Shown: one piece after another, positions 1 through 64,000 of the stretch | Position numbering within the stretch: the stretch's first letter is position 1 | How the letters are laid out: every line of letters starts with the position of its first letter | Made by a program: the position numbers and the translations under genes | Notes under the pieces: generated by a model | Told to the model about the DNA's origin: nothing | The model's input: the letters and a program-made list of their open reading frames with translations, nothing else | Databases searched by the model: none | NCBI GenBank assembly: GCA_015478725.1 | Contig: JADMIG010000001.1 | Span: forward strand, 348,748 to 412,747 | Reading direction: 5' to 3' | Length of the DNA stretch: 64,000 bases | From: Chloroflexota bacterium | GTDB lineage: Bacteria > Chloroflexota > Limnocylindria > Limnocylindrales > CSP1-4

Positions 1-1773
1 GTGCGGCATGGCCGGCTCCTCGGCCGGCGCGAGGCGTTCCTCGCCGAGATGGCCGATGTCGTCATCCGGGTCATGGCGGACGCGTACCCGATCCTCGTCG
101 AGCGACGATCGGAGATCCTCGCCGCGATCGAACGCGAGGAGGCCCAGTTCGCGCGGACGCTCGACGCCGGGACGAGCCATCTGGAGGTCGCGCTCGCGAC
201 GGTCCCGACGACCGAGCGGACGGTCGGGCGACGGCCCGAGGACCTGCCGCCCGACGCGCCGCAGCTCGACGGCGCGCTCGCCTTCCGGCTCCACGACACG
301 TTCGGCTTCCCGATCGACCTCACGGTGGAGCTCGCCGCGGAGTACGGCGTCGCGGTGGACCGGACGGGCTTCGCGGCCGCACTCGCCGAGCAGCGCGAGC
401 GGAGCCGGAGCGGGCGCAAGGCGGACCTCGCCCGGCACGCCGAGCGGACGAGCCTCTACGAGGCGATCCTCCGGTCGCGGGGCGAGACGCTGTTCACGGG
501 TTACGAGTCCACGAGCGCCGAGGCGACGGTCGTCGCGATCGTCCGTGAGGACGTCGAGTACGAGGAGCTGACCGGCAATGCGGCCGTCGAGGTCGTGCTC
601 GACCGAACCCCGTTCTACGCGGAGGGCGGCGGCCAGGTCGGTGACCGTGGCGTCCTGCTCGAGGCCGGGGGCGGTTCGTCGCTCATGACGGTCGCCGATA
701 CGCAGCGGCCCGTCGGCGCGCAGGGGGGCGGCCTCGTCGTCCACCGCGGCACGCTCCACGGACGGCTCCGGGTCGGCGAAACCGTGCGTGCCGCCGTGGA
801 TCGCGAGCCGCGCGAGCGGACGATGCGCAACCATACCGGCACGCACCTTCTCCATCGCGCCCTGCGCAACGTCGTCGGCGAGCGGGCGCGACAGGCGGGC
901 TCGCTCGTGACGCCGGACGGCCTGCGCTTCGATTTCCCGTTCGAGCGTGCGGTCACCGCGGAGGAACGGGCGGCGATCGAGGCGGAGGTCCGGGGCATCG
1001 TCCGCGACGCACGCCCGGTGAGCGTGACGTATCTCTCGATGGCCGACGCGATCGCCGCCGGCGCGGACGCGTTCTTCGACGAGAAGTACGGTGAGCGTGT
1101 CCGGACGGTGCGGGTCGAGGGCTACAGCCATGAGCTCTGCGGCGGCACCCACTGCGCGAACTCGGGGCAGGTCGGGAGTTTCGTCATCGTCGGCGAGCGG
1201 AGCATCGGATCCGGGGTGCGGCGGATCGAGGCCCTCACGGGCGACGGTGCCGACGCCTGGATCGGTGCGCGGCTCGAGACGCTCGACCGTGCGGCCGATG
1301 CCCTGGGGGCCCAGGCGGCGGACGTGATCGTCGAGCGGATCGGAGCCCTCCAGGGGGAACTCCGCGAAGCGCGCCGCCGACTCCGGTCCGGCGAGGGCGC
1401 CGGCAGCCCGCAGATCGCCGAGGCGGTCGCCGGCGCGGAGACCATCGGCCCGGAACTCCGCCTCATCGCCCGACAGGACGGCTGGGAGTCGATCGAGGCG
1501 ATGAAGGCGTTCGCCAAGGAGCTCCGCGGCGTGTTCCCGTCCGGCGTCATCGCGCTCGCCGACGAGCGGCCCGAGCCGCAGCTCTTCATCACCGTCAGCG
1601 ACGACCTCGTCGCCCGTGGGATCGCCGCCGGCGCCCTCGTCCGGGAGGCGGCCACGAAGATCGGCGGCAACGGTGGCGGGAGCCCCCGGATGGGCCAGGC
1701 GAAGGGCGGCGACCCGACCGCCGTCGGGCGAGCCTGGGATGCGGTCCGCGAACGCCTCCGGACCTCCGGCTGA
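1..1773 (+). CDS. alaS: alanine--tRNA ligase, C-terminal portion (5' end outside window)
   Basis: Translation contains AlaRS editing/C-terminal motifs (HTGTHLLHRALR..., CGGTHC...SGQVG...IEALTG). ORF runs from the window edge to a stop at 1773. Confidence 0.9.
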   Translation: MRHGRLLGRREAFLAEMADVVIRVMADAYPILVERRSEILAAIEREEAQFARTLDAGTSHLEVALATVPTTERTVGRRPEDLPPDAPQLDGALAFRLHDTFGFPIDLTVELAAEYGVAVDRTGFAAALAEQRERSRSGRKADLARHAERTSLYEAILRSRGETLFTGYESTSAEATVVAIVREDVEYEELTGNAAVEVVLDRTPFYAEGGGQVGDRGVLLEAGGGSSLMTVADTQRPVGAQGGGLVVHRGTLHGRLRVGETVRAAVDREPRERTMRNHTGTHLLHRALRNVVGERARQAGSLVTPDGLRFDFPFERAVTAEERAAIEAEVRGIVRDARPVSVTYLSMADAIAAGADAFFDEKYGERVRTVRVEGYSHELCGGTHCANSGQVGSFVIVGERSIGSGVRRIEALTGDGADAWIGARLETLDRAADALGAQAADVIVERIGALQGELREARRRLRSGEGAGSPQIAEAVAGAETIGPELRLIARQDGWESIEAMKAFAKELRGVFPSGVIALADERPEPQLFITVSDDLVARGIAAGALVREAATKIGGNGGGSPRMGQAKGGDPTAVGRAWDAVRERLRTSG

Positions 1774-1775
1774 CG

Positions 1776-3038
1776 ATGGCCTTCTGGCGCCGCATCTGGC
1801 AGCGCGATGGGGAGCCGGCGCTCGCTGCCTGCACCGCCCTCGACGTCGGCACGGAGTTCGCCAAGGCGCTCGTCTTCGAGATCGACGATGCGGGTCATGG
1901 CACCGTCCGCGGCGTCGGTCGCAAGCGGCAGGGACTCTCGCACATGCAGTCGGGTACGGTCGCGGACATCGGGGCCGTCGTCGACAACTGCTCGGTCGCC
2001 CTCCAGGAGGCCGAGGAGATGGCCGGCTTCCGTCCGACCCAGGTCGTCATCGGCATCGCCGGCGAGCTCGTCAAGGGCTTCACGACGACGCACAGCCAGG
2101 AGCGCCGGAAACCCGACTCGCCGATCACGGAGGCCGAGCTCCAGCGGCTCATCGACGGCGTCCAGCGAGAGGCGCTCCGGGAGGCCGAACGGGCGATCAC
2201 CTGGGAGACCGGCCTGCCGCACGTCGACGTCCGCCTCGTCCACGCGGCGATCACCGGGGCGAGCATCGACGGATACGCGCTCACGAACCCGGTCGGCTTC
2301 CAGGGCAGGCACGTCCGGATCAGCATCTTCAACGCGTTCGCGCCGCTCGTCCATCTCGGCGCACTCCAGAGCGTGGCGAGCCAGCTCGACCTCGAGCTCC
2401 TCGAGGTCGTCGCCGAGCCGTACGCCGTCGCCCGGGTACTCGGCGCGGACGGCGTCCACCAGTCCGGAGCGCTGTTCATCGATGTCGGCGGTGGGACGAC
2501 GGACGTCGCACTCGTCCGCCAGGGCGGCATCGAGGGGACGCGGATGTTCGCCCTCGGCGGTCGGGCCTTCACGAAATCGATCGCCGATCGACTCGATCTG
2601 CCGTTCCCGCGCGCCGAATCGCTCAAGGTGGACTACGCCCGCGGCCTCGATGTCCCCGATCGCGATCAGGTCGCGGCGGTCATCGCGGACGACGTGACCG
2701 TCTGGGCAGCCGGCGTTGAGCTCGTCACGGAGGAGCTGGCGGCAGGTGAGCAGCTGCCGGCCCGAATCTACCTGTGCGGCGGAGGATCGAGGCTGCCAGA
2801 GGTCCGGGCCGCCCTCGCCGCAGAACCGTTCTGGGCACGCCTGCCGTTCAGCCGTCCGCCCGAGGTGACGATCATGTCACCGGACCAGGTGACGACGATC
2901 CGCGACGGCACGGCGCTCCTCGTCGACCAGCAGGACGTCACGCCGCTCGGGCTCGCCTACCAGGCGATCGAGCTCCAGGCCGACGAGGATCCGCTCGATG
3001 CCGCGCTTCGACGGGTGCTCCGGGCGATGAAGGTCTGA
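1776..3038 (+). CDS. FtsA-family actin-like ATPase (cell-division FtsA/PilM-like)
   Basis: 420 aa with the actin-fold phosphate motifs (DVGTEF..., NPVGFQG..., FIDVGGGTTDVALV, LCGGGSRLP), arranged as in FtsA. ATG sits 3 nt after the alaS stop. Confidence 0.7.
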   Translation: MAFWRRIWQRDGEPALAACTALDVGTEFAKALVFEIDDAGHGTVRGVGRKRQGLSHMQSGTVADIGAVVDNCSVALQEAEEMAGFRPTQVVIGIAGELVKGFTTTHSQERRKPDSPITEAELQRLIDGVQREALREAERAITWETGLPHVDVRLVHAAITGASIDGYALTNPVGFQGRHVRISIFNAFAPLVHLGALQSVASQLDLELLEVVAEPYAVARVLGADGVHQSGALFIDVGGGTTDVALVRQGGIEGTRMFALGGRAFTKSIADRLDLPFPRAESLKVDYARGLDVPDRDQVAAVIADDVTVWAAGVELVTEELAAGEQLPARIYLCGGGSRLPEVRAALAAEPFWARLPFSRPPEVTIMSPDQVTTIRDGTALLVDQQDVTPLGLAYQAIELQADEDPLDAALRRVLRAMKV

Positions 3039-3049
3039 GGTCCGGGCAC

Positions 3050-4846
3050 GTGGCGAACGACACGGCGATCGTCTACCTCGACGTTGACGACGAGATCACC
3101 TCGGCGGCCACCCGCATCCGGAGTGCGGAGGCGCCGCGCATCGCCCTCGTCCTGCCGCCCGGATCGCGGCTCGCCACGTCGCGGATCAACTTCCGGCTCC
3201 TCGCTCGCGAGGCGCAGGCGCGGAGCCGGCAGCTCGTGATCGTGGCGCCGGAGGCGGCGACGCGTGCTCTGGCGGCGTCAGCCGGGATCGACGCGTACGC
3301 GGCGGTGCGGGACCTTGATGAGCCGGACGGCATCGAGCGGCACGCCGCGATCGCGGGGAGCCGCGATGCGGCGTCGGCCGAGGCATACGTCGGCGGGCCG
3401 TCCCCCCGCGCCGGCGGCGCGAGCGCGGACGCGCATCCGATCACGGCTCGGAGCACGGCCCCGGCACTGCCGGTCGTGGGAGGTGGGCGACGGCCGGGAG
3501 TCGGCGTCTCGTCCGGCCGCATCGCCGCGGTCCTCGTCGGGGTCGCCATCCTCCTGCTCGCGATCATCGGATACGTCTTCCTGCCGGCCGCCACCATCGT
3601 CGTCACGCCCAGGATCGATCCGCTCGGACCCCTTACGTTCACCGTCCGCGCAGACCCGACCGCGTCCGCGCCTGACGCGGCGACGGGTGTCGTGCCGGCG
3701 ACGGTCCCCACGTTTCCGCTGACCGCGTCGGGCACGTTCCCCTCCAGCGGCAAGAAGGTGACGAACACGGCGGCCACGGGCTCGGTGACATTCTCGAACA
3801 TCGATCCGTTCGCCCAGCACACGATCGCGGCCGGAAGCGTCGTTTCGACGCCCGATGGGATCGGGTTCGCGACGACGCGGGTCGTCATCCTCAACCCGGC
3901 CCAGCTCGTGGACTCCGGTGGCAACATCGTCATCGTGCCGACGACCGGCAGCTCGCCGGTGACCGCGGTGGCGGGCGGGACGGCGGGGAACGTGGGGGCC
4001 GGCGCGATCCGGATCCCGCCGCCGGACCAGAATGCACGGAAGATCCAGGTCCGCAACCCGGCGCCCACGAGCGGTGGGTCCCACACGGAGGCGCTCATCA
4101 TCGCCCAGAAGGACATCGACGCGGCGACGGCCTCACTCGCGACCCAGCTCGCGACCCAGCTCGACGCCACGATCGCCGATCCATCCCAGGTTCTGCCCGG
4201 CTCGACGGTCTTTCCGGAGACGAAGGCGATGACGGCTGCGACACCGACGGTCGATCCGACGACGCTCGTCGGCCAGCAGGTGACCTCGTTCAGCTACGGG
4301 CTGACCGCCACCGGCAGCGTGACCGCCGTCGATCTGGCGGCGGTCGAGGCACTCGCGACCGCGCAGCTGAGCTCGAGCGTCGCGGCGGACCACACGCTGG
4401 TCGCCGGATCGGCGCAGGTGACGGTCGGCAAGGGTCGCCTCCAGTCCGGCACGATCGTCTTTCCGGTCCGGGCGACGGCGCAGGAGGCGCGGACGCTGAC
4501 GGGAGTCGACTTGCTCGCTCTCGTGAAGGGCAGGTCTGTCGCGGAAGCCGAGGTCGCCCTCGGACCCTACGGGACCGCGAGCATCACGCTCTGGCCCGGG
4601 TTCACGGACCGCGTTCCGGGCTACGACTTCCGGATCGACCTCCGCATCGCGGCCGGTTCGGGTCCCGCCGGGCCAGGCGGTGGGGGCGCGACGCCGGCTT
4701 CTCAGCCACCCGCCGGCACGGACCGGCCGTCCGGGGGCAGCGCGCCGAACGGGATTCCGACGAAGGTGCCTCCGACGAACAGTCCAGCACCGAGCATGAC
4801 GCCGAGCGGTCCGTCGCCGAGCGCGGCGGGGAGCGGGGCACCGTGA
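3050..4846 (+). CDS. bitopic membrane protein: about 160 aa cytoplasmic domain, one TM helix, large Pro/Thr/Ser-rich extracytoplasmic domain (uncharacterised)
   Basis: GTG start 12 nt after the upstream stop, with a GAGG 8 nt before it. A single hydrophobic helix (AAVLVGVAILLLAIIGYVFL) is followed by about 420 aa rich in T/S/P/G. The stop overlaps the ruvX GTG (GTGA). Confidence 0.55.
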   Translation: MANDTAIVYLDVDDEITSAATRIRSAEAPRIALVLPPGSRLATSRINFRLLAREAQARSRQLVIVAPEAATRALAASAGIDAYAAVRDLDEPDGIERHAAIAGSRDAASAEAYVGGPSPRAGGASADAHPITARSTAPALPVVGGGRRPGVGVSSGRIAAVLVGVAILLLAIIGYVFLPAATIVVTPRIDPLGPLTFTVRADPTASAPDAATGVVPATVPTFPLTASGTFPSSGKKVTNTAATGSVTFSNIDPFAQHTIAAGSVVSTPDGIGFATTRVVILNPAQLVDSGGNIVIVPTTGSSPVTAVAGGTAGNVGAGAIRIPPPDQNARKIQVRNPAPTSGGSHTEALIIAQKDIDAATASLATQLATQLDATIADPSQVLPGSTVFPETKAMTAATPTVDPTTLVGQQVTSFSYGLTATGSVTAVDLAAVEALATAQLSSSVAADHTLVAGSAQVTVGKGRLQSGTIVFPVRATAQEARTLTGVDLLALVKGRSVAEAEVALGPYGTASITLWPGFTDRVPGYDFRIDLRIAAGSGPAGPGGGGATPASQPPAGTDRPSGGSAPNGIPTKVPPTNSPAPSMTPSGPSPSAAGSGAP

Positions 4847-5331
4847 CCCGATTGCTCGCCATCGACCTCGGCGAGCGCCGCATCGGGCTCGCCGTCGGGG
4901 ACGATCTGCGCGGCGGAGCCGTTCCGTTGACGACGGTCGCGCGCGGACGCTCCATCGCCGACGACGTCGCCACGCTCGGCCGGGTGGTCCAGCGGGAACG
5001 GATCGACGAGCTCATCGTGGGCCTGCCCATCGACACCGCGGGCACGGAGGGTGTCCAGGCCGACCGCACCCGCAGCTGGGCGGCGGCCGTCGCGGCAGAT
5101 CTCGACCGCCCGATCGCTTTCCGGGACGAACGATTCTCGAGCCGCATCGCCGAGGAGCGCCTCGGACCAATGCCGCGCGGCCGGTCCGGCGGTCCGCCGA
5201 CGGCGACGCAGCGCAACCGGTACCGGGCCCGCGTCGACCGCGAGGCGGCGGCGATCATCCTCGAGGCCGAGCTCCGCGCCCGCGCCGGGACCGCCCCGGC
5301 CCCGGCCCCGGTGGGAGGCACCGAGCGATGA
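4843..5331 (+). CDS. ruvX: Holliday-junction resolvase-like nuclease YqgF/RuvX
   Basis: N-terminus LLAIDLGERRIGLAVGDD is the YqgF signature. It lies in the conserved alaS-ruvX-mltG neighbourhood. Confidence 0.85.
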   Translation: MTRLLAIDLGERRIGLAVGDDLRGGAVPLTTVARGRSIADDVATLGRVVQRERIDELIVGLPIDTAGTEGVQADRTRSWAAAVAADLDRPIAFRDERFSSRIAEERLGPMPRGRSGGPPTATQRNRYRARVDREAAAIILEAELRARAGTAPAPAPVGGTER

Positions 5332-6695
5332 CGATCCGACGGGGCGGCCCGCCCCGCGGCCGCGCGGATGCGGCCCCCGACCAGGCGCACGTCGTCGGTG
5401 GCGTCGACGGCGTCGACCGCACGATCGAACGCCCGCCCGCCCGGGACCGGCGTGATCGCCGACGACCGACGGGTGGCGGAGGTCGCGGTGGGTTCGGCGG
5501 GCTGGTCCGCTTCGTCGCCTTCGCCCTCGTCCTCGGCGCCGTCGTCCTCGTCGGCCTCGTCACGGTCCTCCGACCGGTCGCGGCGGGAGCGATCGTCGGC
5601 TGGGCGTCTGACAACCCGACCGCGCTCGGCATCCCGTTCGTCGCGGATCTCGTCCGCGAGGATCTCGGCGCCTCCCTCACGGCGGCCCCGAGCACGGACG
5701 CGACGGAGGTCGACTTCATCGTCGCGCCCGGCGACACGGCCCGCGGGATCGCGGCGCGACTCCAGACCCAGGGCCTCCTGATCGATGCCCGAGCCTTCGT
5801 GTTCACCGCGATCGAGCGAAGTCTGACGAGCAAGCTCGAGGCCGGAACGTTCATCCTGCGCCGCAACATGACGCCCGACCAGCTCGTCACGGCGCTCCTC
5901 CAGGCGAAGAGCCTCGCCATCGACATCTCGTTCCGCGAGGGTCTCCGGGTCGAGCAGATGGCCGCCAAGCTCGAGACGCTGCCAGTCACGCTGGACCCGA
6001 AGCAGTTCTACGACCTCGCGATGCACCCGACCGCCTCGATCCTCGCCGCCCATCCATGGCTGCAGCTGCCGAAGGGCGCCTCGCTCGAGGGGTTCCTCTA
6101 CCCGGCGACGTACCAGGTGCTTCCCTCGATCACGCCGGAGCAGCTCATCGGCAAGATGCTCGATGCGTTCTACACGCAGGTCGGACAGGCGCGCGTCGCC
6201 GTCCCGGCGAGCCGCGGCCTCACGTTCTACCAGGTCGTGACGATGGCCTCGCTCGTCGAGCAGGAGGCGAGGCTCGACGCCGAACGGCCGCTCATCGCCG
6301 GCGTCTTCCAGAACCGGCTCGACCCGAAGCTCTTCCCGACCCGCCTGCTCCAGTCGGACACGACGATCTTCTACATCAACGACACCGTCCAGCTCGCGAA
6401 GATCCCGTTCGCGGCGTGGGCCCAGTACTCGTTCTGGGGCCCGTTGACGGCACCGATCAAGGATTCGAGCGTCTCACCGGCGCTCGCCAAGTACGACACG
6501 TACACGGCTCCGGGACTCATGCCGGGGCCGATCTGCTCGCCCTCGCTTGCATCGATCGACGCCGTGCTCCATCCGGACACCGCGACCGGCTACCTCTATT
6601 TCGTGGCCAGGAACGACGGCTCGAACACCACCGCGTTCGCGAGGACGCTCGCCCAGCACGAGATCAACGTCCGCAAGTACAGCAGCGCGCCCTGA
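5328..6695 (+). CDS. mltG: endolytic murein transglycosylase MltG (YceG family)
   Basis: ATGA overlap with ruvX. It has an N-terminal TM segment and a YceG-like domain (motifs such as LYFVARNDGS, TLAQHE). Conserved synteny after ruvX. Confidence 0.8.
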   Translation: MTIRRGGPPRGRADAAPDQAHVVGGVDGVDRTIERPPARDRRDRRRPTGGGGRGGFGGLVRFVAFALVLGAVVLVGLVTVLRPVAAGAIVGWASDNPTALGIPFVADLVREDLGASLTAAPSTDATEVDFIVAPGDTARGIAARLQTQGLLIDARAFVFTAIERSLTSKLEAGTFILRRNMTPDQLVTALLQAKSLAIDISFREGLRVEQMAAKLETLPVTLDPKQFYDLAMHPTASILAAHPWLQLPKGASLEGFLYPATYQVLPSITPEQLIGKMLDAFYTQVGQARVAVPASRGLTFYQVVTMASLVEQEARLDAERPLIAGVFQNRLDPKLFPTRLLQSDTTIFYINDTVQLAKIPFAAWAQYSFWGPLTAPIKDSSVSPALAKYDTYTAPGLMPGPICSPSLASIDAVLHPDTATGYLYFVARNDGSNTTAFARTLAQHEINVRKYSSAP

Positions 6696-6745
6696 CGGGC
6701 GTCCTCCGTGTCGGCTGACGCAGCGCCGCGGGCGGGTCCGCGATT

Positions 6746-6766
6746 GAGGCTCGGGCGGCGAGCCTC
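6746..6766 (+). terminator. 8-bp stem hairpin (GAGGCTCG-ggcgg-CGAGCCTC) 50 nt after the mltG stop; no U-tract
   Basis: Perfect inverted repeat read directly from the sequence. It sits between mltG and efp. Confidence 0.3.
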
Positions 6767-6769
6767 GGC

Positions 6770-6775
6770 TACAAT
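6770..6775 (+). promoter_or_regulatory. TACAAT -10-like hexamer upstream of efp
   Basis: GGCTACAATCC lies 82 nt upstream of the efp ATG, immediately after the hairpin. No clear -35. Confidence 0.2.
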
Positions 6776-6856
6776 CCGCTCCACCACACCGTCACGTTCC
6801 GCCGGCCTTCGCGCGTTGCCCTCCGGCGACCGATGGCCAGCCCAGGAGCCCCACCC

Positions 6857-7414
6857 ATGATCAGCACCGGCGAACTGCGCAAGGGCGTCGCCATCGAGCT
6901 CGACGGCGATCTCTGGCAGATCCTCGACTATCACCACATCAAGATGGGCCGTGGCTCGGCCCAGGTCCGGATCACCCTCCGCAACATCAAGCGAGGCCAG
7001 ACCGTCGAGCGGAGCTTCCAGGCCGGCACCAAATGGCCGCGCGCCCAACTCGACCGGCGGCCCGTCCAGTTCCTCTACCGGGACGGCGACGAGTTCCATT
7101 TCATGGAGAACGAGACGTACGACCAGTTCCACCTGACGGCGGAGCAGCTCGCCGACGCGGCCCTCTACCTCAGGGACGGGATGACCCTCGACCGGACCAG
7201 CTACCAGGGTGAGACGATCGGCGTCGAGCTGCCGGTCACCGTCGACCTCACGGTGACCGAGACGGAGCCGGGGTTCGCGGGCGACACGCAGACCGGCGCG
7301 CGCAAGCCGGCGACCACGGACACCGGCCTCGTTGTCCAGGTGCCGATCTTCGTGAGCGAGGGGGACACCATCCGGATCGACACCCGGACCGGCGAGTACC
7401 AGACCCGCGTCTGA
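6857..7414 (+). CDS. efp: elongation factor P
   Basis: MISTGELRKG...KMGRGSAQVRI...ETEPG are EF-P signature motifs. ATG chosen at M9 of the ORF to match EF-P N-termini. Confidence 0.9.
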   Translation: MISTGELRKGVAIELDGDLWQILDYHHIKMGRGSAQVRITLRNIKRGQTVERSFQAGTKWPRAQLDRRPVQFLYRDGDEFHFMENETYDQFHLTAEQLADAALYLRDGMTLDRTSYQGETIGVELPVTVDLTVTETEPGFAGDTQTGARKPATTDTGLVVQVPIFVSEGDTIRIDTRTGEYQTRV

Positions 7415-7510
7415 GCTCGTCGCCATCCGCTCAGGAGCGGTCGGCCCGCGGGTGTCCGCTCGCGCCGTGGCGCGCCGCATGGCCCGGGGCGTCTCGCTGG
7501 GCACGGATCG

Positions 7511-8986
7511 ATGAGCGATCCGCTCGATCCCCCGGACTGGGCATTGCCCGCCTGGGACGCGGATCGGTCCGCGACCCGCCCGAGCGTCGGCGGGCCGCAC
7601 CGGGACGAGCGCGCCGAGGGACGATCGCCGGCCGACCGACAACCCCCGTCGCTGCGCATCCTCGCCGTCACGGACGTCACCCGCGCCGTCCGGGACGCGG
7701 TCCGCGGCGACGAGCGCCTCCGCGACCTGTGGGTCGAAGGCGAGGTCGGGCGGGTGACGATCTCCAGCGCCGGCCACGGGTATTTCAACCTCAAGGACGA
7801 GCGGAGCCAGCTCGCCTGCATCTGGTTCCGCGAGGACCGCCTCGCGTCGCCGTTCGAGGCACGGGTAGGCCTGCGGATCGTCGCCCACGGCCGCCTCGAC
7901 GTCTTCGAGCCGGGCGGGGTGTACCAGCTCTACGTCGACGCCGTGCAGCCCGCCGGGTTCGGCGATCTCGCCATCCGCTTCGAGGCGCTCAAGGCGCGGC
8001 TCGCCGCCGCCGGCCTGTTCGACGCAGCAAGGAAGCGTCCTCTGCCCGGACGCCCGGCCGTCGTCGCGGTCGTGACGAGCGCGACCGGCGCGGTGTGGCA
8101 CGACATCGTCCGCGTCGTCGAGCGCCGCTGGCCGCTGACACGGGTCATCCTCTCGCCGTGCCTCGTGCAGGGCGACGGCTCGGTCCCGAGCATCGTCCAC
8201 GCCCTCGAGCGGATCGACCGCTGGGCGGACCGCCTCACCGCGGACGGTCGGGGCGTGGAGACGCCCACGGTCACGATCCTGGCTCGCGGGGGCGGGTCGC
8301 TCGAGGATCTCTGGAGCTTCAACGACGAGGCGGTCGTGCGGGCGGTCGTCGGCCACGGACGGCCCGTGGTGGCGGCGATCGGCCACGAGACGGACGTGAC
8401 GCTGGCGGACTTCGCGGCAGACGTGCGGGCCCCGACACCGTCGGCGGCCGCCGAGCTCGTCGTGCCCGACCGCGCGGAGGCGCTCCGACGTGTCGCGGCA
8501 CTCGACCGTCGCGGGCAGCTCGCCGCGGAACGCCGGATCGGCACGCTCGGCGTCGTTCTCGGCAATGAGCGGCGGGTGCTTGCCGGTCTCCATCCCGCGG
8601 TCCGGATCGCTGCCGATCGAGAGCGGAGCGGGGCACTCCTCGACCGTGCCACCGCCGCGGCCGGGATGCGGGTCGAGCGATCCGCAGCACGACTCGCCCG
8701 GTCCGTGTCGCTCATCCCGATCGTCGTCCGACGGGAGCTGGGCGGCGCCGAGAACCGGCTCATGGTGGCGGCGGCAGCGCTCGGCGCACTCGGTCCGCAG
8801 GCCACCCTCGAGCGCGGCTACGCGATCGTCCGGCGGATCGACGATGCGCGGATCCTCCGCGTCCCGACGGATGCCCCTCCCGGCACCGGCCTGACGATCC
8901 GCCTTGCCCACGGCGACCTTGCGGCGACCGCCGGGCCACGATTCCGCCCTCGATCCGGGGCGGCGGGCGAGATCGCCGATCCATGA
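7511..8986 (+). CDS. xseA: exodeoxyribonuclease VII large subunit
   Basis: OB-fold N-terminus (VEGEVGRVTISSAGHGYFNLKD) and a catalytic/coiled-coil region. It is followed by xseB. Confidence 0.85.
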   Translation: MSDPLDPPDWALPAWDADRSATRPSVGGPHRDERAEGRSPADRQPPSLRILAVTDVTRAVRDAVRGDERLRDLWVEGEVGRVTISSAGHGYFNLKDERSQLACIWFREDRLASPFEARVGLRIVAHGRLDVFEPGGVYQLYVDAVQPAGFGDLAIRFEALKARLAAAGLFDAARKRPLPGRPAVVAVVTSATGAVWHDIVRVVERRWPLTRVILSPCLVQGDGSVPSIVHALERIDRWADRLTADGRGVETPTVTILARGGGSLEDLWSFNDEAVVRAVVGHGRPVVAAIGHETDVTLADFAADVRAPTPSAAAELVVPDRAEALRRVAALDRRGQLAAERRIGTLGVVLGNERRVLAGLHPAVRIAADRERSGALLDRATAAAGMRVERSAARLARSVSLIPIVVRRELGGAENRLMVAAAALGALGPQATLERGYAIVRRIDDARILRVPTDAPPGTGLTIRLAHGDLAATAGPRFRPRSGAAGEIADP

Positions 8987-9120
8987 TCGGCGATCTCCTC
9001 ATGCTCGCGGTGATCGTCGTCGTGACCGCTGCGATCGGCTTCGTCATCGGTAAGCTCATCGCGCCGCGCCTCATGCGGTCGACCGATCGAGAGGAGCGAG
9101 ACGATGACGAGCCCCGATGA
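8983..9120 (+). CDS. unannotated small hydrophobic protein (45 aa, one predicted TM helix)
   Basis: ATG overlaps the xseA stop (ATGA). Translation is MIGDLLMLAVIVVVTAAIGFVIGKLIAPRLMRSTDREERDDDEPR. Codons are GC3-rich. It ends 17 nt into xseB. Below the ORF-track length cut-off. Confidence 0.4.
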   Translation: MIGDLLMLAVIVVVTAAIGFVIGKLIAPRLMRSTDREERDDDEPR

Positions 9121-9403
9121 CGCGGCCCTGAGCCGGTCGCCGTCCGTGGCCGCTGCCGATGACGGGCTGACGTTCGACGCGGCCCTTGCGGAGCTCGAGC
9201 GGATCGTGGCCGCCCTCGAGGCCGGTGGCGCGCCGCTCGAGACGACGCTCGAGCTCTACGAGCGCGCGGTCGCGCTCGAGTCCCGCTGCTCCGCGTTGCT
9301 CGCGGAGGCGCGGCTGCGGATGGAACGTCTCGTCGAGCGGAGCGGAGGCCGGCTCGAGACCGTCGCCATCGAGGACCGCGCGGCGACCGAGCCCGGCGCC
9401 TGA
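9104..9403 (+). CDS. xseB: exodeoxyribonuclease VII small subunit
   Basis: LTFDAALAELERIVAALE...LELYERAVAL matches XseB. GAGGAG RBS upstream. Confidence 0.8.
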   Translation: MTSPDDAALSRSPSVAAADDGLTFDAALAELERIVAALEAGGAPLETTLELYERAVALESRCSALLAEARLRMERLVERSGGRLETVAIEDRAATEPGA

Positions 9404-9495
9404 CTGTGCCCCGGTCGGCCGGCCCGTCCTCGGGACGCTCGCGGCCGGTCGGCGTAGACTCCGCTCGCCGCCGGACCCATCCCCGGCCCGGCCGC

Positions 9496-11565
9496 ATGGC
9501 GACCGCGCGTGAACCGACCATGAGGAGCATCGCCGACGTGTCGATCCTCGAGCGCGTGAGTGCGCCCGCCGACCTCCGTGGACTCGATCGCGAGCAGCTC
9601 GATGAGCTCGCCGCGGAGATCCGGGAGACGATCGTCTCGACCGTCGCCCGCACGGGCGGCCATCTCGGCAGCTCGCTCGGCGTCGTCGAGCTGACGATCG
9701 CCCTCCATCGCCTGCTCGACTCGCCGCGGGACCGGATCGTCTGGGACACCGGGCATCAGGCCTATCCGCACAAGCTCCTCACCGGGCGCGTGGCGCGGTT
9801 CCATACCCTGCGCCAGCTCGATGGAGTGGGTGGCTTCCCGCGTCGGAGCGAGTCAGAGCACGACGTCTTCGACGGCGGCCACGCGGGCACCGGTCTCTCG
9901 ATCGGCGAGGGCCTCGCCACCGCACGCGATCTTCGCCACGGCCGCGAGCGGATCGCCGTCGTCGTCGGTGATGCGGCCCTCATGAGCGGACTCTCGTTCG
10001 AGGCGCTCAATGACGTCGGCCAGCGCCAGACGCGGATCCTCATCGTCCTCAACGACAACGAGATGTCGATCAGCCCGACGGTGGGCGCACTGTCGAAGTA
10101 CCTCTCCACGATCAAGCTCTCGACCGCCTGGCAGACGAGCAAGTCGGCCTATGACCGGGCGATCGAGCGGCTGCCCATCATCGGCGAGACTGCGCTCGAT
10201 CTCTCGAAGCGGGTCCGGCGCTCCGTCGTCCAGTTCGTGCAGCAGCCGGGCAGCCTGTTCGAGGACCTCGGCATCACCTACATCGGCGTCGTCCCGGGTC
10301 ACGATCTGGGGGTCCTCGAGGACACGCTCGGGCGCGCGCTCGAGCTGCGCGGGCCGGTCCTGGTCCACGTCCGGACCCAGAAGGGGCGAGGCTATCGACC
10401 GGCGGAGACGGACCAGGTCGGCTTCCATGGCGCGGCGCTCCCGCCGATGGGCGATGTGGCGCGGGCGGAGGTCGCCGCCGTCGCCACACGACCGCGAGCC
10501 TGGTCCGCGATGCCGACCGAGTCGATGATGGATGATGCGGCGCCGCCGACGCCCGTCGTCGAGGCCGTGAAGCCGCCGAACTACACGGCGGTCCTCGTCG
10601 GCGAACTCATCGCAGCGGCTCGCGACGACCGCCGGATCGTCGCGATCACGGCGGGGATGCCGACCGGCACCGGCCTCAACCGCTTCCAGGCCGAATACCC
10701 GGACCGGTTCCTCGACGTCGGGATCGCCGAACCGCACGCGGTGACGCTCGCGACGGGGCTCGCCATGGGCGGTGCCCGTCCCGTCGTCGCGATCTACTCG
10801 ACGTTCCTCCAGCGCGCCTTCGACCAGACGGTCCACGACGTGTGCCAGAACGACCAGCCGGTGATCCTCGCCGTCGACCGGGCGGGACTCGTGGGCGAGG
10901 ATGGCACGAGTCACCAGGGGATGTTCACCCTGCCGGCCCAGCGCCAGCTCCCGAACCTCGTCATCGCGAGCCCGAAGGACGAGCAGGAGCTCCGCTCGCT
11001 CCTCCGGACCGCGCTCGCCCAGGATCATCCGTTCGCGATCCACTATCCGCGCGACCCGGGCTTCGGTCTCCCCCCGGCGGAGCCGGCGATCCTGCCGATC
11101 GGGCGCGGCGAGCTCGTGCGGTCCGGGACGGACGTCCTCATCGTGGCCTTCGGGCCGATCGTCGCCCGGGCTCGCGAGGCGGCAGAGGCCCTTGCCGCGG
11201 AGGGCTGGTCCGTCGCGGTCGTCAACGCCCGGTTCGCCAAGCCGCTGGACCGGCAGCTCATCCTCGACGAGTCGCGTGGCAAGCGGCTCGTGGTGACCGT
11301 GGAGGAGAGCGTCGTCGTCGGCGGGTTCGGTTCGGGCGTCCTCGAGCTGCTCGAGGAGGCTCGGATCGTGGATCCGGCCTATCGCGACGTCGTCGTCAAG
11401 GTCGTCGGCATCCCCGCCGGCCGGTTCGTGGACCACGGATCGGTGGCCGATCTGCGGCGGCTCCTGCGCCTCGATGCGGCCGGTCTCGCCGCCCAGACGA
11501 GGGAGACACTCGCCGTCCTCGGGGCGACGCCGGGACACGCGGCGGAGGCCGCGGCCGCGAGCTGA
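9496..11565 (+). CDS. dxs: 1-deoxy-D-xylulose-5-phosphate synthase
   Basis: Thiamine diphosphate motifs (GHLGSSLGVVEL, GDAALMSG, DGTSHQG) and transketolase-like architecture. An alternative ATG lies at 9520. Confidence 0.9.
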   Translation: MATAREPTMRSIADVSILERVSAPADLRGLDREQLDELAAEIRETIVSTVARTGGHLGSSLGVVELTIALHRLLDSPRDRIVWDTGHQAYPHKLLTGRVARFHTLRQLDGVGGFPRRSESEHDVFDGGHAGTGLSIGEGLATARDLRHGRERIAVVVGDAALMSGLSFEALNDVGQRQTRILIVLNDNEMSISPTVGALSKYLSTIKLSTAWQTSKSAYDRAIERLPIIGETALDLSKRVRRSVVQFVQQPGSLFEDLGITYIGVVPGHDLGVLEDTLGRALELRGPVLVHVRTQKGRGYRPAETDQVGFHGAALPPMGDVARAEVAAVATRPRAWSAMPTESMMDDAAPPTPVVEAVKPPNYTAVLVGELIAAARDDRRIVAITAGMPTGTGLNRFQAEYPDRFLDVGIAEPHAVTLATGLAMGGARPVVAIYSTFLQRAFDQTVHDVCQNDQPVILAVDRAGLVGEDGTSHQGMFTLPAQRQLPNLVIASPKDEQELRSLLRTALAQDHPFAIHYPRDPGFGLPPAEPAILPIGRGELVRSGTDVLIVAFGPIVARAREAAEALAAEGWSVAVVNARFAKPLDRQLILDESRGKRLVVTVEESVVVGGFGSGVLELLEEARIVDPAYRDVVVKVVGIPAGRFVDHGSVADLRRLLRLDAAGLAAQTRETLAVLGATPGHAAEAAAAS

Positions 11566-11589
11566 CCCACTGCGACCTGCGGACCGTCA

Positions 11590-12519
11590 GTGCGGCGCCC
11601 GGACGTGCCCGAGGCCGTGTGCGACGATGGTCCGGTGCGCACCATCGCGGATCGTCGGCCCCGGCTCCGGCTCGATCAGCTCCTCGTCGAGCGCGGTGTC
11701 GCGCCCACGCGGAGCCGGGCGGCTGCGCTGCTCCTCGCGGGTCGGGTCCGGGTGGGGGAGGGAGACGGGGCGCGGCTGGACCGCAAGCCCGGAGACCTCG
11801 TCGAGCCGGCCACCGCGCTCCAGCTCGTCGAGCGCGATCCATACGTCAGCCGCGGTGGCCACAAGCTCGTCGCCGCGCTCGACGCGTTCGCGATCGACCC
11901 GCATGGGCTCGTCTGCCTCGATGTCGGAGCGTCCACCGGTGGCTTCACGGACCTCCTGTTGCAGCGCGGGGCGAGCCGTGTCTATGCTCTCGACGTGGGT
12001 CGCGGGCAGCTCGCCGAACAGCTCCGGACAGACTCCCGGGTGATCTCGATGGAACGGACGAACGCCCGGACGCTCGATCGCGGCGTGCTGCCCGAGCCGG
12101 TCCGTCTCGCGGTCGTCGACATATCGTTCATCTCGCTCGGTGCTGTCCTCCACTCGATCGCCGGCTGTATCGATCCGGAGTTCGGCGGCCGGATCGTGCC
12201 GCTCGTCAAGCCACAGTTCGAGGTGGGGAAGGGACGGACGGTCGGCGGCGTCGTGCGCGACCCGGCGCTCCATCGAGAGGTCCTCGAGCGGGTCACGGGC
12301 CTCGCGATCGCTCTCGGCCTCACGCCGCGCGGACTCGTGGCTTCGCCGATCCTCGGCCCGCAGGGGAACCGCGAGTTCCTCCTCGACCTCGGCGTCCCGG
12401 TCGCGTGGACCGCTCCGGCCCCTGCGAGTCGGCAGACCGGTGGACCGCCGCCGGCCGCGGTCGCGGCCATGATCTCGCCGACGTTCCGCGATCGGATCGC
12501 CGCGGTGACCGGAGCGTGA
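11590..12519 (+). CDS. tlyA: TlyA family rRNA 2'-O-methyltransferase (S4 + FtsJ domains)
   Basis: S4-like RLDQLLVERG followed by an FtsJ motif (DVGASTGGFTDLL). Alternative GTG starts at 11605, 11617 and 11635; 11635 fits homolog N-termini best. Confidence 0.75.
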   Translation: MRRPDVPEAVCDDGPVRTIADRRPRLRLDQLLVERGVAPTRSRAAALLLAGRVRVGEGDGARLDRKPGDLVEPATALQLVERDPYVSRGGHKLVAALDAFAIDPHGLVCLDVGASTGGFTDLLLQRGASRVYALDVGRGQLAEQLRTDSRVISMERTNARTLDRGVLPEPVRLAVVDISFISLGAVLHSIAGCIDPEFGGRIVPLVKPQFEVGKGRTVGGVVRDPALHREVLERVTGLAIALGLTPRGLVASPILGPQGNREFLLDLGVPVAWTAPAPASRQTGGPPPAAVAAMISPTFRDRIAAVTGA

Positions 12520-13361
12520 GCCTCAGCCGCATCGGACTCGCCTTCAACCCGACGAATCCGGCCGCCGTGGAGCTCCGGGATCGGGCGATCGCGTGGTGCC
12601 GGCACCGTTCCATCGAGGCCTGGTCGGCCCCTTCGGGGGAGCTCGACGTCCTCCTCGCCGACCTGCCGACGACGGATGTCGTCGTCGTCCTCGGCGGCGA
12701 CGGGACGTTCCTCCGGGCTGCTCGGGCCGTCGCCGAGGTGGACGTGCCGATCCTCGGCGTCAATCTCGGCAAGGTGGGCTTCCTCTCGAAGGTGGAGGCG
12801 AACGAGCTCGAGACGGTGCTCGGCCAGATCGCCCTGGGCGAATATCGCCTCGACGAGCGGATGACGGTGGAGGCGCGGATCCTGCCCGGCGGCCTGACCG
12901 AGGGGGGCGAGCGATTCGTCGCCCTCAACGACGTCGTCGTCGCCCGGGGTGAGCTCGCCCGGGTCTGCCGGCTCGATGTCGCGGTCGGACCATCCCACGT
13001 CGCGACGTTCATCGCGGACGGTCTCGTCGTGTCGACCCCGACCGGATCGACCGGGTATGCGTTCTCGGCCGGCGGACCGATCGTCGATCCCTCGAACCGG
13101 AACCTCATCGTCACCCCGATCGCCGCCTATCTCGCCGCGATCCGCTCGATCGTCGTCAGCCCGCGACAGACGGTCCGCTGCCGGGTCGTCGACGCGATCG
13201 AGGCGCTCGTGAGCATCGACGGCCGCGAGGATCGTCGGCTCGCCGTGGGCGATGTCGTCGAGGTGCGGGCGATGGAGCGGCCGATCCGGCTCATCGAACC
13301 GAAGGGCGCCCAGCCGTTCTGGGACCTCCTGCGGCACAAGGTCGAGCTCCTCCCGTCGTGA
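12516..13361 (+). CDS. nadK: NAD(+) kinase
   Basis: GGDGT motif (VVVLGGDGTFLRAA) and NGLVVSTPTGSTGYAFSAGGP. GTG overlaps the tlyA stop (GTGA). Confidence 0.85.
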   Translation: MSLSRIGLAFNPTNPAAVELRDRAIAWCRHRSIEAWSAPSGELDVLLADLPTTDVVVVLGGDGTFLRAARAVAEVDVPILGVNLGKVGFLSKVEANELETVLGQIALGEYRLDERMTVEARILPGGLTEGGERFVALNDVVVARGELARVCRLDVAVGPSHVATFIADGLVVSTPTGSTGYAFSAGGPIVDPSNRNLIVTPIAAYLAAIRSIVVSPRQTVRCRVVDAIEALVSIDGREDRRLAVGDVVEVRAMERPIRLIEPKGAQPFWDLLRHKVELLPS

Positions 13362-15124
13362 ACTCCGGCGCGCGGTCACGGCGGCCGGACCCGAGCGTCG
13401 CCGAGGTCGAGGATGGTCCGACGGCGGCCGCCGGTCGCCTCCTCGAGCTGACCGTCACTGACCTCGCCCTCCTCGAGCGGCTGAGGCTGGAGCTCGGCCC
13501 CGGTCTCAATGTCGTCACCGGCGAGACCGGCGCCGGAAAGAGCCTCGTGATCGACGCGCTCGGACTCGTGCTCGGTGCCCGCGCGGATCCCGGGCTCGTC
13601 CGTCATGGCTCGAGCGTGGCCCGGGTGGAGGCGCTGTTCGACCGGCTGCCGGAGCCGCTCATCGTCGTCCGCGAGGTCACCGCCGCGGGTCGCTCCACCG
13701 CCCGCCTGGACGACGAGGCCGTGACCGCGGCACGGCTCGGCGAGACGGTGGGTCCGCTCGTCGAGATCCACGGGCAGCACGACCAGCAGCGGCTGCTCGA
13801 CGAGCGGTGGCAGCGGGAGCTGCTCGATGCGGCCGGCGGTCACGCCGACGTTCGGGCGGCGTTGGCCGCCGCGGTGCTCCGCTGGCGGGAGAACCGCGCC
13901 GCGATCGCGGATCTCGCGATCGAACCCGCCGAGCTCGCCCGCCGTCTCGAGATCGCCGAGCACGAGGCGTCGGAGATCGCGGCCGCGCACCTCCGGGCTG
14001 GCGAAGCCGCCGAGCTCGAGGCCCGGCTCGACCTGGCCCGCCACGGCGAGACCATCGCGAGCGGCGTGGCGGCCCTCCGCGAGACGATCGCAGGCGATGG
14101 CAGCGGTGCCCGCGAGGGACTGGCGGTCGCCGCTCGCGAGGCCCGCCAGCTCGGTCGAGTCGACGCGCGATTCCTCGCGGTCGCCGAGCGGCTCGAGGGG
14201 ACGGTCGCCGACCTCGACGACCTCGGCCGGGAGTTGCCGCTCCTCGCCGACGAGGCGGTGAACGACGCAGGGGCGATCGACGCGCTCCAGGAACGCCGAT
14301 CGCTCATCTATCGCCTGGAGCGACGCTACGGCGGCGACGAGGCGGAAGTGCTCGCCCACGGATCGCGCGCGATGATCGAGCTCGAACGGCTCCGCGGCGT
14401 CGAGATCGAGCGGGCGCGCCGCGTCGCGGACGATGCCGGACTCCTCGCCGCGGTGGCCGCCGCCGCGGCGGAGCTCTCCGTCCGCCGGCGAACTGCTGCC
14501 GACCGACTCGCACCGGAGGTCGGTCGCGCGCTCGAGGCGCTCGGCTTCCCGCCGTCGGCGTTCGAGATCGCGATCGGCAGGCGCGTCGCGGCACCGGACG
14601 AGGCTGCCGTCGAGCTCGACGGGGACGCCGTCGCGTTCGACCTGTCGGGCGTCGACCTCGTCGTGTTCCGGTTCGCCCCGAACGCGGGCGAACCAGCCCG
14701 GCCGCTCGCGCGGATCGCGTCCGGGGGCGAGGCGAGCCGGGTCGCGCTCGCGATCCGGACCGTCCTCGCCCGTGCCGATGAGACGCCGACACTCGTCTTC
14801 GACGAGATCGACACGGGGATCGGCGGCCGCGGCGCGGACCCGGTCGGGCGGAGCCTCTGGGCGCTCGGCCGTCGACACCAGGTCGTCTGCGTCACCCACC
14901 TGCCGCAGATCGCGGCTCACGCCGACGAGCATTTCCGCATCCTCAAGCGTGAACGCGACGGTCGAACGGTGACCGAGATCGAGCGGCTCGATCGAGAGGG
15001 TCGGATCGTGGAGCTCGCGGCGATGCTCGCCGGTCCGGGCGGCGGCGCAGCCGCACTCGCCGGCGCCCGTGAGCTCCTCGATCGTGCGGAGGCAGCCCGC
15101 GTGCGGCCGTCCGATGCCGGCTGA
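13358..15124 (+). CDS. recN: DNA repair protein RecN
   Basis: Walker A LNVVTGETGAGKS, long coiled-coil, C-terminal signature. GTG overlaps the nadK stop; the true start may be slightly downstream. Confidence 0.85.
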   Translation: MNSGARSRRPDPSVAEVEDGPTAAAGRLLELTVTDLALLERLRLELGPGLNVVTGETGAGKSLVIDALGLVLGARADPGLVRHGSSVARVEALFDRLPEPLIVVREVTAAGRSTARLDDEAVTAARLGETVGPLVEIHGQHDQQRLLDERWQRELLDAAGGHADVRAALAAAVLRWRENRAAIADLAIEPAELARRLEIAEHEASEIAAAHLRAGEAAELEARLDLARHGETIASGVAALRETIAGDGSGAREGLAVAAREARQLGRVDARFLAVAERLEGTVADLDDLGRELPLLADEAVNDAGAIDALQERRSLIYRLERRYGGDEAEVLAHGSRAMIELERLRGVEIERARRVADDAGLLAAVAAAAAELSVRRRTAADRLAPEVGRALEALGFPPSAFEIAIGRRVAAPDEAAVELDGDAVAFDLSGVDLVVFRFAPNAGEPARPLARIASGGEASRVALAIRTVLARADETPTLVFDEIDTGIGGRGADPVGRSLWALGRRHQVVCVTHLPQIAAHADEHFRILKRERDGRTVTEIERLDREGRIVELAAMLAGPGGGAAALAGARELLDRAEAARVRPSDAG

Positions 15125-16100
15125 GCTCGGCGCGCCTCCCTCGCTGGACGCGGCGATCGACGAGTATCTCGACCACCTCCGGGTCGAGCGCGGCCTGTCC
15201 GGCGCGACCATCGTCGCCTACCGCAACGATCTCTCGGCCTTCGCCACGTCGGCGTTCGCGTCCGACCGCTGGGGGAGCACGCCCGACGAGGCGGTCCGCT
15301 ACCTCGCCTCGCTCGGCACGCCGCCGCGCGGGGCGATCCGCCCGGCCCTTGCGTCGTCGAGCCGGCGACGCCGCACTGCCGCGCTGCGGGGGTTCTATCG
15401 GTTCGCCTACGGCGAGGGCCGGGCGACGGCGGACGTGGCGACACACCTGGACCTGCCGCGCCAGGCTCGCTATCTTCCGCACACCCTGAGCAGCGACGAG
15501 GTCGTCCGGCTCCTCGAGGTCGTGGGCGGCGAGGCGGCCCCGTCCGGCGAGGCGGGCGATGGCCGAGCCGCGCTCGAGGCGAGGCGCGCCGTCCGCGACC
15601 GGGCGCTCGTCGAGCTGCTCTACGCCGCCGGCCTCCGGGTGAGCGAGGCGCTGCGGCTCGACGCGGACGACCTGTCCCTCGACGGTGCCTACGTCCGGGT
15701 CGTCGGCAAGGGCGACCGCGAGCGCCTCGTCCCGGTCGGCGAGGTCGCGATCTCCTGGCTCGGCCGATATCTCGCCGAGGTCCGACCCACCTGGCTCGTG
15801 GGTGGAGCGGACCTTGTCCATGGTGGACCGGTCTTCGTCACGGACCGGGGTGGGCGGCTCGGCCGCCAGGCGGCGTGGGCGACCGTGAAGCGCGCGGCCT
15901 CGGCTGCCGGACTCGGCGACCGCGTCTCCCCACACACGTTCCGCCACTCATTCGCGACGCATCTCCTCGAGGGCGGAGCGGACCTGCGGATCGTCCAGGA
16001 GTTGCTCGGCCATGCGACCATCAGCACGACACAGCTGTACACACACCTGACCGGCGAGCGGATCAGGGAGGTGTACGCCCGCGCCCACCCGCGCGCCTGA
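15114..16100 (+). CDS. xerD: site-specific tyrosine recombinase XerD
   Basis: N-terminal SAM-like DEYLDHLRVERGLS...AYRNDL and a C-terminal catalytic domain (HTFRHSFATHLLEGGADLRIVQELLGHATISTTQLYTHL). Conserved after recN. Confidence 0.85.
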   Translation: MPAELGAPPSLDAAIDEYLDHLRVERGLSGATIVAYRNDLSAFATSAFASDRWGSTPDEAVRYLASLGTPPRGAIRPALASSSRRRRTAALRGFYRFAYGEGRATADVATHLDLPRQARYLPHTLSSDEVVRLLEVVGGEAAPSGEAGDGRAALEARRAVRDRALVELLYAAGLRVSEALRLDADDLSLDGAYVRVVGKGDRERLVPVGEVAISWLGRYLAEVRPTWLVGGADLVHGGPVFVTDRGGRLGRQAAWATVKRAASAAGLGDRVSPHTFRHSFATHLLEGGADLRIVQELLGHATISTTQLYTHLTGERIREVYARAHPRA

Positions 16101-16126
16101 TCGACGCGCAACAACGGAGGGGACCG

Positions 16127-16825
16127 ATGACCCGCTACGCCGATACGCTCCTCGCGACCGGGGAGGTCATCGTCCTGCGCGCCCGTCAGCACTGGCTGGC
16201 CGTCGTCCGCGACGCGCTCCGCCCGATCGTCATCGTCGTGATCGCGATCGTGCTCCTGTTCGCCGCCGGTCAGCTCCCGGCGATCCACGACGTGCTCGCG
16301 TACGCGAGCCTCGCCGGGGTCATCGTCGGGCTCCTCTGGATCGGGCTCATCGTCTGGGGCTGGTCGTCGCAGGACTACCTCGTGACGAACCGGCGCGTCA
16401 TCAAGGTCGAGGGGATCCTCAACAAGCATTCCGCGGACAGCTCGCTCGAGAAGATCAACGACGCCGTGCTCGACCAGAGCGTCATCGGCCGGATCTTCGG
16501 CTTCGGCGACCTGGACATCCTCACCGCGAACGAGGACTCCGTCGACCGCTACAAGTGGCTCGCCGATGCGGCCGGGTTCAAGAAGGAGATGCTCGACCAG
16601 AAGAACGCCCTCGAGATGGACATGCGAACTGTGCCGGCGCCGCCATTCCGTGCGGCGGCGCCGACCGTCGCCCCGGCCGCGCCGCAGACCGCAGCGGCAT
16701 CGTCCCCGATGAGCCAGGACGATGTGACGGGGACGCTCGCGAAGCTCGCCGACCTCCGCGACCGGGGGGCGATCAGCGCCGAGGAATACGAGGCGAAGAA
16801 GGCAGAGCTGCTCGCCCGACTCTGA
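16127..16825 (+). CDS. membrane protein with bacterial PH (bPH_2, YdbS/YdbT-like) domain and C-terminal SHOCT motif
   Basis: Two TM helices, then DYLVTNRRVIKVEGILNK (bPH_2-like), an Ala/Pro-rich linker, and a terminal ISAEEYEAKKAELLARL (SHOCT-like). Confidence 0.55.
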   Translation: MTRYADTLLATGEVIVLRARQHWLAVVRDALRPIVIVVIAIVLLFAAGQLPAIHDVLAYASLAGVIVGLLWIGLIVWGWSSQDYLVTNRRVIKVEGILNKHSADSSLEKINDAVLDQSVIGRIFGFGDLDILTANEDSVDRYKWLADAAGFKKEMLDQKNALEMDMRTVPAPPFRAAAPTVAPAAPQTAAASSPMSQDDVTGTLAKLADLRDRGAISAEEYEAKKAELLARL

Positions 16826-16893
16826 GCGCCGCCCGCCCCTGAGGTCGGCCCGGGTACGATACGCGGGACCTTCGAACCGAACCTGAGGCCCCC

Positions 16894-17517
16894 GTGGCGA
16901 TCGACCCCAGCCGTATCGCACTCATCGCGATCTTCCTGCTCGTGGCGTTCCCGGTCCACGAATTCGCTCATGCCTACGTCGCCTACCGCCTCGGCGACGC
17001 GACGGCGAAGATGTTCGGGCGTCTCACCCTCAACCCGGCGGTTCATTTCGACCCGATCGGCGGCCTGTTCCTCGCCTTCACGGCGATCACCTCCCCGTTC
17101 ATCATGGGTTGGGCGAAGCCGACCCCGGTGAACCCATCCAACCTGCGTGACCGCCGCAACGGAGAGGTCTGGGTCGCCCTCGCCGGACCAGCCTCGAACC
17201 TGCTCATGGCGGTCGCGGGCGCCGTCGTCGTGCGGGTCATCCTCGCGACCCAGGTCCACCTGCCGGCTGCGGTCGCGGAGATCCTCATCCTCTTTGTCCA
17301 GTTCAACGTCGCTCTGGCGCTCTTCAACATGATCCCGATCCCGCCGCTCGATGGCTCCACGCTCCTGTTCCGGGTCCTCGACCCACGGACGGCGTGGCAA
17401 CTCCGCCCGGTCCTGAGCCAGTATGGGTTCCTCATCCTGATCCTCCTGATCCTGGTGGCCGCGAATCCGCTCGGAACCCTGATCTTCAATGCCACGCGCA
17501 TCCTGGTGGGGCTCTAA
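16894..17517 (+). CDS. site-2 protease family (peptidase M50) membrane metalloprotease
   Basis: HEFAHAYVAY (HExxH) and LFNMIPIPPLDGS (LDG motif); multi-TM. Confidence 0.8.
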   Translation: MAIDPSRIALIAIFLLVAFPVHEFAHAYVAYRLGDATAKMFGRLTLNPAVHFDPIGGLFLAFTAITSPFIMGWAKPTPVNPSNLRDRRNGEVWVALAGPASNLLMAVAGAVVVRVILATQVHLPAAVAEILILFVQFNVALALFNMIPIPPLDGSTLLFRVLDPRTAWQLRPVLSQYGFLILILLILVAANPLGTLIFNATRILVGL

Positions 17518-17989
17518 GGTCCGCCAGTTCCGGGCGCACGTCGGGGCGCGGGTCACGGCGGCCGAGCGCGCGGAGCTGGCGACCTGGCTCACGCCCGCCC
17601 AGCTGGAGGTCTTCGACCGCATGCACATCGCGGATCGCCGCCACGGGCTCGATGTCGCGGCGTCGCTCGCCGCGGGCGGTTCGGCCGATCGCGAGCTCCT
17701 CCTGGCGGGGCTCCTCCACGATGCGGCGAAGGGAGCCGATGTCGGCGTCTGGCCGCGCGTCGCCTGGTCGCTCGGGCGGGCGTATGGGCCGGCGGTCCGT
17801 CGCGTCGCCGACCGGGTGCCGGGCTTCAGGCTCGCGCTGCGACGGCTGGACGACCACGCGGAACTCTCCGCGCGACTCGCCGCCGCGGCCGGCTGTCCGG
17901 AGCGGACGGTCGAGCTCATCCGGCACCAGGATCATCCGGTCGATCCTGACGCCGGCGGACGGCTCCATCTCGCCGACGAGGCGAACTGA
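17489..17989 (+). CDS. HD-domain phosphohydrolase-like protein
   Basis: LLHDAAKG HD motif. It overlaps the upstream gene by 29 nt, so the true start is uncertain. Confidence 0.5.
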   Translation: MPRASWWGSKVRQFRAHVGARVTAAERAELATWLTPAQLEVFDRMHIADRRHGLDVAASLAAGGSADRELLLAGLLHDAAKGADVGVWPRVAWSLGRAYGPAVRRVADRVPGFRLALRRLDDHAELSARLAAAAGCPERTVELIRHQDHPVDPDAGGRLHLADEAN

Positions 17990-18798
17990 TGCTCGAGGCT
18001 GCGGTCCGCGCGGTTCCGACGGTCGAGTTCGGCGAGGGACGGGGCCCGGAGGCTTCAACCCGGATCCGCCTGCCCGACTTCGACGGCCCGCTCGGGCTCC
18101 TCCTCGCCCTCATCGAGAGCGAACGCCTCGACATCCTCACCGTCCCGCTCGGTGCCCTCGCGGGGGCGTATCTCGAAGCGCTCGCGGGGCTCGAGGATGA
18201 CCGGCTGGCCAACATCTCGGCCTTCGTCGGCGTCGCGAGCCAGCTCATCGTCATCAAGAGCCGGGCGCTCCTGCCGCGCCAAGATCCGCGACCCGCGGAG
18301 GGACTCCCGCCCGACGAGGGGCCCGATCCCGAGGCGGAGCTCCGCGCCCGACTCATCCTCTACCGGGCGTTCCGCGACGCGGGAACGGTCCTCGCGGACC
18401 GGGCGGCGGCGATCGGCAGACTCTTCCGGCGCGAGCCCGGGCTCGCCCACGCCTCCGCCCTCGCCGGCGCTGCTCCGTCCGACGCGCCACCGCTCGATCC
18501 GGCGCTCCTCGTCGGGGCCCTGGCCGATCTCATCAGCGTCGTTCCGTCGTCGCCGCCTCCTCCAGGAACCCTCCGCCGAGCCGTGTCCATCGCCGAGCGG
18601 TCGGCGGTCATCCGGGCGGCCATCCGCGACGCCGGCTCGATCGTCCTCCAGGACCTCCTCCGCGACGTTCGCGACCGGGTCGTCGCCGCTGTGACGTTCC
18701 TCGCCCTGCTCGAGCTCGTGAAGCGGCGCGAGGTCGTCGTCGAGCAGACGGTGCCGTGGGGCCCGATCGTCGTGCGCCCGATCGGCGACCCACGGTGA
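17989..18798 (+). CDS. scpA: segregation and condensation protein A
   Basis: LPDFDGPLGLLLALIESERLDILTVPL is typical of ScpA. Followed by scpB. Confidence 0.8.
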   Translation: MLEAAVRAVPTVEFGEGRGPEASTRIRLPDFDGPLGLLLALIESERLDILTVPLGALAGAYLEALAGLEDDRLANISAFVGVASQLIVIKSRALLPRQDPRPAEGLPPDEGPDPEAELRARLILYRAFRDAGTVLADRAAAIGRLFRREPGLAHASALAGAAPSDAPPLDPALLVGALADLISVVPSSPPPPGTLRRAVSIAERSAVIRAAIRDAGSIVLQDLLRDVRDRVVAAVTFLALLELVKRREVVVEQTVPWGPIVVRPIGDPR

Positions 18799-19472
18799 GC
18801 GAGGACCTCCGATCCGCGGCGGCCTCCGACGAGGCGCCATCGGCCGCGCCGCCATCGGCCGCGCCGCTCACCGAGGCCGCTCTCGAGGCGCTCCTCTTCG
18901 TGGCCGTCCGTCCGCTCACGCGACGCGAGATCGCGACCATCGCCGGGACGGATCGGGCGACCGTGGATGCGCTCCTCGGCGATCTCGAGATCACGCTCGC
19001 CGGCCGCGGGATCCGGCTGGTCGTGAGCGGCGACCGCGTCGAGCTCGCGACGAGCCCGGCCGCCGGATCGCTCATCGCGCGCTATGTCGGCGACGACGGT
19101 GCCCGTCCCTCACCGGCCGCCCTCGAGACACTCGCGATCGTCGCCTACCGGCAACCGGCGACGCGAGCGGTCATCGAGCGGGTCCGCGGCGTCGATTCGG
19201 ACTACGCCCTGCGGATCCTCCTCCACCGTCGCCTCGTCGTCGAGCTCGGCCGGGCGGATGCGCCGGGCCGGCCGTATCTCTACGGCACGGGCTTCGAGTT
19301 CCTCGAGCGGTTCGGGTTGACGAGCCTCGACGATCTGCCGGTCCTCGCTGCGGAGATCGCCGGCCGCCTCACCGATGCCGCGGACGATGGTGGCACCGAG
19401 AGCGGCATCGACATCGTCACCGACGATGACACGGAGCGGTCCGTTGCCGCGTCCACGGCCGCGCCGGCCTGA
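18795..19472 (+). CDS. scpB: segregation and condensation protein B
   Basis: LEALLFVAVRPLTRREIA winged-helix motif. GTG overlaps the scpA stop (GTGA). Confidence 0.8.
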   Translation: MSEDLRSAAASDEAPSAAPPSAAPLTEAALEALLFVAVRPLTRREIATIAGTDRATVDALLGDLEITLAGRGIRLVVSGDRVELATSPAAGSLIARYVGDDGARPSPAALETLAIVAYRQPATRAVIERVRGVDSDYALRILLHRRLVVELGRADAPGRPYLYGTGFEFLERFGLTSLDDLPVLAAEIAGRLTDAADDGGTESGIDIVTDDDTERSVAASTAAPA

Positions 19473-20305
19473 TGGCGCCCGAGCGGCTCCAGAAGATCCT
19501 TGCGGCGGCGGGCGTGGCGTCCCGCCGGGCGAGCGAGGCGCTCATCGCCGCCGGGCGGGTGACCGTCGACGGCCGGGTCGCGACGGTCGGCGAGTCGGCG
19601 GATCCGAGGATCGCGGCGATCGCCCTCGACGGGCAGGCGATCCACCCGCCGGATCGGGCAACGCTCGTCCATCTCGTCGCCAACAAGCCGCTCGGCGTGA
19701 CCTCCACCGTCAGCGATCGCCACGCCGAGCGTACCGTCCTCGACCTCGTCCCGCGGGAACTCCGCCCGGACGGCGGCCGCCTCTATCCGGTCGGGCGCCT
19801 CGACCGCGACTCGGACGGTCTCCTCATCCTCACCAACGACGGGGCATGGGCCGAGCGCGTGCTTCATCCGCGGTACGGCGTGGAGCGCGAGTACGCGATC
19901 GGCCTGGACCGTCCGCTCGGCCCGGCCGAGGCCACCGCACTCAGCGGTGGGATCCCGCTCGAGGAGGGCCTCGCGGAGCTCTTCCACCTCCGCGCCGCGA
20001 GCGGCCCGGAGACCGCCCGGCTGGACGGACTCCTCGACCCGCGGCCGGGCTCGCTCGCCTGGTACCGGGCGACGCTCCGCGGGGGCTGGCGCCGACAGCT
20101 CCGCCGGATGTTCGGTGCCGTGGGCGTGCCCGTCGTCCGCCTCGTCCGCGTCCGCTTCGGGCCGGTCCGTCTCGAGCGGCTGCGGAGCGGCGACGTACGG
20201 GTCCTCACGCCGGCGGAAGTCCGGGCGCTGCGGGCGGGTGCCGGGACCCCGAGCGCCGGGCCACCGGGCCGTAGACCACGCGGACCATCCGAGCCGCTAT
20301 CGTGA
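19472..20305 (+). CDS. pseudouridine synthase, RsuA/RluB family (S4 + catalytic domain)
   Basis: S4 (RLQKILAAAGVASRR) and catalytic LYPVGRLDRDSDGLLILTNDG. Conserved position after scpAB. Confidence 0.85.
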   Translation: MAPERLQKILAAAGVASRRASEALIAAGRVTVDGRVATVGESADPRIAAIALDGQAIHPPDRATLVHLVANKPLGVTSTVSDRHAERTVLDLVPRELRPDGGRLYPVGRLDRDSDGLLILTNDGAWAERVLHPRYGVEREYAIGLDRPLGPAEATALSGGIPLEEGLAELFHLRAASGPETARLDGLLDPRPGSLAWYRATLRGGWRRQLRRMFGAVGVPVVRLVRVRFGPVRLERLRSGDVRVLTPAEVRALRAGAGTPSAGPPGRRPRGPSEPLS

Positions 20306-21018
20306 CGGCGATGGATGCGGAGCGGCTCGGAGGGCTCGTCGTGGCGCTCGATGGGCCGGCCTCATCGGGCAAGAGCAGCGTCGGCGCGGCCGCGGCGGAG
20401 GCACTCGGCTATCGGTTCATCGACACCGGTCTCCTCTACCGCGCCCTGACGTGGCTTGCCCTCCATCGAGGGATCCCACTCGCCGACGGGAGCGCCCTCG
20501 TGCCGCTCATTCCGGAGATCGAGCTCGCGCTCGACGGCGCCGGTCGGCACGCACGCGTCGTCGTCGGCGGGATCGACCGAACGGCGGCGGTCCAGACGGC
20601 GCGGGTGGATCGCAGCGTGTCAGAAGTGGCCCGGACGCCGGAGGTTCGGGCGGCGTTCCTTCCCGTCCAGCGCGGACTCGCGTCGCGCGGCGGCATCGTC
20701 GTCGCCGGTCGCGACATCGGGACGGTCGTGCTGCCGTCCGCGGACGTCAAGCTGTTCCTCGACGCCTCCGTCGAGGAGCGGGCCAGGCGACGGGCGGCGG
20801 AGCGCGGCGAGCCACCGGAAGGACCCGCCGCGGAACGGATCCTCGACGAGCTGCGGCGCCGGGACGAGGTCGACCGGAACCGGTCGGTCGCCCCGTTGCG
20901 CGCGGCCACCGACGCCCGCCACGTCGTGACGGACGGGAACTCGTTCGAGGAGACCGTCGCCACGGTCATCAGCGCGATCCGATCCTTCGCGGACGGCCGG
21001 ACGACGGTCGCGCCGTGA
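20302..21018 (+). CDS. cmk: (d)CMP kinase
   Basis: P-loop VALDGPASSGKSS plus cytidylate kinase motifs. GTGA overlap with the upstream gene. Confidence 0.85.
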   Translation: MTAMDAERLGGLVVALDGPASSGKSSVGAAAAEALGYRFIDTGLLYRALTWLALHRGIPLADGSALVPLIPEIELALDGAGRHARVVVGGIDRTAAVQTARVDRSVSEVARTPEVRAAFLPVQRGLASRGGIVVAGRDIGTVVLPSADVKLFLDASVEERARRRAAERGEPPEGPAAERILDELRRRDEVDRNRSVAPLRAATDARHVVTDGNSFEETVATVISAIRSFADGRTTVAP

Positions 21019-21028
21019 GGCCCGCGCG

Positions 21029-21784
21029 GTGAGCCGCTCCACGGGGGAGGGCGCCGGCCGACCAGCGGGCCGCTCCGCCGACCGGCTCCCCGACCACCTC
21101 ACCCCGTTCATCAGCGGGACGGCCTTCGTCGCCCGCACCGCCCTGCGCTGCCTCACCCGGGTCCGCGTCGATGGCGACCTCTCCGGGATCCCGCCGGAGG
21201 GACCGCTCATCATCGCGGCGAACCATCTCTCGAACGCGGACGGCGTCCTCGTCGGCGGCTGGCTCACGCCCGCGCTCGGACGGCGCATCCACTGGCTCGG
21301 CAAGCGCGAGATGGTCGAGTGGCCGCTCCTCGGGCGACTTGCCCGGGCGGGTTCGATCCATCCCGTCGACCGGGGGTCAGCGGACGTCGAGGCGTTCCGC
21401 CTCGCGCAACGGATCCTCGCCGAGGGCCATGTCCTCCTCGTCTTTCCCGAGGGGACGCGAAGCCCGGACGGAGCGCTCCATGAGGCGAAGGACGGCCTCG
21501 CCCTGCTCGCCCTCCGCTCGGCGGCACCGATCCTGCCGGTGGGGATCTCCGGCACGGACCGGTTCTGGCCCAAGGGTCGCTTCCTCCGGCCCGGCGGGCG
21601 GATCGCCCTGCGGGTGGGTGAAGTCTTCCGGCTCGCGGACGTCCTTCCGGCGGACGCCGACCGGCGGACCGCCAAGCGGCTCGCGACGGAGGCCGTCATG
21701 ACCCGCATCGCGGCCCTCGTCGCGCCCCGTCATCGGGGCGTCTACGGCGTCCGGGTGGAGGAGCCCGGGCGGTCGGGAACCTGA
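21029..21784 (+). CDS. plsC: 1-acyl-sn-glycerol-3-phosphate acyltransferase
   Basis: Acyltransferase HX4D-like NHLSNADG and FPEGTRS motifs. Confidence 0.8.
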   Translation: MSRSTGEGAGRPAGRSADRLPDHLTPFISGTAFVARTALRCLTRVRVDGDLSGIPPEGPLIIAANHLSNADGVLVGGWLTPALGRRIHWLGKREMVEWPLLGRLARAGSIHPVDRGSADVEAFRLAQRILAEGHVLLVFPEGTRSPDGALHEAKDGLALLALRSAAPILPVGISGTDRFWPKGRFLRPGGRIALRVGEVFRLADVLPADADRRTAKRLATEAVMTRIAALVAPRHRGVYGVRVEEPGRSGT

Positions 21785-21806
21785 CCCGTGCGATACTTGC
21801 CCCACG

Positions 21807-22769
21807 ATGGGCAGCGTCACCGGGATCACGATCGCGAAGCGGACCGGCTTCTGTTACGGCGTCCGTGAGGCGATCGACCGGGCCAAGGAGTCCTCGGCGG
21901 CCGGCCGGACCACGTCGACCCTCGGCCAGGTGGTCCACAACGAAGGGGTCATCGCCGAGCTCGAGGCGCTCGGGATTCGGACCGTCGATTCGCTCGACGA
22001 CGTCGATCACGGCGCGGCGGTCGTCATCCGCGCGCATGGGGTGCGACCCGGGGTGATGGAGCGGGCTGCCGCGCGCGGCCTCGACGTCATCGACGGCACC
22101 TGCACCTGGGTCATCCAGGAGCAGCGCGAGCTCGTCCGCCTCGTCGAGGAGGGCTACACGATCGTCCTGCTCGGCACGCCGAAGCACCCCGAGGTCGTCG
22201 GCCTCCTCGGCTTCGCGCCGGACGCGATCGTCGTGGACGAGGAGGACGACTGGGCGCGGATCCCCCGGCGCAAGAAGATGGCGCTCATCAGCCAGAGCAC
22301 CCAGCCGCCGTGGAAGTTCGAGAAGCTCGCCGCCTACATGGTCGGCCGCAGCCACGAGCTGAAGATCGTCAACACCGTCTGCCCGGTGACGATCCGGCGC
22401 CAGGAGGACACGCTCGAGACCGCCGGGGCGGTCGACCTCATGGTCGTCGTCGGCGGGCGGAGCAGCGCGAACACCAAGGAGCTGACGCGACTCTGCGGCA
22501 TCGTCGGCACGCCGGCGATCCAGGTCGAAGGCGTCCGCGATCTCGACGACCCGGCACCGTTCGTCGGCGCCCGGATCGTCGGCATCACCGGTGGGACGAG
22601 CACCCCGATCGAGGACCTCCGCGCCGTCGCCCGGCGGGTCCTCGAGCTCGCCGGCACGCCAGACGTGATCGCCCATGCGGACGAGCTCGCCCTCGCGGCC
22701 CTCGCCGCGGCGGCGACCCCTGCCGGCCGGACCACCTCGCTCCCGAGCGCCACCGCCGGCGCGGCATAG
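21807..22769 (+). CDS. ispH: 4-hydroxy-3-methylbut-2-enyl diphosphate reductase
   Basis: IspH/LytB motifs ([22 protein letters not shown], conserved Cys triad). Confidence 0.9.
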
Positions 22770-22780
22770 GCGGCCGGTCC

Positions 22781-24403
22781 ATGGCCGCCCTGCCGATCGT
22801 CGCCATCGTCGGCCGCCCGAACGTGGGCAAGAGCACGCTCTTCAACCGGATCCTCGGCGCACGGACGGCGATCGTCGAGGATCGGGCGCGGACGACACGC
22901 GACCGGCTGTACGGTGACGCCGAATGGAACGGTCGGCGGTTCATCGTCGTCGACACCGGGGGCCTCGAGGCGGACCCGGGCGACCCGATCGAAGCGAAGG
23001 TCCAGGAGCAGGCCCGTCTCGCGATCGCCGAGGCGGACGTCATCGTGTTCGTCGTGGATGCCGCGACCGGGCTAGCCCCGGCCGATGTCGACACCGCCGA
23101 CCTTCTTCGCCGGGCGACGGCGCCCGTCCTCGTCGCGATCAACAAGGCGGACAACGAGCGTCGCGAGCTCGAGGGCGCGGAGTTCTACGCGCTCGGCTGG
23201 GACGAGACCTATCCGATCAGCGCCGCGCACGGCCGGGGGACCGGCGACCTCCTCGACGCCGTCGTCTGGGCACTCCCGCCGGAGACGCCGGAGGAGCTCG
23301 CCCGGAAGTCCCGCGAGGCGGAGGCGGATCGGTGGGCGCGGGACGTCGCGGCGGGCCACCTCGAACCGATCCTCGCCGAGGGGCCCGACGGTGCGACGCC
23401 GATGGTGGACGACGATGGAGACGACGTCGGCGGCGACGAGATCGAGGCCCGTCGCTGGGACGCCGCGATGGCTGCCGACGCCGATTCGGGTCCCGCCGCG
23501 ATCGCCCTCGTCGGGCGCCCGAACGTCGGCAAGTCGAGTCTCCTCAACGCCCTGCTCGGGGAGGACCGGGCGATCGTCACCGACATCCCGGGCACGACGC
23601 GGGATGCCATCGACACCCGCCTCGCCTGGGGTCGGAGCGAAGTCGTCCTCATCGACACGGCCGGGATGCGCCGCCGTGGCAAGGTGGCCACGGGGTCGGC
23701 GACGGATCGCTATTCGACGCTGCGCGCGCTGCGGGCGATCGGCCGGGCGGACGTCGCGATCCTCGTCATCGATGCGGTCGAGGGGATCACCGCCCAGGAC
23801 GCCCACGTGGCGGGGTACGTCGTCGAGGAGGGCAAGGGCCTCGTCGTCGCGGTGAACAAGTGGGATCTCGTCGCGGACAAGACGGACAAGACGTTCGAGC
23901 AGTATGTCGAGTGGATCCATCACGAGGCGCCATTCCTCGACTTCGCGCCCATCCTCAGCATCAGTGCGAAGACCGGCCAGCGAGTCGGCCGCGTCCTCGA
24001 GGCCGCCGTGGACGTCTGGGGCGAGCGCCGTCGTCGGGTGCCGACAGCCGAGCTCAACCGGCTCGTCGCCGCCGCGTCGGATCGCCAGCTCCCGCCGGTC
24101 GTCAAGGGTCGACGACCGAAGATCTTCTACGCGACGCAGGCCGCCGTGGCGCCGCCGACGTTCGTCTTCTTCGCGAACGACGCGGCGTCGGTTCACTTCA
24201 GCTACCGCCGCTACCTCGAGAACCGCCTGCGCGACGCCTTCGGCTTCCTCGGCACTCCCGTGCGCCTCGTGTTCCGCGACCGAAGCTCGGTGAAGCTGCC
24301 GCGTCGTCGGCCCGCACGCGCTCCCGGACGACGCGCAGCCGGCGGTCGGCCGACGCCCGGCCGCTTACCGTCTCCCCGCGATACCGGTCGCGCGGACCGC
24401 TGA
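22781..24403 (+). CDS. der: ribosome-associated GTPase Der (EngA), two G-domains + KH-like
   Basis: Two GxxxxGKS P-loops ([28 protein letters not shown]) separated by an unusually long acidic linker. ATG at M158 of the ORF. Confidence 0.85.
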
Positions 24404-24460
24404 ACCGGGCGATCCTGTCCAGCGGTGCGACCGTCGGGCGGTGGTAGACTGCCGGCCTGT

Positions 24461-24537
24461 CGGGGCGTGGCGCAGCCTGGTAGCGCACCTGAATGGGGTT
24501 CAGGAGGCCGAGCGTTCGAATCGCTCCGCCCCGACCA
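24461..24537 (+). tRNA. tRNA-Pro (anticodon GGG)
   Basis: 77 nt cloverleaf. Acceptor CGGGGCG/CGCCCCG, D-arm GCGC-AGCCTGGTA-GCGC, anticodon stem CCTGA/TCAGG with loop ATGGGGT (GGG), T-arm GAGCG-TTCGAAT-CGCTC, discriminator A, CCA. Confidence 0.85.
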
Positions 24538-24654
24538 GCGATCTGAGCACGCAACGGCCTTTCCGAGCGTCCCGGATAGGCCTGCACGCGGAGCGAGACC
24601 GGACGCACGATCAACCCAGCGTGGCTGACCGGCACGGCAGACAGAGGCATCGCG

Positions 24655-24933
24655 ATGCGGATGCTGAGAAGTCCCTGGACTCGTGCATTCCTTGTCTGGA
24701 CCGTCATGCTCCTGGCCGCGGCGGTGCTGGTTGCCCTCGACGCCGTGATCGGGCTCCTCCGAGCCGACGAGGCGTGCTACTTCCAGGTCGGTCCCTGTCC
24801 GCAGGCGGGGGATCCTGACCTCGTCCAACTGGACTTCGCCTTCTTCGGGATTCCGCTGATCTGGCTCGTGGGAGTCCTGCTCGGCGTCGTTGGTCGGGCG
24901 CTGACACGGCGAAGCCGAACTGCCGCTCCCTAG
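24655..24933 (+). CDS. small membrane protein (92 aa, 2 predicted TM helices), uncharacterised
   Basis: ORF with two hydrophobic helices, located immediately inside the islet. Confidence 0.35.
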   Translation: MRMLRSPWTRAFLVWTVMLLAAAVLVALDAVIGLLRADEACYFQVGPCPQAGDPDLVQLDFAFFGIPLIWLVGVLLGVVGRALTRRSRTAAP

Positions 24934-25148
24934 ACCGACCGCGTTGACGACGTTCAGGTCGCCGAGGGAGTCCACTGGCCCCGTTCCAAGAGAGGAGCGC
25001 CGCGCCGACCCCTGATGAGTGTCGCGGAGAGCCCCTTGTTGATCCGCTCGAGAAGGTGGTCCTTGTCGAGCGGCCCCGCGATCGAGCGCTCCAGTCCGCA
25101 ACCGGTCTCCAGGCACGCCACTGCGGCACCGCCTGCGGCGGAAGCTGG

Positions 25149-26105
25149 TCACGCGGACGCGAGGACCGCTCGGAGCAGGAGCCCGGCGTTCCGCGGCGTT
25201 TCGCCGACCCGTCGGATCGCGTAGGGCCACCACGAGCTGCCGAACGGCAGGTAGAGTCGGAGCCGCTCACCCCGCTCCACGAGCGCGTCCTGCAGCGGCG
25301 GCCGCACGCCGTACAGCATCTCGAACTCGTAACCGCCGGCAGGCCATCCGTTTCGCCTCGCTGCCGCCCGGATCTCTCGGATCAGTCGCACATCGTGGGT
25401 GGCAAAGATCGGATAGAAGCCTGCCTCGCGCGCTTCGGGCGCGAGCATCAAGCCCGCCGCCCGCAGATACCGGCGACCGATCTCCGGCCTGCGCGTCGAG
25501 GCGAGCCGTGGCGGCTCGCCCAGGGCGCCCTTGACGAGGCGAACCGCTCCGCCGGGAGTCACGCAGCGGCGCACGTCGGCCTCGTAGCGATGCAGATATG
25601 CCTGGAGCGTGATGGCCGCCGGCAGCGAAGCGGCCCGCAGATCCGCGTACAGCCCGATGGTCGCGTCGGTCGCCGACGAATCCTCCATGTCGAGCATCAG
25701 GTAGCGCCGTTGCACGTCCGTCGCACCGCCTGTTGCGGCAACGGCGCGACCGAGCTCGAACACGTTCGCCCGGCAGGTCGCCTCGTCGATCATCAAGCCC
25801 ACAGCGGTTGGATCAACCGAGACATGGACATCGAGCCTCGCCCGGGCGAGTTCGTACACCGCCGCCTTCAGCTCGTTCATCGTCCGGGCGACGGTGGCAG
25901 GGTCGTCGACGTATTCGCCGAGGTAGAAGAGGGAGCAGAGGCGGCCGCGTTGCCGCAGGTCTGCCGCCGTCTGGATCGCCTCGGCGAGGTTGTCGCCGCC
26001 GACGAAGCGCCGGGCGAGCGCGGACAGCGCGGAACGACGGTGCATGAACATGGTCAATGGCTCGTTTCGTGCCAGCGCGATCATCGCGCGCTGCCAGAGT
26101 CCCAT
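25149..26105 (-). CDS. proline dehydrogenase (monofunctional PutA-like PRODH, TIM-barrel)
   Basis: PRODH motifs throughout (LMLDMEDSS, LQAYLHRYE, VRLVKGA, IFATHD, FEMLYGVR). 318 aa. Confidence 0.75.
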   Translation of the reverse strand: MGLWQRAMIALARNEPLTMFMHRRSALSALARRFVGGDNLAEAIQTAADLRQRGRLCSLFYLGEYVDDPATVARTMNELKAAVYELARARLDVHVSVDPTAVGLMIDEATCRANVFELGRAVAATGGATDVQRRYLMLDMEDSSATDATIGLYADLRAASLPAAITLQAYLHRYEADVRRCVTPGGAVRLVKGALGEPPRLASTRRPEIGRRYLRAAGLMLAPEAREAGFYPIFATHDVRLIREIRAAARRNGWPAGGYEFEMLYGVRPPLQDALVERGERLRLYLPFGSSWWPYAIRRVGETPRNAGLLLRAVLASA

Positions 26106-26266
26106 CGTGGGGCGGTCTCCTGCGGTTGACGCGGGCGAGATGGTACATCCGGAAAGGAGGTTCTCTCGGGGCGGCCCGGGGTGCGGTAGATTCCGCCCAT
26201 GGGGGTGACCAAGATCGAGTCCTGCCGTGTCGACCCCGAAGCTCCGCCGCTTCGGGCGCTGGCGCG

Positions 26267-26875
26267 ATGACGCCGACCGAGTACCGCTGTGCCTCGTGCG
26301 GCGGCCCTCCCCGCGATGAAGATCGCTTCCAGTGCGCCGACTGCGGCCGCCCGCTCGGCATCTGCGCCGACTGCGGCTGGTGCGTCCGGTTCTTCGCGAG
26401 CGACAACCCGGTGGACTGCGATGGGTGCGGCTTCGCCCCGCTGTCTCACGAAGAGGAGGAAGGGAACAGATCGTTTCGCGAACACATGATCGCAGCTCTT
26501 CGGCGACAGATGGAGGCGCTCAAGCAGATGCAGGAGCGCTCGGGGCCGATCTACGAACTCGCCCGCGAACGGAGCCGGATCATCAGCGAGGCATACCGAT
26601 CCGCCGGACGACCGCGGAAGGTGAGTCTGACGCGCACCCCCGAAGGGTGGGAGTACGTATTCCATTTCCGTCGTGGGAGCGAGTGGCACCGGGAACCTGC
26701 CACCAAGGAAGACGCGGACGCTTGGTACGCGTGGTGGCGCGAACGCGACCGCCTCCGTCGCGCGTTGGGGAGCCATCGCGGGCAGGGGACCGGCCCACCC
26801 GGCAAAGCCCCTGTCGCTGAGCCTCGCCCAACCGCGACTCCCGATCAATGGGGCGACGGAGGGTCCCGTGTCTGA
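26267..26875 (+). CDS. uncharacterised Zn-ribbon protein (four CxxC pairs) with coiled-coil/Trp-rich C-terminal region
   Basis: CASCGG...CADCGRPLGICADCGWC...CDGCGF. ATG at M71 of the ORF avoids overlap with PRODH. Confidence 0.45.
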   Translation: MTPTEYRCASCGGPPRDEDRFQCADCGRPLGICADCGWCVRFFASDNPVDCDGCGFAPLSHEEEEGNRSFREHMIAALRRQMEALKQMQERSGPIYELARERSRIISEAYRSAGRPRKVSLTRTPEGWEYVFHFRRGSEWHREPATKEDADAWYAWWRERDRLRRALGSHRGQGTGPPGKAPVAEPRPTATPDQWGDGGSRV

Positions 26876-26953
26876 CCGCGCGGCAACGTGCGTCCCAGAC
26901 GTGGCCGTGGCCTCTCCCGAATGCATGGACGCGGCCTTGCGAGGTGCCGTCTG

Positions 26954-27487
26954 ATGGCGTGGCGGTGGCCGCTGGCCAGGCAGCTTGCCAAGTCGCGAGG
27001 GCTCATCGGTCGGCTGATCGCGGTCGCCCTGGTCGCCGCAGGTTGCACCACCGTGACCATCGTGGTGCCCACCACCCCGGCATCGCGCTCGCCTACGACC
27101 GTGACCGTCCCCCCATCAACGCCACGAGCCACCGAAGACCTCACTGCTGGAAGCCCGAGCCCGACGGCGCAGCTGACCTTCGTCCCGACTTCGTCGCCTC
27201 CCGGGCCGACCCCAGGGCTGATCGCCGGCATCTGCGCGGTCCGCCTCGAGCGGGGCGACACCGTAGTCGTGTTGCACGAACCGCTCGAGCCGGACCGCGC
27301 CAGTTGCAACTACCTAGCGGAGAACACACACTTGGCCATCGGGGGCAATTGGTCGATCGCTTTCGACGTACCGCTCGCCGATTCACTCGTATGCCGGGGC
27401 TATTTCGGCAACGCGGCGATCCCGTTCGACGTCTGGGACTCCGGCGATCACCACTGGGGCGATCTCGTATGCAAGGCCTACCGCTGA
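26954..27487 (+). CDS. putative lipoprotein (signal peptide with lipobox VAAGC), uncharacterised
   Basis: N-terminal basic region, then LIGRLIAVALVAAG-C, a Thr/Pro-rich linker and a Cys-containing domain. Confidence 0.45.
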   Translation: MAWRWPLARQLAKSRGLIGRLIAVALVAAGCTTVTIVVPTTPASRSPTTVTVPPSTPRATEDLTAGSPSPTAQLTFVPTSSPPGPTPGLIAGICAVRLERGDTVVVLHEPLEPDRASCNYLAENTHLAIGGNWSIAFDVPLADSLVCRGYFGNAAIPFDVWDSGDHHWGDLVCKAYR

Positions 27488-27603
27488 GCTGATCGTTGTT
27501 TGAGCGGGCCCTGGAAGAGCTGGAACGGCTCAAGCCTCCGAACGGACCTGCGGCTTGATACGACGGGCTCCTCCGGATGAGGAATGCGAACGGAGGAGGT
27601 CGA

Positions 27604-28086
27604 ATGAGGCTGCTCTGGGAGTGGCGCTGGCTCGTGGCCTGGTTCATGGCCTTCGCAGTGGTCGCGATCGGCACGGGACCTGACTCACCCGTGGGGCCGA
27701 TCTACGCGGGCCTCACAGGCCTGGGTCTGCTCTACCTCTGGGCACGGTGGGGAAGAGGTCTCGGCACGCTGACCTGGGAGCTTCAGGACGCTCTTGGTGC
27801 CTATTTCCAGTTGGGTGAGCAACTCGCCGAGCTTGTGGCGGCACCATCCGGTGGGCAGGAGCGCCTTCAGCGCTTGGACGCGCTTGCTGCCAAACGGCAC
27901 GCAGCCGAGGAGAAATTGGACGGGCTCCTCGGGCGATGGCCGCGGAACGCAGGGCTCGCGGGCCGCATCTTCCCCTCGTGGGGCCAATCCGTCGAGAGGA
28001 ACCTCGCCGTCGCGCTGCAGAGCCGACAGCGCGCTGCCCGAACGTACGATCTCATGGCAACTGCGATCGCACAGTCCGAGGTGTGA
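27604..28086 (+). CDS. uncharacterised membrane protein (2 TM helices + coiled-coil tail)
   Basis: Strong RBS GGAGGAGG 4 nt before the ATG. Hydrophobic N-terminus (LLWEWRWLVAWFMAFAVVAIG). Confidence 0.45.
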   Translation: MRLLWEWRWLVAWFMAFAVVAIGTGPDSPVGPIYAGLTGLGLLYLWARWGRGLGTLTWELQDALGAYFQLGEQLAELVAAPSGGQERLQRLDALAAKRHAAEEKLDGLLGRWPRNAGLAGRIFPSWGQSVERNLAVALQSRQRAARTYDLMATAIAQSEV

Positions 28087-28506
28087 GCGGCGACGTGTCG
28101 GGATCGGTCTGAGGCCTCGATCGCCTTGCAGCGGCGCTTCCGATCGATGAGCGAAGCATCGCAACCCGGTCCCGACAGCAGGCGCCACTGGCAGCGGCAG
28201 CCGATGTGTGGGTGCAAGCCCGGGAGTCAGCCGGGGGCTGAAAGGCGCCTGCTAGAGAGCGATGGGACGTGATCTGACTGATCGTGCGTAATGACCTGCT
28301 TGTGGGACGGTCCGGACGCGGCCCGCTCCGTGTCACGCCACCGATCGAATAAGGGACCAGCGCGGAGATGCCCTTTTCGAACGGGGGAGGCGACCCCCGG
28401 ACCGATTCCTCGCCAGCCGGACGGCATGCTGGTTGCGTCGTTCCGGTTGAGATCGACGCAGAACCGGCCGCTGCTGTTGGGTCGTCACTGACGGCAGGGC
28501 TCCCCT

Positions 28507-28530
28507 TTGACCCACAAGTTGACCCACAAG
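28507..28530 (+). repeat. perfect tandem 12-mer TTGACCCACAAG x2
   Basis: Read directly from the sequence. It lies about 80 nt upstream of the pseudo-tRNA repeat, in a 630-nt non-coding, lower-GC stretch. Confidence 0.7.
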
Positions 28531-28611
28531 GCCGCGGACGATGGGGGTCACAAGTGGACGCCGCGGACGGCTGTGGAGCACGAAAGCAGGGGTCTGAACA
28601 CCCCGAAAGTA

Positions 28612-28657
28612 CATGGGGTTCAGGAGGCCGAGCATGCGAATCGCTCCGCCCCGCCCA
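28612..28657 (+). repeat. pseudo-tRNA fragment: degenerate copy of the 3' 46 nt of tRNA-Pro (attR-like)
   Basis: catggggttcaggaggccgagcatgcgaatcgctccgccccgccca vs tRNA aatggggttcaggaggccgagcgttcgaatcgctccgccccgacca. It lacks the 5' half and the CCA end. Confidence 0.7.
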
Positions 28658-28718
28658 ACGATCGGCGACCGACGTGCGGAGGCACGTCCTCTGGGCCGAT
28701 CGTCAGCGCCGCCCCGGC

Positions 28719-29258
28719 CTACGGACCGGCTATGACCCCCGGTGCGGCAAGAACGTCGTTCGTGGCCCCGCCGGCCAGCGAACCGCTGAAACTGCCCATG
28801 ACGGCGCCGATCGAGCCGACCGCGGCCGAGGGCGACGCGGCGATGCCGATGCCGGTCACGATGATCGGCTCGATGTTCACCGTGTCCGAGTCGAGGATGT
28901 GGATCGTCAGCACGTTGGCGGCGATGGTCGCGGTCGCCCCGAGCGAGCCGGGCGACTTCGCCGTCGACGGGGAACCGGTGAAGGTCACCGTCGCGCCGGA
29001 GCCGGCGTGATCGGAGATCGTCACCTCGAAGGATCCGGGGCCTCTCCCGAACGCCGCGGGGCCCGCCTCGCCGAACGAGAGGACGAGGGTGGTTCCCGAC
29101 GATCCGCCACGCGGGACGGACCCGACGGCGGTGACGATGACCGTCGAGAACGCCGGTGGGGCCGCGCTCGGGGTCGCGACGCTCGGTGGCGGCGTGGGGC
29201 TGCTGCTGCACGCGGCCATCGTGACGATGAGCGCCAGGACGAGGAAGATGCGGGCCAT
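28719..29258 (-). CDS. putative lipoprotein (lipobox MAACS), Ser/Thr/Gly/Ala-rich
   Basis: MARIFLVLALIVTMAAC-SSSPTPPPS signal/lipobox, then low-complexity beta-rich sequence. Confidence 0.5.
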   Translation of the reverse strand: MARIFLVLALIVTMAACSSSPTPPPSVATPSAAPPAFSTVIVTAVGSVPRGGSSGTTLVLSFGEAGPAAFGRGPGSFEVTISDHAGSGATVTFTGSPSTAKSPGSLGATATIAANVLTIHILDSDTVNIEPIIVTGIGIAASPSAAVGSIGAVMGSFSGSLAGGATNDVLAAPGVIAGP

Positions 29259-29392
29259 CCGGCCAAGGGTACGCCAGTTGCTCCGGATCGAGCCTGGCCG
29301 GGGCTCATCCGCGGACGAAGCGCGGACGAATCACCGACGGCGGAGTACGCTGGCCGCAGGCGCGTTCAACCGTCGACACTTTGGAGGTCATC

Positions 29393-29581
29393 GTGGGTGC
29401 CCTGTCACCGATCCATCTCGTGATCATCCTCGTCGTCGCGCTCCTCATCCTCGGACCCGGCAAGCTTCCGGAGACCGGAGCGGCGCTCGGGAAGAGCATC
29501 CGCGAGTTCCGCGACGCGATCGGCGGCCGGGGTTCGGACACCGGGACCGCTGGACCGGGGGATCCGCCCGCCGCCTCCTGA
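29393..29581 (+). CDS. tatA: twin-arginine translocase subunit TatA/E
   Basis: GGAGG 5 nt before the GTG. TM helix then LGPGKLPETGAALGKSIREFRDA, the TatA hinge/amphipathic motif. The ORF-track TTG at 29381 is an alternative start. Confidence 0.8.
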   Translation: MGALSPIHLVIILVVALLILGPGKLPETGAALGKSIREFRDAIGGRGSDTGTAGPGDPPAAS

Positions 29582-29584
29582 CCG

Positions 29585-29619
29585 CCGGGCCACACGTTCG
29601 GGCCGGGCCACGCGTTCGG
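29585..29619 (+). repeat. tandem imperfect 18-nt repeat CCGGGCCACRCGTTCGGx2 immediately after the tatA stop
   Basis: Read from the sequence; 16/17 identity, 18-nt period. It lies in the convergent tatA / DUF4395 intergenic region. Confidence 0.6.
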
Positions 29620-29623
29620 ACGG

Positions 29624-30091
29624 TCAGGACGAGCGACGAAGAACGAAGCGGTCGAACTGGGCCGGCAGCCACCACTGGAGCCCGTAGATCCGGCAGCCGA
29701 GGCAGAAGCCGGTGACGGCGAGCGTCGCCTGCAGGGCGACGACGATCCCGACCGGGATCCATCCGAGCGACGATCCCGCCGCGAGGCCCAGCAGGCCGAT
29801 GGCGAGGGTCGCCGTCCCGAGGGCCTGGGCGAACCGCGGCCCGACCTCCGGTTCCAGGACGGCGGGAGGCCCGAGCCGGAGGCCGGATCTGACGAACAGC
29901 CACGGCCGGCTGAAGAGGAAGCGGCGCGTGCCGAACGCGGAACTCACGCCGAGCGCGACAGCCACGCCCGCGACGACGAGGGGAAGGCCGGCCGCGATGG
30001 ATGCGACGAGGACGATCGCGGACGCGCCCGCGCCGAAGCGCTGGCCGCGCGGATCGATGAGCCTGATGGGGGTCCGGGCAGGGATGGACAC
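29624..30091 (-). CDS. DUF4395-like integral membrane protein
   Basis: Multi-TM with a C-terminal CLGCRIYG motif. GTG start chosen at V61 of the ORF-track protein. Confidence 0.5.
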   Translation of the reverse strand: MSIPARTPIRLIDPRGQRFGAGASAIVLVASIAAGLPLVVAGVAVALGVSSAFGTRRFLFSRPWLFVRSGLRLGPPAVLEPEVGPRFAQALGTATLAIGLLGLAAGSSLGWIPVGIVVALQATLAVTGFCLGCRIYGLQWWLPAQFDRFVLRRSS

Positions 30092-30322
30092 GGGACGACT
30101 CCAGGATGCGAGGGGAGACCGTCGGCCCTCAGGGCCGAGGTGGGTGCTCTGGTCCGCGAGCCGGTTCGTCGCTGGCGGTCGGATCGACCGTCTGATCAGC
30201 GCGTCGCGGCTCGCTCCGGACAGGAGCACGGCCCGCCGTGTGTGCCGCGCCGGTCGGCGCCCATCGCCCACATCGCTCGACTCCGTCGGGTTGCGGAGGA
30301 GCGAAGGCGTGGCGCCAGGGCG

Positions 30323-30356
30323 GCGGTGTCGGCGGTGTCGGCGGTGTCGGTCGTCA
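30323..30356 (+). repeat. tandem 9-mer GGCGGTGTC x3 plus partial copy
   Basis: Read from the sequence, inside the 340-nt divergent intergenic region. Confidence 0.7.
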
Positions 30357-30452
30357 TCGGATCAGCGCGAAGCGTAGGTGGGGTCAGCTCGGCCGTCAAC
30401 CCGACGGGCGCGCGGACGCACGGGTGCATAGGTGGCCCGATACGATGCAGGC

Positions 30453-31985
30453 ATGACGAGCGACGGCACCCGGCCCGGCGCGCCTGCCTCCTGGACGGAC
30501 GGGACCGGCGACATGGACCCGGCGTCGTTCCGCGCCGCCGCTCACGCGGTGGTCGATCTCATGGCGGACTACCTCGCCGGCGTCGAGCGCTATCCCGTCT
30601 TCCCGTCGATCGAGCCGGGAACGCTCGCACCGCTCTTCCCGCCGGCCGCGCCCGACGCGCCGGAGCCGATCGAGGCGATCCTCGACGACTACCGCCGGCT
30701 CGTCGAGCCGAACGCGACGCACTGGCAGCACCCCGGATTCCTCGCTTACTTCGCGACGACCGCGTCCGGGCCGGGGATCCTCGGGGAGATGCTCACCGCG
30801 GCCCTCGGCCAGAACCCGATGCTGTGGCGGACCTCGCCGATCGGCACGGAGCTCGAGGAAGTCGTCGTCCGCTGGCTGCGCGACGCGCTCGGCCTCCCGG
30901 CCACGTTCGACGGCCTCCTCACGGACACCGCATCCACTTCCACGCTCATCGGCCTTGCCGGTGCCCGCCAGGCGGCCGGCCTCGACGTCGCCGCGGCGGG
31001 ACTCGCCGGTCGGAGCGAGGTGCCCGCGCTCCGTGTCTATGCGTCACGGGAGGCGCATTCGTCCATCGAGAAGGCACTGATGACCCTCGGCCTCGGCCGG
31101 GCCAGCCTCGAGCGGATCCCGACGGACGCCGGATATGCGATGGACGTCGAGGCGCTCGAGCGGGCGATCGCCCTGGATCGCGGCGGTGGGCGCCGTCCCA
31201 TCGCCGTCGTCGCCACGATCGGGACCACCTCGTCGACCGCCATCGATCCCGTCGCCGCGATCGCCGCGGTGGCCGAGCGCGAAGGGCTGTGGCTCCATGT
31301 CGACGCGGCGTATGCCGGTCCGATCGCCCTGATCCCCGATCGCCGCGGCCCGTTCGCCGGCTGGGAGCGCGCCGACTCGATCGTCGTGAACCCGCACAAG
31401 TGGCTGTTCACGCCGCTCGACGCCTCGCTTCTCCTCAGCCGCCGGATGGACGTCCTCCGCGACGCGTTCAGCCTCGTCCCGGAATACCTGCGCACGCTCG
31501 ACCGGACGAACGCGGTCCACGACTACAACGAGTACACCCCGCAGCTCGGTCGCCGCTTCCGGGCGCTCAAGCTCTGGATGCTCCTCCGCGCCTTCGGACT
31601 CGACGGGCTGCGCCGCCGGCTCATCGCGCACTGCGAGCTCGCGGCGGCTTTCGCGGGCTGGATCGATGCCGAGCCGGGATGGGAGCGTCTCGCTCCCGTC
31701 CCGTTCTCGACGGTCTGCTTCCGGCACGTGCCGGAAGCGCGTGACGGCGTTGCGGCGGACGGCGGCGACGGCGGCGGCGGTCACGTCGCGCTCGATGCGC
31801 ACAACGCGGCGCTCATGGATGCGGTGAACCGCAGCGGCGAGGTGTTCCTGTCCCACACCCGGCTCGACGGACGCTTCACGATCCGCCTCGCGATCGGCAA
31901 CGTCCGGACGGAGGAACGGCACGTCCGCCGGGCGTGGGATCTGCTCCGCCGGGAGGCCGCGAGGCTCACCGCGGCAGCGCGCTAG
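30453..31985 (+). CDS. pyridoxal-phosphate-dependent group II amino-acid decarboxylase (aromatic-L-amino-acid/glutamate decarboxylase family)
   Basis: Group II DC motifs (HVDAAYAGPIALIP, NPHKWLFTPLDASLL with PLP-binding Lys). An alternative GTG lies at 30432. Confidence 0.8.
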   Translation: MTSDGTRPGAPASWTDGTGDMDPASFRAAAHAVVDLMADYLAGVERYPVFPSIEPGTLAPLFPPAAPDAPEPIEAILDDYRRLVEPNATHWQHPGFLAYFATTASGPGILGEMLTAALGQNPMLWRTSPIGTELEEVVVRWLRDALGLPATFDGLLTDTASTSTLIGLAGARQAAGLDVAAAGLAGRSEVPALRVYASREAHSSIEKALMTLGLGRASLERIPTDAGYAMDVEALERAIALDRGGGRRPIAVVATIGTTSSTAIDPVAAIAAVAEREGLWLHVDAAYAGPIALIPDRRGPFAGWERADSIVVNPHKWLFTPLDASLLLSRRMDVLRDAFSLVPEYLRTLDRTNAVHDYNEYTPQLGRRFRALKLWMLLRAFGLDGLRRRLIAHCELAAAFAGWIDAEPGWERLAPVPFSTVCFRHVPEARDGVAADGGDGGGGHVALDAHNAALMDAVNRSGEVFLSHTRLDGRFTIRLAIGNVRTEERHVRRAWDLLRREAARLTAAAR

Positions 31986-32037
31986 ACTCGCCAGCAGGCG
32001 TCGCACGGACGGCGGGGTCACGACCAGCCGTGGCATC

Positions 32038-32898
32038 ATGGCGCGGACACACTGCCATCCACGGGAGGACCGCCGACCGGTGCCGCCGATCGCCGAGCTG
32101 AGCCGCATCGAGCCCGTCTACCTCGGCCGTCTCGAGAAGGAGGGCGTGTTCACGACGGGCATCCTCCTCGAGGTCTCGGAGACGCCGACGCGCCGGCAAT
32201 CCCTCGCCGACCACACGGGGGCCTCCATCCTCGAGGTGCTCACCTGGCGCGACGAGGCACTCCTCCTCAACCTCGCCGCGTTCGGTCCGGCCGAGCATGT
32301 CCTCCTCGCGCAGGCCGGATTCCGGGGGCTCGATGCCGTCCTCCGGGTCGACCTGGCAAGGTTCCAGGAACGGGTGCTGCGCGCGGCCCGGGATCTCAGG
32401 GCGGAGCCTCCGACCGAGCTCACGATGACGGGCTGGTGGGAGCAGGCGCGGACACTCGAGACGCCGCCGGAGGAGGAGACGCTGCCAACCGTCGATGCCG
32501 GCGGGATCGTCCTTCGCTTCGTGCTCGGTCTGGCCATCGGCGTCGGGACGGCGACCGTCGCCGCGGCGCTCGCCCCGGCCGACTCGGCGCTCGGCGCGAT
32601 CGCCGTCATCGTCGCGATCGGCGCGATCGGCGGAGCCGTCGCCGGGGTCGCCCTGTCCGGCGTCGGCGGGTTCCTCGGCCTGCTCGCTGGATCGGCCCTC
32701 GTCTTCGCGCTCCTGCTCGGACGGGGAGTCCTCGTGGCGCTGCCGAACACGCCGCTCTGGACGGACCAGGGGATCTCGTTCACGCTCGGCCTCGGAGCCG
32801 GGCCGCCGGCGGTGATCGCCGGCTGGCTCGTCGGGCGAGTGGGTGCCCGACGGCGGACGGCACCGCCGCTCGCGACGGTGGGCCATCGGACCGCCTGA
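32038..32898 (+). CDS. DUF4332-like protein (N-terminal HhH-like domain) with Gly/Ala-rich multi-TM C-terminus
   Basis: LSRIEPVYLGRLEKEGVFTTGILL then glycine-zipper-like TM segments. An alternative GTG at 32080 is preceded by GGGAGG. Confidence 0.45.
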   Translation: MARTHCHPREDRRPVPPIAELSRIEPVYLGRLEKEGVFTTGILLEVSETPTRRQSLADHTGASILEVLTWRDEALLLNLAAFGPAEHVLLAQAGFRGLDAVLRVDLARFQERVLRAARDLRAEPPTELTMTGWWEQARTLETPPEEETLPTVDAGGIVLRFVLGLAIGVGTATVAAALAPADSALGAIAVIVAIGAIGGAVAGVALSGVGGFLGLLAGSALVFALLLGRGVLVALPNTPLWTDQGISFTLGLGAGPPAVIAGWLVGRVGARRRTAPPLATVGHRTA

Positions 32899-32923
32899 GC
32901 GGTCGTCCGGCTACGATGGCCGG

Positions 32924-33631
32924 GTGAATGTCCTCGCGACCCGCATCGGGTCCGTCGTCATCGGCCTCGCGACGATCGTCGTCGCGGTCGGCGTGGCCGT
33001 CGCCGTCCTCTTCAATCCGATCTGGGTATCGTTCGAACAGGGTCGCGCGGACGCTGCGGCATGGACCGGCTTCACGCCCGCGGAGCTGCGGACGGTCACG
33101 GACTCGATCCTCTCCGAGCTGTACGTGGGGCCGGGAGACTTCGCCGTCAGCGTCGGCGGGGTGGCGGTCCTCGACGCCCGGGAACAGGCCCACATGCGCG
33201 ATGTGCGGGCGGTGTTCGTCGAGTTCGGAGCGGTGGTCATCGGCTCGTTGGCGGTCCTGCTCGTGGGTCGTGTCGCGACCCGCGGCAGAGCGTCGTACTG
33301 GCGAGCGGTGCGGGCCGGCGCGTCGGTCCTCGTCATCGCGGTCGTCGCCCTCGGCGTCCTCGCCGTCGTCGCATTCGATGCGCTCTTCGAGGTGTTCCAC
33401 CGTCTCTTCTTCGCCGGCGGCTCGTACACCTTCGATCCGCGGACGGAGCGGCTCGTCCAGCTGTTCCCGGATCGGTTCTGGTTCGAAACCTCGATCGCCC
33501 TCGGGGCTGTCCTCCTCGGGATCGGCCTGCTCGCCCGCTGGTATGCCGGCCGTCGGATCGCCGCGTTCGGTCCAGGGGGTGCGGCGGCGCTCCGTGCCCG
33601 GAGCGGCGATCGTCCGGTGGCCGTCGGGTGA
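32924..33631 (+). CDS. integral membrane protein, TIGR01906/DUF1461-like
   Basis: Four TM helices; conserved HMRDV and FFAGGSYTFDP region. GTG chosen at V28 of the ORF. Confidence 0.5.
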   Translation: MNVLATRIGSVVIGLATIVVAVGVAVAVLFNPIWVSFEQGRADAAAWTGFTPAELRTVTDSILSELYVGPGDFAVSVGGVAVLDAREQAHMRDVRAVFVEFGAVVIGSLAVLLVGRVATRGRASYWRAVRAGASVLVIAVVALGVLAVVAFDALFEVFHRLFFAGGSYTFDPRTERLVQLFPDRFWFETSIALGAVLLGIGLLARWYAGRRIAAFGPGGAAALRARSGDRPVAVG

Positions 33632-34758
33632 GCGGCAGCCGCATCCTCGCGATCGCCCGGATCGCCGGCGTGGAGATCCGGGTCCACGTGAGCTGGGTCC
33701 TCGTGATCGCCGTCGTCACCCTCGGCGCGGCGGCTCAGCCGACGGCGTTCCCGGCCGCCTGGCCGGATGCGGCGCGTCTCGCGGCCGGGGGCGTCCTCGC
33801 CGCCCTGTTCTTCGCCTCGATCGTGCTCCACGAGCTCGCCCATGCGATCGTCGCACGCCGCCGGGGGCTCCCGGTGGACTCGATCACGATCGTCTTCTTC
33901 GGCGGCGTCACGACGATCGAGGACGCGGCCCGCGATCCCCGCGACGAGCTCGCCGTCGCCGCCAGCGGACCGCTCGTGAGCACGGTCGTCGGCGCGATCG
34001 TCCTCGCCTTCGGCGTCCTCCTCGGTCCGTCGAGCTCGGTGATCGGTCTCGGCGCGGCCGTCGTCGGCTCGGTGAACCTCTTCCTCGGCATCCTCAACCT
34101 CGTCCCCGCGTTGCCGCTCGACGGCGGCCGGATCCTCCACGCCGTCCTCTGGCAGGCCGCGGGCGACGCGGCGACCGCGGGACGGCGGACGGCGCGCGTC
34201 GGACGACTCATCGGCGCAGCGGCGCTCGGCCTGGGGATCCTCATCAGCCTCGTCGGCGATGCGTGGACCGGGCTGGTCGTGCTCGTGAGCGGGTGGTTCA
34301 TCGTCCAGGGTTCACGGGTCACGGAGCGGCGACTCGCGATCGAGGCGCTCCTCGCCGGGGTCCGGGTCGGCGAGGTGATGGAGCGCGACCTCACGAGCGT
34401 GGGACCGACGCTCACCGTCGACACGTTCGCCGACCAGCTCCTCGCCGACGGCGAGCGGACGAGCGTCCCCGTCGTCGACGGCGACGGCCTCGTCGGGGTG
34501 ATCGGCGTCGTCCAGCTGCGCCGGATCACCCGCCGCCGGTGGGCCGACCTGCGCGCGTCGGACCTGATGATCGCACCGCCGACCCTGCCCGCCCTCGCCG
34601 CGGACGATGCGGCGTGGGTGGCGATGGAGCTCCTCCGCCGCTCGGGCCTCGACGGGATCCCGGTCATGGCGGGACGGACCCTCGTCGGGCTCTTCACCCG
34701 GCGCGCGGTCGTCAATGCGATCCGCGACCGCGCGACGAGCCAGGCAGCCACTCGATGA
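33628..34758 (+). CDS. site-2 protease family (M50) metalloprotease with tandem CBS domains
   Basis: HELAHAIVA (HExxH), LNLVPALPLDGG (LDG), then two CBS-like repeats. GTGA overlap with the upstream gene. Confidence 0.75.
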   Translation: MSGSRILAIARIAGVEIRVHVSWVLVIAVVTLGAAAQPTAFPAAWPDAARLAAGGVLAALFFASIVLHELAHAIVARRRGLPVDSITIVFFGGVTTIEDAARDPRDELAVAASGPLVSTVVGAIVLAFGVLLGPSSSVIGLGAAVVGSVNLFLGILNLVPALPLDGGRILHAVLWQAAGDAATAGRRTARVGRLIGAAALGLGILISLVGDAWTGLVVLVSGWFIVQGSRVTERRLAIEALLAGVRVGEVMERDLTSVGPTLTVDTFADQLLADGERTSVPVVDGDGLVGVIGVVQLRRITRRRWADLRASDLMIAPPTLPALAADDAAWVAMELLRRSGLDGIPVMAGRTLVGLFTRRAVVNAIRDRATSQAATR

Positions 34759-36095
34759 GCGGCGACGCCGGGCCGGGCCGCCTCTGGACGGTCGAGGAGG
34801 CGATCGCCGGGATCCGCTCGAAGATCCCGGGGCCGCTCGAAGCGGAGTCCGCCACCCCCGAGGCGGCGCTCGGCCGGTGGCTTGCCGCGCCCGTTGTCGC
34901 CACCACGGACCTGCCGCCCTGGGACAACAGCGCGATGGACGGCTATGCGATCCGAGCGGCCGACACGGCCGGCGCGAGCGTCATGTCTCCGGTCCGCCTC
35001 GACGTCGTCGGCGAGGTGCGAGCGGGTCAGGCGCCGGAGGTCGAGGTTGCGGCCCGGACGGCGGTCCGGATCGCGACGGGCGCCCCCATCCCGCCGGGTG
35101 CCGACGCGGTCGTGCCGGTCGAGGCGACGACGCCGCTCGGCGCGGGGGGGACACCGGTGGGTCCGCGTGGCGGTGCGGCGGTCGGCCCGCTCCCGGCAGC
35201 GTGCCTTGTCCACGAGTCGATCGCGGCCGGCGGGTCCATCCGCAGCCGGGGTGGCGATGTGCGTGCGGGTGCCACCGTGCTCGCCACGGGCCGGCGGATG
35301 ACTGCGGCGGCGGTCGCGCTGGCGGCCGGCGTCGGGTCGGTGACCGTGAGCGTCCGTCGCCGGCCACGGGTCGCGGTCCTCGCGACCGGCGACGAGGTGC
35401 GGGCGATGGGCGAGGCGCTCGGTCCGGCAGGGATCCCCGACGCGAACGGCCCCGGCCTGCGGGCCCTCGTCGCGGAGGCGGGCGGCGAACCCATCGGGCT
35501 CGGTGTCGCACGCGACGAGCTGACCGATGTCGTCGCCGCGGTCCGTCGGGGGGTGGCGGCCGCGGACGTCGTGATCGTGAGCGGCGGCGTGTCCGTCGGC
35601 CCGTACGACGTCGTCCGCGCGGCATTCTCCACCGTCGGGATGATCGACCTGTGGCGGGTGGCCGTCCAGCCCGGCAAGCCGTTCGCGTTCGGCGTGGCCG
35701 AGCGTCCCGGCGGCGGTCGGGCGGTCCTGCTCTTCGGCCTGCCCGGCAACCCGGTCTCCACAGCCGTCACGTTCGAGATCTTCGTCCGACCGGCGCTCGC
35801 CCTCCTCGCCGGCGACCCGGAGCCCGGCCGGCCGGCCGACCGCGGCGTCCTCCGCGAACCGGTCTCGAAGAGTCCGGGCCGGCGGGGCTTCCTCCGCGTC
35901 CTCGTCGAACGGACGCCGGCGGGCGAGGTGATCCGCGATGCGGACGGACGGATCGGCGTGAGGCTCGCCGGCGGCCAGGGAAGCCACGTCCTCAGCGCAC
36001 TGGCGGCGGCCGATGCGCTCGCCATCGTCCCGGAGACCGTCACGTCGCTCCCGGCAGGCGCGGACGTGGCACTCTGGTGGCTCGGATCGCGATGA
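34755..36095 (+). CDS. moeA: molybdopterin molybdenumtransferase MoeA
   Basis: MoeA motifs (DNSAMDGYA, SGGVSVGPYD, VAVQPGKPFAFG). ATGA overlap with the upstream gene. Confidence 0.85.
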   Translation: MSGDAGPGRLWTVEEAIAGIRSKIPGPLEAESATPEAALGRWLAAPVVATTDLPPWDNSAMDGYAIRAADTAGASVMSPVRLDVVGEVRAGQAPEVEVAARTAVRIATGAPIPPGADAVVPVEATTPLGAGGTPVGPRGGAAVGPLPAACLVHESIAAGGSIRSRGGDVRAGATVLATGRRMTAAAVALAAGVGSVTVSVRRRPRVAVLATGDEVRAMGEALGPAGIPDANGPGLRALVAEAGGEPIGLGVARDELTDVVAAVRRGVAAADVVIVSGGVSVGPYDVVRAAFSTVGMIDLWRVAVQPGKPFAFGVAERPGGGRAVLLFGLPGNPVSTAVTFEIFVRPALALLAGDPEPGRPADRGVLREPVSKSPGRRGFLRVLVERTPAGEVIRDADGRIGVRLAGGQGSHVLSALAAADALAIVPETVTSLPAGADVALWWLGSR

Positions 36096-36772
36096 CGGAC
36101 GACGCCACGCGGCCGGATCGGAGAGGAGGACGGATGGACACCCCGTCGTCGACCCGCGTCGACCGCCGGCGGCTCACCCACGTCGATCGCTCGGGCCGGC
36201 CGCGGATGGTCGACGTCAGCGCGAAGCCCGCCACCGCGCGCCGGGCGGTCGCCGAGGCGATCGTCGGTCTCAGCCAGGAGACCCTGAGCCTCGTCATCGA
36301 TGGTGGCGGGCCGAAGGGCGATGTCCTCGGAGTCGCCGAGCTCGCCGGCGTCATGGGCGCGAAGCGGACGAGTGAGCTCATCCCGCTGTGCCATCCGCTC
36401 ACCCTCACGGACCTCGTCGTCCAGATCACGCCGGATCGAGCCGCGAGCGCGCTCCGGATCCGGGCCGAGGCGGCGACGACCGGCCAGACCGGCGTGGAGA
36501 TGGAGGCGATGACGGCCGCCGCGATCGCCGCCCTCACGGTCTACGACATGGTGAAGGGCGTCGAACGAGGCGTCGAGATCCGGTCCGTGTCCCTCGTCAG
36601 CAAGAGCGGCGGCGCGAGCGGGACGTGGACGCGCGATCGTCAGCCCGGCGGCGCCGCCTCCGGCTCGCGGCCCTCCCGTCCGTCCACCGGCGGGCCGAAA
36701 CATCGGCCGGGCGATCGGATGGCCGGCAGACTGCCGGGCCGCCGGACGGGCGGCGGACCCGCGACCGGCTGA
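36092..36772 (+). CDS. moaC: cyclic pyranopterin monophosphate synthase MoaC, with a roughly 60 aa Gly/Pro/Arg-rich C-terminal extension
   Basis: MoaC core (VDVSAK, LIPLCHPL, TGVEMEAMTAAAIAALTVYDM). The tail beyond SKSGGASG is low-complexity. ATGA overlap with moeA. Confidence 0.8.
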   Translation: MTDDATRPDRRGGRMDTPSSTRVDRRRLTHVDRSGRPRMVDVSAKPATARRAVAEAIVGLSQETLSLVIDGGGPKGDVLGVAELAGVMGAKRTSELIPLCHPLTLTDLVVQITPDRAASALRIRAEAATTGQTGVEMEAMTAAAIAALTVYDMVKGVERGVEIRSVSLVSKSGGASGTWTRDRQPGGAASGSRPSRPSTGGPKHRPGDRMAGRLPGRRTGGGPATG

Positions 36773-37296
36773 TGGCAGGGTCCGTCCGCACGGCGTTCGT
36801 CCTCACGGCGAGCGACCGCAGCGCCGCCGGTGAGCGCCCCGACGCCTCAGGCATCGCGGTCGCGGCCCGGCTCATCGACCTCGGGTTCAGCGTCGAGCGG
36901 GCGGTCGTCGCCGACGACCGGCCGGCGATCGCGGCGGCGCTCCGCGCGGCGGCGGCGCGCCATCCGCTCGTCGTCACGACCGGCGGCACGGGTCTCACGC
37001 CGCGCGACGTCACGCCACAGGCGACGCGCGAGGTGGTCGACTACGAGGTGCCGGGGATGGCCGAGCTCATGCGCGCCGAGGGCAGGCGGTCGACGCCGTT
37101 CGCCGCCCTCAGCCGGGCCGTCGTCGGCGTGCTCGGCCGGACGCTCATCGTCAACCTGCCGGGGAGTCCTCGAGGCGCGGCCGAGTCGCTCGAGACGATC
37201 GTCCCGCTCCTCGATCACGCCCTCGAGACGCTCGCCGGTCCGTTCGACCACGGGTCCGCGGCTGTCGGCCCTCGGTCTGCTCGAAGGAGTCGCTGA
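36772..37296 (+). CDS. moaB: molybdenum cofactor biosynthesis protein MogA/MoaB
   Basis: FVLTASDRSAAGERPDASG...TTGGTGLTPRD are MogA/MoaB motifs. Confidence 0.8.
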   Translation: MAGSVRTAFVLTASDRSAAGERPDASGIAVAARLIDLGFSVERAVVADDRPAIAAALRAAAARHPLVVTTGGTGLTPRDVTPQATREVVDYEVPGMAELMRAEGRRSTPFAALSRAVVGVLGRTLIVNLPGSPRGAAESLETIVPLLDHALETLAGPFDHGSAAVGPRSARRSR

Positions 37297-39413
37297 TGCC
37301 GTCCGCCTTCGACCATGTCGCCGGGTACCCGCTCGTCTTCCCGCTCTTCTACGGGGCGCTCGCCGGGTTCGCCCTCGTCATGGCCCGCCACCTCCGGATC
37401 TTCGCCGTGGCCCGGCCGGTGCGGCCGTTCGCGGCCGTCCCGCGGCGGATCGGCGGGCTCGTCCAGTACGCCTTCGCCCAGCGGAAGATGTTCAAGGATC
37501 CACGGGCGGCGGTCATGCATGCCGGGATCTTCTGGGGCTTCGTGCTGCTCACGATCGGGACGACGAACATCGTCACCGGCGGGATCGTCGAGGCGATCCT
37601 CCGAGCGCCGTTCGGCGGTGCGCTCTGGACCGCGCTGACGCTCCTCCAGAACGTCGTCGCCGTGGTCGTCCTGGGTTCGATCGCCTGGGCCTTCGAACGG
37701 CGGCTCATCGCGCGGCCCGCGCGCCTCACCTACACGCGCGATGCGCTCGTCATCCTCGCCATGATCGGCGGCGTCGTGGCGACCGAGCTCCTCGCCCAGG
37801 CGGCCGAGTCGGCGCGCTTCGGCGACATCGCGGGCGCGCTCGTCGCGAATGCCGTGGGCTCGCCATTCCGGTTCCTCGATCCGGGCATCCTCGAGGTGGG
37901 GTTCCTCGCCTTCTGGTGGGCCCACGTCCTCCTCGTCGCCGCGTTCCTCGTCTACCTCCCCTTCAGCAAGCACCTCCACATCGTCACGAGCTTCCCGAAC
38001 ATCTACTTCCGCAAGCTCGCTCCGCGGGGCGAGCTGCCGGCCATGGATCTCGAGGCGGCGGACGCGACGTTCGGCCTGCGGACCCTCCAGGATCTCGGCT
38101 GGAAGGACCTCCTCGACGGGTTCACGTGCACCGAATGCGGGCGCTGCACCCAGGCCTGCCCGGCGAATTTCACCGGCAAGCCGCTCGACCCGAAGGCGTT
38201 CATCATGGGCATCCGGGAGATGTCCGTGGAGGCCGAGCACGGCCTCAACCTCATCCCGAACAACCCGGCGGTCCGCGAGGCCTATGGCCTCGACGATCGC
38301 CTCGCGCCCACGGCCCTCGGGCAGCCGATCGTCGACACCGCGATCCCGTATGACGCGGTGTGGGACTGCGTGACGTGCGGCGCCTGCGTCGAGGCGTGCC
38401 CGGTCCTCATCGAGCACGTCGACAAGATCGTCGGTCTGCGCCGCAACCTCGTCCTCGAGGAGAGCCGCTTTCCGAGCGAGCTCACGGCGGCCTTCCGCAA
38501 CATGGAGGTCGCCGGCAACCCGTGGGGCCAGTCGCGAGCGGCCCGACTCGACTGGGCCGCCGACCTTCCGTTCGACGTCCCGACCGTCGCCGAGGTCGCC
38601 GCAGACGGTCGGCTCGATGACCTCGAGGTGCTCTACTGGGTGGGCTGCGCCGCGGCCTTCGACGAGCGGAACCGGCGGGTCGCCCGGGCGTTCGCGACCT
38701 GCCTGGACGCCGCCGGCGTCCGGTTCGCGGTCCTCGGACAGGAGGAATCGTGCACCGGCGATCCGGCCCGTCGGATGGGCAACGAATACGTCTACCAGCT
38801 CCTCGCCACGGCGAACGTGGCGACGCTCGAACGGTATGCGATGGGGAAGCGGACGATCGTCACCGCCTGTCCGCACTGCTTCAACACGATCGGCAACGAA
38901 TACGGCCAGTTCGGTGGTCGCTATCGGGTCGTCCATCACAGCCAGTACCTCGCCGAACTCCTCGCCAGCGGACGGCTCCGGACCTGGGCCGCGGACGGGA
39001 CGGCACGGTCCGTGACGTACCACGATTCGTGCTACCTCGTCCGCTACAACGGCGTCGCCGCCTCGCCCCGTGACGTCCTCGGCGCCGTGCCGGGGATCGA
39101 GCTGCGGGAGATGGAGCGCAGCGGTCGGGACACATTCTGCTGCGGGGCGGGCGGGGGTCGGATGTGGATGGAGGAGACGCGCGGGACGCGGATCAACGCG
39201 GAGCGGACGCGCCAGGCGCTCGCGACGGGCGCAGGGACGCTCGCGACGGGCTGTCCGTTCTGCATGACGATGCTCAAGGATGGGCTCGCCGATGCGGGCC
39301 ACGGTCCGGGCACGAGCGAGCCGATCGCCTCGGCCGACATCGCCGAACTCCTCGCCGCAAGCCTCGCCCCGACGGGTCAGGGCGGCGGCCGTCAGCTGCC
39401 CGTCATCCAGTGA
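37296..39413 (+). CDS. membrane-anchored (Fe-S)-binding oxidoreductase, EtfD/heterodisulfide-reductase-like (4Fe-4S ferredoxin + CCG domains)
   Basis: N-terminal multi-TM domain, two CxxCxxCxxxCP ferredoxin motifs (CTECGRCTQACP, CVTCGACVEACP) and two CCG-type Cys-rich motifs (CTGDP, CGAGGG). AAGGAG RBS. Adjacent to ACAD and etfBA. Confidence 0.75.
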   Translation: MPSAFDHVAGYPLVFPLFYGALAGFALVMARHLRIFAVARPVRPFAAVPRRIGGLVQYAFAQRKMFKDPRAAVMHAGIFWGFVLLTIGTTNIVTGGIVEAILRAPFGGALWTALTLLQNVVAVVVLGSIAWAFERRLIARPARLTYTRDALVILAMIGGVVATELLAQAAESARFGDIAGALVANAVGSPFRFLDPGILEVGFLAFWWAHVLLVAAFLVYLPFSKHLHIVTSFPNIYFRKLAPRGELPAMDLEAADATFGLRTLQDLGWKDLLDGFTCTECGRCTQACPANFTGKPLDPKAFIMGIREMSVEAEHGLNLIPNNPAVREAYGLDDRLAPTALGQPIVDTAIPYDAVWDCVTCGACVEACPVLIEHVDKIVGLRRNLVLEESRFPSELTAAFRNMEVAGNPWGQSRAARLDWAADLPFDVPTVAEVAADGRLDDLEVLYWVGCAAAFDERNRRVARAFATCLDAAGVRFAVLGQEESCTGDPARRMGNEYVYQLLATANVATLERYAMGKRTIVTACPHCFNTIGNEYGQFGGRYRVVHHSQYLAELLASGRLRTWAADGTARSVTYHDSCYLVRYNGVAASPRDVLGAVPGIELREMERSGRDTFCCGAGGGRMWMEETRGTRINAERTRQALATGAGTLATGCPFCMTMLKDGLADAGHGPGTSEPIASADIAELLAASLAPTGQGGGRQLPVIQ

Positions 39414-39528
39414 CCGGGCGGCGGATCGGCCGCCGAGCCTCACCGGAACGTCCGGCTCGTCGCGGGTCCCCGAAGGTACCGCCGGTGGCGCGACCGCCCG
39501 GTGCTAGGATGCGGCCGGAGGCCGCCCA

Positions 39529-40701
39529 GTGATCGACGACTCGCCGCCCCGGCCGTACCGCCTCACCGACGAGCACCTCATGCTGCGGGACGCGGTCCGC
39601 CTCCTCGCCGATGAGCGGATCGCCCCGCGCGCCGCGGAGATCGACCGCTCAGCCAGCTTCCCGTGGGACGTCCGGGACCTGCTCGCGAGTCACGACATCC
39701 TCGGTCTCCCGTTTCCGGTCGAGTATGGAGGGGTCGGCGGCGATCTCCTCTCCGTCTGCCTCGCCATCGAGGCGATCGCCCGCGTTTGCGCCACGTCGGC
39801 GCTCATCGTCGCGGTCCAGGAGCTCGGCGCGCTGCCGCTGCTGCTCGCCGCCGACGACGACCAGAAGGCACGCTGGCTCCCCGCCCTCGCCACCGGCGAG
39901 CAGCTCGTGGCGTTCGCCCTGACGGAGGCGGAGGCGGGCTCGGACGCGGCGGCCGCCCGCACACGTGCCGTTCGGGACGGCGCCGACTATGTCATCGACG
40001 GGAGCAAGCGCTTCATCAGCCAGGGCGATATCGCCGATCTCGTCGTGGTGTTCGCCGTCACCGAGCCCGAGGCAGCGCGCCATCGCAACCTGTCGTGCTT
40101 CGTCGTCGAGCACGGGGCGCCGGGCTTCAGCTCGCCACGGGTCGAGCACAAGATGGGGATCCGCGGCTCGACGACCGCCGAGCTCACCTTCGACGGGGTC
40201 AGGGTCGGGTCGGACCACCGGATCGGCGCGGAGGGGGAGGGGTTCTCGATCGCGATGCGGACGCTCGACCGGTCCCGGCCGGCGATCGCCGCCCAGGCGG
40301 TCGGGATCGCCCAGGGCGCGCTCGACGTGGCGGCGCGCTATGCGACCGAGCGCCGTCAGTTCGGCCGCTCGATCGGCGAGTTCCAGCTCGTGGCCGGGAT
40401 GCTCGCCGACATGGACGCTGCGACGGAATCGGCCCGCCAGCTCCTCTACGCGGCGTGCGCGGCGATCGACGATGGCGCGCCGGACGCCGCCCGCTGGTCC
40501 GCGATGTGTAAACTCGTGGCCGGGGACGCCGCGATGCGGGTGACCACGGACGCGGTCCAGGTCCTCGGCGGCTACGGCTACACGGACGAGTTCCCCGTCG
40601 AACGCATGATGCGCGACGCGAAGATCACCCAGATCTACGAGGGCACGCAGCAGATCCAGCGGCTCGTCGTGGCACGCTCCCTGCTCGGGAGGCGCGACTG
40701 A
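39529..40701 (+). CDS. acyl-CoA dehydrogenase
   Basis: ACAD motifs (FALTEAEAGSDAAA, YEGTQQIQRLVVAR). 390 aa. Confidence 0.85.
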   Translation: MIDDSPPRPYRLTDEHLMLRDAVRLLADERIAPRAAEIDRSASFPWDVRDLLASHDILGLPFPVEYGGVGGDLLSVCLAIEAIARVCATSALIVAVQELGALPLLLAADDDQKARWLPALATGEQLVAFALTEAEAGSDAAAARTRAVRDGADYVIDGSKRFISQGDIADLVVVFAVTEPEAARHRNLSCFVVEHGAPGFSSPRVEHKMGIRGSTTAELTFDGVRVGSDHRIGAEGEGFSIAMRTLDRSRPAIAAQAVGIAQGALDVAARYATERRQFGRSIGEFQLVAGMLADMDAATESARQLLYAACAAIDDGAPDAARWSAMCKLVAGDAAMRVTTDAVQVLGGYGYTDEFPVERMMRDAKITQIYEGTQQIQRLVVARSLLGRRD

Positions 40702-40749
40702 CGACGATCCGGCGGAGCCCGTCCGCCCATACAGGAGGACCGCTCAGCG

Positions 40750-41535
40750 GTGCACATCGTCGTCCTCACCAAGCCCGTCCCGGACACGACCGGACAGGAG
40801 CGCCTCGGGCCGGATGGCCGGCTCGACCGGGCGGCCGTCCCAACCGTCGTCAACGCGAACGACGAGTACGCCCTCGAGGCGGCCCTACGCCTCGTCGAGG
40901 GGCACCCCGATGGCGGCGAGGTGACCCTCCTCGCGATGGCCCCGCCGGACGCACCGGAGACGCTCCGCAAGGCGCTCGCGATGGGGGCGACGCGCGGCAT
41001 CCTCGTGACCGACCCGGTCCTCGCCGGGTCGTGTGTCCGGTCCACCGTGACGATCCTCAGCGCTGCGCTCCGGACGCTGACCTACGACCTCATCCTCGCC
41101 GGTGCGGACACGTCGGACGGCGGCGGCGGCGTGGTCGCCGCCGGGGTGGCCACCCGGCTCGGCCTGCCGTACCTCTCATACGCGGCGGGGCTCGAGGTCC
41201 ACGACGGGCGGGTCCACGTCCGGCGGATCTCGCCGCTCGGCTACGACGTCCTCGAGGCGCCGCTCCCGGCCCTCGTCGTCGCGACCCAGGCGCTCGGCGA
41301 GCCGCGATACCCGTCGCTCAAGGGGATCATGGGCGCACGAACCAAGGAGATCGCCGTCCGATCGCTCGCCGACCTCGGCATCGACCCGGCCGCGGTCGGC
41401 GGCGCGGCCTCCACGACGGCCATCGTCACAACGCGAACGCCGCCGGCGCGCGGCGCGACGCGGGTCGTGCGCGGCCCCGCCGCGGAGGTCGCGCGGGAGG
41501 TCGTCGACTTCCTCGTCGCGCGGAGGATCGTCTGA
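40750..41535 (+). CDS. etfB: electron transfer flavoprotein beta subunit
   Basis: HIVVLTKPVPDT...NANDEYALEAALRL is the EtfB signature. Confidence 0.85.
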   Translation: MHIVVLTKPVPDTTGQERLGPDGRLDRAAVPTVVNANDEYALEAALRLVEGHPDGGEVTLLAMAPPDAPETLRKALAMGATRGILVTDPVLAGSCVRSTVTILSAALRTLTYDLILAGADTSDGGGGVVAAGVATRLGLPYLSYAAGLEVHDGRVHVRRISPLGYDVLEAPLPALVVATQALGEPRYPSLKGIMGARTKEIAVRSLADLGIDPAAVGGAASTTAIVTTRTPPARGATRVVRGPAAEVAREVVDFLVARRIV

Positions 41536-42512
41536 TGGCGGGCGCGATCTGGGTCGTCGGCGAGGCGGCGGCGGACGGCCTCGCCCGGATCTCCGCCGAG
41601 GTCGCCACGCTCGGCCGCGCGCTCGGCGCCGCCGCCGGTCGGGACGTCGTCGGGATCGTCGCCGGCGTCACCCCGGGTGCAGCGGCCGCCGGCCTCGCCG
41701 CGTACCTCCCGCGGGTCCTCGAGGTGGAGGTGCCCGCAGCCGCCGCGACGACCGCAGTCGCCGCCAGCGCACCGGCGATCGCGGCCCTCGCCGCGCGCGA
41801 CGATCCCGCCTGGATCCTCCTTGGCGCCTCGCCGGACGGTCGCGATCTGGCGGGGACCCTCGCGGTCCTGCTCGATCGGGGGGTCCTCGTGAACGCCTCG
41901 GCGGTCTCGTGGGACGGGCACGGCCCGCTCGTCGAGGCGAGCGTCTTCGGCGGCCGGCTCATCGTCTCGAGCGGCTTCACCGGCGACCGTGGCATCGTCA
42001 CCGTCCGGCCGAACAGCGTGGTCGCCGAGGCGGCGGCAAGCGCCGGCATCGTCGAGAAGACCATCGCCCCGGCGACGGCATCGCTCCCGGAGGTAACGGT
42101 CGTCGAGCGGGTCCAGGCGAGCGCCTCGGCGGTCTCCATCGACGAGGCGCGGATCGTCGTCTCGGGCGGGCGCGGCGTCGGGGGACCGGACGGGTTCCGC
42201 GTCGTGGAGGACCTCGCGGCCGCCCTCGGCGGCGTGGTCGGGGCGACCCGTGCGGCGGTCGACGCCGGCTGGATCCCGTACAGCCAGCAGATCGGACAGA
42301 CCGGCAAGATCGTGAAGCCGGAGCTCTACCTCGCGCTTGGGATCTCGGGTGCGATCCAGCACAAGGTCGGGATGCAGACGGCCGCCACGATCGTCGCGGT
42401 CAATCGCGACCCCGACGCGCCGATCGCGGAGTTCGCCGACCTTGTCGTCATCGGCGACCTGTTCGAGATCGCCCCGGCCATCGCCCGCGAAGTCCGCGCC
42501 CGGTCGAGCTGA
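41535..42512 (+). CDS. etfA: electron transfer flavoprotein alpha subunit
   Basis: C-terminal FAD-binding signature (VSGGRGVG...PELYLALGISGAIQHKVGM). Confidence 0.85.
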   Translation: MAGAIWVVGEAAADGLARISAEVATLGRALGAAAGRDVVGIVAGVTPGAAAAGLAAYLPRVLEVEVPAAAATTAVAASAPAIAALAARDDPAWILLGASPDGRDLAGTLAVLLDRGVLVNASAVSWDGHGPLVEASVFGGRLIVSSGFTGDRGIVTVRPNSVVAEAAASAGIVEKTIAPATASLPEVTVVERVQASASAVSIDEARIVVSGGRGVGGPDGFRVVEDLAAALGGVVGATRAAVDAGWIPYSQQIGQTGKIVKPELYLALGISGAIQHKVGMQTAATIVAVNRDPDAPIAEFADLVVIGDLFEIAPAIAREVRARSS

Positions 42513-42531
42513 CGGGCCCCCGGGGAGCAGC

Positions 42532-43098
42532 GTGCCGATCGCGGTCGTCATCCCGCTCGTCGCGTTCGTCGCCCTCGCCGTCGTCTTCGTCGCCGTCCTG
42601 CGCCGAACGGGGACACTGCTCGCCGCTGCCCGGCGCGACGCGGCGTTCCAGGGCGCGGTGGCGGAGTTCGCCGTCCGGATCGACGGTGCCATCGGCGCCG
42701 TCGTGGCTCGGGTCGACGGCGTGCGACGGCACCAGGTCGATGCCGGGAACATCGCCGGCGACCTGGGCTCGGTCCGCGAGATCCTCGAGCGCGAGATCGA
42801 GGCCGCGCGGCGCCTGCCAACGAGCGACGGCCGACCGGACCCGCGCACCGGGCTCGCGACCGAGATCGGGCGGGCCGCGCGGGCGCTCGACATGGTCGCT
42901 CACGGCTGCACGCTCATCGCTGGCGGCCAGGGCCGCAACGGCGAGCTCGAGGCGCAGACATCGATCAAGCGCGGCTATCTCAACCTCATCCACGCTCGTG
43001 AGGCGATCGCCCAGCTGGCGGTCGATGCGACCACCGGTGCGCGACGTTCGCCGACGGACGCTCGGGGCACCTCGGCGACGAGCGATCGCTGGGCCTGA
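42532..43098 (+). CDS. hypothetical membrane-anchored protein (N-terminal TM helix, Ala/Arg-rich)
   Basis: ORF with GTG start and a hydrophobic N-terminus (IAVVIPLVAFVALAVVFVAVL). No recognised motif. Confidence 0.35.
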   Translation: MPIAVVIPLVAFVALAVVFVAVLRRTGTLLAAARRDAAFQGAVAEFAVRIDGAIGAVVARVDGVRRHQVDAGNIAGDLGSVREILEREIEAARRLPTSDGRPDPRTGLATEIGRAARALDMVAHGCTLIAGGQGRNGELEAQTSIKRGYLNLIHAREAIAQLAVDATTGARRSPTDARGTSATSDRWA

Positions 43099-43100
43099 CC

Positions 43101-43146
43101 ACACGATGTAGTGGTATCCTCGAGGGACACCACTATCGGTAGTGGT
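43101..43146 (+). promoter_or_regulatory. two NrdR-box-like palindromes upstream of nrdR (ACACGATGTAGTGGT and ACACCACTATCGGTAGTGGT)
   Basis: Imperfect inverted repeats of the CACTA...TAGTG type resembling the NrdR operator consensus (acaCwAtATaTwGtgt). About 28 nt centre-to-centre, ending 18 nt before the nrdR ATG. Confidence 0.4.
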
Positions 43147-43163
43147 CGGCGACGGGAGCCTCG

Positions 43164-43652
43164 ATGCGCTGTCCACAATGCGGCGAACACGAGACGCGGG
43201 TCGTCGACTCGCGGGATCTGGACGACTCGGCCACGATCCGGCGCCGCCGGGAGTGCTCGACGTGCGCCACGCGATTCACGACGTACGAGCGCATCGAGGC
43301 CGCCCGGCTCGTGGTGATCAAGCGTGACGGGACGCGCCAGGAATTCGACCGCGACAAGCTCGCCGAGGGGCTCGACAAAGCGCTCACCCGGCGGCCGGTC
43401 CCCGAGGGCGCGGCGGACGAGGCGGCGGACGCGATCGAGGCAGAGCTCCGGGCAGCGGGCGTCACCGAGGTGCCGAGCTCACGGATCGGCGCGGCGGCCA
43501 TGGAGAAGCTCCGCGGCATCGACCAGATCGCCTACATCCGGTTCGCGTCGGTCTACCAGAGCTTCGAGGACCTCGAGGACCTCAAGCGCGAGGTGGACAC
43601 CCTGTACGCGACGCGCGGCGTGGCCGGGGTCGTGAGTGGCGAGCGGGCGTGA
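43164..43652 (+). CDS. nrdR: transcriptional repressor NrdR
   Basis: Zn-ribbon [17 protein letters not shown]...[12 protein letters not shown] plus ATP-cone. Confidence 0.9.
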
Positions 43653-44251
43653 GCGTCCTCGCCGACCGCGACATCCGGATCGAGCTCGAGTCGGGCCGCG
43701 TGCGGATCGACCCGTACGATCCCGCCGACCTGCAGCCCTCGTCGGTGGACCTCCACCTCGACCGCAGCTTCCGGGTATTCCGCAACAATCGCTACGCCTT
43801 CATCGACGTCCGTTCGCCGCAACCCGATCTCACGGAGTTGCTGCGGGTCGCGGACGACGAGGCGTTCATCCTCCATCCCGGCGAGTTCGTGCTCGGCCAG
43901 ACCGTCGAATGGGTCGAGCTCCCGGACGATCTCGTCGCGCGTCTCGAGGGCAAGAGCTCGCTCGGGCGGCTCGGCCTCCTCATCCACTCGACCGCCGGCT
44001 ACGTCGATCCGGGCTGGAAGGGAAATCTCACCCTCGAGTTGAGTAACGTCGCGAACCTGCCGATCGCCCTGTACTTCGGGATGCGGATCGGCCAGATCAG
44101 CTTCTTCCGGATGTCGAGCCCGGTGGAGCGACCGTACGGCTCACGCGGCCTGGGCTCGAAGTACCAGGGCCAGTCCGAGCCCACCGCGTCGGCGTACCAC
44201 GAGGACTTCGCCGCCGATCGCCGCCCCTCGGACCCGGTTCGCCGCGACTGA
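43649..44251 (+). CDS. dcd: dCTP deaminase
   Basis: [20 protein letters not shown]...[12 protein letters not shown]...[11 protein letters not shown] are Dcd motifs. Confidence 0.85.
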
Positions 44252-44261
44252 GGGGCGATCG

Positions 44262-45128
44262 ATGGGCATGGCGGACGCGTTTGCCTGGAGCGCGGATCTC
44301 GGCGGCGGGACGAGCGTCGGGCTCATCCGGGCCGGGACATTCCGATCGGACGCGGGTGCCCTCTTCGGTCCGGTCCCGCGACTGCTCTGGGAGCGTCACG
44401 TCGTCGACGAGCTGGACGCCGACCACCGTCTCCTCCAGGCCCTCAACTGCCTCGTGGTGGAGACGCCCTCGGGACGGGTCCTCGTCGAGACCGGGATCGG
44501 CGAGCGGATCGACGAGCGAACGCGGAGGATGCGAGCGTACGAGGGACCGCCGATCCTTGCGGCGCTCCGGTCCGCCTCGATCGACCCGGGATCGATCGAC
44601 CTCGTGGTCATGAGCCATCTCCATTTCGATCACGCGGGCGGGCTCCTCGCGGCGGACGGGGAGCGGGCGTTTCCCCGAGCGAGGATCGTCGCCCAGCGGG
44701 CGGAGTGGGAGATCGCCGCCTCCCCGAACAGCCGGGTCGTCGCGAGCTACGTGCAGCCGGAGCTCGCGCTCGTCCGGGCGTGGGGCGAGGCGGACTGGGC
44801 GGAAGGGGAGCGCGAGCTCCTCCCGGGGGTGTCCGTCGTCCCGACCGGCGGACATTCGGCCGGCCACCAGGCGATCGTCGTCCGCGGTGCCGGTGCCGGC
44901 GCCCGGACGCTGGTCTTCTTCGGCGACCTCGCCATGCGGCCGTGGAGCGCGAACCCGCGCTGGATCACCGCCTTCGACGATTTCCCGCTCGACTCGGTGG
45001 ACGTCAAGGCCCGGCTGTTCGCGGAGGCGGCCGGCGGCGGCTGGCTCGTGGTCCTCTCGCACGAGCGCGACACGCCCGCCGGGCGGCTCGTCGCCGATCG
45101 CGATCGCTACCGGTTCGAGCCGGTCTAG
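44262..45128 (+). CDS. MBL-fold metallo-hydrolase
   Basis: HxHxDH motif (VVMSHLHFDHAGGL) and downstream His ligands. Confidence 0.75.
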   Translation: MGMADAFAWSADLGGGTSVGLIRAGTFRSDAGALFGPVPRLLWERHVVDELDADHRLLQALNCLVVETPSGRVLVETGIGERIDERTRRMRAYEGPPILAALRSASIDPGSIDLVVMSHLHFDHAGGLLAADGERAFPRARIVAQRAEWEIAASPNSRVVASYVQPELALVRAWGEADWAEGERELLPGVSVVPTGGHSAGHQAIVVRGAGAGARTLVFFGDLAMRPWSANPRWITAFDDFPLDSVDVKARLFAEAAGGGWLVVLSHERDTPAGRLVADRDRYRFEPV

Positions 45129-45464
45129 CGGGGATCCCCGGACACGTCGTTGACGAGGATGCCCATCGGATAGAGGCGGCCGGGCCAGATTCCGCCAGAT
45201 GGTCATGAGGCGGGCGCTGGTCTGCACATCGCTGACAGGTGGCCCTCACCCGGGCATCTGGCAGGATCCAGACGCCGGCCCGGCCCGGCCCGGCCCACGC
45301 TCAGGTCTGCCAGCGCCGCGTGGGGAGTCGATGACCGTCGCCCGCGTGGTGGTCGTTTGTCAGGAACGCGTGTGGCGACGTGTCGCGACGTACCACGGCC
45401 GGTCGTCGGATCCGGTGGAAGCCGGCCAGGTCTGCGTTGTCGACAACGTCCGCGGGAATCACGG

Positions 45465-46196
45465 CTATGGCATAGCGCTCCCGGCGGGGACGCCGAGGGG
45501 CGCGGACGGGGGCGCGGATGGCGGGGCGGCGGGCAGGATCGCCTCGACCTCCGCGGCGGCGGACGCCATCGTCATCGGGCCCTGGATGACAGCGCGGATG
45601 ATGCCGTTCGGGTCGACGAAGAACTGGGTCGGCAGGGCGAAGACGCCGTAGCGGTGGAAGATGTCGGCGGAGATGTCGGCCGCGATCGTGTACTGGAGGC
45701 CGTAGCGGGCGGCGTAGGCCGCGACGTCGGCCACACTCGTCTCCTGGACACTGATCGCGACGAGCGCGAGGCCGCGATCGCGGTAGGCGGCATAGGTGTC
45801 GCGGAGGACCGGGGTCTCCGCCTGGCACGGCGGGCACCACGTCGCCCAGAAGTCGATCCACACGCCGCGGCCGCGGAGCGCCGCGAGGCTCAATGGCCGG
45901 CCGGCGAGGTCGGACAAGGTGAACGTCGATCCGTCGGCGCGGGTCACGGTGAAGTCCGGAGCGCGATCGCCCGGTCGCAGGCCCACGGCAGGCGGCGAGC
46001 CGATGAGGTACGGCGTGGCCCGTGGATCGCGGGCCCCGATGGCTCCCGTCGTGCCGAGCGGCGCCGTGACGCCGAGGAGCAGGATGATGGCCACGACGAC
46101 CACGACGAGGCCGGCGGCGAGCTGGCGCGCCCCGAACGGTCCGATGAGCCCGTGGCGCGGCGGGCGGTGCTCGAAGGTCGGGCGCTCGCGGGACAC
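45465..46196 (-). CDS. TlpA/ResA-like thiol:disulfide oxidoreductase (thioredoxin fold, membrane-anchored), Pro-rich C-terminal tail
   Basis: WCPPCQAE active site in a redoxin domain. N-terminal TM helix. GTG start overlaps the ccdA stop (TAGTG). Confidence 0.7.
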   Translation of the reverse strand: MSRERPTFEHRPPRHGLIGPFGARQLAAGLVVVVVAIILLLGVTAPLGTTGAIGARDPRATPYLIGSPPAVGLRPGDRAPDFTVTRADGSTFTLSDLAGRPLSLAALRGRGVWIDFWATWCPPCQAETPVLRDTYAAYRDRGLALVAISVQETSVADVAAYAARYGLQYTIAADISADIFHRYGVFALPTQFFVDPNGIIRAVIQGPMTMASAAAEVEAILPAAPPSAPPSAPLGVPAGSAMP

Positions 46197-47098
46197 TAGA
46201 TCGCCGTGTTGAAGTTGAAGTACCGCGGCAGCAGGGCGAGCCATCCGGCGAGCATCGCGACGCCGATCCCGACGACGAGGAGCCCGCCGACGAGCGAGAC
46301 GATCCGACCGTGCGCGACGAGTGGCCGCAGGAGTCCGGGCGCCCGATCGTAGAGCGCTCCGAGGACGAGGAACGGGATGCCGAGCCCGAGGGTGTAGCCG
46401 ACGAGGAGCGTCGCGCCCGGCCCCGCCGAGCCGGAGGTCGCGGCCATCGTGAGGATCCCGCCGAGGATGATCCCGATGCACGGCGTCCAGCCGATCGCGA
46501 AGATGGCTCCGAGGCCGAAGGAGGCGAGCGCGCCGCCACGGCGGTCCACGAGGCGACCGCCGAGCCGATCGAGACGGGCCGCGCCGGGCTCCCGCCCAAC
46601 CGCGGTCGCCGCGAGGGACAGCGTCCCTGTCGACGTGGCCACGGAGGCCGCCGCTCCGGCGTCGAGGGGTCTCCAGACCCGCTCGAGGAAGCCGATGCGG
46701 ACGATCCCGGCGAGGGACAGACCCATGACGATGAGGACGATCCCGCCGACCTGGCGGAGCTCCGGAAGGATGGCCACGAGCGGCCCGCCCGCATAGGTCG
46801 CGGTGATCCCGAGGAGGGTGAACACGACGCCGAATCCGGCCACGTAGGCGGCCGCGCTCCCGAGGGCCAGCCAGCGCGATGGCGGGACCGACGGGTCGCG
46901 ACCGGCGACGGCCACGGACGTCAGCTGGGCAAGGTACGCCGGTACGAGCGGCAGGACGCACGGCGAGAGGAAGCTGATGAGACCCGCGACGACCGCGACG
47001 CCGAACGAGAGGTCGGTCCCCCCGTCCGGCCCGCTCGCCGCCACACCCGCGGCCGCCTGGATCGCCGCCGACGGCAGCGCCCACAGCGCGGCGATCAT
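46196..47098 (-). CDS. ccdA: cytochrome c biogenesis protein CcdA (DsbD-like transmembrane electron transporter)
   Basis: Two conserved Cys in TM helices (FLSPCVLPLVPAYL, IGWTPCIGIILG); 6 TM. Confidence 0.8.
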   Translation of the reverse strand: MIAALWALPSAAIQAAAGVAASGPDGGTDLSFGVAVVAGLISFLSPCVLPLVPAYLAQLTSVAVAGRDPSVPPSRWLALGSAAAYVAGFGVVFTLLGITATYAGGPLVAILPELRQVGGIVLIVMGLSLAGIVRIGFLERVWRPLDAGAAASVATSTGTLSLAATAVGREPGAARLDRLGGRLVDRRGGALASFGLGAIFAIGWTPCIGIILGGILTMAATSGSAGPGATLLVGYTLGLGIPFLVLGALYDRAPGLLRPLVAHGRIVSLVGGLLVVGIGVAMLAGWLALLPRYFNFNTAI

Positions 47099-47397
47099 CC
47101 GCCCAGCCCCTCCGTGACGAACCGGCGGATCGCCGCCCCGGAGGTGGCGAGCCGGAGCTGGCGCCCGGCGATCTCGAGGACGGGGATCTCCTCCGCATGC
47201 GCGGCGAACCAGCGATCGTCTGTCGTGATGTCGCGATCCTCGATCGGCGAGACGCTCCGGCCTGCGGAGCGCCGCTCGGCCATGAGGGTCTCGAGGAACT
47301 CCCGGGTCTCCTCGCAGAGGCCGCAGCCGGGCTTGCCGTAGAGGATGATCGTCGGGTTCGGGTCGGTCGGGTGGATCGGTGCCGGCATCGCGGGCAT
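47095..47397 (-). CDS. glutaredoxin-like protein (mycoredoxin/NrdH-like, CGLC active site)
   Basis: TIILYGKPGCGLCEE thioredoxin-fold motif. 100 aa. Confidence 0.7.
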   Translation of the reverse strand: MPAMPAPIHPTDPNPTIILYGKPGCGLCEETREFLETLMAERRSAGRSVSPIEDRDITTDDRWFAAHAEEIPVLEIAGRQLRLATSGAAIRRFVTEGLGG

Positions 47398-47474
47398 TCT
47401 AGTCGCGAGCCAACGGACCGGCCCGGCAGTCTGACTCGGGTCCGCCGTCGCTGCGCGGTACGATGGCGGTCCGC

Positions 47475-47550
47475 GCCCCCGTAGCTCAGTGGATAGAGCG
47501 AGGCCGTCCTAAGGCCTGCGTCGGCGGTTCGAGTCCGTCCGGGGGCGCCA
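47475..47550 (+). tRNA. tRNA-Arg (anticodon CCT)
   Basis: 76 nt. Acceptor GCCCCCG/CGGGGGC, D-arm GCTC-AGTGGAT-AGAGC, anticodon stem AGGCC/GGCCT with loop GTCCTAA (CCT), T-arm GGCGG-TTCGAGT-CCGTC, discriminator G, CCA. A 7-bp hairpin (CCGTGTG...CACACGG) follows about 8 nt downstream. Confidence 0.8.
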
Positions 47551-47684
47551 CGAACGATCCGTGTGTCCAGCCACACGGTCTTCGCACAGACAGTTGCGCG
47601 GATGAGGTGCAGACTATGGAGGCGCCTGGGTCGTCGAGGATCTGAACCACCCGCCAGGCATCGCTCGAGAGTTCGTGAAGCACG

Positions 47685-48359
47685 ATGAGCAACTACCAGG
47701 TCGAACCCGCATCTCGCCCGCAGGCGGTGACGGAAGCAGCGATCAAGGCCCGTCGCGACGGGCAGGTCCAGGGCATCTCCCGCCGGACGCTTCTCCGTCG
47801 TTCACTCGGAGGCGGGATCGCCCTCTGGTTGTTCGAACTCGGCGCCGGCACGATCGGTTTCCTCTGGCCGAGCCTGGCCGGTGGCTTCGGTGGGGTCTTC
47901 ACGCTCGGCACCATCGACGACGCTGCGAGGACGATGGACACGATCGGGACCCAGTTCAAGGACGGCGCGCCAGCCCATTTCCTTGCCGCGCAGGCATTCG
48001 TCATGCTCATCAACCCTGACGTCTACAAGTTCATCCCGGGTGCCAGCCCGGAGGGCGACGGTGCGGCGACGAACGTGCGGACGCTCTGGCATCGCTGTAC
48101 GCATCTCGGCTGCACGCCGAACTTCTGCCCCTCGAATTTCTGGTTCGAGTGCCCCTGCCATGGATCGCGCTACGACCGCCTCGGCATCAAGATCCTCGGC
48201 CTGGGGCCCGCACCGCGGAGCCTTGACCGCTTCGCCTCGACGGTCGACGCCAAGGGGGTCCTGACAGTCGATACGGGCAAGATCACCCTCGGCCCTCTGC
48301 CGATCGCCCTCGGCCAGCCGGGCGTCATCCCGGCCACGTCGCCGGTCAGCTGTCTCTGA
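47685..48359 (+). CDS. Rieske [2Fe-2S] protein with Tat signal (cytochrome bc1/b6f iron-sulfur-subunit-like)
   Basis: RRTLLRRSLGGG twin-arginine motif plus a TM helix. Rieske boxes CTHLGC and CPCHGS. Confidence 0.8.
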   Translation: MSNYQVEPASRPQAVTEAAIKARRDGQVQGISRRTLLRRSLGGGIALWLFELGAGTIGFLWPSLAGGFGGVFTLGTIDDAARTMDTIGTQFKDGAPAHFLAAQAFVMLINPDVYKFIPGASPEGDGAATNVRTLWHRCTHLGCTPNFCPSNFWFECPCHGSRYDRLGIKILGLGPAPRSLDRFASTVDAKGVLTVDTGKITLGPLPIALGQPGVIPATSPVSCL

Positions 48360-48406
48360 TCACGCCCGCGGTTCCCCGCATCGTCCCCGCGACCGACCTC
48401 GGCGGA

Positions 48407-50572
48407 GTGAAGGTCCTCAAGCACGGTGACCTGTTCCTCCTGTCGGACGGTCTCGGCGACGTCCATGTCGACAGCCGCGGTCTCGGCCTCTACGAGGGGG
48501 ACACGCGGATCCTGTCGTGCCTCCTCCTGCGGTTGAACGGGGAGCGCCCCGTCCTCCTTCGCGGAGATACCGGGGCGAACCACCGCGGCGTGATCCAGAT
48601 GACGAATCCGGACACCCTGCCCGACCAGCGCAGGAAGGTGGACCCCCGGCTCTCCCTGGCTCGCGAATCGCTCGGCATCACCCGCGAGCGCGTCCTCGAT
48701 CGTGGCTTCCGCGAACGGATCACCCTGACGAACTTCAGCCCCCACCGGGAGCACCTCCGGATCGACCTCCGCATCGCCTTCGACGCGGCGGACATCTTCG
48801 AAGTCCGTGGGAGGCGCAGGCCCAGCCGCGGCGAGTTCGAGCCGATCGTGATCGGAGATGGAGGACGGCTCAGGTTCGGCTACGTCGGCCTCGATGCGCG
48901 CCTGCGGTCGGTGTTCGTGCATCCGCACGGGCCCGCGCGGGCGACGAGCGTCGACGAGGGCGAGGGATCGGTCATGCTGACGTGGGATCGCGTCCTCGCC
49001 CCCGGAGCGCGCGCCGAGCTCGGCTGGTCGATCTGGAGCAGGCTCTCGCCGCCGCGAGTCGTCCGCACAGGTCGGCGCGCTCGCGCGGCGACCGCGATCC
49101 CCATCGCTCCGAAGGTGGATCCCGCGCCCGGCGCCGAGGCATACCGCGTCTGGCTCGACGGCGGGACGACCGTGAAGTCGGACAATGAGCTCTTCGACCT
49201 CACGATCCGCCGCTCGTTCGCCGATCTCCGCTTCCTGCTCAACGAGGGACCGGGCCCGGGCGAACGCTATGTCGCGGCCGGCGTGCCCTGGTACGCGACC
49301 CTGTTCGGACGCGACGCGATCCTCACCGGCTACGAGGCGCTCGCCTTCCGACCATCGATCGCGATCGAGGCGCTCGAGGTGCTCGCCGCCCGCCAGGCCA
49401 CCTCAGTCGACGATTCGCGCGACGCGCAACCGGGCAAGATCCTCCACGAGCTGCGAACCGGGGAGATGGCTCGCGCCGGCGAGCTGCCCCACACGCCGTA
49501 CTACGGCAGTGTCGACTCCACCCCGCTGTGGCTCATCCTCCTCTGCGCGGCGTACGACTGGACCGGCGATCGCGCCCTCATCGACCGCCTCTGGCCCAAT
49601 GCGATCGCCGCGCTCGACTGGATCGATCGCTACGGGACCGACGAGCACGGCTTCCTCGTCTACGAGCGACGGGCCCCGGAGGGCCTCATCAACCAGGGCT
49701 GGAAGGACTCGGGCGACTCGGTCCGCGACCGGGCCGGGGGACTCGTGGACGCGCCGATCGCTCTCGCCGAGGTCCAGGGCTATGTCTACGACGCGAAACG
49801 GCGGATCGCCGGCCTCGCCCGCGTGCGCGGCGACGACGCACTCGCCGCACGGCTCGAACAGGAGGCCGAGACGCTGCGGCGGCGGTTTGAGGCCGCCTTC
49901 TGGGTCGCCGATCGCGGCTACTACGCGATGGCCATCGGTCGCGACGGTCGGCTCGCGGACGCCATCACCTCGAATCCCGCACAGGCGCTGTGGACGGGGA
50001 TCGTCGATCCCGATCGGGCGGCTGCGGTGGTCGCGATGGCGACCAGTCCAGGCCTCGACTCGGGATGGGGGATCCGGACGTACGCGGCCGGACAGCCCGG
50101 CTACAACCCGATCGGATACCACACCGGCTCCGTCTGGCCGCACGACACGGCGCTCATCGTCGACGGGCTCAGGCGCTACGGCTTCCGCGACGTCGCCGAC
50201 GTCCTCGCCGGCAAGGTCCTCGAGGCCGCCCAGTCATTCCCGGACTTCCGGCTGCCGGAGCTCTTCTGCGGCTTCTCGCGCGCGGAGGTCGGCGTGCCCG
50301 TCCCGTATCCGGTCGCCTGCTCCCCGCAGGCCTGGTCGGCGGGGGCTCCGCTGCTGTTCCTCACCGCGCTGCTGGGATTGCGGCCGAACGCGCACCGTCG
50401 TGAGCTCGAGCTCGTCAACCCGCAGCTGCCATCGTGGCTGACGAGTGTCACGATCAGCGATCTTCGAGTCGGGTCCGCCTCCGTGGACCTCCTGTTCCAC
50501 CGCTGGCGCGGCACGACGAGCGCGGAGGTCCTCCGCAAGCGGGGCGATCTCTCGGTTACGATCCGGATCTGA
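48407..50572 (+). CDS. amylo-alpha-1,6-glucosidase / glycogen-debranching-enzyme-like protein (GDE N- and C-terminal domains)
   Basis: 721 aa. N-terminal GDE_N-like region and C-terminal (alpha/alpha)6-barrel GDE_C-like region (YYGSVDSTPLW, GWKDSGD, SVWPHDTA). Confidence 0.7.
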   Translation: MKVLKHGDLFLLSDGLGDVHVDSRGLGLYEGDTRILSCLLLRLNGERPVLLRGDTGANHRGVIQMTNPDTLPDQRRKVDPRLSLARESLGITRERVLDRGFRERITLTNFSPHREHLRIDLRIAFDAADIFEVRGRRRPSRGEFEPIVIGDGGRLRFGYVGLDARLRSVFVHPHGPARATSVDEGEGSVMLTWDRVLAPGARAELGWSIWSRLSPPRVVRTGRRARAATAIPIAPKVDPAPGAEAYRVWLDGGTTVKSDNELFDLTIRRSFADLRFLLNEGPGPGERYVAAGVPWYATLFGRDAILTGYEALAFRPSIAIEALEVLAARQATSVDDSRDAQPGKILHELRTGEMARAGELPHTPYYGSVDSTPLWLILLCAAYDWTGDRALIDRLWPNAIAALDWIDRYGTDEHGFLVYERRAPEGLINQGWKDSGDSVRDRAGGLVDAPIALAEVQGYVYDAKRRIAGLARVRGDDALAARLEQEAETLRRRFEAAFWVADRGYYAMAIGRDGRLADAITSNPAQALWTGIVDPDRAAAVVAMATSPGLDSGWGIRTYAAGQPGYNPIGYHTGSVWPHDTALIVDGLRRYGFRDVADVLAGKVLEAAQSFPDFRLPELFCGFSRAEVGVPVPYPVACSPQAWSAGAPLLFLTALLGLRPNAHRRELELVNPQLPSWLTSVTISDLRVGSASVDLLFHRWRGTTSAEVLRKRGDLSVTIRI

Positions 50573-51617
50573 GGTCGGCCCGTCCTTCGCGGTCGGCGAC
50601 GACAGTCCGATAGATCCGCTCGTAGGCGTCCGTCATCCGCGTCGCGGAGAACCGTTCGAGGACCGATCGGCGGATCTCGCGCCGATCGAGCCCGGCGACG
50701 TCAGCAAGGCGGCGGGCCAGGGTGGCCGTGCGCGAGGCGAGATAGCCGTCGCGCCCCTCCCGCACGATCTCCGGCAGGGCGCCGACCGGTCGGGCGACGA
50801 CGGGCGTCCCGCAGGCGAGCGACTCAATGGCCACGAGGCCGAACGGTTCGGGCCAGGAACCGGGCATAAGCGTCGCATAGCTCGTCGCAAGGAGCCGATC
50901 CCGCTCCGCGCCGGACAGCTCGCCGAGATACTCGACGTCCGCGGTTCGCAGCGCAGGCAGGAAGACCGCCTCGTGATAGGCGAGCTCCGTGGGCGTCCAG
51001 CCGGCCTTGGCTGCCACCCGGAGTCGCCGACCGCTGAGGCGCGCGATCGAGATCGCATCGAGGATGCCCTTCTCGGGCGCGATCCGGCCGACGAAGCAGA
51101 GATCCTCGCCGGGCGCTTCGCTGAATGGCGACGCTGTCAGATCGAGCCCGTTGTGGATGACCGCGGTCCACGCGGCGGACGGTCGTGTCGACGCCTGGGC
51201 GGCGCTGATCGCCACGAGCTGCGCAGCCGGGTCGGCCAGGGTCCGGGCGGCCCAGGGCTGGTCGAGACGGCCATGGAAGGTGACGACCACCGGCGATCGA
51301 GTCGCGCGTGCGAGGAGCAGGCCAGCCCCCTCGAGGTGGGCGTGGATGACATCGAACGAACCCTCGTGATGGAGGACCTCGAGCATGGTGCTCACCACGT
51401 ACGGCCAGGGGTCGGCCGCGACGCCGCTCCCCCGGAGCGCGCGGGCGACCGTCGGGATGAGGCGTGCTCGTGCCGTCGAATCGCCACTCGCGAACAGGGT
51501 CAGGTCGTGGCCGCGACGCGTGAGCTCGGCCGTCAGGGCGGCCACGATCCGTTCGGTGCCACCGTAGCCTGGAGGAGGCACGGCTTCGACCGGCGGCGCG
51601 ACCTGGGCGATCCGCAT
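50556..51617 (-). CDS. glycosyltransferase family 4
   Basis: GT-B motifs: N-terminal MRIAQVAPP...GYGGTER, C-terminal E..EP.GLV..E...G.PV. Start chosen at M18 of the ORF. Confidence 0.75.
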   Translation of the reverse strand: MRIAQVAPPVEAVPPPGYGGTERIVAALTAELTRRGHDLTLFASGDSTARARLIPTVARALRGSGVAADPWPYVVSTMLEVLHHEGSFDVIHAHLEGAGLLLARATRSPVVVTFHGRLDQPWAARTLADPAAQLVAISAAQASTRPSAAWTAVIHNGLDLTASPFSEAPGEDLCFVGRIAPEKGILDAISIARLSGRRLRVAAKAGWTPTELAYHEAVFLPALRTADVEYLGELSGAERDRLLATSYATLMPGSWPEPFGLVAIESLACGTPVVARPVGALPEIVREGRDGYLASRTATLARRLADVAGLDRREIRRSVLERFSATRMTDAYERIYRTVVADREGRADLRSGS

Positions 51618-51768
51618 CGGCGCCCCCGGGCGCGGGGACGTCCGAGCGATGGTTCCGCGACGATTCATCGTCGACGAAGCCTATCCGCTGGCCGTCCACG
51701 GTGCCGCCGATGGGCGCGCCTGCGGTCCCGCCTGCCGAGCCGCGGTCCCGCCGGTATCCTGTCCGGGC

Positions 51769-52719
51769 ATGTCGCGCCCCCATGTCCCTCAACCGATCGT
51801 CGACCTCGCCCACGCGCGACGGACGGCGAGGCTCGCCCACGACTGGTCCCGCGCGGACGCGCTCCACGCGGCGATCGCGGCTGCCGGCTGGACGGTCATC
51901 GACGCCGGCGTCGACTTCGATCTCCGACCGCTCCGCCCAGCCGACGTCGTCCGCGACGGGACCACGATCCATGGTTCGTCCGAGTCGGTCCCGTCGCGCC
52001 TCGCCGACCCACCGAGCGAGCCGTACACGGTCGTCGTCCCGGTCGTCGCGCCGCCCTCGGCGGAGGAGGGCGCGGAGCGTCGATCGGCGGCCTCCGGGAC
52101 CGCGATTTGGCTCCCCGACGTCGACCCGAGCCGGATCGTCGCGGTCGTCATGGAGCAGTCGCCCTCGGCTTCCTCGGGCTCGATCGAGACGATCCGGCTC
52201 GCCGGTCGGCCCACCCCGGGGGCACTGCGGAACGCGGGCTGTCGGCGGGCGCGCGGGACCGTCGTCGTCGTCGTCGCGATGACCGTCAGCCGGGACGCGA
52301 TCGATCGCCTCATCGCCGGTCTCGGCGACCCCGAGGTCGCCATCGTCGGCACGCTCGGGCTTCGATCCGCTGACCTGCGGCGCTTCGATCCGATCGAGGG
52401 CATCGCCGAGGTCGATCCCGTCGCCGTGAGCGGTGCGGCGATCGCGTTCCGGCGCGACGAGTTCGAGCGCCACGGGCCGTTCGACGAGCTGTACCGCACG
52501 GAACGCTGGCTGGACATCTGGTGGAGCGTCGTCCTCCGCGACGCCGGTCGCGGGGGAGCTTCGCGGCGGGCGGTCGCGGTCCCGGACGGACGAGGCGACC
52601 GGCAGGCCGCGCTCGATCCGCGCGGCGCGAAGCGCGACGGATACCGCTTCCTCGACCGGTTCCGGGACCGCCCGGATCTCCTCCCGGAACATCACCGCGC
52701 GGGGGTCGACCGACCCTGA
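51769..52719 (+). CDS. hypothetical protein: N-terminal CysRS C-terminal-like motif, then a degenerate GT-A-like region
   Basis: ARRTARLAHDWSRADALHAAIAAAGWTVIDAGVDFDLRP resembles the conserved C-terminal segment of cysteinyl-tRNA synthetases. The rest is weakly GT2-like. The start is uncertain (the ORF opens at 51649). Confidence 0.35.
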   Translation: MSRPHVPQPIVDLAHARRTARLAHDWSRADALHAAIAAAGWTVIDAGVDFDLRPLRPADVVRDGTTIHGSSESVPSRLADPPSEPYTVVVPVVAPPSAEEGAERRSAASGTAIWLPDVDPSRIVAVVMEQSPSASSGSIETIRLAGRPTPGALRNAGCRRARGTVVVVVAMTVSRDAIDRLIAGLGDPEVAIVGTLGLRSADLRRFDPIEGIAEVDPVAVSGAAIAFRRDEFERHGPFDELYRTERWLDIWWSVVLRDAGRGGASRRAVAVPDGRGDRQAALDPRGAKRDGYRFLDRFRDRPDLLPEHHRAGVDRP

Positions 52720-52748
52720 CGAAGGAGACGCCGCCTATACTCCCGCCC

Positions 52749-54338
52749 ATGGCGGCTCCGGCGTTCGTGGTCCCTGGACAACGCCGTCGCGGAAGGGCGC
52801 CGGTCATCGGTCTCGTCCTCGCCGTCGCCGGCATCTCCATCGCTCTCGCCTGGCCGTATGGCGGGGTGGCTCGAGGCGCTGCGCCGGACAGCGTCACGAT
52901 CCTCGGCGGCGCCGCGACGACACTCGATCCTGCGGCCCAGGGCGACGTTGCCAGCGCTGCCGTCACCGCCCAGATCTACGAGAGTCTCACCGCCTTCGAT
53001 CCCGGCCTCATCCTGCGGCCGGCGCTCGCGGCGTCATGGGACGTCGCGCCGGGCGGCCGTCGCGTGGTCTTCCACCTCCGACCGAACCTGACCTTCTCCG
53101 ACGGGACGCCCCTGACGGCCGCCGATGTCGTCCGGAGCTGGCTGCGGGTCATCGATCCCCGGGCTCCCTCGCCGCTCGCGTCGCTCCTCGCCGATGTCGT
53201 CGGCGCGTCGGCGTTCCTGCGCGGGAGCTCGACGGACCCGTCCACCGTCGGCCTCAGGGCCAACGGCTCGGACGTCGAGGTGGACCTCGTCCAGCCGGCC
53301 GCCGATGTCGCCGCGATCATCGCCAGCCCAACCTTCGGCGTCGTCCCATCGAGCGGCCCCCTCGACGGCAGTGTCGGCAGCGGCGGATACGTCGTGACCG
53401 CGACCTCGGCGACGGAGCTCACGCTCACCGCGAATCCGCGGTACTGGGCCGGCCGGCCGGTCATCGGCACGGTGCATCTGCTCACCACCCTCGGCGGCCG
53501 CAGCCCGGTCGACGCGTTCACCGCCGGGACGGTCGACTACACACCGATCGACGACACGGATGCCGCCTGGATCGCCTACGACCAGGCGCTCGGACCGTCC
53601 CTGCGGTCCGTCCCATCGCTCTCGGTCGAATACCTCGGGTTCGACGTCCGCCAGCATCCGTTCGACGACGTTCGCGTCCGACAGGCATTCGCGCTCGCGG
53701 TGGACTGGGCCCGCCTCGTCACGCTTGCATCGACCGGGACCAGCGTTCCCGCCACGAGCATGGTGCCGCCGGGGATCCCCGGGCGTCCGCCGGGCGACTT
53801 CAGCGAGCACGCCGACCCGACCGCCGCGCGGCAGCTCCTCGCGGCGGTCGGCTACCCGGGCGGGGCCGGCTTCCCGAGCATCACCTACCTGTCCGGCGGG
53901 ACACCGATCGACGCGGGCATCGTCCGCCAGCTGCACGATGTCCTCGGCGTGACGATCGGCTACGAGACGATGGACTTCAACTCGTACTTCGCCCGGCTCG
54001 CCTCGGCCCCGCCAGCGATCTGGTCGCTCGGATGGTCGGCCGACTACCCGGGATCGAACGACTTCCTCGGCCTGTTGCTCGGGACCGGGCAGGCGAACAA
54101 CTACGGCCATTGGAGCTCGGCGACCTTCGACGCGGCGATCGCGGCGGTGGCGACCGCGACGGACGCGGCGGCGGCCAAGGACGCCTATGCGCGTGCCCAG
54201 ACGATCGTCCACGATGCGGCGCCGGTCATCCCGATCTCGTATGGCTCGGGCTGGGCGCTGTCGCGGTCGGGCCTTCTGGGTGCCGCAGACGGCGGGGTCG
54301 GGTTCATCCGGTTCGCCGGCCTGGCGTGGGGGCCATGA
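52749..54338 (+). CDS. ABC transporter substrate-binding protein, family 5 (peptide/nickel/oligosaccharide type)
   Basis: Signal peptide, then SBP_bac_5-like architecture (YESLTAFDP, PRYW, NxxxYxSxE-type motifs). Confidence 0.7.
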   Translation: MAAPAFVVPGQRRRGRAPVIGLVLAVAGISIALAWPYGGVARGAAPDSVTILGGAATTLDPAAQGDVASAAVTAQIYESLTAFDPGLILRPALAASWDVAPGGRRVVFHLRPNLTFSDGTPLTAADVVRSWLRVIDPRAPSPLASLLADVVGASAFLRGSSTDPSTVGLRANGSDVEVDLVQPAADVAAIIASPTFGVVPSSGPLDGSVGSGGYVVTATSATELTLTANPRYWAGRPVIGTVHLLTTLGGRSPVDAFTAGTVDYTPIDDTDAAWIAYDQALGPSLRSVPSLSVEYLGFDVRQHPFDDVRVRQAFALAVDWARLVTLASTGTSVPATSMVPPGIPGRPPGDFSEHADPTAARQLLAAVGYPGGAGFPSITYLSGGTPIDAGIVRQLHDVLGVTIGYETMDFNSYFARLASAPPAIWSLGWSADYPGSNDFLGLLLGTGQANNYGHWSSATFDAAIAAVATATDAAAAKDAYARAQTIVHDAAPVIPISYGSGWALSRSGLLGAADGGVGFIRFAGLAWGP

Positions 54339-55711
54339 GACGGCCGCCGCGCCCCGGCCGCGTGACGCCGGCTCTCCGCATCGTCGGCGCGATCGTGCTG
54401 GCGATCTCGAGTGGACTCCTGCCCGCCGGGGCCGCGAACGTCGCCGCGGCCGGGGCGACGTTCGGCACGCCGACGGCGGCCTCGACGTTCGGCACGAGTG
54501 TCGTCTTCACCCAGCCGGTCGCCCTCGCGACGGCTCCCGATCGAGCCGAGATCCTCATCGATGCGCCCGGCTCGATCGGTCCGAACGTCACCGAGGTGCC
54601 GCTGCCGCCGAGCGGCGCCCGGACGCTCCGCTTCTCCCTCCCGCTCGCTGGCGGACACCTGTTCCCGAACACGACGCTGACCGCCCGCTGGCGCCTCACC
54701 TACGGGACCCGCGTGGAGATCGGGCCCGCCGTCGCCGTGGTCTACGCCGACACGCGGTTCGCGTGGCGGACCCTGACCGGCTCGCTCATCCGGATCCACT
54801 GGTACGACGGCGACGGCGCGTTCGGCGCCCGTGCCCTCGCGATCGCGGAAAGCGGGGTCCGCACCGCCGAGCAGCTCCTCGGCGTCACCGAGACCGCGCC
54901 GATCGACTTCTTCGTCTATGCGGCGCAGGCTCCCTTCTACGACGCGCTCGGTCCGGGGACCCGCGAGAACGTGGGCGGAGAGGCGGTGACCGGGATCCGA
55001 ACGCTGTTCGCGCTCATCACGCCGGCCGAGGTGAATGCGTCCTGGGTGAGCACCGTCCTGCCGCATGAGCTCACCCATCTGGTCTTCGACACGGCGGTGA
55101 ACAACCCATATCACTTCCCACCCCGCTGGCTCAACGAGGGGCTCGCGGTCTACCTGTCGCAGGGCTACGACGCCACCGATCGAGCCCTCGTCGCCAGCGC
55201 CGCGTCCGGCAGGACGCTCATCCCGCTCGCCGGGCTCGTGGGTCAGTTCCCGACGACCCTGGATCAGTTCTCGCTCGCGTATGCGGAGAGTGTCTCCGCC
55301 GTTGATTACCTCGTCCGGACCCACGGTCGAGCGACGCTCGTCGCCCTCATCCGCTCGTACGCGACGGGCGTCACGGATGACGAGGCGTTCACGGCCGCCA
55401 TCGGGATGGCCGCCACCGTGTTCGATCGTCAGTGGCTCGCGTCGCTCGGGGCGACCGTGCCGGTCAGGGTGGGACCACAGCCGGCGCCGGCGGGGCCCAT
55501 CGCTCCCGGCTGGTCAGGGTCCGGTACTGCCGCTGCACCGGCGCCTGGATCCGTGGGTGCGGAGCCGTCGGCCGGCGCACCGGCGCTGACGATCGCGACC
55601 GGCCCTCCGGTCGCGATCGATATGAGGCTCCTTATCGCCCTCGCGGCCATGGTGGCCGGGGCCGCGCTCCTCCTGGGCCTCTGGGTGCGCGAGCGAAGGC
55701 CGCGCCGATGA
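54335..55711 (+). CDS. secreted/membrane-anchored HEXXH zinc-metallopeptidase-like protein (peptidase MA clan)
   Basis: Signal peptide, HELTH motif with a downstream E (NEGLAVYLSQGY), C-terminal TM anchor. ATGA overlap with the SBP gene. Confidence 0.5.
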   Translation: MRRPPRPGRVTPALRIVGAIVLAISSGLLPAGAANVAAAGATFGTPTAASTFGTSVVFTQPVALATAPDRAEILIDAPGSIGPNVTEVPLPPSGARTLRFSLPLAGGHLFPNTTLTARWRLTYGTRVEIGPAVAVVYADTRFAWRTLTGSLIRIHWYDGDGAFGARALAIAESGVRTAEQLLGVTETAPIDFFVYAAQAPFYDALGPGTRENVGGEAVTGIRTLFALITPAEVNASWVSTVLPHELTHLVFDTAVNNPYHFPPRWLNEGLAVYLSQGYDATDRALVASAASGRTLIPLAGLVGQFPTTLDQFSLAYAESVSAVDYLVRTHGRATLVALIRSYATGVTDDEAFTAAIGMAATVFDRQWLASLGATVPVRVGPQPAPAGPIAPGWSGSGTAAAPAPGSVGAEPSAGAPALTIATGPPVAIDMRLLIALAAMVAGAALLLGLWVRERRPRR

Positions 55712-56505
55712 GCCGCCTGCGCGTGACCTCGATCGCCCGCACCTTCGGCTTCGCCACCTGGCAGATCACGCTCGGCGCGGCGCTCCTCGTCCTCGGCTTC
55801 GTCATCGCGGCCCAGCTCCAGTCGCAGACACCGCGGACGTCGTACACGAGCCAGGAGCGGGCGCCGCTCGTCCAGACCGCGCTCGAGCTGCAGTCCCAGC
55901 AGGATGCCCTCAAGCAGCAGCTCCTCGACCTTCGAACGCGCATCAGCGGCATCGAGGCGCAGAGCGCGGGAAGCGCCGCCACGGTGACGCAGCTCAACGA
56001 CGCGCTGCAGCGGGCGCGGATCGGCGCCGGCCTCATCGCCATCCACGGACCGGGCCTCGTCATCCAGCTTGCGGACTCCGACGCGCCGATCCCACCGGGG
56101 GCGAACAGCTCCGACTATCGGGTCAGCGGCAGCGATGTCCGGACCATCGTCCGGGAGCTGTGGCTCGCCGGCGCCGAGGCCGTCGCGGTCAACGGGGAGC
56201 GGGTGACCGTCTCCACGGCGATCCTCGACATCGGCGGCTCGGTGCTCGTCAACTCCGCCTATCTCGCCCCGCCCTACCAGGTGGCGGCGATCGGGCCGCC
56301 CGACCTGTACCGGACGATGTCCGCCGCGCCATCGTTCGTCGCGTTCATCCGGGCTCGGGCAGAGACGTTCGGGATCAGGGTCTCGTTCGCCGAACCGTCC
56401 GACGTGACGATCCCGGCGTTCGCCGGCACGGTCAACCTCCGCTACGCCCAGCCCGCATCCCCGTCTCTGCCGCCGAGTCCGTCACCGTCGTCGGTCGTCC
56501 CGTGA
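55708..56505 (+). CDS. DUF881 family membrane protein (YlxW/YlxX-like, division-associated)
   Basis: N-terminal TM helix, coiled-coil, conserved C-terminal domain (VTAIGxxxxL). Paralog immediately downstream. Confidence 0.6.
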   Translation: MSRLRVTSIARTFGFATWQITLGAALLVLGFVIAAQLQSQTPRTSYTSQERAPLVQTALELQSQQDALKQQLLDLRTRISGIEAQSAGSAATVTQLNDALQRARIGAGLIAIHGPGLVIQLADSDAPIPPGANSSDYRVSGSDVRTIVRELWLAGAEAVAVNGERVTVSTAILDIGGSVLVNSAYLAPPYQVAAIGPPDLYRTMSAAPSFVAFIRARAETFGIRVSFAEPSDVTIPAFAGTVNLRYAQPASPSLPPSPSPSSVVP

Positions 56506-57188
56506 GCCGCTCGCTCTACGCAGGCCGGAACCAGCTGACGCTCGCCGCGGTCGCGGCGCTCCTCGGGTTGCTCGTCGTCGTCCAGCTCCGCGCGCAGGGC
56601 GGTGGGTCCGGTCTCGACGCCCTCACCGCTCCCGAGCTCACCGTCCTCGTCGCGAACCTCAACACGCGCAACGACCAGCTCCGGACCGAGCTTGGCTCGA
56701 CGCAGGCGGAGCTCGATGCGCTCGTCTCGGCGCAGCAGCGGGGGGTCACGTCCGTGGGACAGCTGCAGGCCGATCTCGCCCGCGTCCAGGCCTGGTCAGG
56801 ACTCCTCCCGGTGAGTGGGCCCGGGGTCCAGATCTCCGTCTCGGGACCGATCCCGGGATCGGCCGTGGACGACCTCATCGACGAGCTCCGGAACGCCGGC
56901 GCCGAGGCGATCGAGGTGGGCGCGGTCCGGGTCGTCCCAGCGAGCGTCGTCGCCGGCGACCCGGGATCGATCTCGCTCGAGAACACCATCCTGTCGAACC
57001 CCTTCACCATCTCGGCGATCGGCGACAGTGAGACGCTCACGGGCTCTCTCACCCGGGCCGGCGGCATCGTCGCCCAGCTCACGGCGACGTTCTCGGACGT
57101 CGCCCTGCTCGTGTCCCCCGTGGCGAGGATCGTCCTGCCGGCGACGACCCGCGACCTCGTCCCGAGTCACGGCAGTCCACGGCTCTGA
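56502..57188 (+). CDS. DUF881 family membrane protein (second paralog)
   Basis: Same architecture as the upstream gene (ISAIGDSETL). GTGA overlap. Confidence 0.6.
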   Translation: MSRSLYAGRNQLTLAAVAALLGLLVVVQLRAQGGGSGLDALTAPELTVLVANLNTRNDQLRTELGSTQAELDALVSAQQRGVTSVGQLQADLARVQAWSGLLPVSGPGVQISVSGPIPGSAVDDLIDELRNAGAEAIEVGAVRVVPASVVAGDPGSISLENTILSNPFTISAIGDSETLTGSLTRAGGIVAQLTATFSDVALLVSPVARIVLPATTRDLVPSHGSPRL

Positions 57189-57202
57189 TAGGCTCGCGGG
57201 CG

Positions 57203-57436
57203 ATGAGCAGCCAACCCGTGCTGACGCTGTACCTCGACGATGTCGTCCGTCTCCGCCGTCATCATCCCTGCGGGGGGTTCGACTGGACGATCGACCGCCT
57301 CGGGGCGGACATCGGACTTCGCTGCTCGACGTGCGGGCGACGCGTCCTCGTCGCCCGGTCCGCCCTCGAGCGGCGGATCGTCGACTTCGTCCGGCGGGGT
57401 GACGGCGCGCCCGGCACTCCCGGCCCGGCCGCGTGA
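57203..57436 (+). CDS. small Cys-containing protein (77 aa; HHPCGG...CSTCGRR zinc-ribbon-like), uncharacterised
   Basis: ORF tightly linked between DUF881 and the MFS gene. Confidence 0.4.
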   Translation: MSSQPVLTLYLDDVVRLRRHHPCGGFDWTIDRLGADIGLRCSTCGRRVLVARSALERRIVDFVRRGDGAPGTPGPAA

Positions 57437-58899
57437 CCGACGCTGAGACCCCGTCGAGCGATCGCATCCCGCCGGCGAGCGGCGCGCTCGCCGTCCTGCG
57501 GAACCGCTCGTTCCTCCTCCTCTGGCTCAGCCAGGCCGCCACGCAGATCGGCGGCAACATGGTGCTCTACGGGCTCACCGTCATCGTTCTCGAGTCGACC
57601 CAGTCGAACGCGGCGGTCAGCGGGCTCATCCTCACGTTCCTCGTCCCGGCGGTGCTCCTGTCCGCCGTCGCCGGCGTGTATGTCGACCGGTTCGATGCGC
57701 GACTCGTCCTGTGGGTCACGAACCTCCTCCGCGGCCTCGCCATCTTCGCCATGGTCTTCGCCAGCGGTCAGCTCGGACTCATCTACCTCCTCAATATCTT
57801 CGTCTCCACGGTGACGACGTTCTTCTCTCCGGCCGAGGCGACGATGATCCCGCGGATCGTCCCGCGTGGTCAGCTCGTCGCCGCGAACGGGATCTTCACG
57901 ATCACGCTCAACGCCGCGTTCGCTCTCGGGTTCGCCCTGTTCGGGTCGCTCGCCGTGTCGCTCGCCGGGCCGACCGGCCTGCTCGTCACCGTCGCGGCGC
58001 TGTACCTCGTGGCGAGCGCCTTCTGCTTCACCCTGCCGCGGTCTCCGGTGCGGCCCGGCGGGATGCGCCCTGGCCAGGTGGTGACGGACGCCGAGCGGGC
58101 GGTATCGTCGACGTTTGGCCAGCTTCGGGAGGGCCTCGCCTATATCCGGGCGAACCCCTCGATCGCCTGGAGCATCGTCTATCTCGGTGCGACCGCGTCG
58201 CTGGTCGGCGTCCTCGGTGTCCTCGGTCCGGGCTTCGCGACACGGACCCTCGGACTCGCGGCCAAGGATTTCGTCGTCATCGTGCTGCCACTCGGGTTCG
58301 GGGTCGTCGTCGGCATCCTCGTCCTCAACAACCTCCGCGCGCGTGTCGCTCGGCGGCGGCTCATCGAGACGGGCCTCGTCGTGCTCGGTGGGCTCATCGC
58401 AACGCTCGCCGTCGTGGGCCACCTGACGCGGTCCGTCGACGCCGCAGCGGCTGCGACCTCGCTCGGCCCGTCGAGCGTCGTGAGCGTCCTGTCCGTGGTC
58501 ATCGCGGTGGCCTTCCTCGCCGGCATCGCGTATGCCGCCGTCGCGATCTCCGCCCAGACGCAGCTGCAGGAGGAGCTGCCGGAGGATATCCGCGGACGCG
58601 TCTACGGCGTCCTGTTCAGCCTCATCTCCGTGGCGAGCTTCATCCCGGTCATCGTGGTCGGACCGATCGCCGACCTGGTGGGGACGACGACGGTGCTGCT
58701 CGGCGTCGCGGCGAGCGTCGGGGCGGTGGGGCTCGTCTCGATCGTAACCCGGCGGGCGCCCCGCGAGGCGGCCCACCTCGGTCCGCCGGCGCCGGCCGAG
58801 CCACTCGTCCTCACGCCGCACTCGCCGGTGCCCCACGGCGAACCGGCCCGACGAGATGGCGGCGCGCGCGGCCGGCCCGATGCCCGGCGCGGTGGCTGA
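57433..58899 (+). CDS. MFS transporter
   Basis: 12-TM architecture with an MFS-like N-terminal motif (FLLLWLSQAATQIGGNM). Confidence 0.75.
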   Translation: MTDAETPSSDRIPPASGALAVLRNRSFLLLWLSQAATQIGGNMVLYGLTVIVLESTQSNAAVSGLILTFLVPAVLLSAVAGVYVDRFDARLVLWVTNLLRGLAIFAMVFASGQLGLIYLLNIFVSTVTTFFSPAEATMIPRIVPRGQLVAANGIFTITLNAAFALGFALFGSLAVSLAGPTGLLVTVAALYLVASAFCFTLPRSPVRPGGMRPGQVVTDAERAVSSTFGQLREGLAYIRANPSIAWSIVYLGATASLVGVLGVLGPGFATRTLGLAAKDFVVIVLPLGFGVVVGILVLNNLRARVARRRLIETGLVVLGGLIATLAVVGHLTRSVDAAAAATSLGPSSVVSVLSVVIAVAFLAGIAYAAVAISAQTQLQEELPEDIRGRVYGVLFSLISVASFIPVIVVGPIADLVGTTTVLLGVAASVGAVGLVSIVTRRAPREAAHLGPPAPAEPLVLTPHSPVPHGEPARRDGGARGRPDARRGG

Positions 58900-60307
58900 G
58901 CGCGGGGCGGTGGCCCCGGTGACGACGCCGCTGCGGTGGCGACTCGCCTGCGTCGCCATCCTCGTCGGCGGGCTCGGCGCCGGGCGCGGGCTCGCACGTC
59001 GGACGGGACCGCGGGCGGCCACCCTCGGGGCGATCGCAGCCACGACGGCGGTGGTGGCGCTGGTCGCGGCTGGATCGCGGAAGCGGGCGGGATCGCCACA
59101 CGCGACGGACCCGCGGCCGATCGCCCTGCCGCCGCTCACCGTCGTCGTGGCGGCGCGCGACGAGGCCGCCGTCATCGGCGGACTCCTCGGCGACCTCGCC
59201 GCGCAGGACCACCGCGATCGCGACGGACGGCCACGATTCGAGGTGATCGTCATCGACGATCGATCCACCGATGGAACCCCACGGGTCGCCCACGCGGCGG
59301 CGGCCCGCCATGGCCTGTCCGCAAGCGTCGCGGTGGTCGAGCGTGTCGGCAGCGGTCTCGTCGACGGGAAGGGAGCCGCCCTCGCGAGCGTCCCGCTCTC
59401 GGCGTGTCGCGGCGAGGCGATCGTGGTCCTCGACGCGGATGCGCGGATCCACGAACGGTATCTCTCGATCGTCGCGGGGCTCATCGCGGCCGGCGAACCG
59501 GTGTTGACAACCCGGCGCCGGATGCTCGTCCCGAACGGCAGTCGGCTCGCCCAGGTGCAGGCGGACGAGCAGACCGTCGACGGCACGATCCAGGCCGCGC
59601 GATCCGCCATCGGCGGCTGCCCGGAGCTGCGGGGCGACGGCATGGTGATCCGAACGGATCTCCTCGCGCGGGTCGGCGGCTGGTCGGCAAGCGCGTTGAC
59701 CGAGGATCTCGAGCTGTCCACGCGGCTTGCCGTGGCGGCTGGAATCCGCGTCGGCTGGACGGCCGCGGCCGAGGTGTGGGAGGAACCGGTGCTCGCCTGG
59801 CGCGATCTCTGGCGCCAGCGGGTCCGCTGGGCCGAGGGCTCCATCCGGCGGACGCTCGAGCACGGCCCGGGGGTGGTCCATGCGTCTCACCTGCCGCTCC
59901 GGCTGAAGCTCGATCTCGTCGCCGGCGCCGCGCAGCTCGCCGGGCCGCCCGTCGTCCTCGGGGCGATCGTCGGCGGGCTCCGTTGGCACCGTCCGTGGGC
60001 GGCGGGGGCCATGCTCGGAGCGTGTCTCGGCTCTGCCGCCCTGCTCACGTGGGACGCCCTCCGCCTCGATGGCTCGGGCCCGGCGCCCGGTCCAGCATCC
60101 ATCGCGAGCCCCACTCGCCCGGTCGGCGCGGATCGGCTCCTGCGGGCAGGCGCGACGGCGCTGTTCGGCGCCCTGTGGCTCGCCGCCGTTCCGGCTGCGC
60201 TCGTCCGGCTCGCCGTCCGGCGAGGCCCTGTCCGCTACGACAAGACGCGACACGGTCTCATCGAGGTGGCCCTGGTCACGGGCGTTCGCGATGGACGCGC
60301 CGCGTGA
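58856..60307 (+). CDS. glycosyltransferase family 2 with N- and C-terminal TM segments
   Basis: LTVVVAARDEAAVIG...VIVIDDRSTDGT and a DAD motif (VVLDADARI). An alternative start lies at 58880. Confidence 0.7.
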   Translation: MAARAAGPMPGAVAERGAVAPVTTPLRWRLACVAILVGGLGAGRGLARRTGPRAATLGAIAATTAVVALVAAGSRKRAGSPHATDPRPIALPPLTVVVAARDEAAVIGGLLGDLAAQDHRDRDGRPRFEVIVIDDRSTDGTPRVAHAAAARHGLSASVAVVERVGSGLVDGKGAALASVPLSACRGEAIVVLDADARIHERYLSIVAGLIAAGEPVLTTRRRMLVPNGSRLAQVQADEQTVDGTIQAARSAIGGCPELRGDGMVIRTDLLARVGGWSASALTEDLELSTRLAVAAGIRVGWTAAAEVWEEPVLAWRDLWRQRVRWAEGSIRRTLEHGPGVVHASHLPLRLKLDLVAGAAQLAGPPVVLGAIVGGLRWHRPWAAGAMLGACLGSAALLTWDALRLDGSGPAPGPASIASPTRPVGADRLLRAGATALFGALWLAAVPAALVRLAVRRGPVRYDKTRHGLIEVALVTGVRDGRAA

Positions 60308-60320
60308 GCGAGCTCGTTCT

Positions 60321-61310
60321 GTGAGCCATGTCGCCGTGCTTTTCACCGGCGGGACGATCGCGATGGCGGTCGATCCGGTCGCCGGCGGCAACGTGCCGAG
60401 TCTTGACGGCACGGCGATCCTCGCCCGGACCCCCGGGCTCGAGGCGATCGCCGAGGTCGAGGCCGTCGACCTCGGGTCGACGCCGGCGAGCCATCTCACC
60501 CTGCCGCGCCTGCTCGAGATCGGACGGGCGATCCGCGCGGCGGCGGACGATCCTGCGGTGGACGGCGTCGTGGTCGTGCAGGGGACGGACACGATCGAGG
60601 AGACGTCGCTCTGCTGGGACCTCCTCCACCGCGCTCCGACACCGGTCATCGTGACGGGCGCCATGCGCTCGTCGAGCCAAGCCGGCTATGACGGACCCGC
60701 GAACCTCATCGACGCCGTCCGCTGTGCCACCGCACCGGCATTGCGCGGCGAGGGTGTCGTGGTGACCCTGGCCGGGTCGATCCACGCCGCCGACGATGTC
60801 GTGAAGACGCACACCTGGTCGCTCACGGCCTTCCAGAGCCCGAACCTGGGGCCGCTCGGCTGGGTCGAGGCGGGCGCGGTCATCGTCCGCCGGCGGCGTG
60901 CGGGGCGTCGCTCCGTGGATGCGGCGGTCGCCGTCGAACCGGTCCACCTCATCACCGCGACCGTCGGGATGGACGGCTCCCTCCTCGACGCTGCCGTCGT
61001 CGCGGGAGCGCGGGGCATCGTCGTCGCGGCGACCGGGGCCGGGAACACGAGCCCGGAGCTGCTCGCCGCGGGTCGGCGGGCCATCGACGCCGGGATCCCG
61101 GTCGTTCTCGTGTCGAGGGTGCCGGCCGGCCGGGCCGGGACCGGGTACGCCTTCCCGGGAGGTGGTGCGACGTGGCTCCGGGCGGGTGCGTTCCTCGCCG
61201 GCTCGCTCAGCGGTCCCAAGGCGCGCATCGTCCTTGCCCTCGGCCTGGGTGCCGCCCTCGATCGGAGCGGGCTCGCCGATCTCCTCGCGGATCCGGTGGC
61301 CGTGGGGTGA
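60321..61310 (+). CDS. ansA: L-asparaginase (type I-like)
   Basis: VLFTGGTIAM with threonine catalytic motifs. GTG start chosen to match the asparaginase N-terminus. Confidence 0.75.
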   Translation: MSHVAVLFTGGTIAMAVDPVAGGNVPSLDGTAILARTPGLEAIAEVEAVDLGSTPASHLTLPRLLEIGRAIRAAADDPAVDGVVVVQGTDTIEETSLCWDLLHRAPTPVIVTGAMRSSSQAGYDGPANLIDAVRCATAPALRGEGVVVTLAGSIHAADDVVKTHTWSLTAFQSPNLGPLGWVEAGAVIVRRRRAGRRSVDAAVAVEPVHLITATVGMDGSLLDAAVVAGARGIVVAATGAGNTSPELLAAGRRAIDAGIPVVLVSRVPAGRAGTGYAFPGGGATWLRAGAFLAGSLSGPKARIVLALGLGAALDRSGLADLLADPVAVG

Positions 61311-62950
61311 TCGCCGATCTCGTCGTCCGTGGCTCGATCGCCACGCTGCCACGCAGCGGCGGTCCCGAGACCGGTCTCGGCCTCGTGAACGGCATCGCGA
61401 TCGCCGCCGGCCGGGTGATCGCCGCGGGTCCGTGGGCGACCATCGCCGATCTCGCGGGTCCGGGGACGCGACACCTTCGCCTCGCGCCCGACGAGGTCGC
61501 GATCCCCGGGCTCACGGATGCCCATCTCCACCTCGCGGATGCCGCACTGGCGACCGTCCGCCTCGACCTTGCCGCCGCGACGACCGTGGGCGACGGCCTC
61601 GAGCGTGTCGGCGCCGCCCACCGCGCGCTCGACGATCCAGCGGCGTGGCTGCGGGGCGGTGGGTGGGATATCCGGGCCTGGGGGCGGTGGCCGACGGCGG
61701 ACGAGCTCGGCCGTGTCGCACCGGGCCGTCCCGTGCTCCTCTGGTCGCACGACCTGCACGCGGTGTGGGTGAGCCCCGCCGCGCTCGCCATCGCCGGCCT
61801 GGACGCGACGACGCCCGATCCGCCTGGGGGTAGGCTTCGACGGCTCGCTGACGGATCGCCCGAGGGTGTCCTCCACGAGGACGCGACGGGCCTCGTCACG
61901 CGGCTCGCGCCACGAGAGACGGGCGACCGACTTGCCGCGCTCATCGCGCGGATGGCGCATCGCCTGCTCGCCCTCGGTCTCGTCGCGATCCACGACCCGA
62001 GCGAGCTCGAGATGGACCGCACCCTCAGCGAGGGGTTCGCCGCGATCGAGCGGCTCGCGACGCTGGGCACCCTCCCGATCCGCGTCCACGCCGGCCTCCG
62101 CTCGGGCGCGCTCGACGTCGCGATCGCGCGAGGGCTCCGGAGCGGCGCGCCCCTCGGGTCGGCGAGCGGGCGGGCGCGGGTCGGCTGGCTCAAGCTCTTC
62201 GCGGACGGGACGCTCGGCTCGCGGACCGCCGCGCTCCTCGCACCGTACGCGGCGGAGCCGGATCGGGGTGCCCCGCCGGGTGGCCCGGCGGGACTGCTCG
62301 TGACCGATCCTGCCGAACTCCGCGATCTCACCGCACGGGCGGCGGCGGCCGGGATCGCGACCCAGATCCATGCGATCGGGGATCGAGCGGTGCGGGCGGC
62401 GCTCGACGCTCTCGAGCCGATCTCCGACCGGCTGCCCCTCCGGCCGCGGATCGAGCACGTCCAGCTCGTCGACCCGGCGGACCTGCCGCGATTCGCCCGG
62501 TCCGGCATCGTGGCCTCCGTCCAGCCGGGTGATCTCCGTGACGACGCCGCCGGCGCTCGGCGCTCGTGGGGGACTCGTCCGTCCTTGGCCTATCCGTGGG
62601 GGCGCCTCGTCGCGTCCGGGGCGACCATCGCCTTCGGCACGGACGCTCCGACGGCGGACGCGTCGCCATGGCCCGGTCTCGCGGCAGCCGTGACCCGTCG
62701 CGACCCGTCATGGGATGCTGCGGTGCCGACGTTCGGGCCAGACGAACGCCTCACGATCGTCGATGCCCTCCGGGCGGCGTGTTCCGGCGCGGCGCTTGCG
62801 GCCGGAGAGGCGGATCGGGGGACGCTCGGCCCGGGTGCCCGGGCGGACCTCATGGTCATCCCGCGGCAGGCACTCGAGGACGCGGAGGCGCTCCGCGAGG
62901 TCCGACCTCGGCTCGTCCTCCTCGATGGGGTGGTCGCCCACGAACGATGA
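61307..62950 (+). CDS. amidohydrolase family (amidohydrolase_3-like metal-dependent hydrolase)
   Basis: GLTDAHLHL metal-binding motif and downstream HxH/Asp ligands. GTGA overlap with the asparaginase gene. Confidence 0.7.
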   Translation: MIADLVVRGSIATLPRSGGPETGLGLVNGIAIAAGRVIAAGPWATIADLAGPGTRHLRLAPDEVAIPGLTDAHLHLADAALATVRLDLAAATTVGDGLERVGAAHRALDDPAAWLRGGGWDIRAWGRWPTADELGRVAPGRPVLLWSHDLHAVWVSPAALAIAGLDATTPDPPGGRLRRLADGSPEGVLHEDATGLVTRLAPRETGDRLAALIARMAHRLLALGLVAIHDPSELEMDRTLSEGFAAIERLATLGTLPIRVHAGLRSGALDVAIARGLRSGAPLGSASGRARVGWLKLFADGTLGSRTAALLAPYAAEPDRGAPPGGPAGLLVTDPAELRDLTARAAAAGIATQIHAIGDRAVRAALDALEPISDRLPLRPRIEHVQLVDPADLPRFARSGIVASVQPGDLRDDAAGARRSWGTRPSLAYPWGRLVASGATIAFGTDAPTADASPWPGLAAAVTRRDPSWDAAVPTFGPDERLTIVDALRAACSGAALAAGEADRGTLGPGARADLMVIPRQALEDAEALREVRPRLVLLDGVVAHER

Positions 62951-63010
62951 CCGCGGCGGGGTCGAGGCGCTCAGCGAGCCGACGCCCGACGGGTCGCCCG
63001 GCGCCGCTCC

Positions 63011-64000
63011 TCAGCCGGCCGTCGCGAGGGCTCGCGCCGCGTCGTTGAAGAGGCCGTTGAAGATCCTCGAGGTCGACGGGAAGGCGTGGATCGTGTCGGC
63101 GAGGATCTCGAGCGGCACGCGGGCGCGGATCGCGAGGACCGCTTCGTGGATGGCCGCCGATGCATCGGGGCATGCGATCGCGGCACCGACGAGCTCGCGG
63201 GTGGCGCGGTCCACGACGATCGTCACGTGGCCCGTCTCCGCCTCGATCGAGTAGCCCTTCGCGGTGGACGGGTAGTCGACGGTGAACTCGAGCGCCTCGA
63301 GCCCGCGCCCAAGCGCCTCGTCGAGCGTGAGGCCGACCGAGGCGGCCTCCGGATCCGTGTACGTCGCGCGCGGCAGGGCGCGGTAGTCGGGTGCGACCGG
63401 TTCGCCGAGGGCCATCCGGATCGCCAGCTCGCCCTGGTAGTGCCCCTGATGCGTGTGGAGCTCCGGACCCGCCGCATCACCGACCAACCACAACCCGTCG
63501 GCGATGCGGAGGCGGCCGTCGGATGGCACGCTGGTCCGCCGGCTCACGTCGAACCCGTACGCCTCGAGTCCAAGCCCAGCCAGGGGGATCGTCCGGCCGA
63601 CGGCAAGGAGGACGGCGGCTCCCTCGGCGGTCGTCCCATCGTCGAGGTCGATGACGTGGGCGCCAGCGCTGCCTGCCCCGGCGTGCGCCGCGACGGCGCG
63701 GACCCCCGTCCGGATCGTGACCCCGTCGCGTTCCAGCCCGAAGCGGACCGCCACCGCGTTGCGCGGATCGTCGTGCGGAAGGATCCGTGCCCCGGACTGG
63801 ACGATCGTGGTCGGCACGCCGAACCGGGCATAGACCTGAGCGAGCTCGCAACCGGTGGGACCGCCGCCGAGGACGAGCAGACTTCCCGGAAGCTCCCGGG
63901 CGAGCGTCGCCTCCCGGTTCGTCCAGGTCGGGACCTCGTCGATGCCCGGGATCTGCGGGATCGCCGTGGTCGAGCCGACGGCGACGACGATGTGGCGCGC
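63011..64000 (-). CDS. pyridine nucleotide-disulfide oxidoreductase (dihydrolipoamide dehydrogenase/mercuric-reductase-like), C-terminal portion; N-terminus beyond window
   Basis: NAD-binding GGGPTGCE and C-terminal dimerisation-domain motifs (HAFPSTSEI-like). The reading frame continues past 64000. Confidence 0.75.
   Translation of the reverse strand, partial: ARHIVVAVGSTTAIPQIPGIDEVPTWTNREATLARELPGSLLVLGGGPTGCELAQVYARFGVPTTIVQSGARILPHDDPRNAVAVRFGLERDGVTIRTGVRAVAAHAGAGSAGAHVIDLDDGTTAEGAAVLLAVGRTIPLAGLGLEAYGFDVSRRTSVPSDGRLRIADGLWLVGDAAGPELHTHQGHYQGELAIRMALGEPVAPDYRALPRATYTDPEAASVGLTLDEALGRGLEALEFTVDYPSTAKGYSIEAETGHVTIVVDRATRELVGAAIACPDASAAIHEAVLAIRARVPLEILADTIHAFPSTSRIFNGLFNDAARALATAG

Follow-up and report, generated by a model that had tools for sequence, protein, structure and literature searches.

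A 4.1-kb islet at tRNA-Pro(GGG) in a Limnocylindria genome, probably the remnant of an integrase-mediated insertion

Limnocylindria are an abundant, uncultured class of soil and freshwater bacteria. Among described integrative elements, pSAM2 of actinomycetes targets tRNA-Pro, with an identity segment that runs from the anticodon loop to the 3' end of the gene, and carries int, xis, rep and transfer genes. Cis-mobilizable elements (CIMEs) were first described beside ICESt1 and ICESt3 of Streptococcus thermophilus; it is also familiar that islands and islets can lose their integrase, and these go unreported by tools whose search depends on that gene. According to the Islander principle, a regenerated tDNA and a displaced fragment of it mark the ends of an island, and attP sites centred on the anticodon form a recognised class; the Islander algorithm looks for an integrase gene inside the island (PMC4383910). 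Within the 64-kb window, by which we mean the whole stretch of DNA analysed here, we describe an insertion at tRNA-Pro with exact ends, a defined polarity and a foreign composition, in which the searches reported below detected no recombinase.

Direct repeat and empty site at tRNA-Pro

The tRNA-Pro(GGG) gene is intact (Table 1), and a repeat search showed that its 3' part together with 6 trailer bases recurs downstream as a direct repeat of 51 nt (47/51 identical, spacing 4120), the portion within the tRNA being 45 nt long with 3 mismatches. The repeat starts at the first anticodon-loop base (ATGGGG...), the 5' half of the gene being absent from the distal copy, and shuffled sequence gave 0 matches as good. 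Its first 21 nt are perfect between the copies, constitute the longest exact run and cover the anticodon loop, in which the crossover is expected. The distal copy was not called as a tRNA by ARAGORN or Rfam and showed no cloverleaf when folded. Another tRNA gene in the window, tRNA-Arg(CCT) at 47475, is not accompanied by a comparable half-repeat.

Table 1. Features of the islet and its junctions (positions are those of the window)
Feature	Position	Strand	Evidence
tRNA-Pro(GGG), intact	24461-24537	+	ARAGORN; Rfam RF00005, 60.3 bits; cloverleaf fold
attL identity block	24493-24543	+	51-nt direct repeat; equals the overlap of both L097 alignments
tRNA trailer and hairpin	24538-24585	+	Trailer alignment; L097 junction comparison; fold
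Small protein, 92 aa, two predicted membrane helices	24655-24933	+	ORF with coding GC-frame pattern
Monofunctional proline dehydrogenase (ProDH), 318 aa	25149-26105	-	PF01619, E 1.6e-23; NF045947, E 2.3e-49
Cys-rich zinc-ribbon protein, 202 aa from conserved start	26267-26875	+	Homolog motifs; GC-frame pattern
Putative lipoprotein, 177 aa, signal peptide and Cys	26954-27487	+	Near-orphan
160-aa protein, two N-terminal membrane helices	27604-28086	+	ORF and gene call
Non-coding right arm of element	28087-28612	.	No credible ORF; no family match
attR, displaced tRNA-Pro 3' half and native trailer	28613-28663	+	Repeat; shuffles; L097 comparison

The empty site is present in a very close relative, L097 (NCBI assembly GCA_030841365.1; Der 97% identical), whose gene order is der, tRNA-Pro and then directly a homolog of the lipoprotein gene found at 28719 in the window. 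Positions 1-2185 of L097 align to 22359-24543 of the window with 95% identity and positions 2135-2638 to 28613-29117 with 89% identity; what they share is precisely the 51-nt repeat, a segment that is single-copy in L097, so that the window carries an exact 4120-bp insertion bounded by a 51-nt duplication. In L081, which is less closely related (Der 84%), both flanks are likewise collinear and the 4.8 kb from 24539 to 29324 are missing. In all 80 related loci, the islet genes are absent from this site, and the distance between the tRNA-Pro and PLP decarboxylase genes, where both are present, ranges from 0.33 to 8.7 kb. L049 has its own copy of the 3' half about 0.9 kb downstream of tRNA-Pro, starting at the equivalent anticodon-loop base. 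The tRNA-Pro site is thus a hotspot of integration with repeated decay; the islet itself was not found elsewhere in the homolog and related-locus searches made.

The tRNA-Pro(GGG) gene is the target (attB), regenerated at the left junction, and its 3' half is identical to that of the tRNA in L081 and L097. The trailer at attR (CCA followed by ACGATC...) is the native trailer of L097, while that at attL (CCA followed by GCGATCTGAGCACG...) differs from it. Compared with the native tRNA of L097, attR shows three differences (T-stem G>A, T-loop T>G and discriminator A>C), and three of the four repeat mismatches are such attR-specific changes, which break the T-arm and the discriminator base. Since attR keeps the native trailer of the relative and has acquired three disabling changes, it is the 3' half that first belonged to the gene and was then displaced, in agreement with the integrase model, and this copy is decaying. 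The trailer and hairpin at the left junction resemble the trailers and terminator hairpins native to other Limnocylindria, unlike those of L097, and would have been brought in by the element. A Logan contig of about the length of the islet (L002, 4117 bp) was considered as a possible excised circle and rejected, since it is linear, corresponds to 24822-28939 of the window and crosses attR into the lipoprotein gene.

The original prediction had described a repeat of 46 nt with 4 mismatches in the same orientation, attL lying within the tRNA and the displaced copy being attR. This was essentially correct except for the extent of the repeat, as identity continues 6 nt beyond the tRNA end, and the comparison of the trailers with L097 fits the proposed polarity. 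The arrangement in L097 is also the empty site that had been envisaged, with tRNA-Pro directly preceding the homolog of the lipoprotein gene.

Integrase-bearing elements at the same site and the right arm of the islet

The 36-kb IMG/VR contig IMGVR_UViG_3300046482_000026 contains a 44/44-nt match to the 3' half of tRNA-Pro with the same ATGGGG start base. This attP core has a PF00589 tyrosine integrase gene 60 nt to its right and is flanked on both sides by TTGTCCCGTCGT-type short repeats. In L031, an integrase gene lies about 390 nt after tRNA-Pro; searched against viral contigs, its product gave one distant match only (26% identity). Integrase-bearing elements therefore use the same tRNA-Pro site, and the match between attP and tRNA-Pro provides a host-virus link for the IMG/VR contig, a candidate cognate phage.

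The attP layout of this phage predicts the order tRNA, integrase ... arm repeats, 3' half for an integrated element, which matches the left end in L031 and the right end in the window. There, two perfect tandem 12-mers, TTGACCCACAAG, lie adjacent to each other at 28507-28530, about 85-105 nt before attR, and the 12-mer has no further exact copy in the window. By analogy, we regard them as candidate arm-type integrase-binding sites. No copy within 2 mismatches is present near attL, and a 9/13 arm-site match near ~24625 was judged too weak. Small ORFs in 28052-28491 had no Pfam or PHROG match.

Gene content and composition of the islet

The proline dehydrogenase is cargo of the islet. Its closest non-self homologs are just 65-75% identical and reside in ordinary chromosomal loci. 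Elsewhere, homologs adjoin P5C-dehydrogenase and aminotransferase genes, or PNPOx genes, and one adjoins a tRNA-Gly island; these are ordinary metabolic loci without an adjoining tRNA-Pro gene, and a functional tie between ProDH and tRNA-Pro was rejected on the basis of such neighbourhoods.

The zinc-ribbon protein belongs to a rare family (12 database matches), in which the motifs are conserved among the 11 homologs aligned; a fold search with its AF2 model returned no significant match. Homologs in other contigs occur within a defence island and immediately behind a serine resolvase, the homolog gene of one contig overlapping the stop codon of the resolvase gene. The relation of these homologs to defence genes elsewhere is one of proximity. 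An antisense ORF at 26081-26926, called in the public annotation, was rejected because the GC-frame pattern favours the plus-strand gene listed in Table 1. The 177-aa putative lipoprotein has two clear homologs and one marginal one (E 2e-5) among 1.8 billion representatives, and the gene of a 70%-identical homolog adjoins HTH_17 (Xis/AlpA-like) genes. Neither the 92-aa nor the 160-aa protein matched any family in Pfam, NCBIfam, PHROGs or PADLOC; the Logan assembly has a gene call over part of the former. The islet gave no hit in simple scans for promoters and terminators.

The composition of the islet is foreign. Its GC content is 0.677 versus 0.725 in the remainder of the window, no other stretch of 4125 nt within the 64 kb is as low, and its limits are sharp. 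The GC3 z-scores of the islet genes range from -1.0 for ProDH to -2.7 for the 160-aa protein and -2.8 for the 92-aa protein (GC3 0.76), while the lipoprotein gene just outside has a host-like value of +1.0.

No recombinase was found in the islet with Pfam, NCBIfam, PHROGs or PADLOC, or by tblastn with two integrases of the cognate type, those of the phage contig and L031 giving no match below E 0.1. When the ORFs of ten mobile or variable regions were compared with the islet by tblastn, only the att core and the zinc-ribbon gene matched, and the ORFs of the related phage contig matched nothing except the att core. No phage structural, replication, lysis or conjugation genes were found in the islet, the PHROGs scan being without meaningful match; PADLOC gave nothing below E 0.06, and known defence genes were not matched. 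The only recombinase encoded in the 64-kb window is a syntenic Xer at ~14973-16100, and no cognate integrase lies within the window.

These results are in line with the original prediction of a cargo made up of a small membrane protein, a ProDH and three same-strand genes, with no integrase, excisionase or transposase. The enclosed DNA had also been described as AT-richer than its surroundings, and GC and GC3 proved atypical exactly between the repeats, so that composition across the region is not uniform. The proximity of ProDH to tRNA-Pro, which had been taken for a coincidence, can be considered as such, given that the homolog loci are not next to tRNA-Pro.

Origin and fate of the islet and comparison with known systems

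We consider it probable that the islet results from an old tyrosine-integrase insertion at tRNA-Pro, the recombination module having been lost later. A mobile element with a heterobivalent tyrosine integrase would have recombined its attP, a copy of the tRNA-Pro 3' half from the anticodon loop and hence of the anticodon-centred class of tRNA sites, into the chromosomal tRNA-Pro(GGG). At the left junction (attL), DNA of the element would have restored the tRNA, and the original 3' half and its trailer would have been displaced 4120 bp downstream (attR). A later deletion may then have taken most of the element together with its integrase end, the lost end being expected directly beside the tRNA by analogy with the related phage and L031. 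What was left would be an immobile remnant of 4.1 kb encoding ProDH, a small membrane protein and three uncharacterised proteins, without a mobility function of its own and with cargo expression as its only likely effect on the host.

We infer the loss of the integrase rather than see it, because within the islet we could detect no pseudogene remnant of either an integrase or an excisionase. The original element presumably encoded its own integrase, and the present islet genes presumably belonged to it. However, the mild deviation of ProDH, together with its being a normal chromosomal gene elsewhere, suggests that part of the content could have entered secondarily. The lack of phage, conjugation and replication genes and of 12-mer repeats by attL also counts against an origin by insertion and decay.

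It is possible, although rather unlikely, that the islet is CIME-like or satellite-like and still mobile, its attL and attR still serving a phage or integrative element of the same site, whose integrase would act in trans or, after tandem accretion, in cis. CIMEs by definition lack integration and transfer genes and keep attL and attR (PMC6323972). The 21 nt at the expected crossover region are perfect in both copies of the repeat, two perfect candidate arm sites persist beside attR, and elements with integrases for the tRNA-Pro site exist in the lineage; moreover, since 64 kb of the genome are in view, an integrase could act in trans from outside. On the other hand, attR has three substitutions and a divergent trailer, arm-type repeats were not found on the attL side, and the Xer of the window is syntenic rather than cognate. 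In addition, L002, the single independent assembly, contains only the attR junction of the integrated state, and the searches made returned the same islet nowhere else. The original prediction had left the choice between a decayed or immobilised island and one mobilised in trans; both options stand, and we favour decay.

Loss rather than gain, in which the islet would be ancestral to the species group and L097 would have lost it by precise integrase-mediated excision, seems improbable. Such an excision would leave exactly the empty site of L097, and the decay of attR indicates that the insertion is not recent, but L081 and all other 79 related loci lack every islet gene, the composition is foreign, and gain in the lineage of the window requires one event while loss requires several. 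We give very little credence to a minimal hitch-hiking islet excised by the integrase of a Limnocylindria phage with the same tRNA-Pro site, with the zinc-ribbon protein as a new DNA-binding accessory factor of recombination or maintenance, an idea prompted by the conserved motifs of this protein, the lack of a fold relative and the overlap of a homolog gene with the stop codon of a resolvase gene. Finally, it is highly implausible that the repeat arose without site-specific recombination, either as a partial tRNA duplication, by chance or by replication, or as a chimera assembled at a tRNA-like sequence, even though the source contig is metagenome-assembled and the left junction lies outside L002. 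The attP of the integrase-bearing phage contig begins at exactly the anticodon-loop base at which the repeat begins, and the 3'-half copy in L049 at the equivalent base; common assemblers would not be misled by an exact run as short as 21 nt; the independent contig L002 reads through attR into the lipoprotein gene with 100% identity; and shuffling produced no such match.

Read as a decayed insertion, the islet is a genomic island of an ordinary, well-understood kind and calls for no new mechanism. It shares with pSAM2 the type of target and the extent of att identity but has none of its int, xis, rep and transfer functions, and the host phyla are unrelated. It resembles CIMEs in being flanked by att sites, in lacking integration, excision and transfer genes and in plausibly deriving by deletion from a larger element. 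In contrast to CIMEs, its att sites are partly decayed, no partner element is known in this genome, and the cognate elements detected look like a phage rather than an ICE. As to the competence of attL and attR for recombination, they agree over the first 21 nt and differ at 4 of the 51 positions, with candidate arm sites beside attR alone. Cryptic or remnant prophages show a similar decay by deletion after integrase-mediated insertion, and the same site is that of a related temperate-phage contig, although no islet gene rose above noise in PHROGs. Unlike the islands found by Islander, the islet has no internal integrase gene (PF00589, other than Xer), is very small (4.1 kb) and resides in an uncultured class (Limnocylindria, Chloroflexota). 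Like those of attP class 'A', it lies between an intact tDNA and a displaced 3' fragment of the same orientation, with identity starting in the anticodon loop, and it has a foreign composition and a relative whose site is empty. Its ends are exact and the empty site is seen in a close relative, so that it illustrates cleanly how a tRNA gene serves as an integration hotspot in Limnocylindria; it also shows a route by which a metabolic gene, here for proline dehydrogenase, can enter the accessory genome.

Half-tRNA repeat and empty site

A repeat search of the window, whose G+C content is about 72.5%, returned a single outstanding direct repeat: a 51-nt segment reaching from within the tRNA-Pro(GGG) gene into its trailer (24493-24543, here attL) recurs 4120 bp away at 28613-28663 (attR), with 47 of 51 positions identical. 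The identity extends from the first anticodon-loop base (ATGGGGTTCAGG...) through the tRNA 3' end plus 6 nt of trailer, and the 45 tRNA-internal nucleotides, which have three mismatches in the distal copy, never found a second match in shuffled sequence. The distal copy lacks the 5' half and gave no tRNA call, no Rfam tRNA match and no cloverleaf fold. The half-tRNA repeat of the original prediction is confirmed.

An empty site in a close relative, the comparison called for in the original prediction, provided the decisive result. The closest homolog of der (P0002, 97% identity) comes from a 2640-bp NCBI contig (L097, GCA_030841365.1), where tRNA-Pro(GGG) (2103-2179) is directly followed by a homolog of the lipoprotein gene at 28719 and the repeat segment occurs once. 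By blastn, positions 1-2185 of L097 aligned without gaps to 22359-24543 of the window (95.0% identity), and positions 2135-2638 to 28613-29117 (89% identity). The overlap of these alignments in L097 is exactly the 51 nt of the repeat, so the window carries a 4120-bp insertion with the duplicated target at its ends. The more distant relative L081 (Der 84% identical) is collinear on both sides and lacks all of 24539-29324.

Set against the native tRNA of L097, three of the four repeat mismatches (G>A in the T-stem, T>G in the T-loop and A>C at the discriminator) are changes found in the distal copy alone, and the fourth is the first trailer base, at which attL is the odd one out: after CCA, the trailer reads ACGATCC... 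in L097, ACGATCGG... at attR and GCGATCTGAGCACG... at attL. The distal copy is therefore the original 3' half, displaced and decaying, and the intact tRNA owes its 3' part and trailer to the element. Such an arrangement is the product of integrase-mediated integration into a tRNA gene, following the principle set out in PMC4383910. Empty site and polarity together support the predicted tRNA-targeting integrative element, with attL inside the tRNA and attR as the displaced copy.

The native trailer following attR (28664-28705) folds into a strong nested hairpin (z -2.2) that probably served the tRNA as its original terminator and now lies 4.1 kb away from it. The second tRNA of the window, tRNA-Arg(CCT) in the 47475-48359 region, is followed by a GC dip; no half-tRNA repeat was found there, and the next gene encodes an ordinary Rieske iron-sulfur protein.

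Composition and cargo of the islet

Features in and around the islet (window positions)
Feature	Coordinates	Strand	Match	Location
ispH	21807-22769			upstream
der	22781-24403			upstream
tRNA-Pro(GGG)	24461-24537	+	Rfam, 60.3 bits
92-aa protein, two membrane helices	24655-24933	+		islet
Doubtful ORF, 55 aa	24954-25121	-		islet
Proline dehydrogenase (ProDH)	25149-26105	-	PF01619, E 1.6e-23	islet
Cys-rich zinc-ribbon protein	26267-26875	+		islet
Putative lipoprotein	26954-27487	+		islet
160-aa membrane protein	27604-28086	+		islet
526 nt without credible gene	28087-28612			islet
Lipoprotein gene outside attR	28719-29258	-		downstream
tatA	29381-29581		PF02416	downstream
DUF4395 gene	29624-30271	-		downstream
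PLP-dependent decarboxylase gene	30432-31985			downstream

The islet is AT-richer than its surroundings, as had been noted (G+C of 0.677 versus 0.725 in the rest of the window), and has the lowest G+C of all 4125-nt stretches in the window. Relative to 38 other genes, GC3 z-scores were -2.8 for the small membrane protein, -2.7 for the 160-aa membrane protein, -2.6 for the zinc-ribbon protein, -1.6 for the islet lipoprotein and -1.0 for ProDH, versus +1.0 for the lipoprotein gene just outside attR. The repeats coincide with the edges of atypical composition. None of the islet ORFs matched integrase, excisionase, transposase, phage or defence families, so that the claimed lack of a recombinase held up. 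These data show an insertion with precise ends, a defined polarity and foreign composition, from which a recombinase is missing.

The best non-self matches of ProDH were only 65 to 75% identical, whereas housekeeping proteins of this genome have 95 to 97% relatives in the same database. Its homologs occupy ordinary chromosomal settings, next to aldehyde dehydrogenase and class-III aminotransferase genes (L088) or a PNPOx-family gene (L090 and L091), and one adjoins a tRNA-Gly island (L089); the adjacency of ProDH and tRNA-Pro is therefore a coincidence of insertion, as originally suspected. Among 1.8 billion representatives, the islet lipoprotein had two clear homologs and a marginal one. Only one of these is close (contig L098, 81-1570; 70% protein identity, and 77% DNA identity over 27017-27487). 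It adjoins a uracil-DNA-glycosylase-like gene and an HTH_17-type (Xis/AlpA-like) gene, and the opposite strand holds a second possible HTH_17-type gene; L098 and the window have no flanking sequence in common.

Public gene calling picked a 281-aa antisense ORF (26081-26926, minus strand), but two observations, the GC-frame pattern and an alignment of 11 conserved homologs, identify the plus-strand zinc-ribbon gene as the true one. This family is rare and has neither a Pfam domain nor a structural relative. One homolog directly follows a serine resolvase, whose stop codon overlaps its start codon (L095, 9306-10591), and another sits in a defence-gene island behind a NERD/Zn-ribbon protein (L092, 8987-10606), which hints at an accessory role tied to mobile elements. 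The neighbours of the islet-gene homologs differ in every case; as a whole, the islet is a patchwork of rare accessory genes.

The tRNA-Pro site in relatives and in a phage

After its top match, the nearest relatives of Der bear the names Candidatus Limnocylindria or Limnocylindrales. A metagenome scan with der yielded 80 loci. In 45 of these, tRNA-Pro(GGG) closely follows either der itself or a der-gpsA pair, as it does in L001, L003 and L004, which came from other searches. Between the tRNA and the conserved PLP-decarboxylase gene lie 0.33 to 8.7 kb of DNA with unrelated genes, and several metagenome contigs of this class end at or right after the tRNA (L010, L011, L023, L027, L055, L059, L071 and L073), suggesting that assemblies break there because strains differ downstream. 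The site is a strain-variable hotspot; islet proteins were found in none of these loci. As to gpsA, it lies between der and tRNA-Pro in more distant relatives (L003, 11697-12776; L004, 11653-12666) and is missing from this gap in the window (24403-24461), L081 and L097; gene order therefore changed within the class.

At locus L031, a minus-strand PF00589 tyrosine integrase lies some 390 nt beyond the tRNA. In L049 (3913-4894), a 3'-half copy of 45 nt with one indel lies about 0.9 kb downstream of the tRNA and begins at the corresponding base of the anticodon loop. This independent and still smaller remnant shows the same decay at the same hotspot in a second lineage. An IS-type rve transposase gene follows (5229-5987).

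An exact-pattern search across IMG/VR yielded a single contig, IMGVR_UViG_3300046482_000026 (36,296 bp; G+C of 0.66 over the 11 kb read), which carries only the 3' half of this tRNA (44 of 44 nt), starting at the same ATGGGG. The 3' end of a 332-aa PF00589 integrase lies 60 nt to the right of this attP and a small HTH gene to its left, both on the minus strand. TTGTCCCGTCGT-like repeats flank the att core, three on the left and two on the right, giving five TTGTCCCGT-type arm repeats in the attP region (contig 1800-3034). The att match provides a host assignment for this uncultivated virus. Elements of this lineage that bear integrases use the same tRNA sub-site.

If such an attP integrated, the expected order would be tRNA, integrase (reading toward it), the rest of the element, HTH gene, arm repeats and, at the far end, the displaced 3' half. 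L031 agrees with the start of this order at its left end. The right end of the window agrees with its close: TTGACCCACAAG occurs at 28507-28530 as a perfect tandem pair and nowhere else in the window in exact form. Allowing two mismatches, the window has five matches to TTGACCCACAAG versus about one expected. The integrase expected beside attL is missing, and the phage and L031 integrases matched no remnant in the islet.

Origin of the islet

We consider it likely that the islet is a stranded remnant: the element would at first have encoded its own integrase next to attL, and a deletion would later have removed that gene. On the main rival reading, less likely from the 64 kb of the window, the islet may yet be mobile, in trans or in cis, as a cis-mobilizable element (CIME) is; by definition, CIMEs retain attL and attR but no longer have genes for integration and transfer (PMC6323972). 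However, attR has decayed, arm sites are missing at attL, and the databases searched held no second copy of the islet. Loss from L097 by precise excision would be a less economical account than gain in the window, given that the islet genes are also absent from L081 and every other relative. Misassembled junctions are unlikely, since an independent Logan contig (L002) crosses attR with 100% identity and the two repeat copies share no exact run longer than 21 nt.

The interest of the islet is modest and lies mainly in the documentation of a hotspot, the match of a phage with a host from an uncultured class and a rare family of zinc-ribbon proteins. The feature is genuine and was correctly interpreted as the islet of a tRNA-targeting element without a recombinase; integrase-less islets at tRNA integration hotspots are of a well-known kind.

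Follow-up and report, generated by a model that had tools for sequence, protein, structure and literature searches.

Islands and remnants of integrative elements that target tRNA genes lie between the tRNA gene and a second, directly repeated copy of its 3' half; they are atypical in composition, carry orphan or accessory cargo, and occupy a site that is empty in close relatives. Prophages and integrative elements also carry add-on ("moron") genes, which are small and self-contained, have their own translation signals, and vary among elements. Among them are element-encoded lipoproteins and small membrane proteins with a role in exclusion, such as T5 Llp and F TraT.

The 64,000-nucleotide stretch of Chloroflexota DNA analyzed here (the window) contains an islet of this kind, with a tRNA and a repeat of its 3' half at the boundaries, an empty site in a relative, atypical composition, and orphan cargo. 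It differs from the described islands in lacking an encoded integrase or recombinase, an excisionase, or any other mobility gene, in being only 4.1 kb long, and in having one cargo gene (encoding a proline dehydrogenase) with host-like codon usage. Three further genes in the islet, here called genes 1, 2, and 3, had been singled out in a sequence-only reading as a possible undescribed defence, immunity, or toxin-handling system.

A tRNA-Pro islet with an empty site in a close relative

The left boundary of the islet is a tRNA-Pro(GGG) gene that follows ispH and der, an order kept in relatives, and the right boundary is an orphan copy of the 3' half of that tRNA. The features of the islet outside the three genes are as follows.

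24461..24537, + strand: tRNA-Pro(GGG), which bounds the islet on the left, at the attL side (ARAGORN; Rfam tRNA, 60.3 bits)
24493..24543: direct repeat copy 1, the tRNA-Pro 3' half plus 6 nt (repeat search)
24655..24933, + strand: cargo gene for a 92-amino-acid protein that has two hydrophobic segments (open reading frame, hydropathy windows)
25149..26105, - strand: cargo gene for a monofunctional proline dehydrogenase, oriented divergently from gene 1 (Pfam Pro_dh, 1.6e-23)
28087..28612, no strand: right end of the islet, apparently noncoding (six-frame translation by eye; Rfam)
28613..28663: second copy of the direct repeat, an orphan 3' half of tRNA-Pro, attR side (repeat search)

The two repeat copies are 51 nt long, share 92% identity, and are spaced 4,120 nt apart, with 4.1 kb of DNA between the tRNA-Pro and copy 2. 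Copy 2 also matches the tRNA 3' end of the closest relative (L089, whose Der is 84% identical) at 93% over 45 nt. In that relative the site is empty: the distance from tRNA-Pro to tatA is covered in 377 bp, and its DNA aligns with window positions 23098-24538 and then picks up again at 29325. The earlier placement of the three genes inside an islet is thus borne out by the tRNA-Pro(GGG), the repeat, and the empty site. Not one islet gene was present after der in any of 80 relatives, and the spacer 3' of the tRNA-Pro in relatives ranges from 0.3 to 8.7 kb. A second partial copy of the tRNA-Pro was found in none of the 45 relative loci that carry the tRNA, so nothing indicates that integration of this kind has recurred at the site.

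Two of the cargo genes lie to the left of the trio. Scans of Pfam, NCBIfam, PHROGs, and PADLOC assigned no family to the 92-amino-acid protein, which is missing at the locus in relatives. The proline dehydrogenase scored 2.3e-49 against the NCBIfam model ProDh_Thermus, which is under the cut-off of that model, and no proline dehydrogenase gene follows der and tRNA-Pro in any of the 80 relatives; with a codon log-odds of +0.30 against host core genes, it is the exception among the islet cargo. No recombinase domain was found by Pfam in any called islet gene, and six-frame translation, judged by eye only, showed no integrase remnant at either end; the islet was therefore filed as a remnant, and the case for an integrative element is drawn from two features, the repeat, which is att-like, and the unoccupied site in the relative. 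The Rfam scan returned no match other than the tRNA and none at 28087..28612. A scan of the islet for promoters and terminators, which is uninformative for this phylum, returned nothing.

Three coding genes of atypical composition

The trio and the predicted ribosome-binding site of its last gene are located as follows.

26267..26875, + strand: gene 1, with a pattern-based double Zn ribbon at residues 8-54, a conserved unnamed alpha/beta domain (about residues 60-166), and disordered tail (homologues, AlphaFold)
26954..27487, + strand: gene 2, predicted lipoprotein with a Thr/Pro linker and a C-terminal four-Cys domain (homologue P0014, substitution pattern)
27592..27599, + strand: GGAGGAGG, predicted ribosome-binding site of gene 3 (read from the sequence)
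27604..28086, + strand: gene 3, orphan membrane protein with an N-terminal hydrophobic hairpin and a helical tail (codon log-odds, hydropathy)

Three co-directional open reading frames with gaps of 78 nt (genes 1 and 2) and 116 nt (genes 2 and 3) and a strong ribosome-binding site had been described from the DNA, and the coordinates, both gaps, and GGAGGAGG, which lies 4 nt before the gene 3 ATG at 27604, were all recovered. For each gene the described frame had the highest codon log-odds of the six possible frames. The GC content at codon position 3 was 0.77, 0.81, and 0.76 for genes 1, 2, and 3, against 0.88 to 0.94 in core genes, and that at position 2 was 0.59, 0.58, and 0.53. The trio had been called low in GC, which holds in a relative sense, since the three genes have an overall GC content of 0.67 to 0.68, and the islet one of 0.66 to 0.69, compared with about 0.72 for the window. 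Codon log-odds measured against host core genes were -0.13, -0.02, and -0.01 for genes 1, 2, and 3 (der, +0.56), and values near 0 fit a foreign origin. Substitutions relative to homologues fell mainly at third codon positions, with 84 at the third position versus 48 and 46 at the others in gene 1 and 62 versus 36 and 22 in gene 2. Genes 1 to 3 are real, coding-like genes that are horizontally acquired and host atypical, in agreement with their earlier description as accessory-island genes.

Public annotation of this genome does not include gene 1 and instead calls a 281-amino-acid antisense open reading frame. Replacement of the gene by an antisense frame in the public calls of a GC-rich metagenome-assembled genome means that the gene-1 family is undercounted in protein databases, and the miscall is a lesson for the annotation of such genomes.

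None of the three genes matched anything above threshold in Pfam, NCBIfam, PHROGs, or PADLOC, in line with the earlier remark that they fit no nameable family. In PADLOC-DB v2, genes 1 and 3 had no match and gene 2 had only a spurious one to MTase_I (9.3 bits, E = 0.06), and the PHROGs scan gave only a 17-residue match (E = 0.002). No match was obtained among the viral structures of BFVD (best E = 0.05). For genes 2 and 3, searches of PDB sequences (phmmer) produced no meaningful match and searches of phage genomes (tblastn) produced none.

Gene 1 belongs to a rare family defined by its C-terminal domain

Gene 1 encodes 202 amino acids, with Cys residues at positions 8, 11, 23, 26, 33, 36, 39, 51, and 54 that make up four CxxC pairs. 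The AlphaFold model contains a long helix at residues 61-92 and a Trp/Arg-rich helix at residues 147-166; residues 61-166 were modelled with a pLDDT of 85 to 95, whereas the Zn ribbons were modelled at low confidence. The four CxxC pairs and the Trp/Arg-rich tail reported from the sequence are therefore both present. The best Pfam match is Zn_ribbon_3, at 13.4 bits versus a cut-off of 27; because the spacing of the CxxC pairs is visible below that threshold, the region is termed zinc-ribbon-like by pattern only. Like Zn_ribbon_3 and DZR proteins, gene 1 has two CxxC...CxxC units, and one family member matches DZR (E = 3e-4); unlike those families, most members of the gene-1 family have no ribbons. 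Zinc-binding anti-sigma (ZAS) factors carry an HxxxCxxC motif and adjoin a sigma-factor gene. This assignment was rejected for gene 1, in which no His precedes any CxxC of the Cys-rich region and for which the islet contains no sigma-factor gene.

Among 5.8 billion proteins, 12 homologues of gene 1 were found, and a profile search expanded the family to about 106 cluster representatives. Conservation is concentrated at residues 80-165. Members share a basic, Arg/Trp-rich C-terminal core domain of about 100 amino acids with the order helix-helix-three strands-helix and two invariant motifs, Q-M-x2-R-S-G-P and W-x2-W-x3-R-x-R. The N termini vary: the RSGP-type core motif was recognized in 66 members, of which 14 carry three or more CxxC pairs upstream, 30 consist of the domain alone, and 22 have N termini of other kinds. 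An N-terminal DUF6197 domain was present in 3 of 78 aligned members; DUF6197 has been reported in actinophage genomes (PMC10586128). One DUF6197-fused member was compared with phage genomes and had no match. Judged from these alignments, the predicted Zn ribbons are an optional N-terminal addition, and the family is defined by its C-terminal domain. The "sensor-like" Zn ribbon proposed earlier is accordingly not the conserved part of the protein.

The gene-1 domain resembles MarR-type winged-helix and integrase arm-type DNA-binding domains in its basic character and in its order of elements, with helices, a three-stranded sheet, and a helix. In Foldseek comparisons, its strand-strand-strand-helix part was paired with the arm-type domains 3jtz and 3rmp with probabilities of 0.60 and 0.35, at E values of about 0.4 to 0.9 that are not significant. 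A PDB sequence search with a profile of 78 family members gave no meaningful match, and no relative of gene 1 was found in phage genomes (INPHARED, tblastn), plasmids, or IMG/VR contigs.

The genomic contexts of the homologues contain recombinases and defence genes. In L003, the homologue begins within the last few nucleotides of a resolvase gene (4-nt overlap), and in L096 the homologue adjoins a large, convergent serine recombinase gene, with NERD, SSB, and CBASS genes elsewhere in that element. Homologues were also found among tightly packed small genes with a tyrosine integrase and HTH_17 (L007) and near a resolvase-type recombinase, a tyrosine integrase, and an N6 methylase (L011). An Mrr_cat nuclease gene lies 45 nt downstream of the homologue in L012, which also has a methylase, and in L001 methylase, Vsr, and NERD genes lie upstream, with Abi_C, PIN, and Mrr nearby. 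The recombinases are of different types, and none was found within the DNA available for L001, L006, L008, L009, and L012. All-against-all BLASTP of the open reading frames from 12 context loci and the window, a set that leaves out L096, identified no conserved partner of gene 1, and apart from the gene-1 homologue no two loci had a protein in common. The family is rare, and in soil Chloroflexota and Actinomycetota its genes travel singly from one integrative element or defence island to another, a distribution that agrees with the defence-type setting suggested at the outset. Gene 1 itself probably encodes a nucleic-acid-binding protein of mobile elements.

Genes 2 and 3 encode predicted envelope proteins that are lineage restricted

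Gene 2 encodes 177 amino acids and has the features of a predicted lipoprotein: basic residues R4, R9, K13, R15, and R20, a hydrophobic signal segment (I22-V27) that leads into VAAGC31, and the lipobox A-A-G-C31, followed by further Cys residues at 94, 118, 147, and 173. Besides the self-match, only one homologue was found (P0014, 68% identity), in which the lipobox is V-A-G-C and the four later Cys residues are invariant. The original description of a lipoprotein with a Thr/Pro linker and a four-Cys domain is well matched by these features; the product is predicted to be a secreted lipoprotein and probably contains disulfide bonds. The homologue belongs to a different element, in which its neighbours are genes of the HTH_17 regulator or excisionase type. 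Its contig is 1.5 kb long and begins 80 nt upstream of it, where the preceding gene is visible for 28 residues that are unlike the gene-1 tail. A structure model of gene 2 from the two sequences was unusable (mean pLDDT, 33.6). An inverted repeat inside the gene (27234-27300) was considered as a regulatory hairpin and rejected, as the homologue does not preserve the second arm.

Gene 3 encodes 160 amino acids. Two transmembrane segments had been proposed; the first, at residues 9-25, is strongly hydrophobic, whereas the second, at about residues 32-48, is weaker and falls under the hydropathy cut-off, which bears out the proposal only in part. Among 5.8 billion proteins, gene 3 returned only its self-match.

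Probably separate genes rather than one system

An operational test for a conserved multigene system is whether its genes recur together in unrelated genomes, and in public data these genes do not. Genes 2 and 3 had no tblastn match in the 138.7 kb of context loci around gene-1 homologues. In all, DNA could be read for 10 independent gene-1 loci, two of which are contigs of less than 2 kb, and none carries gene 2 or 3. Likewise, genes 1 and 3 had no tblastn match at the locus of the sole gene-2 homologue, which may conceivably have a diverged gene-1-like neighbour. With one homologue of gene 2 and none of gene 3, the failure to see them together weighs little against an operon peculiar to this lineage, and the common strand, short gaps, and similar composition mean that the three genes could be cotranscribed. 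As far as public data reach, the trio is never found together elsewhere, and the proposal that it forms a unit was not upheld. On balance, it is reasonably likely that genes 1 to 3 are unrelated leftovers, carried as independent cargo of a degraded integrative element, and not a conserved three-gene system.

A functional, lineage-specific defence, immunity, or toxin-handling module, in which a cytoplasmic Zn-ribbon sensor would work with an envelope lipoprotein and a membrane protein and whose rarity would have kept it out of other sampled genomes, would account for the arrangement and similar foreign composition of the genes, for their place in an accessory islet, and for the defence-island-like surroundings of gene-1 relatives in L001, L011, L012, and L096. 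It is nonetheless improbable, given that every gene-1 locus with readable DNA lacks genes 2 and 3 and any conserved partner, that the gene-2 homologue occurs without gene 3 or a recognizable gene 1, that PADLOC matches none of the three, and that the gaps are of intergenic size, compared with the overlapping starts and stops of gene-1 homologues in real element operons. If the trio were an undescribed three-gene system, it would be a new defence or immunity module, which the evidence does not support. There is a similarly small chance that gene 1 is an accessory protein of the element's recombination machinery, such as one that regulates a serine or tyrosine recombinase or controls its directionality, and that it was stranded when the recombinase was lost, with genes 2 and 3 unrelated to it. 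Its small, basic product with Zn ribbons, the neighbouring serine recombinase genes (overlapping in L003, convergent in L096), the recombinases within a few kilobases in L007 and L011, and the weak Foldseek likeness to arm-type domains all suit such a role, but the structural matches are not significant, the recombinases differ in type with no single partner conserved, and five loci (L001, L006, L008, L009, and L012) have none in their available DNA.

It is very unlikely that gene 1 alone is under selection and that gene 3, and possibly gene 2, is decaying, nonfunctional, or a chance open reading frame. DNA with 67 to 72% GC produces long open reading frames in many frames, gene 3 has no homologue anywhere, and the integrase is already gone from the islet; an antisense frame also shares the low-GC second position of gene 3, which makes the GC-frame signal only weakly strand specific. 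Against this, the gene 3 frame remains the best of six (-0.01, versus -0.36 for the best antisense frame), GGAGGAGG is strong and ideally spaced, and the encoded protein has a protein-like hydrophobic N terminus and an amphipathic tail, while gene 2 is under purifying selection relative to its homologue and keeps its four Cys residues.

Proposed origin of the islet and possible roles of its cargo

The preferred explanation, that of independent cargo in a degraded element, can be set out as a sequence of events. The anatomy of the islet suggests that site-specific recombination inserted an element at the 3' end of tRNA-Pro(GGG), duplicating 51 nt, and that its recombinase was then lost, which would have left the 4.1-kb remnant with genes 1 to 3 stranded in it as separate pieces of cargo. 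Gene 1 would bind nucleic acid in the service of a mobile element, through regulation, control of recombination, or conflict between elements. Genes 2 and 3 encode predicted lineage-restricted envelope proteins of the add-on type carried by prophages and integrative elements, whose small size, self-containment, own translation signals, and variability among elements they share; the HTH_17 regulator or excisionase-type neighbours of the gene-2 homologue are a further likeness. We speculate that they act in exclusion or surface modification; they have no sequence or structural similarity to known exclusion proteins.

It is possible, though unlikely, that the C-terminal domain of gene 1 represents a new family of single-gene nucleic-acid-binding factors that hop between integrative elements and defence islands, where they would take part in inter-element conflict (defence or anti-defence) or assist recombinases as accessory factors of a new kind, with interchangeable N termini (double Zn ribbon, DUF6197, or none) tuning their specificity. 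The gene-1 family, which is small and unnamed and has neither a Pfam entry nor a structural relative, is a reasonable, if low-priority, target for screens of mobile-element and defence functions. The islet itself offers a clean case of a tRNA-Pro islet late in decay, complete with an empty-site control.

Insertion at the tRNA-Pro gene

The 4.1-kb islet that holds the three co-directional genes (genes 1 to 3) is an insertion at tRNA-Pro(GGG), bounded by an att-like direct repeat that carries the 3' half of the tRNA gene, and its site is empty in a relative. Between the repeats lie a 92-aa membrane protein gene, a proline dehydrogenase gene, genes 1 to 3 and ~0.5 kb without a recognisable gene. 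No recombinase was found in the islet by Pfam searches of the called genes or by reading six-frame translations of its ends by eye.

Features of the islet
24461-24537: tRNA-Pro(GGG)
24493-24543: direct repeat, copy 1 (3' half of tRNA-Pro plus 6 nt)
25149-26105, minus strand: monofunctional proline dehydrogenase (Pfam Pro_dh, 1.6e-23)
26267-26875, plus strand: gene 1, open reading frame of 202 aa
26954-27487, plus strand: gene 2, open reading frame of 177 aa
27604-28086, plus strand: gene 3, open reading frame of 160 aa
28613-28663: direct repeat, copy 2 (51 nt, 92% identity)

The contig, with locus tags IVW53_01665 and IVW53_01670, is part of a Chloroflexi MAG whose source metagenome was that of a copper-mine biofilm (PMC7849705). 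The site was compared with 80 metagenomic loci encoding relatives of the flanking GTPase Der, among which the order ispH, der, tRNA-Pro and PLP-dependent decarboxylase recurs; not one of the 80 has an islet gene at the der/tRNA-Pro site. The DNA of the closest relative, L089, whose Der is 84% identical, aligns to 23098-24538 and resumes from 29325 with just 377 bp between, and it therefore represents the empty site. Among the relatives, ~0.3 to 8.7 kb separate tRNA-Pro(GGG) from the decarboxylase gene downstream, which marks the site as a variable spot; a second partial tRNA copy was found in none of the 45 tRNA-carrying loci. A 179-aa lipoprotein gene with host-like GC3 (0.91), located immediately outside the right repeat (28719-29258, minus strand), is also missing from L089, where synteny restarts only at 29325.

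Genes 1 to 3 are foreign in character, and their codon log-odds against host genes are near zero, with der at +0.56. The proline dehydrogenase gene has host-like codon usage (+0.30), though it is missing from the site in all 80 relatives; the islet may thus be a mosaic, or this gene may be cargo derived from a close relative.

Coding status of the three genes

Long open reading frames occur in all frames of this GC-rich DNA (~72% in the window), so the coding status of genes 1 to 3 was checked explicitly. All three stand exactly where the sequence-only reading placed them, on the plus strand with gaps of 78 nt (genes 1 and 2) and 116 nt (genes 2 and 3), and GGAGGAGG lies 4 nt 5' of the gene-3 ATG. 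Their GC3 (0.77, 0.81 and 0.76) and GC2 (0.59, 0.58 and 0.53) are coding-like, and a codon model built from 25 core open reading frames of the window scores the annotated frame of each highest among the six. Differences from homologues concentrate at third codon positions, with 84 versus 48 and 46 at the other positions for gene 1 against L001 and 62 versus 36 and 22 for gene 2 against L005, the contig with the gene-2 homologue. The public annotation of the contig replaces gene 1 with a 281-aa antisense open reading frame (26081-26926, minus strand), and gene 1 itself is missing from the 5.8-billion-protein collection. On the evidence of its homologues and codon-position substitution pattern, gene 1, and not the antisense frame, is the real gene.

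Genomic contexts of the homologues

Gene 1 had 12 homologues among 5.8 billion proteins, and 106 of 1.84 billion cluster representatives matched its profile. Its contexts were read from 10 independent loci with DNA (two on contigs of <2 kb) and from gene lists for two further contigs. Recombinase genes recur as neighbours of the gene-1 relatives, as do genes for restriction, Abi or CBASS.

Contexts of gene-1 homologues
L001: DNA methylase, Vsr and NERD, then the homologue; Abi_C, PIN and Mrr close by
L003: end of a resolvase gene overlaps the start of the homologue by 4 nt (pair at 7306-8591)
L006: LysM protein and unnamed genes beside the homologue
L007: tightly packed small genes, tyrosine integrase, HTH_17
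L008: homologue adjoins a menaquinone operon
L009: small unnamed genes, overlapping
L011 (Ca. Limnocylindrales): serine recombinase, tyrosine integrase, N6 methylase
L012 (Chloroflexota): Mrr_cat nuclease 45 nt downstream; also a methylase
L094: 80-aa gene upstream, overlapping the homologue
L096: homologue adjoins, convergently, a 608-aa large serine recombinase (pair at 10001-12676); NERD, SSB and a CBASS pair (CD_NTase_C and Cap15) lie in the same element (15377-20582)

Across public data, genes 1 to 3 are independent of one another. Genes 2 and 3 had no tblastn match at any of the 10 loci, and in an all-against-all comparison of open reading frames, which left out L096, the gene-1 homologue was the sole protein common to the loci. 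Gene 2 had one homologue (68% identity), on a 1.5-kb contig where HTH_17-type genes and one for uracil-DNA glycosylase come after it; the contig lacks gene 3 and any recognisable gene 1. Gene 3 matched only itself among the 5.8 billion proteins. The trio had been put forward as a candidate undescribed defence, immunity or toxin-handling system, to be refuted if it never recurred elsewhere; these data show no recurrence, so the proposal fails by its own measure, on a comparison with little power for genes 2 and 3, which are so rare.

Some family members are decaying: the homologue in L012 (1950-2479) is broken across two frames, by frameshift or assembly error, and in a Trebonia MAG (L013, 8001-8162) an ~54-aa fragment is left.

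The encoded proteins

Gene 1 was accurately described from sequence: nine cysteines, forming four CxxC pairs, precede a long helix and a further one rich in Trp and Arg. In the AlphaFold2 model, residues 61-166 (helix, helix, three strands, helix) have pLDDT 85-95, and the zinc-ribbon region is poorly modelled. Conservation is concentrated in residues 80-165, with Q87, M88, R91, G93, R102, A109, P116, W153, W156 and R162 invariant. Among 66 members with an RSGP-type motif, at least three CxxC pairs lie upstream in 14, the domain stands alone in 30 and 22 have other N-termini; DUF6197, reported from actinophage genomes (PMC10586128), is N-terminal in 3 of 78 aligned members. These counts and the conservation pattern indicate that the family is defined by its C-terminal domain, with the zinc ribbon, earlier called "sensor-like", as an optional module. 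The exact 15-nt repeat TGCGCCGACTGCGGC, which occurs twice within gene 1, 30 nt apart (26333-26347 and 26363-26377), and encodes the protein's two CADCG zinc knuckles, may point to an internal duplication.

The domain had no match in Pfam, NCBIfam, PADLOC or PDB sequences, and a PHROG match covered 17 residues only. Foldseek E values were no lower than 0.3 for the PDB and 0.05 for viral models; the modelled domain's weak resemblance to MarR-type winged helices and integrase arm-binding domains offers no more than leads, compatible with a basic, Arg/Trp-rich domain and not proof of nucleic-acid binding.

The gene-2 product is a predicted lipoprotein, as described: its signal segment ends in VAAG-C31, it has a Thr/Pro linker, and its four other cysteines are all invariant in the single homologue. 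A 20-nt inverted repeat within the gene (27234-27253 and 27281-27300, 95% complementary) is probably fortuitous, since its second arm is not kept in L005. For gene 3, described as having two transmembrane segments and a coiled-coil tail, the strong N-terminal hydrophobic segment and helical tail stand, and the second segment is weaker.

Interpretation

Genes 1 to 3 are probably independent cargo. The islet would be the stump of an integrative element whose recombinase has since been lost, gene 1 would encode a nucleic-acid-binding protein in the service of mobile-element biology, and genes 2 and 3 would encode add-on envelope proteins, for which a role in exclusion is speculation. The closely spaced trio could instead be a lineage-specific operon, an improbable reading set against gene-1 loci that have neither partner.

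Two alternatives are compatible with independent cargo. Gene 1 might be a recombinase accessory factor, as the neighbours of its homologues in L003 and L096 could suggest, and we give this the same small weight as the operon. Slightly less probable still is a lack of function in gene 3 or gene 2; both have coding-like composition, and gene 3 matches only itself. That the gene-1 family forms a novel class of factors in conflict or recombination is doubtful, if somewhat less remote than these. Islets bounded by a tRNA gene and loaded with orphan cargo are well known, and the sole partly novel element here is the unnamed gene-1 domain family.
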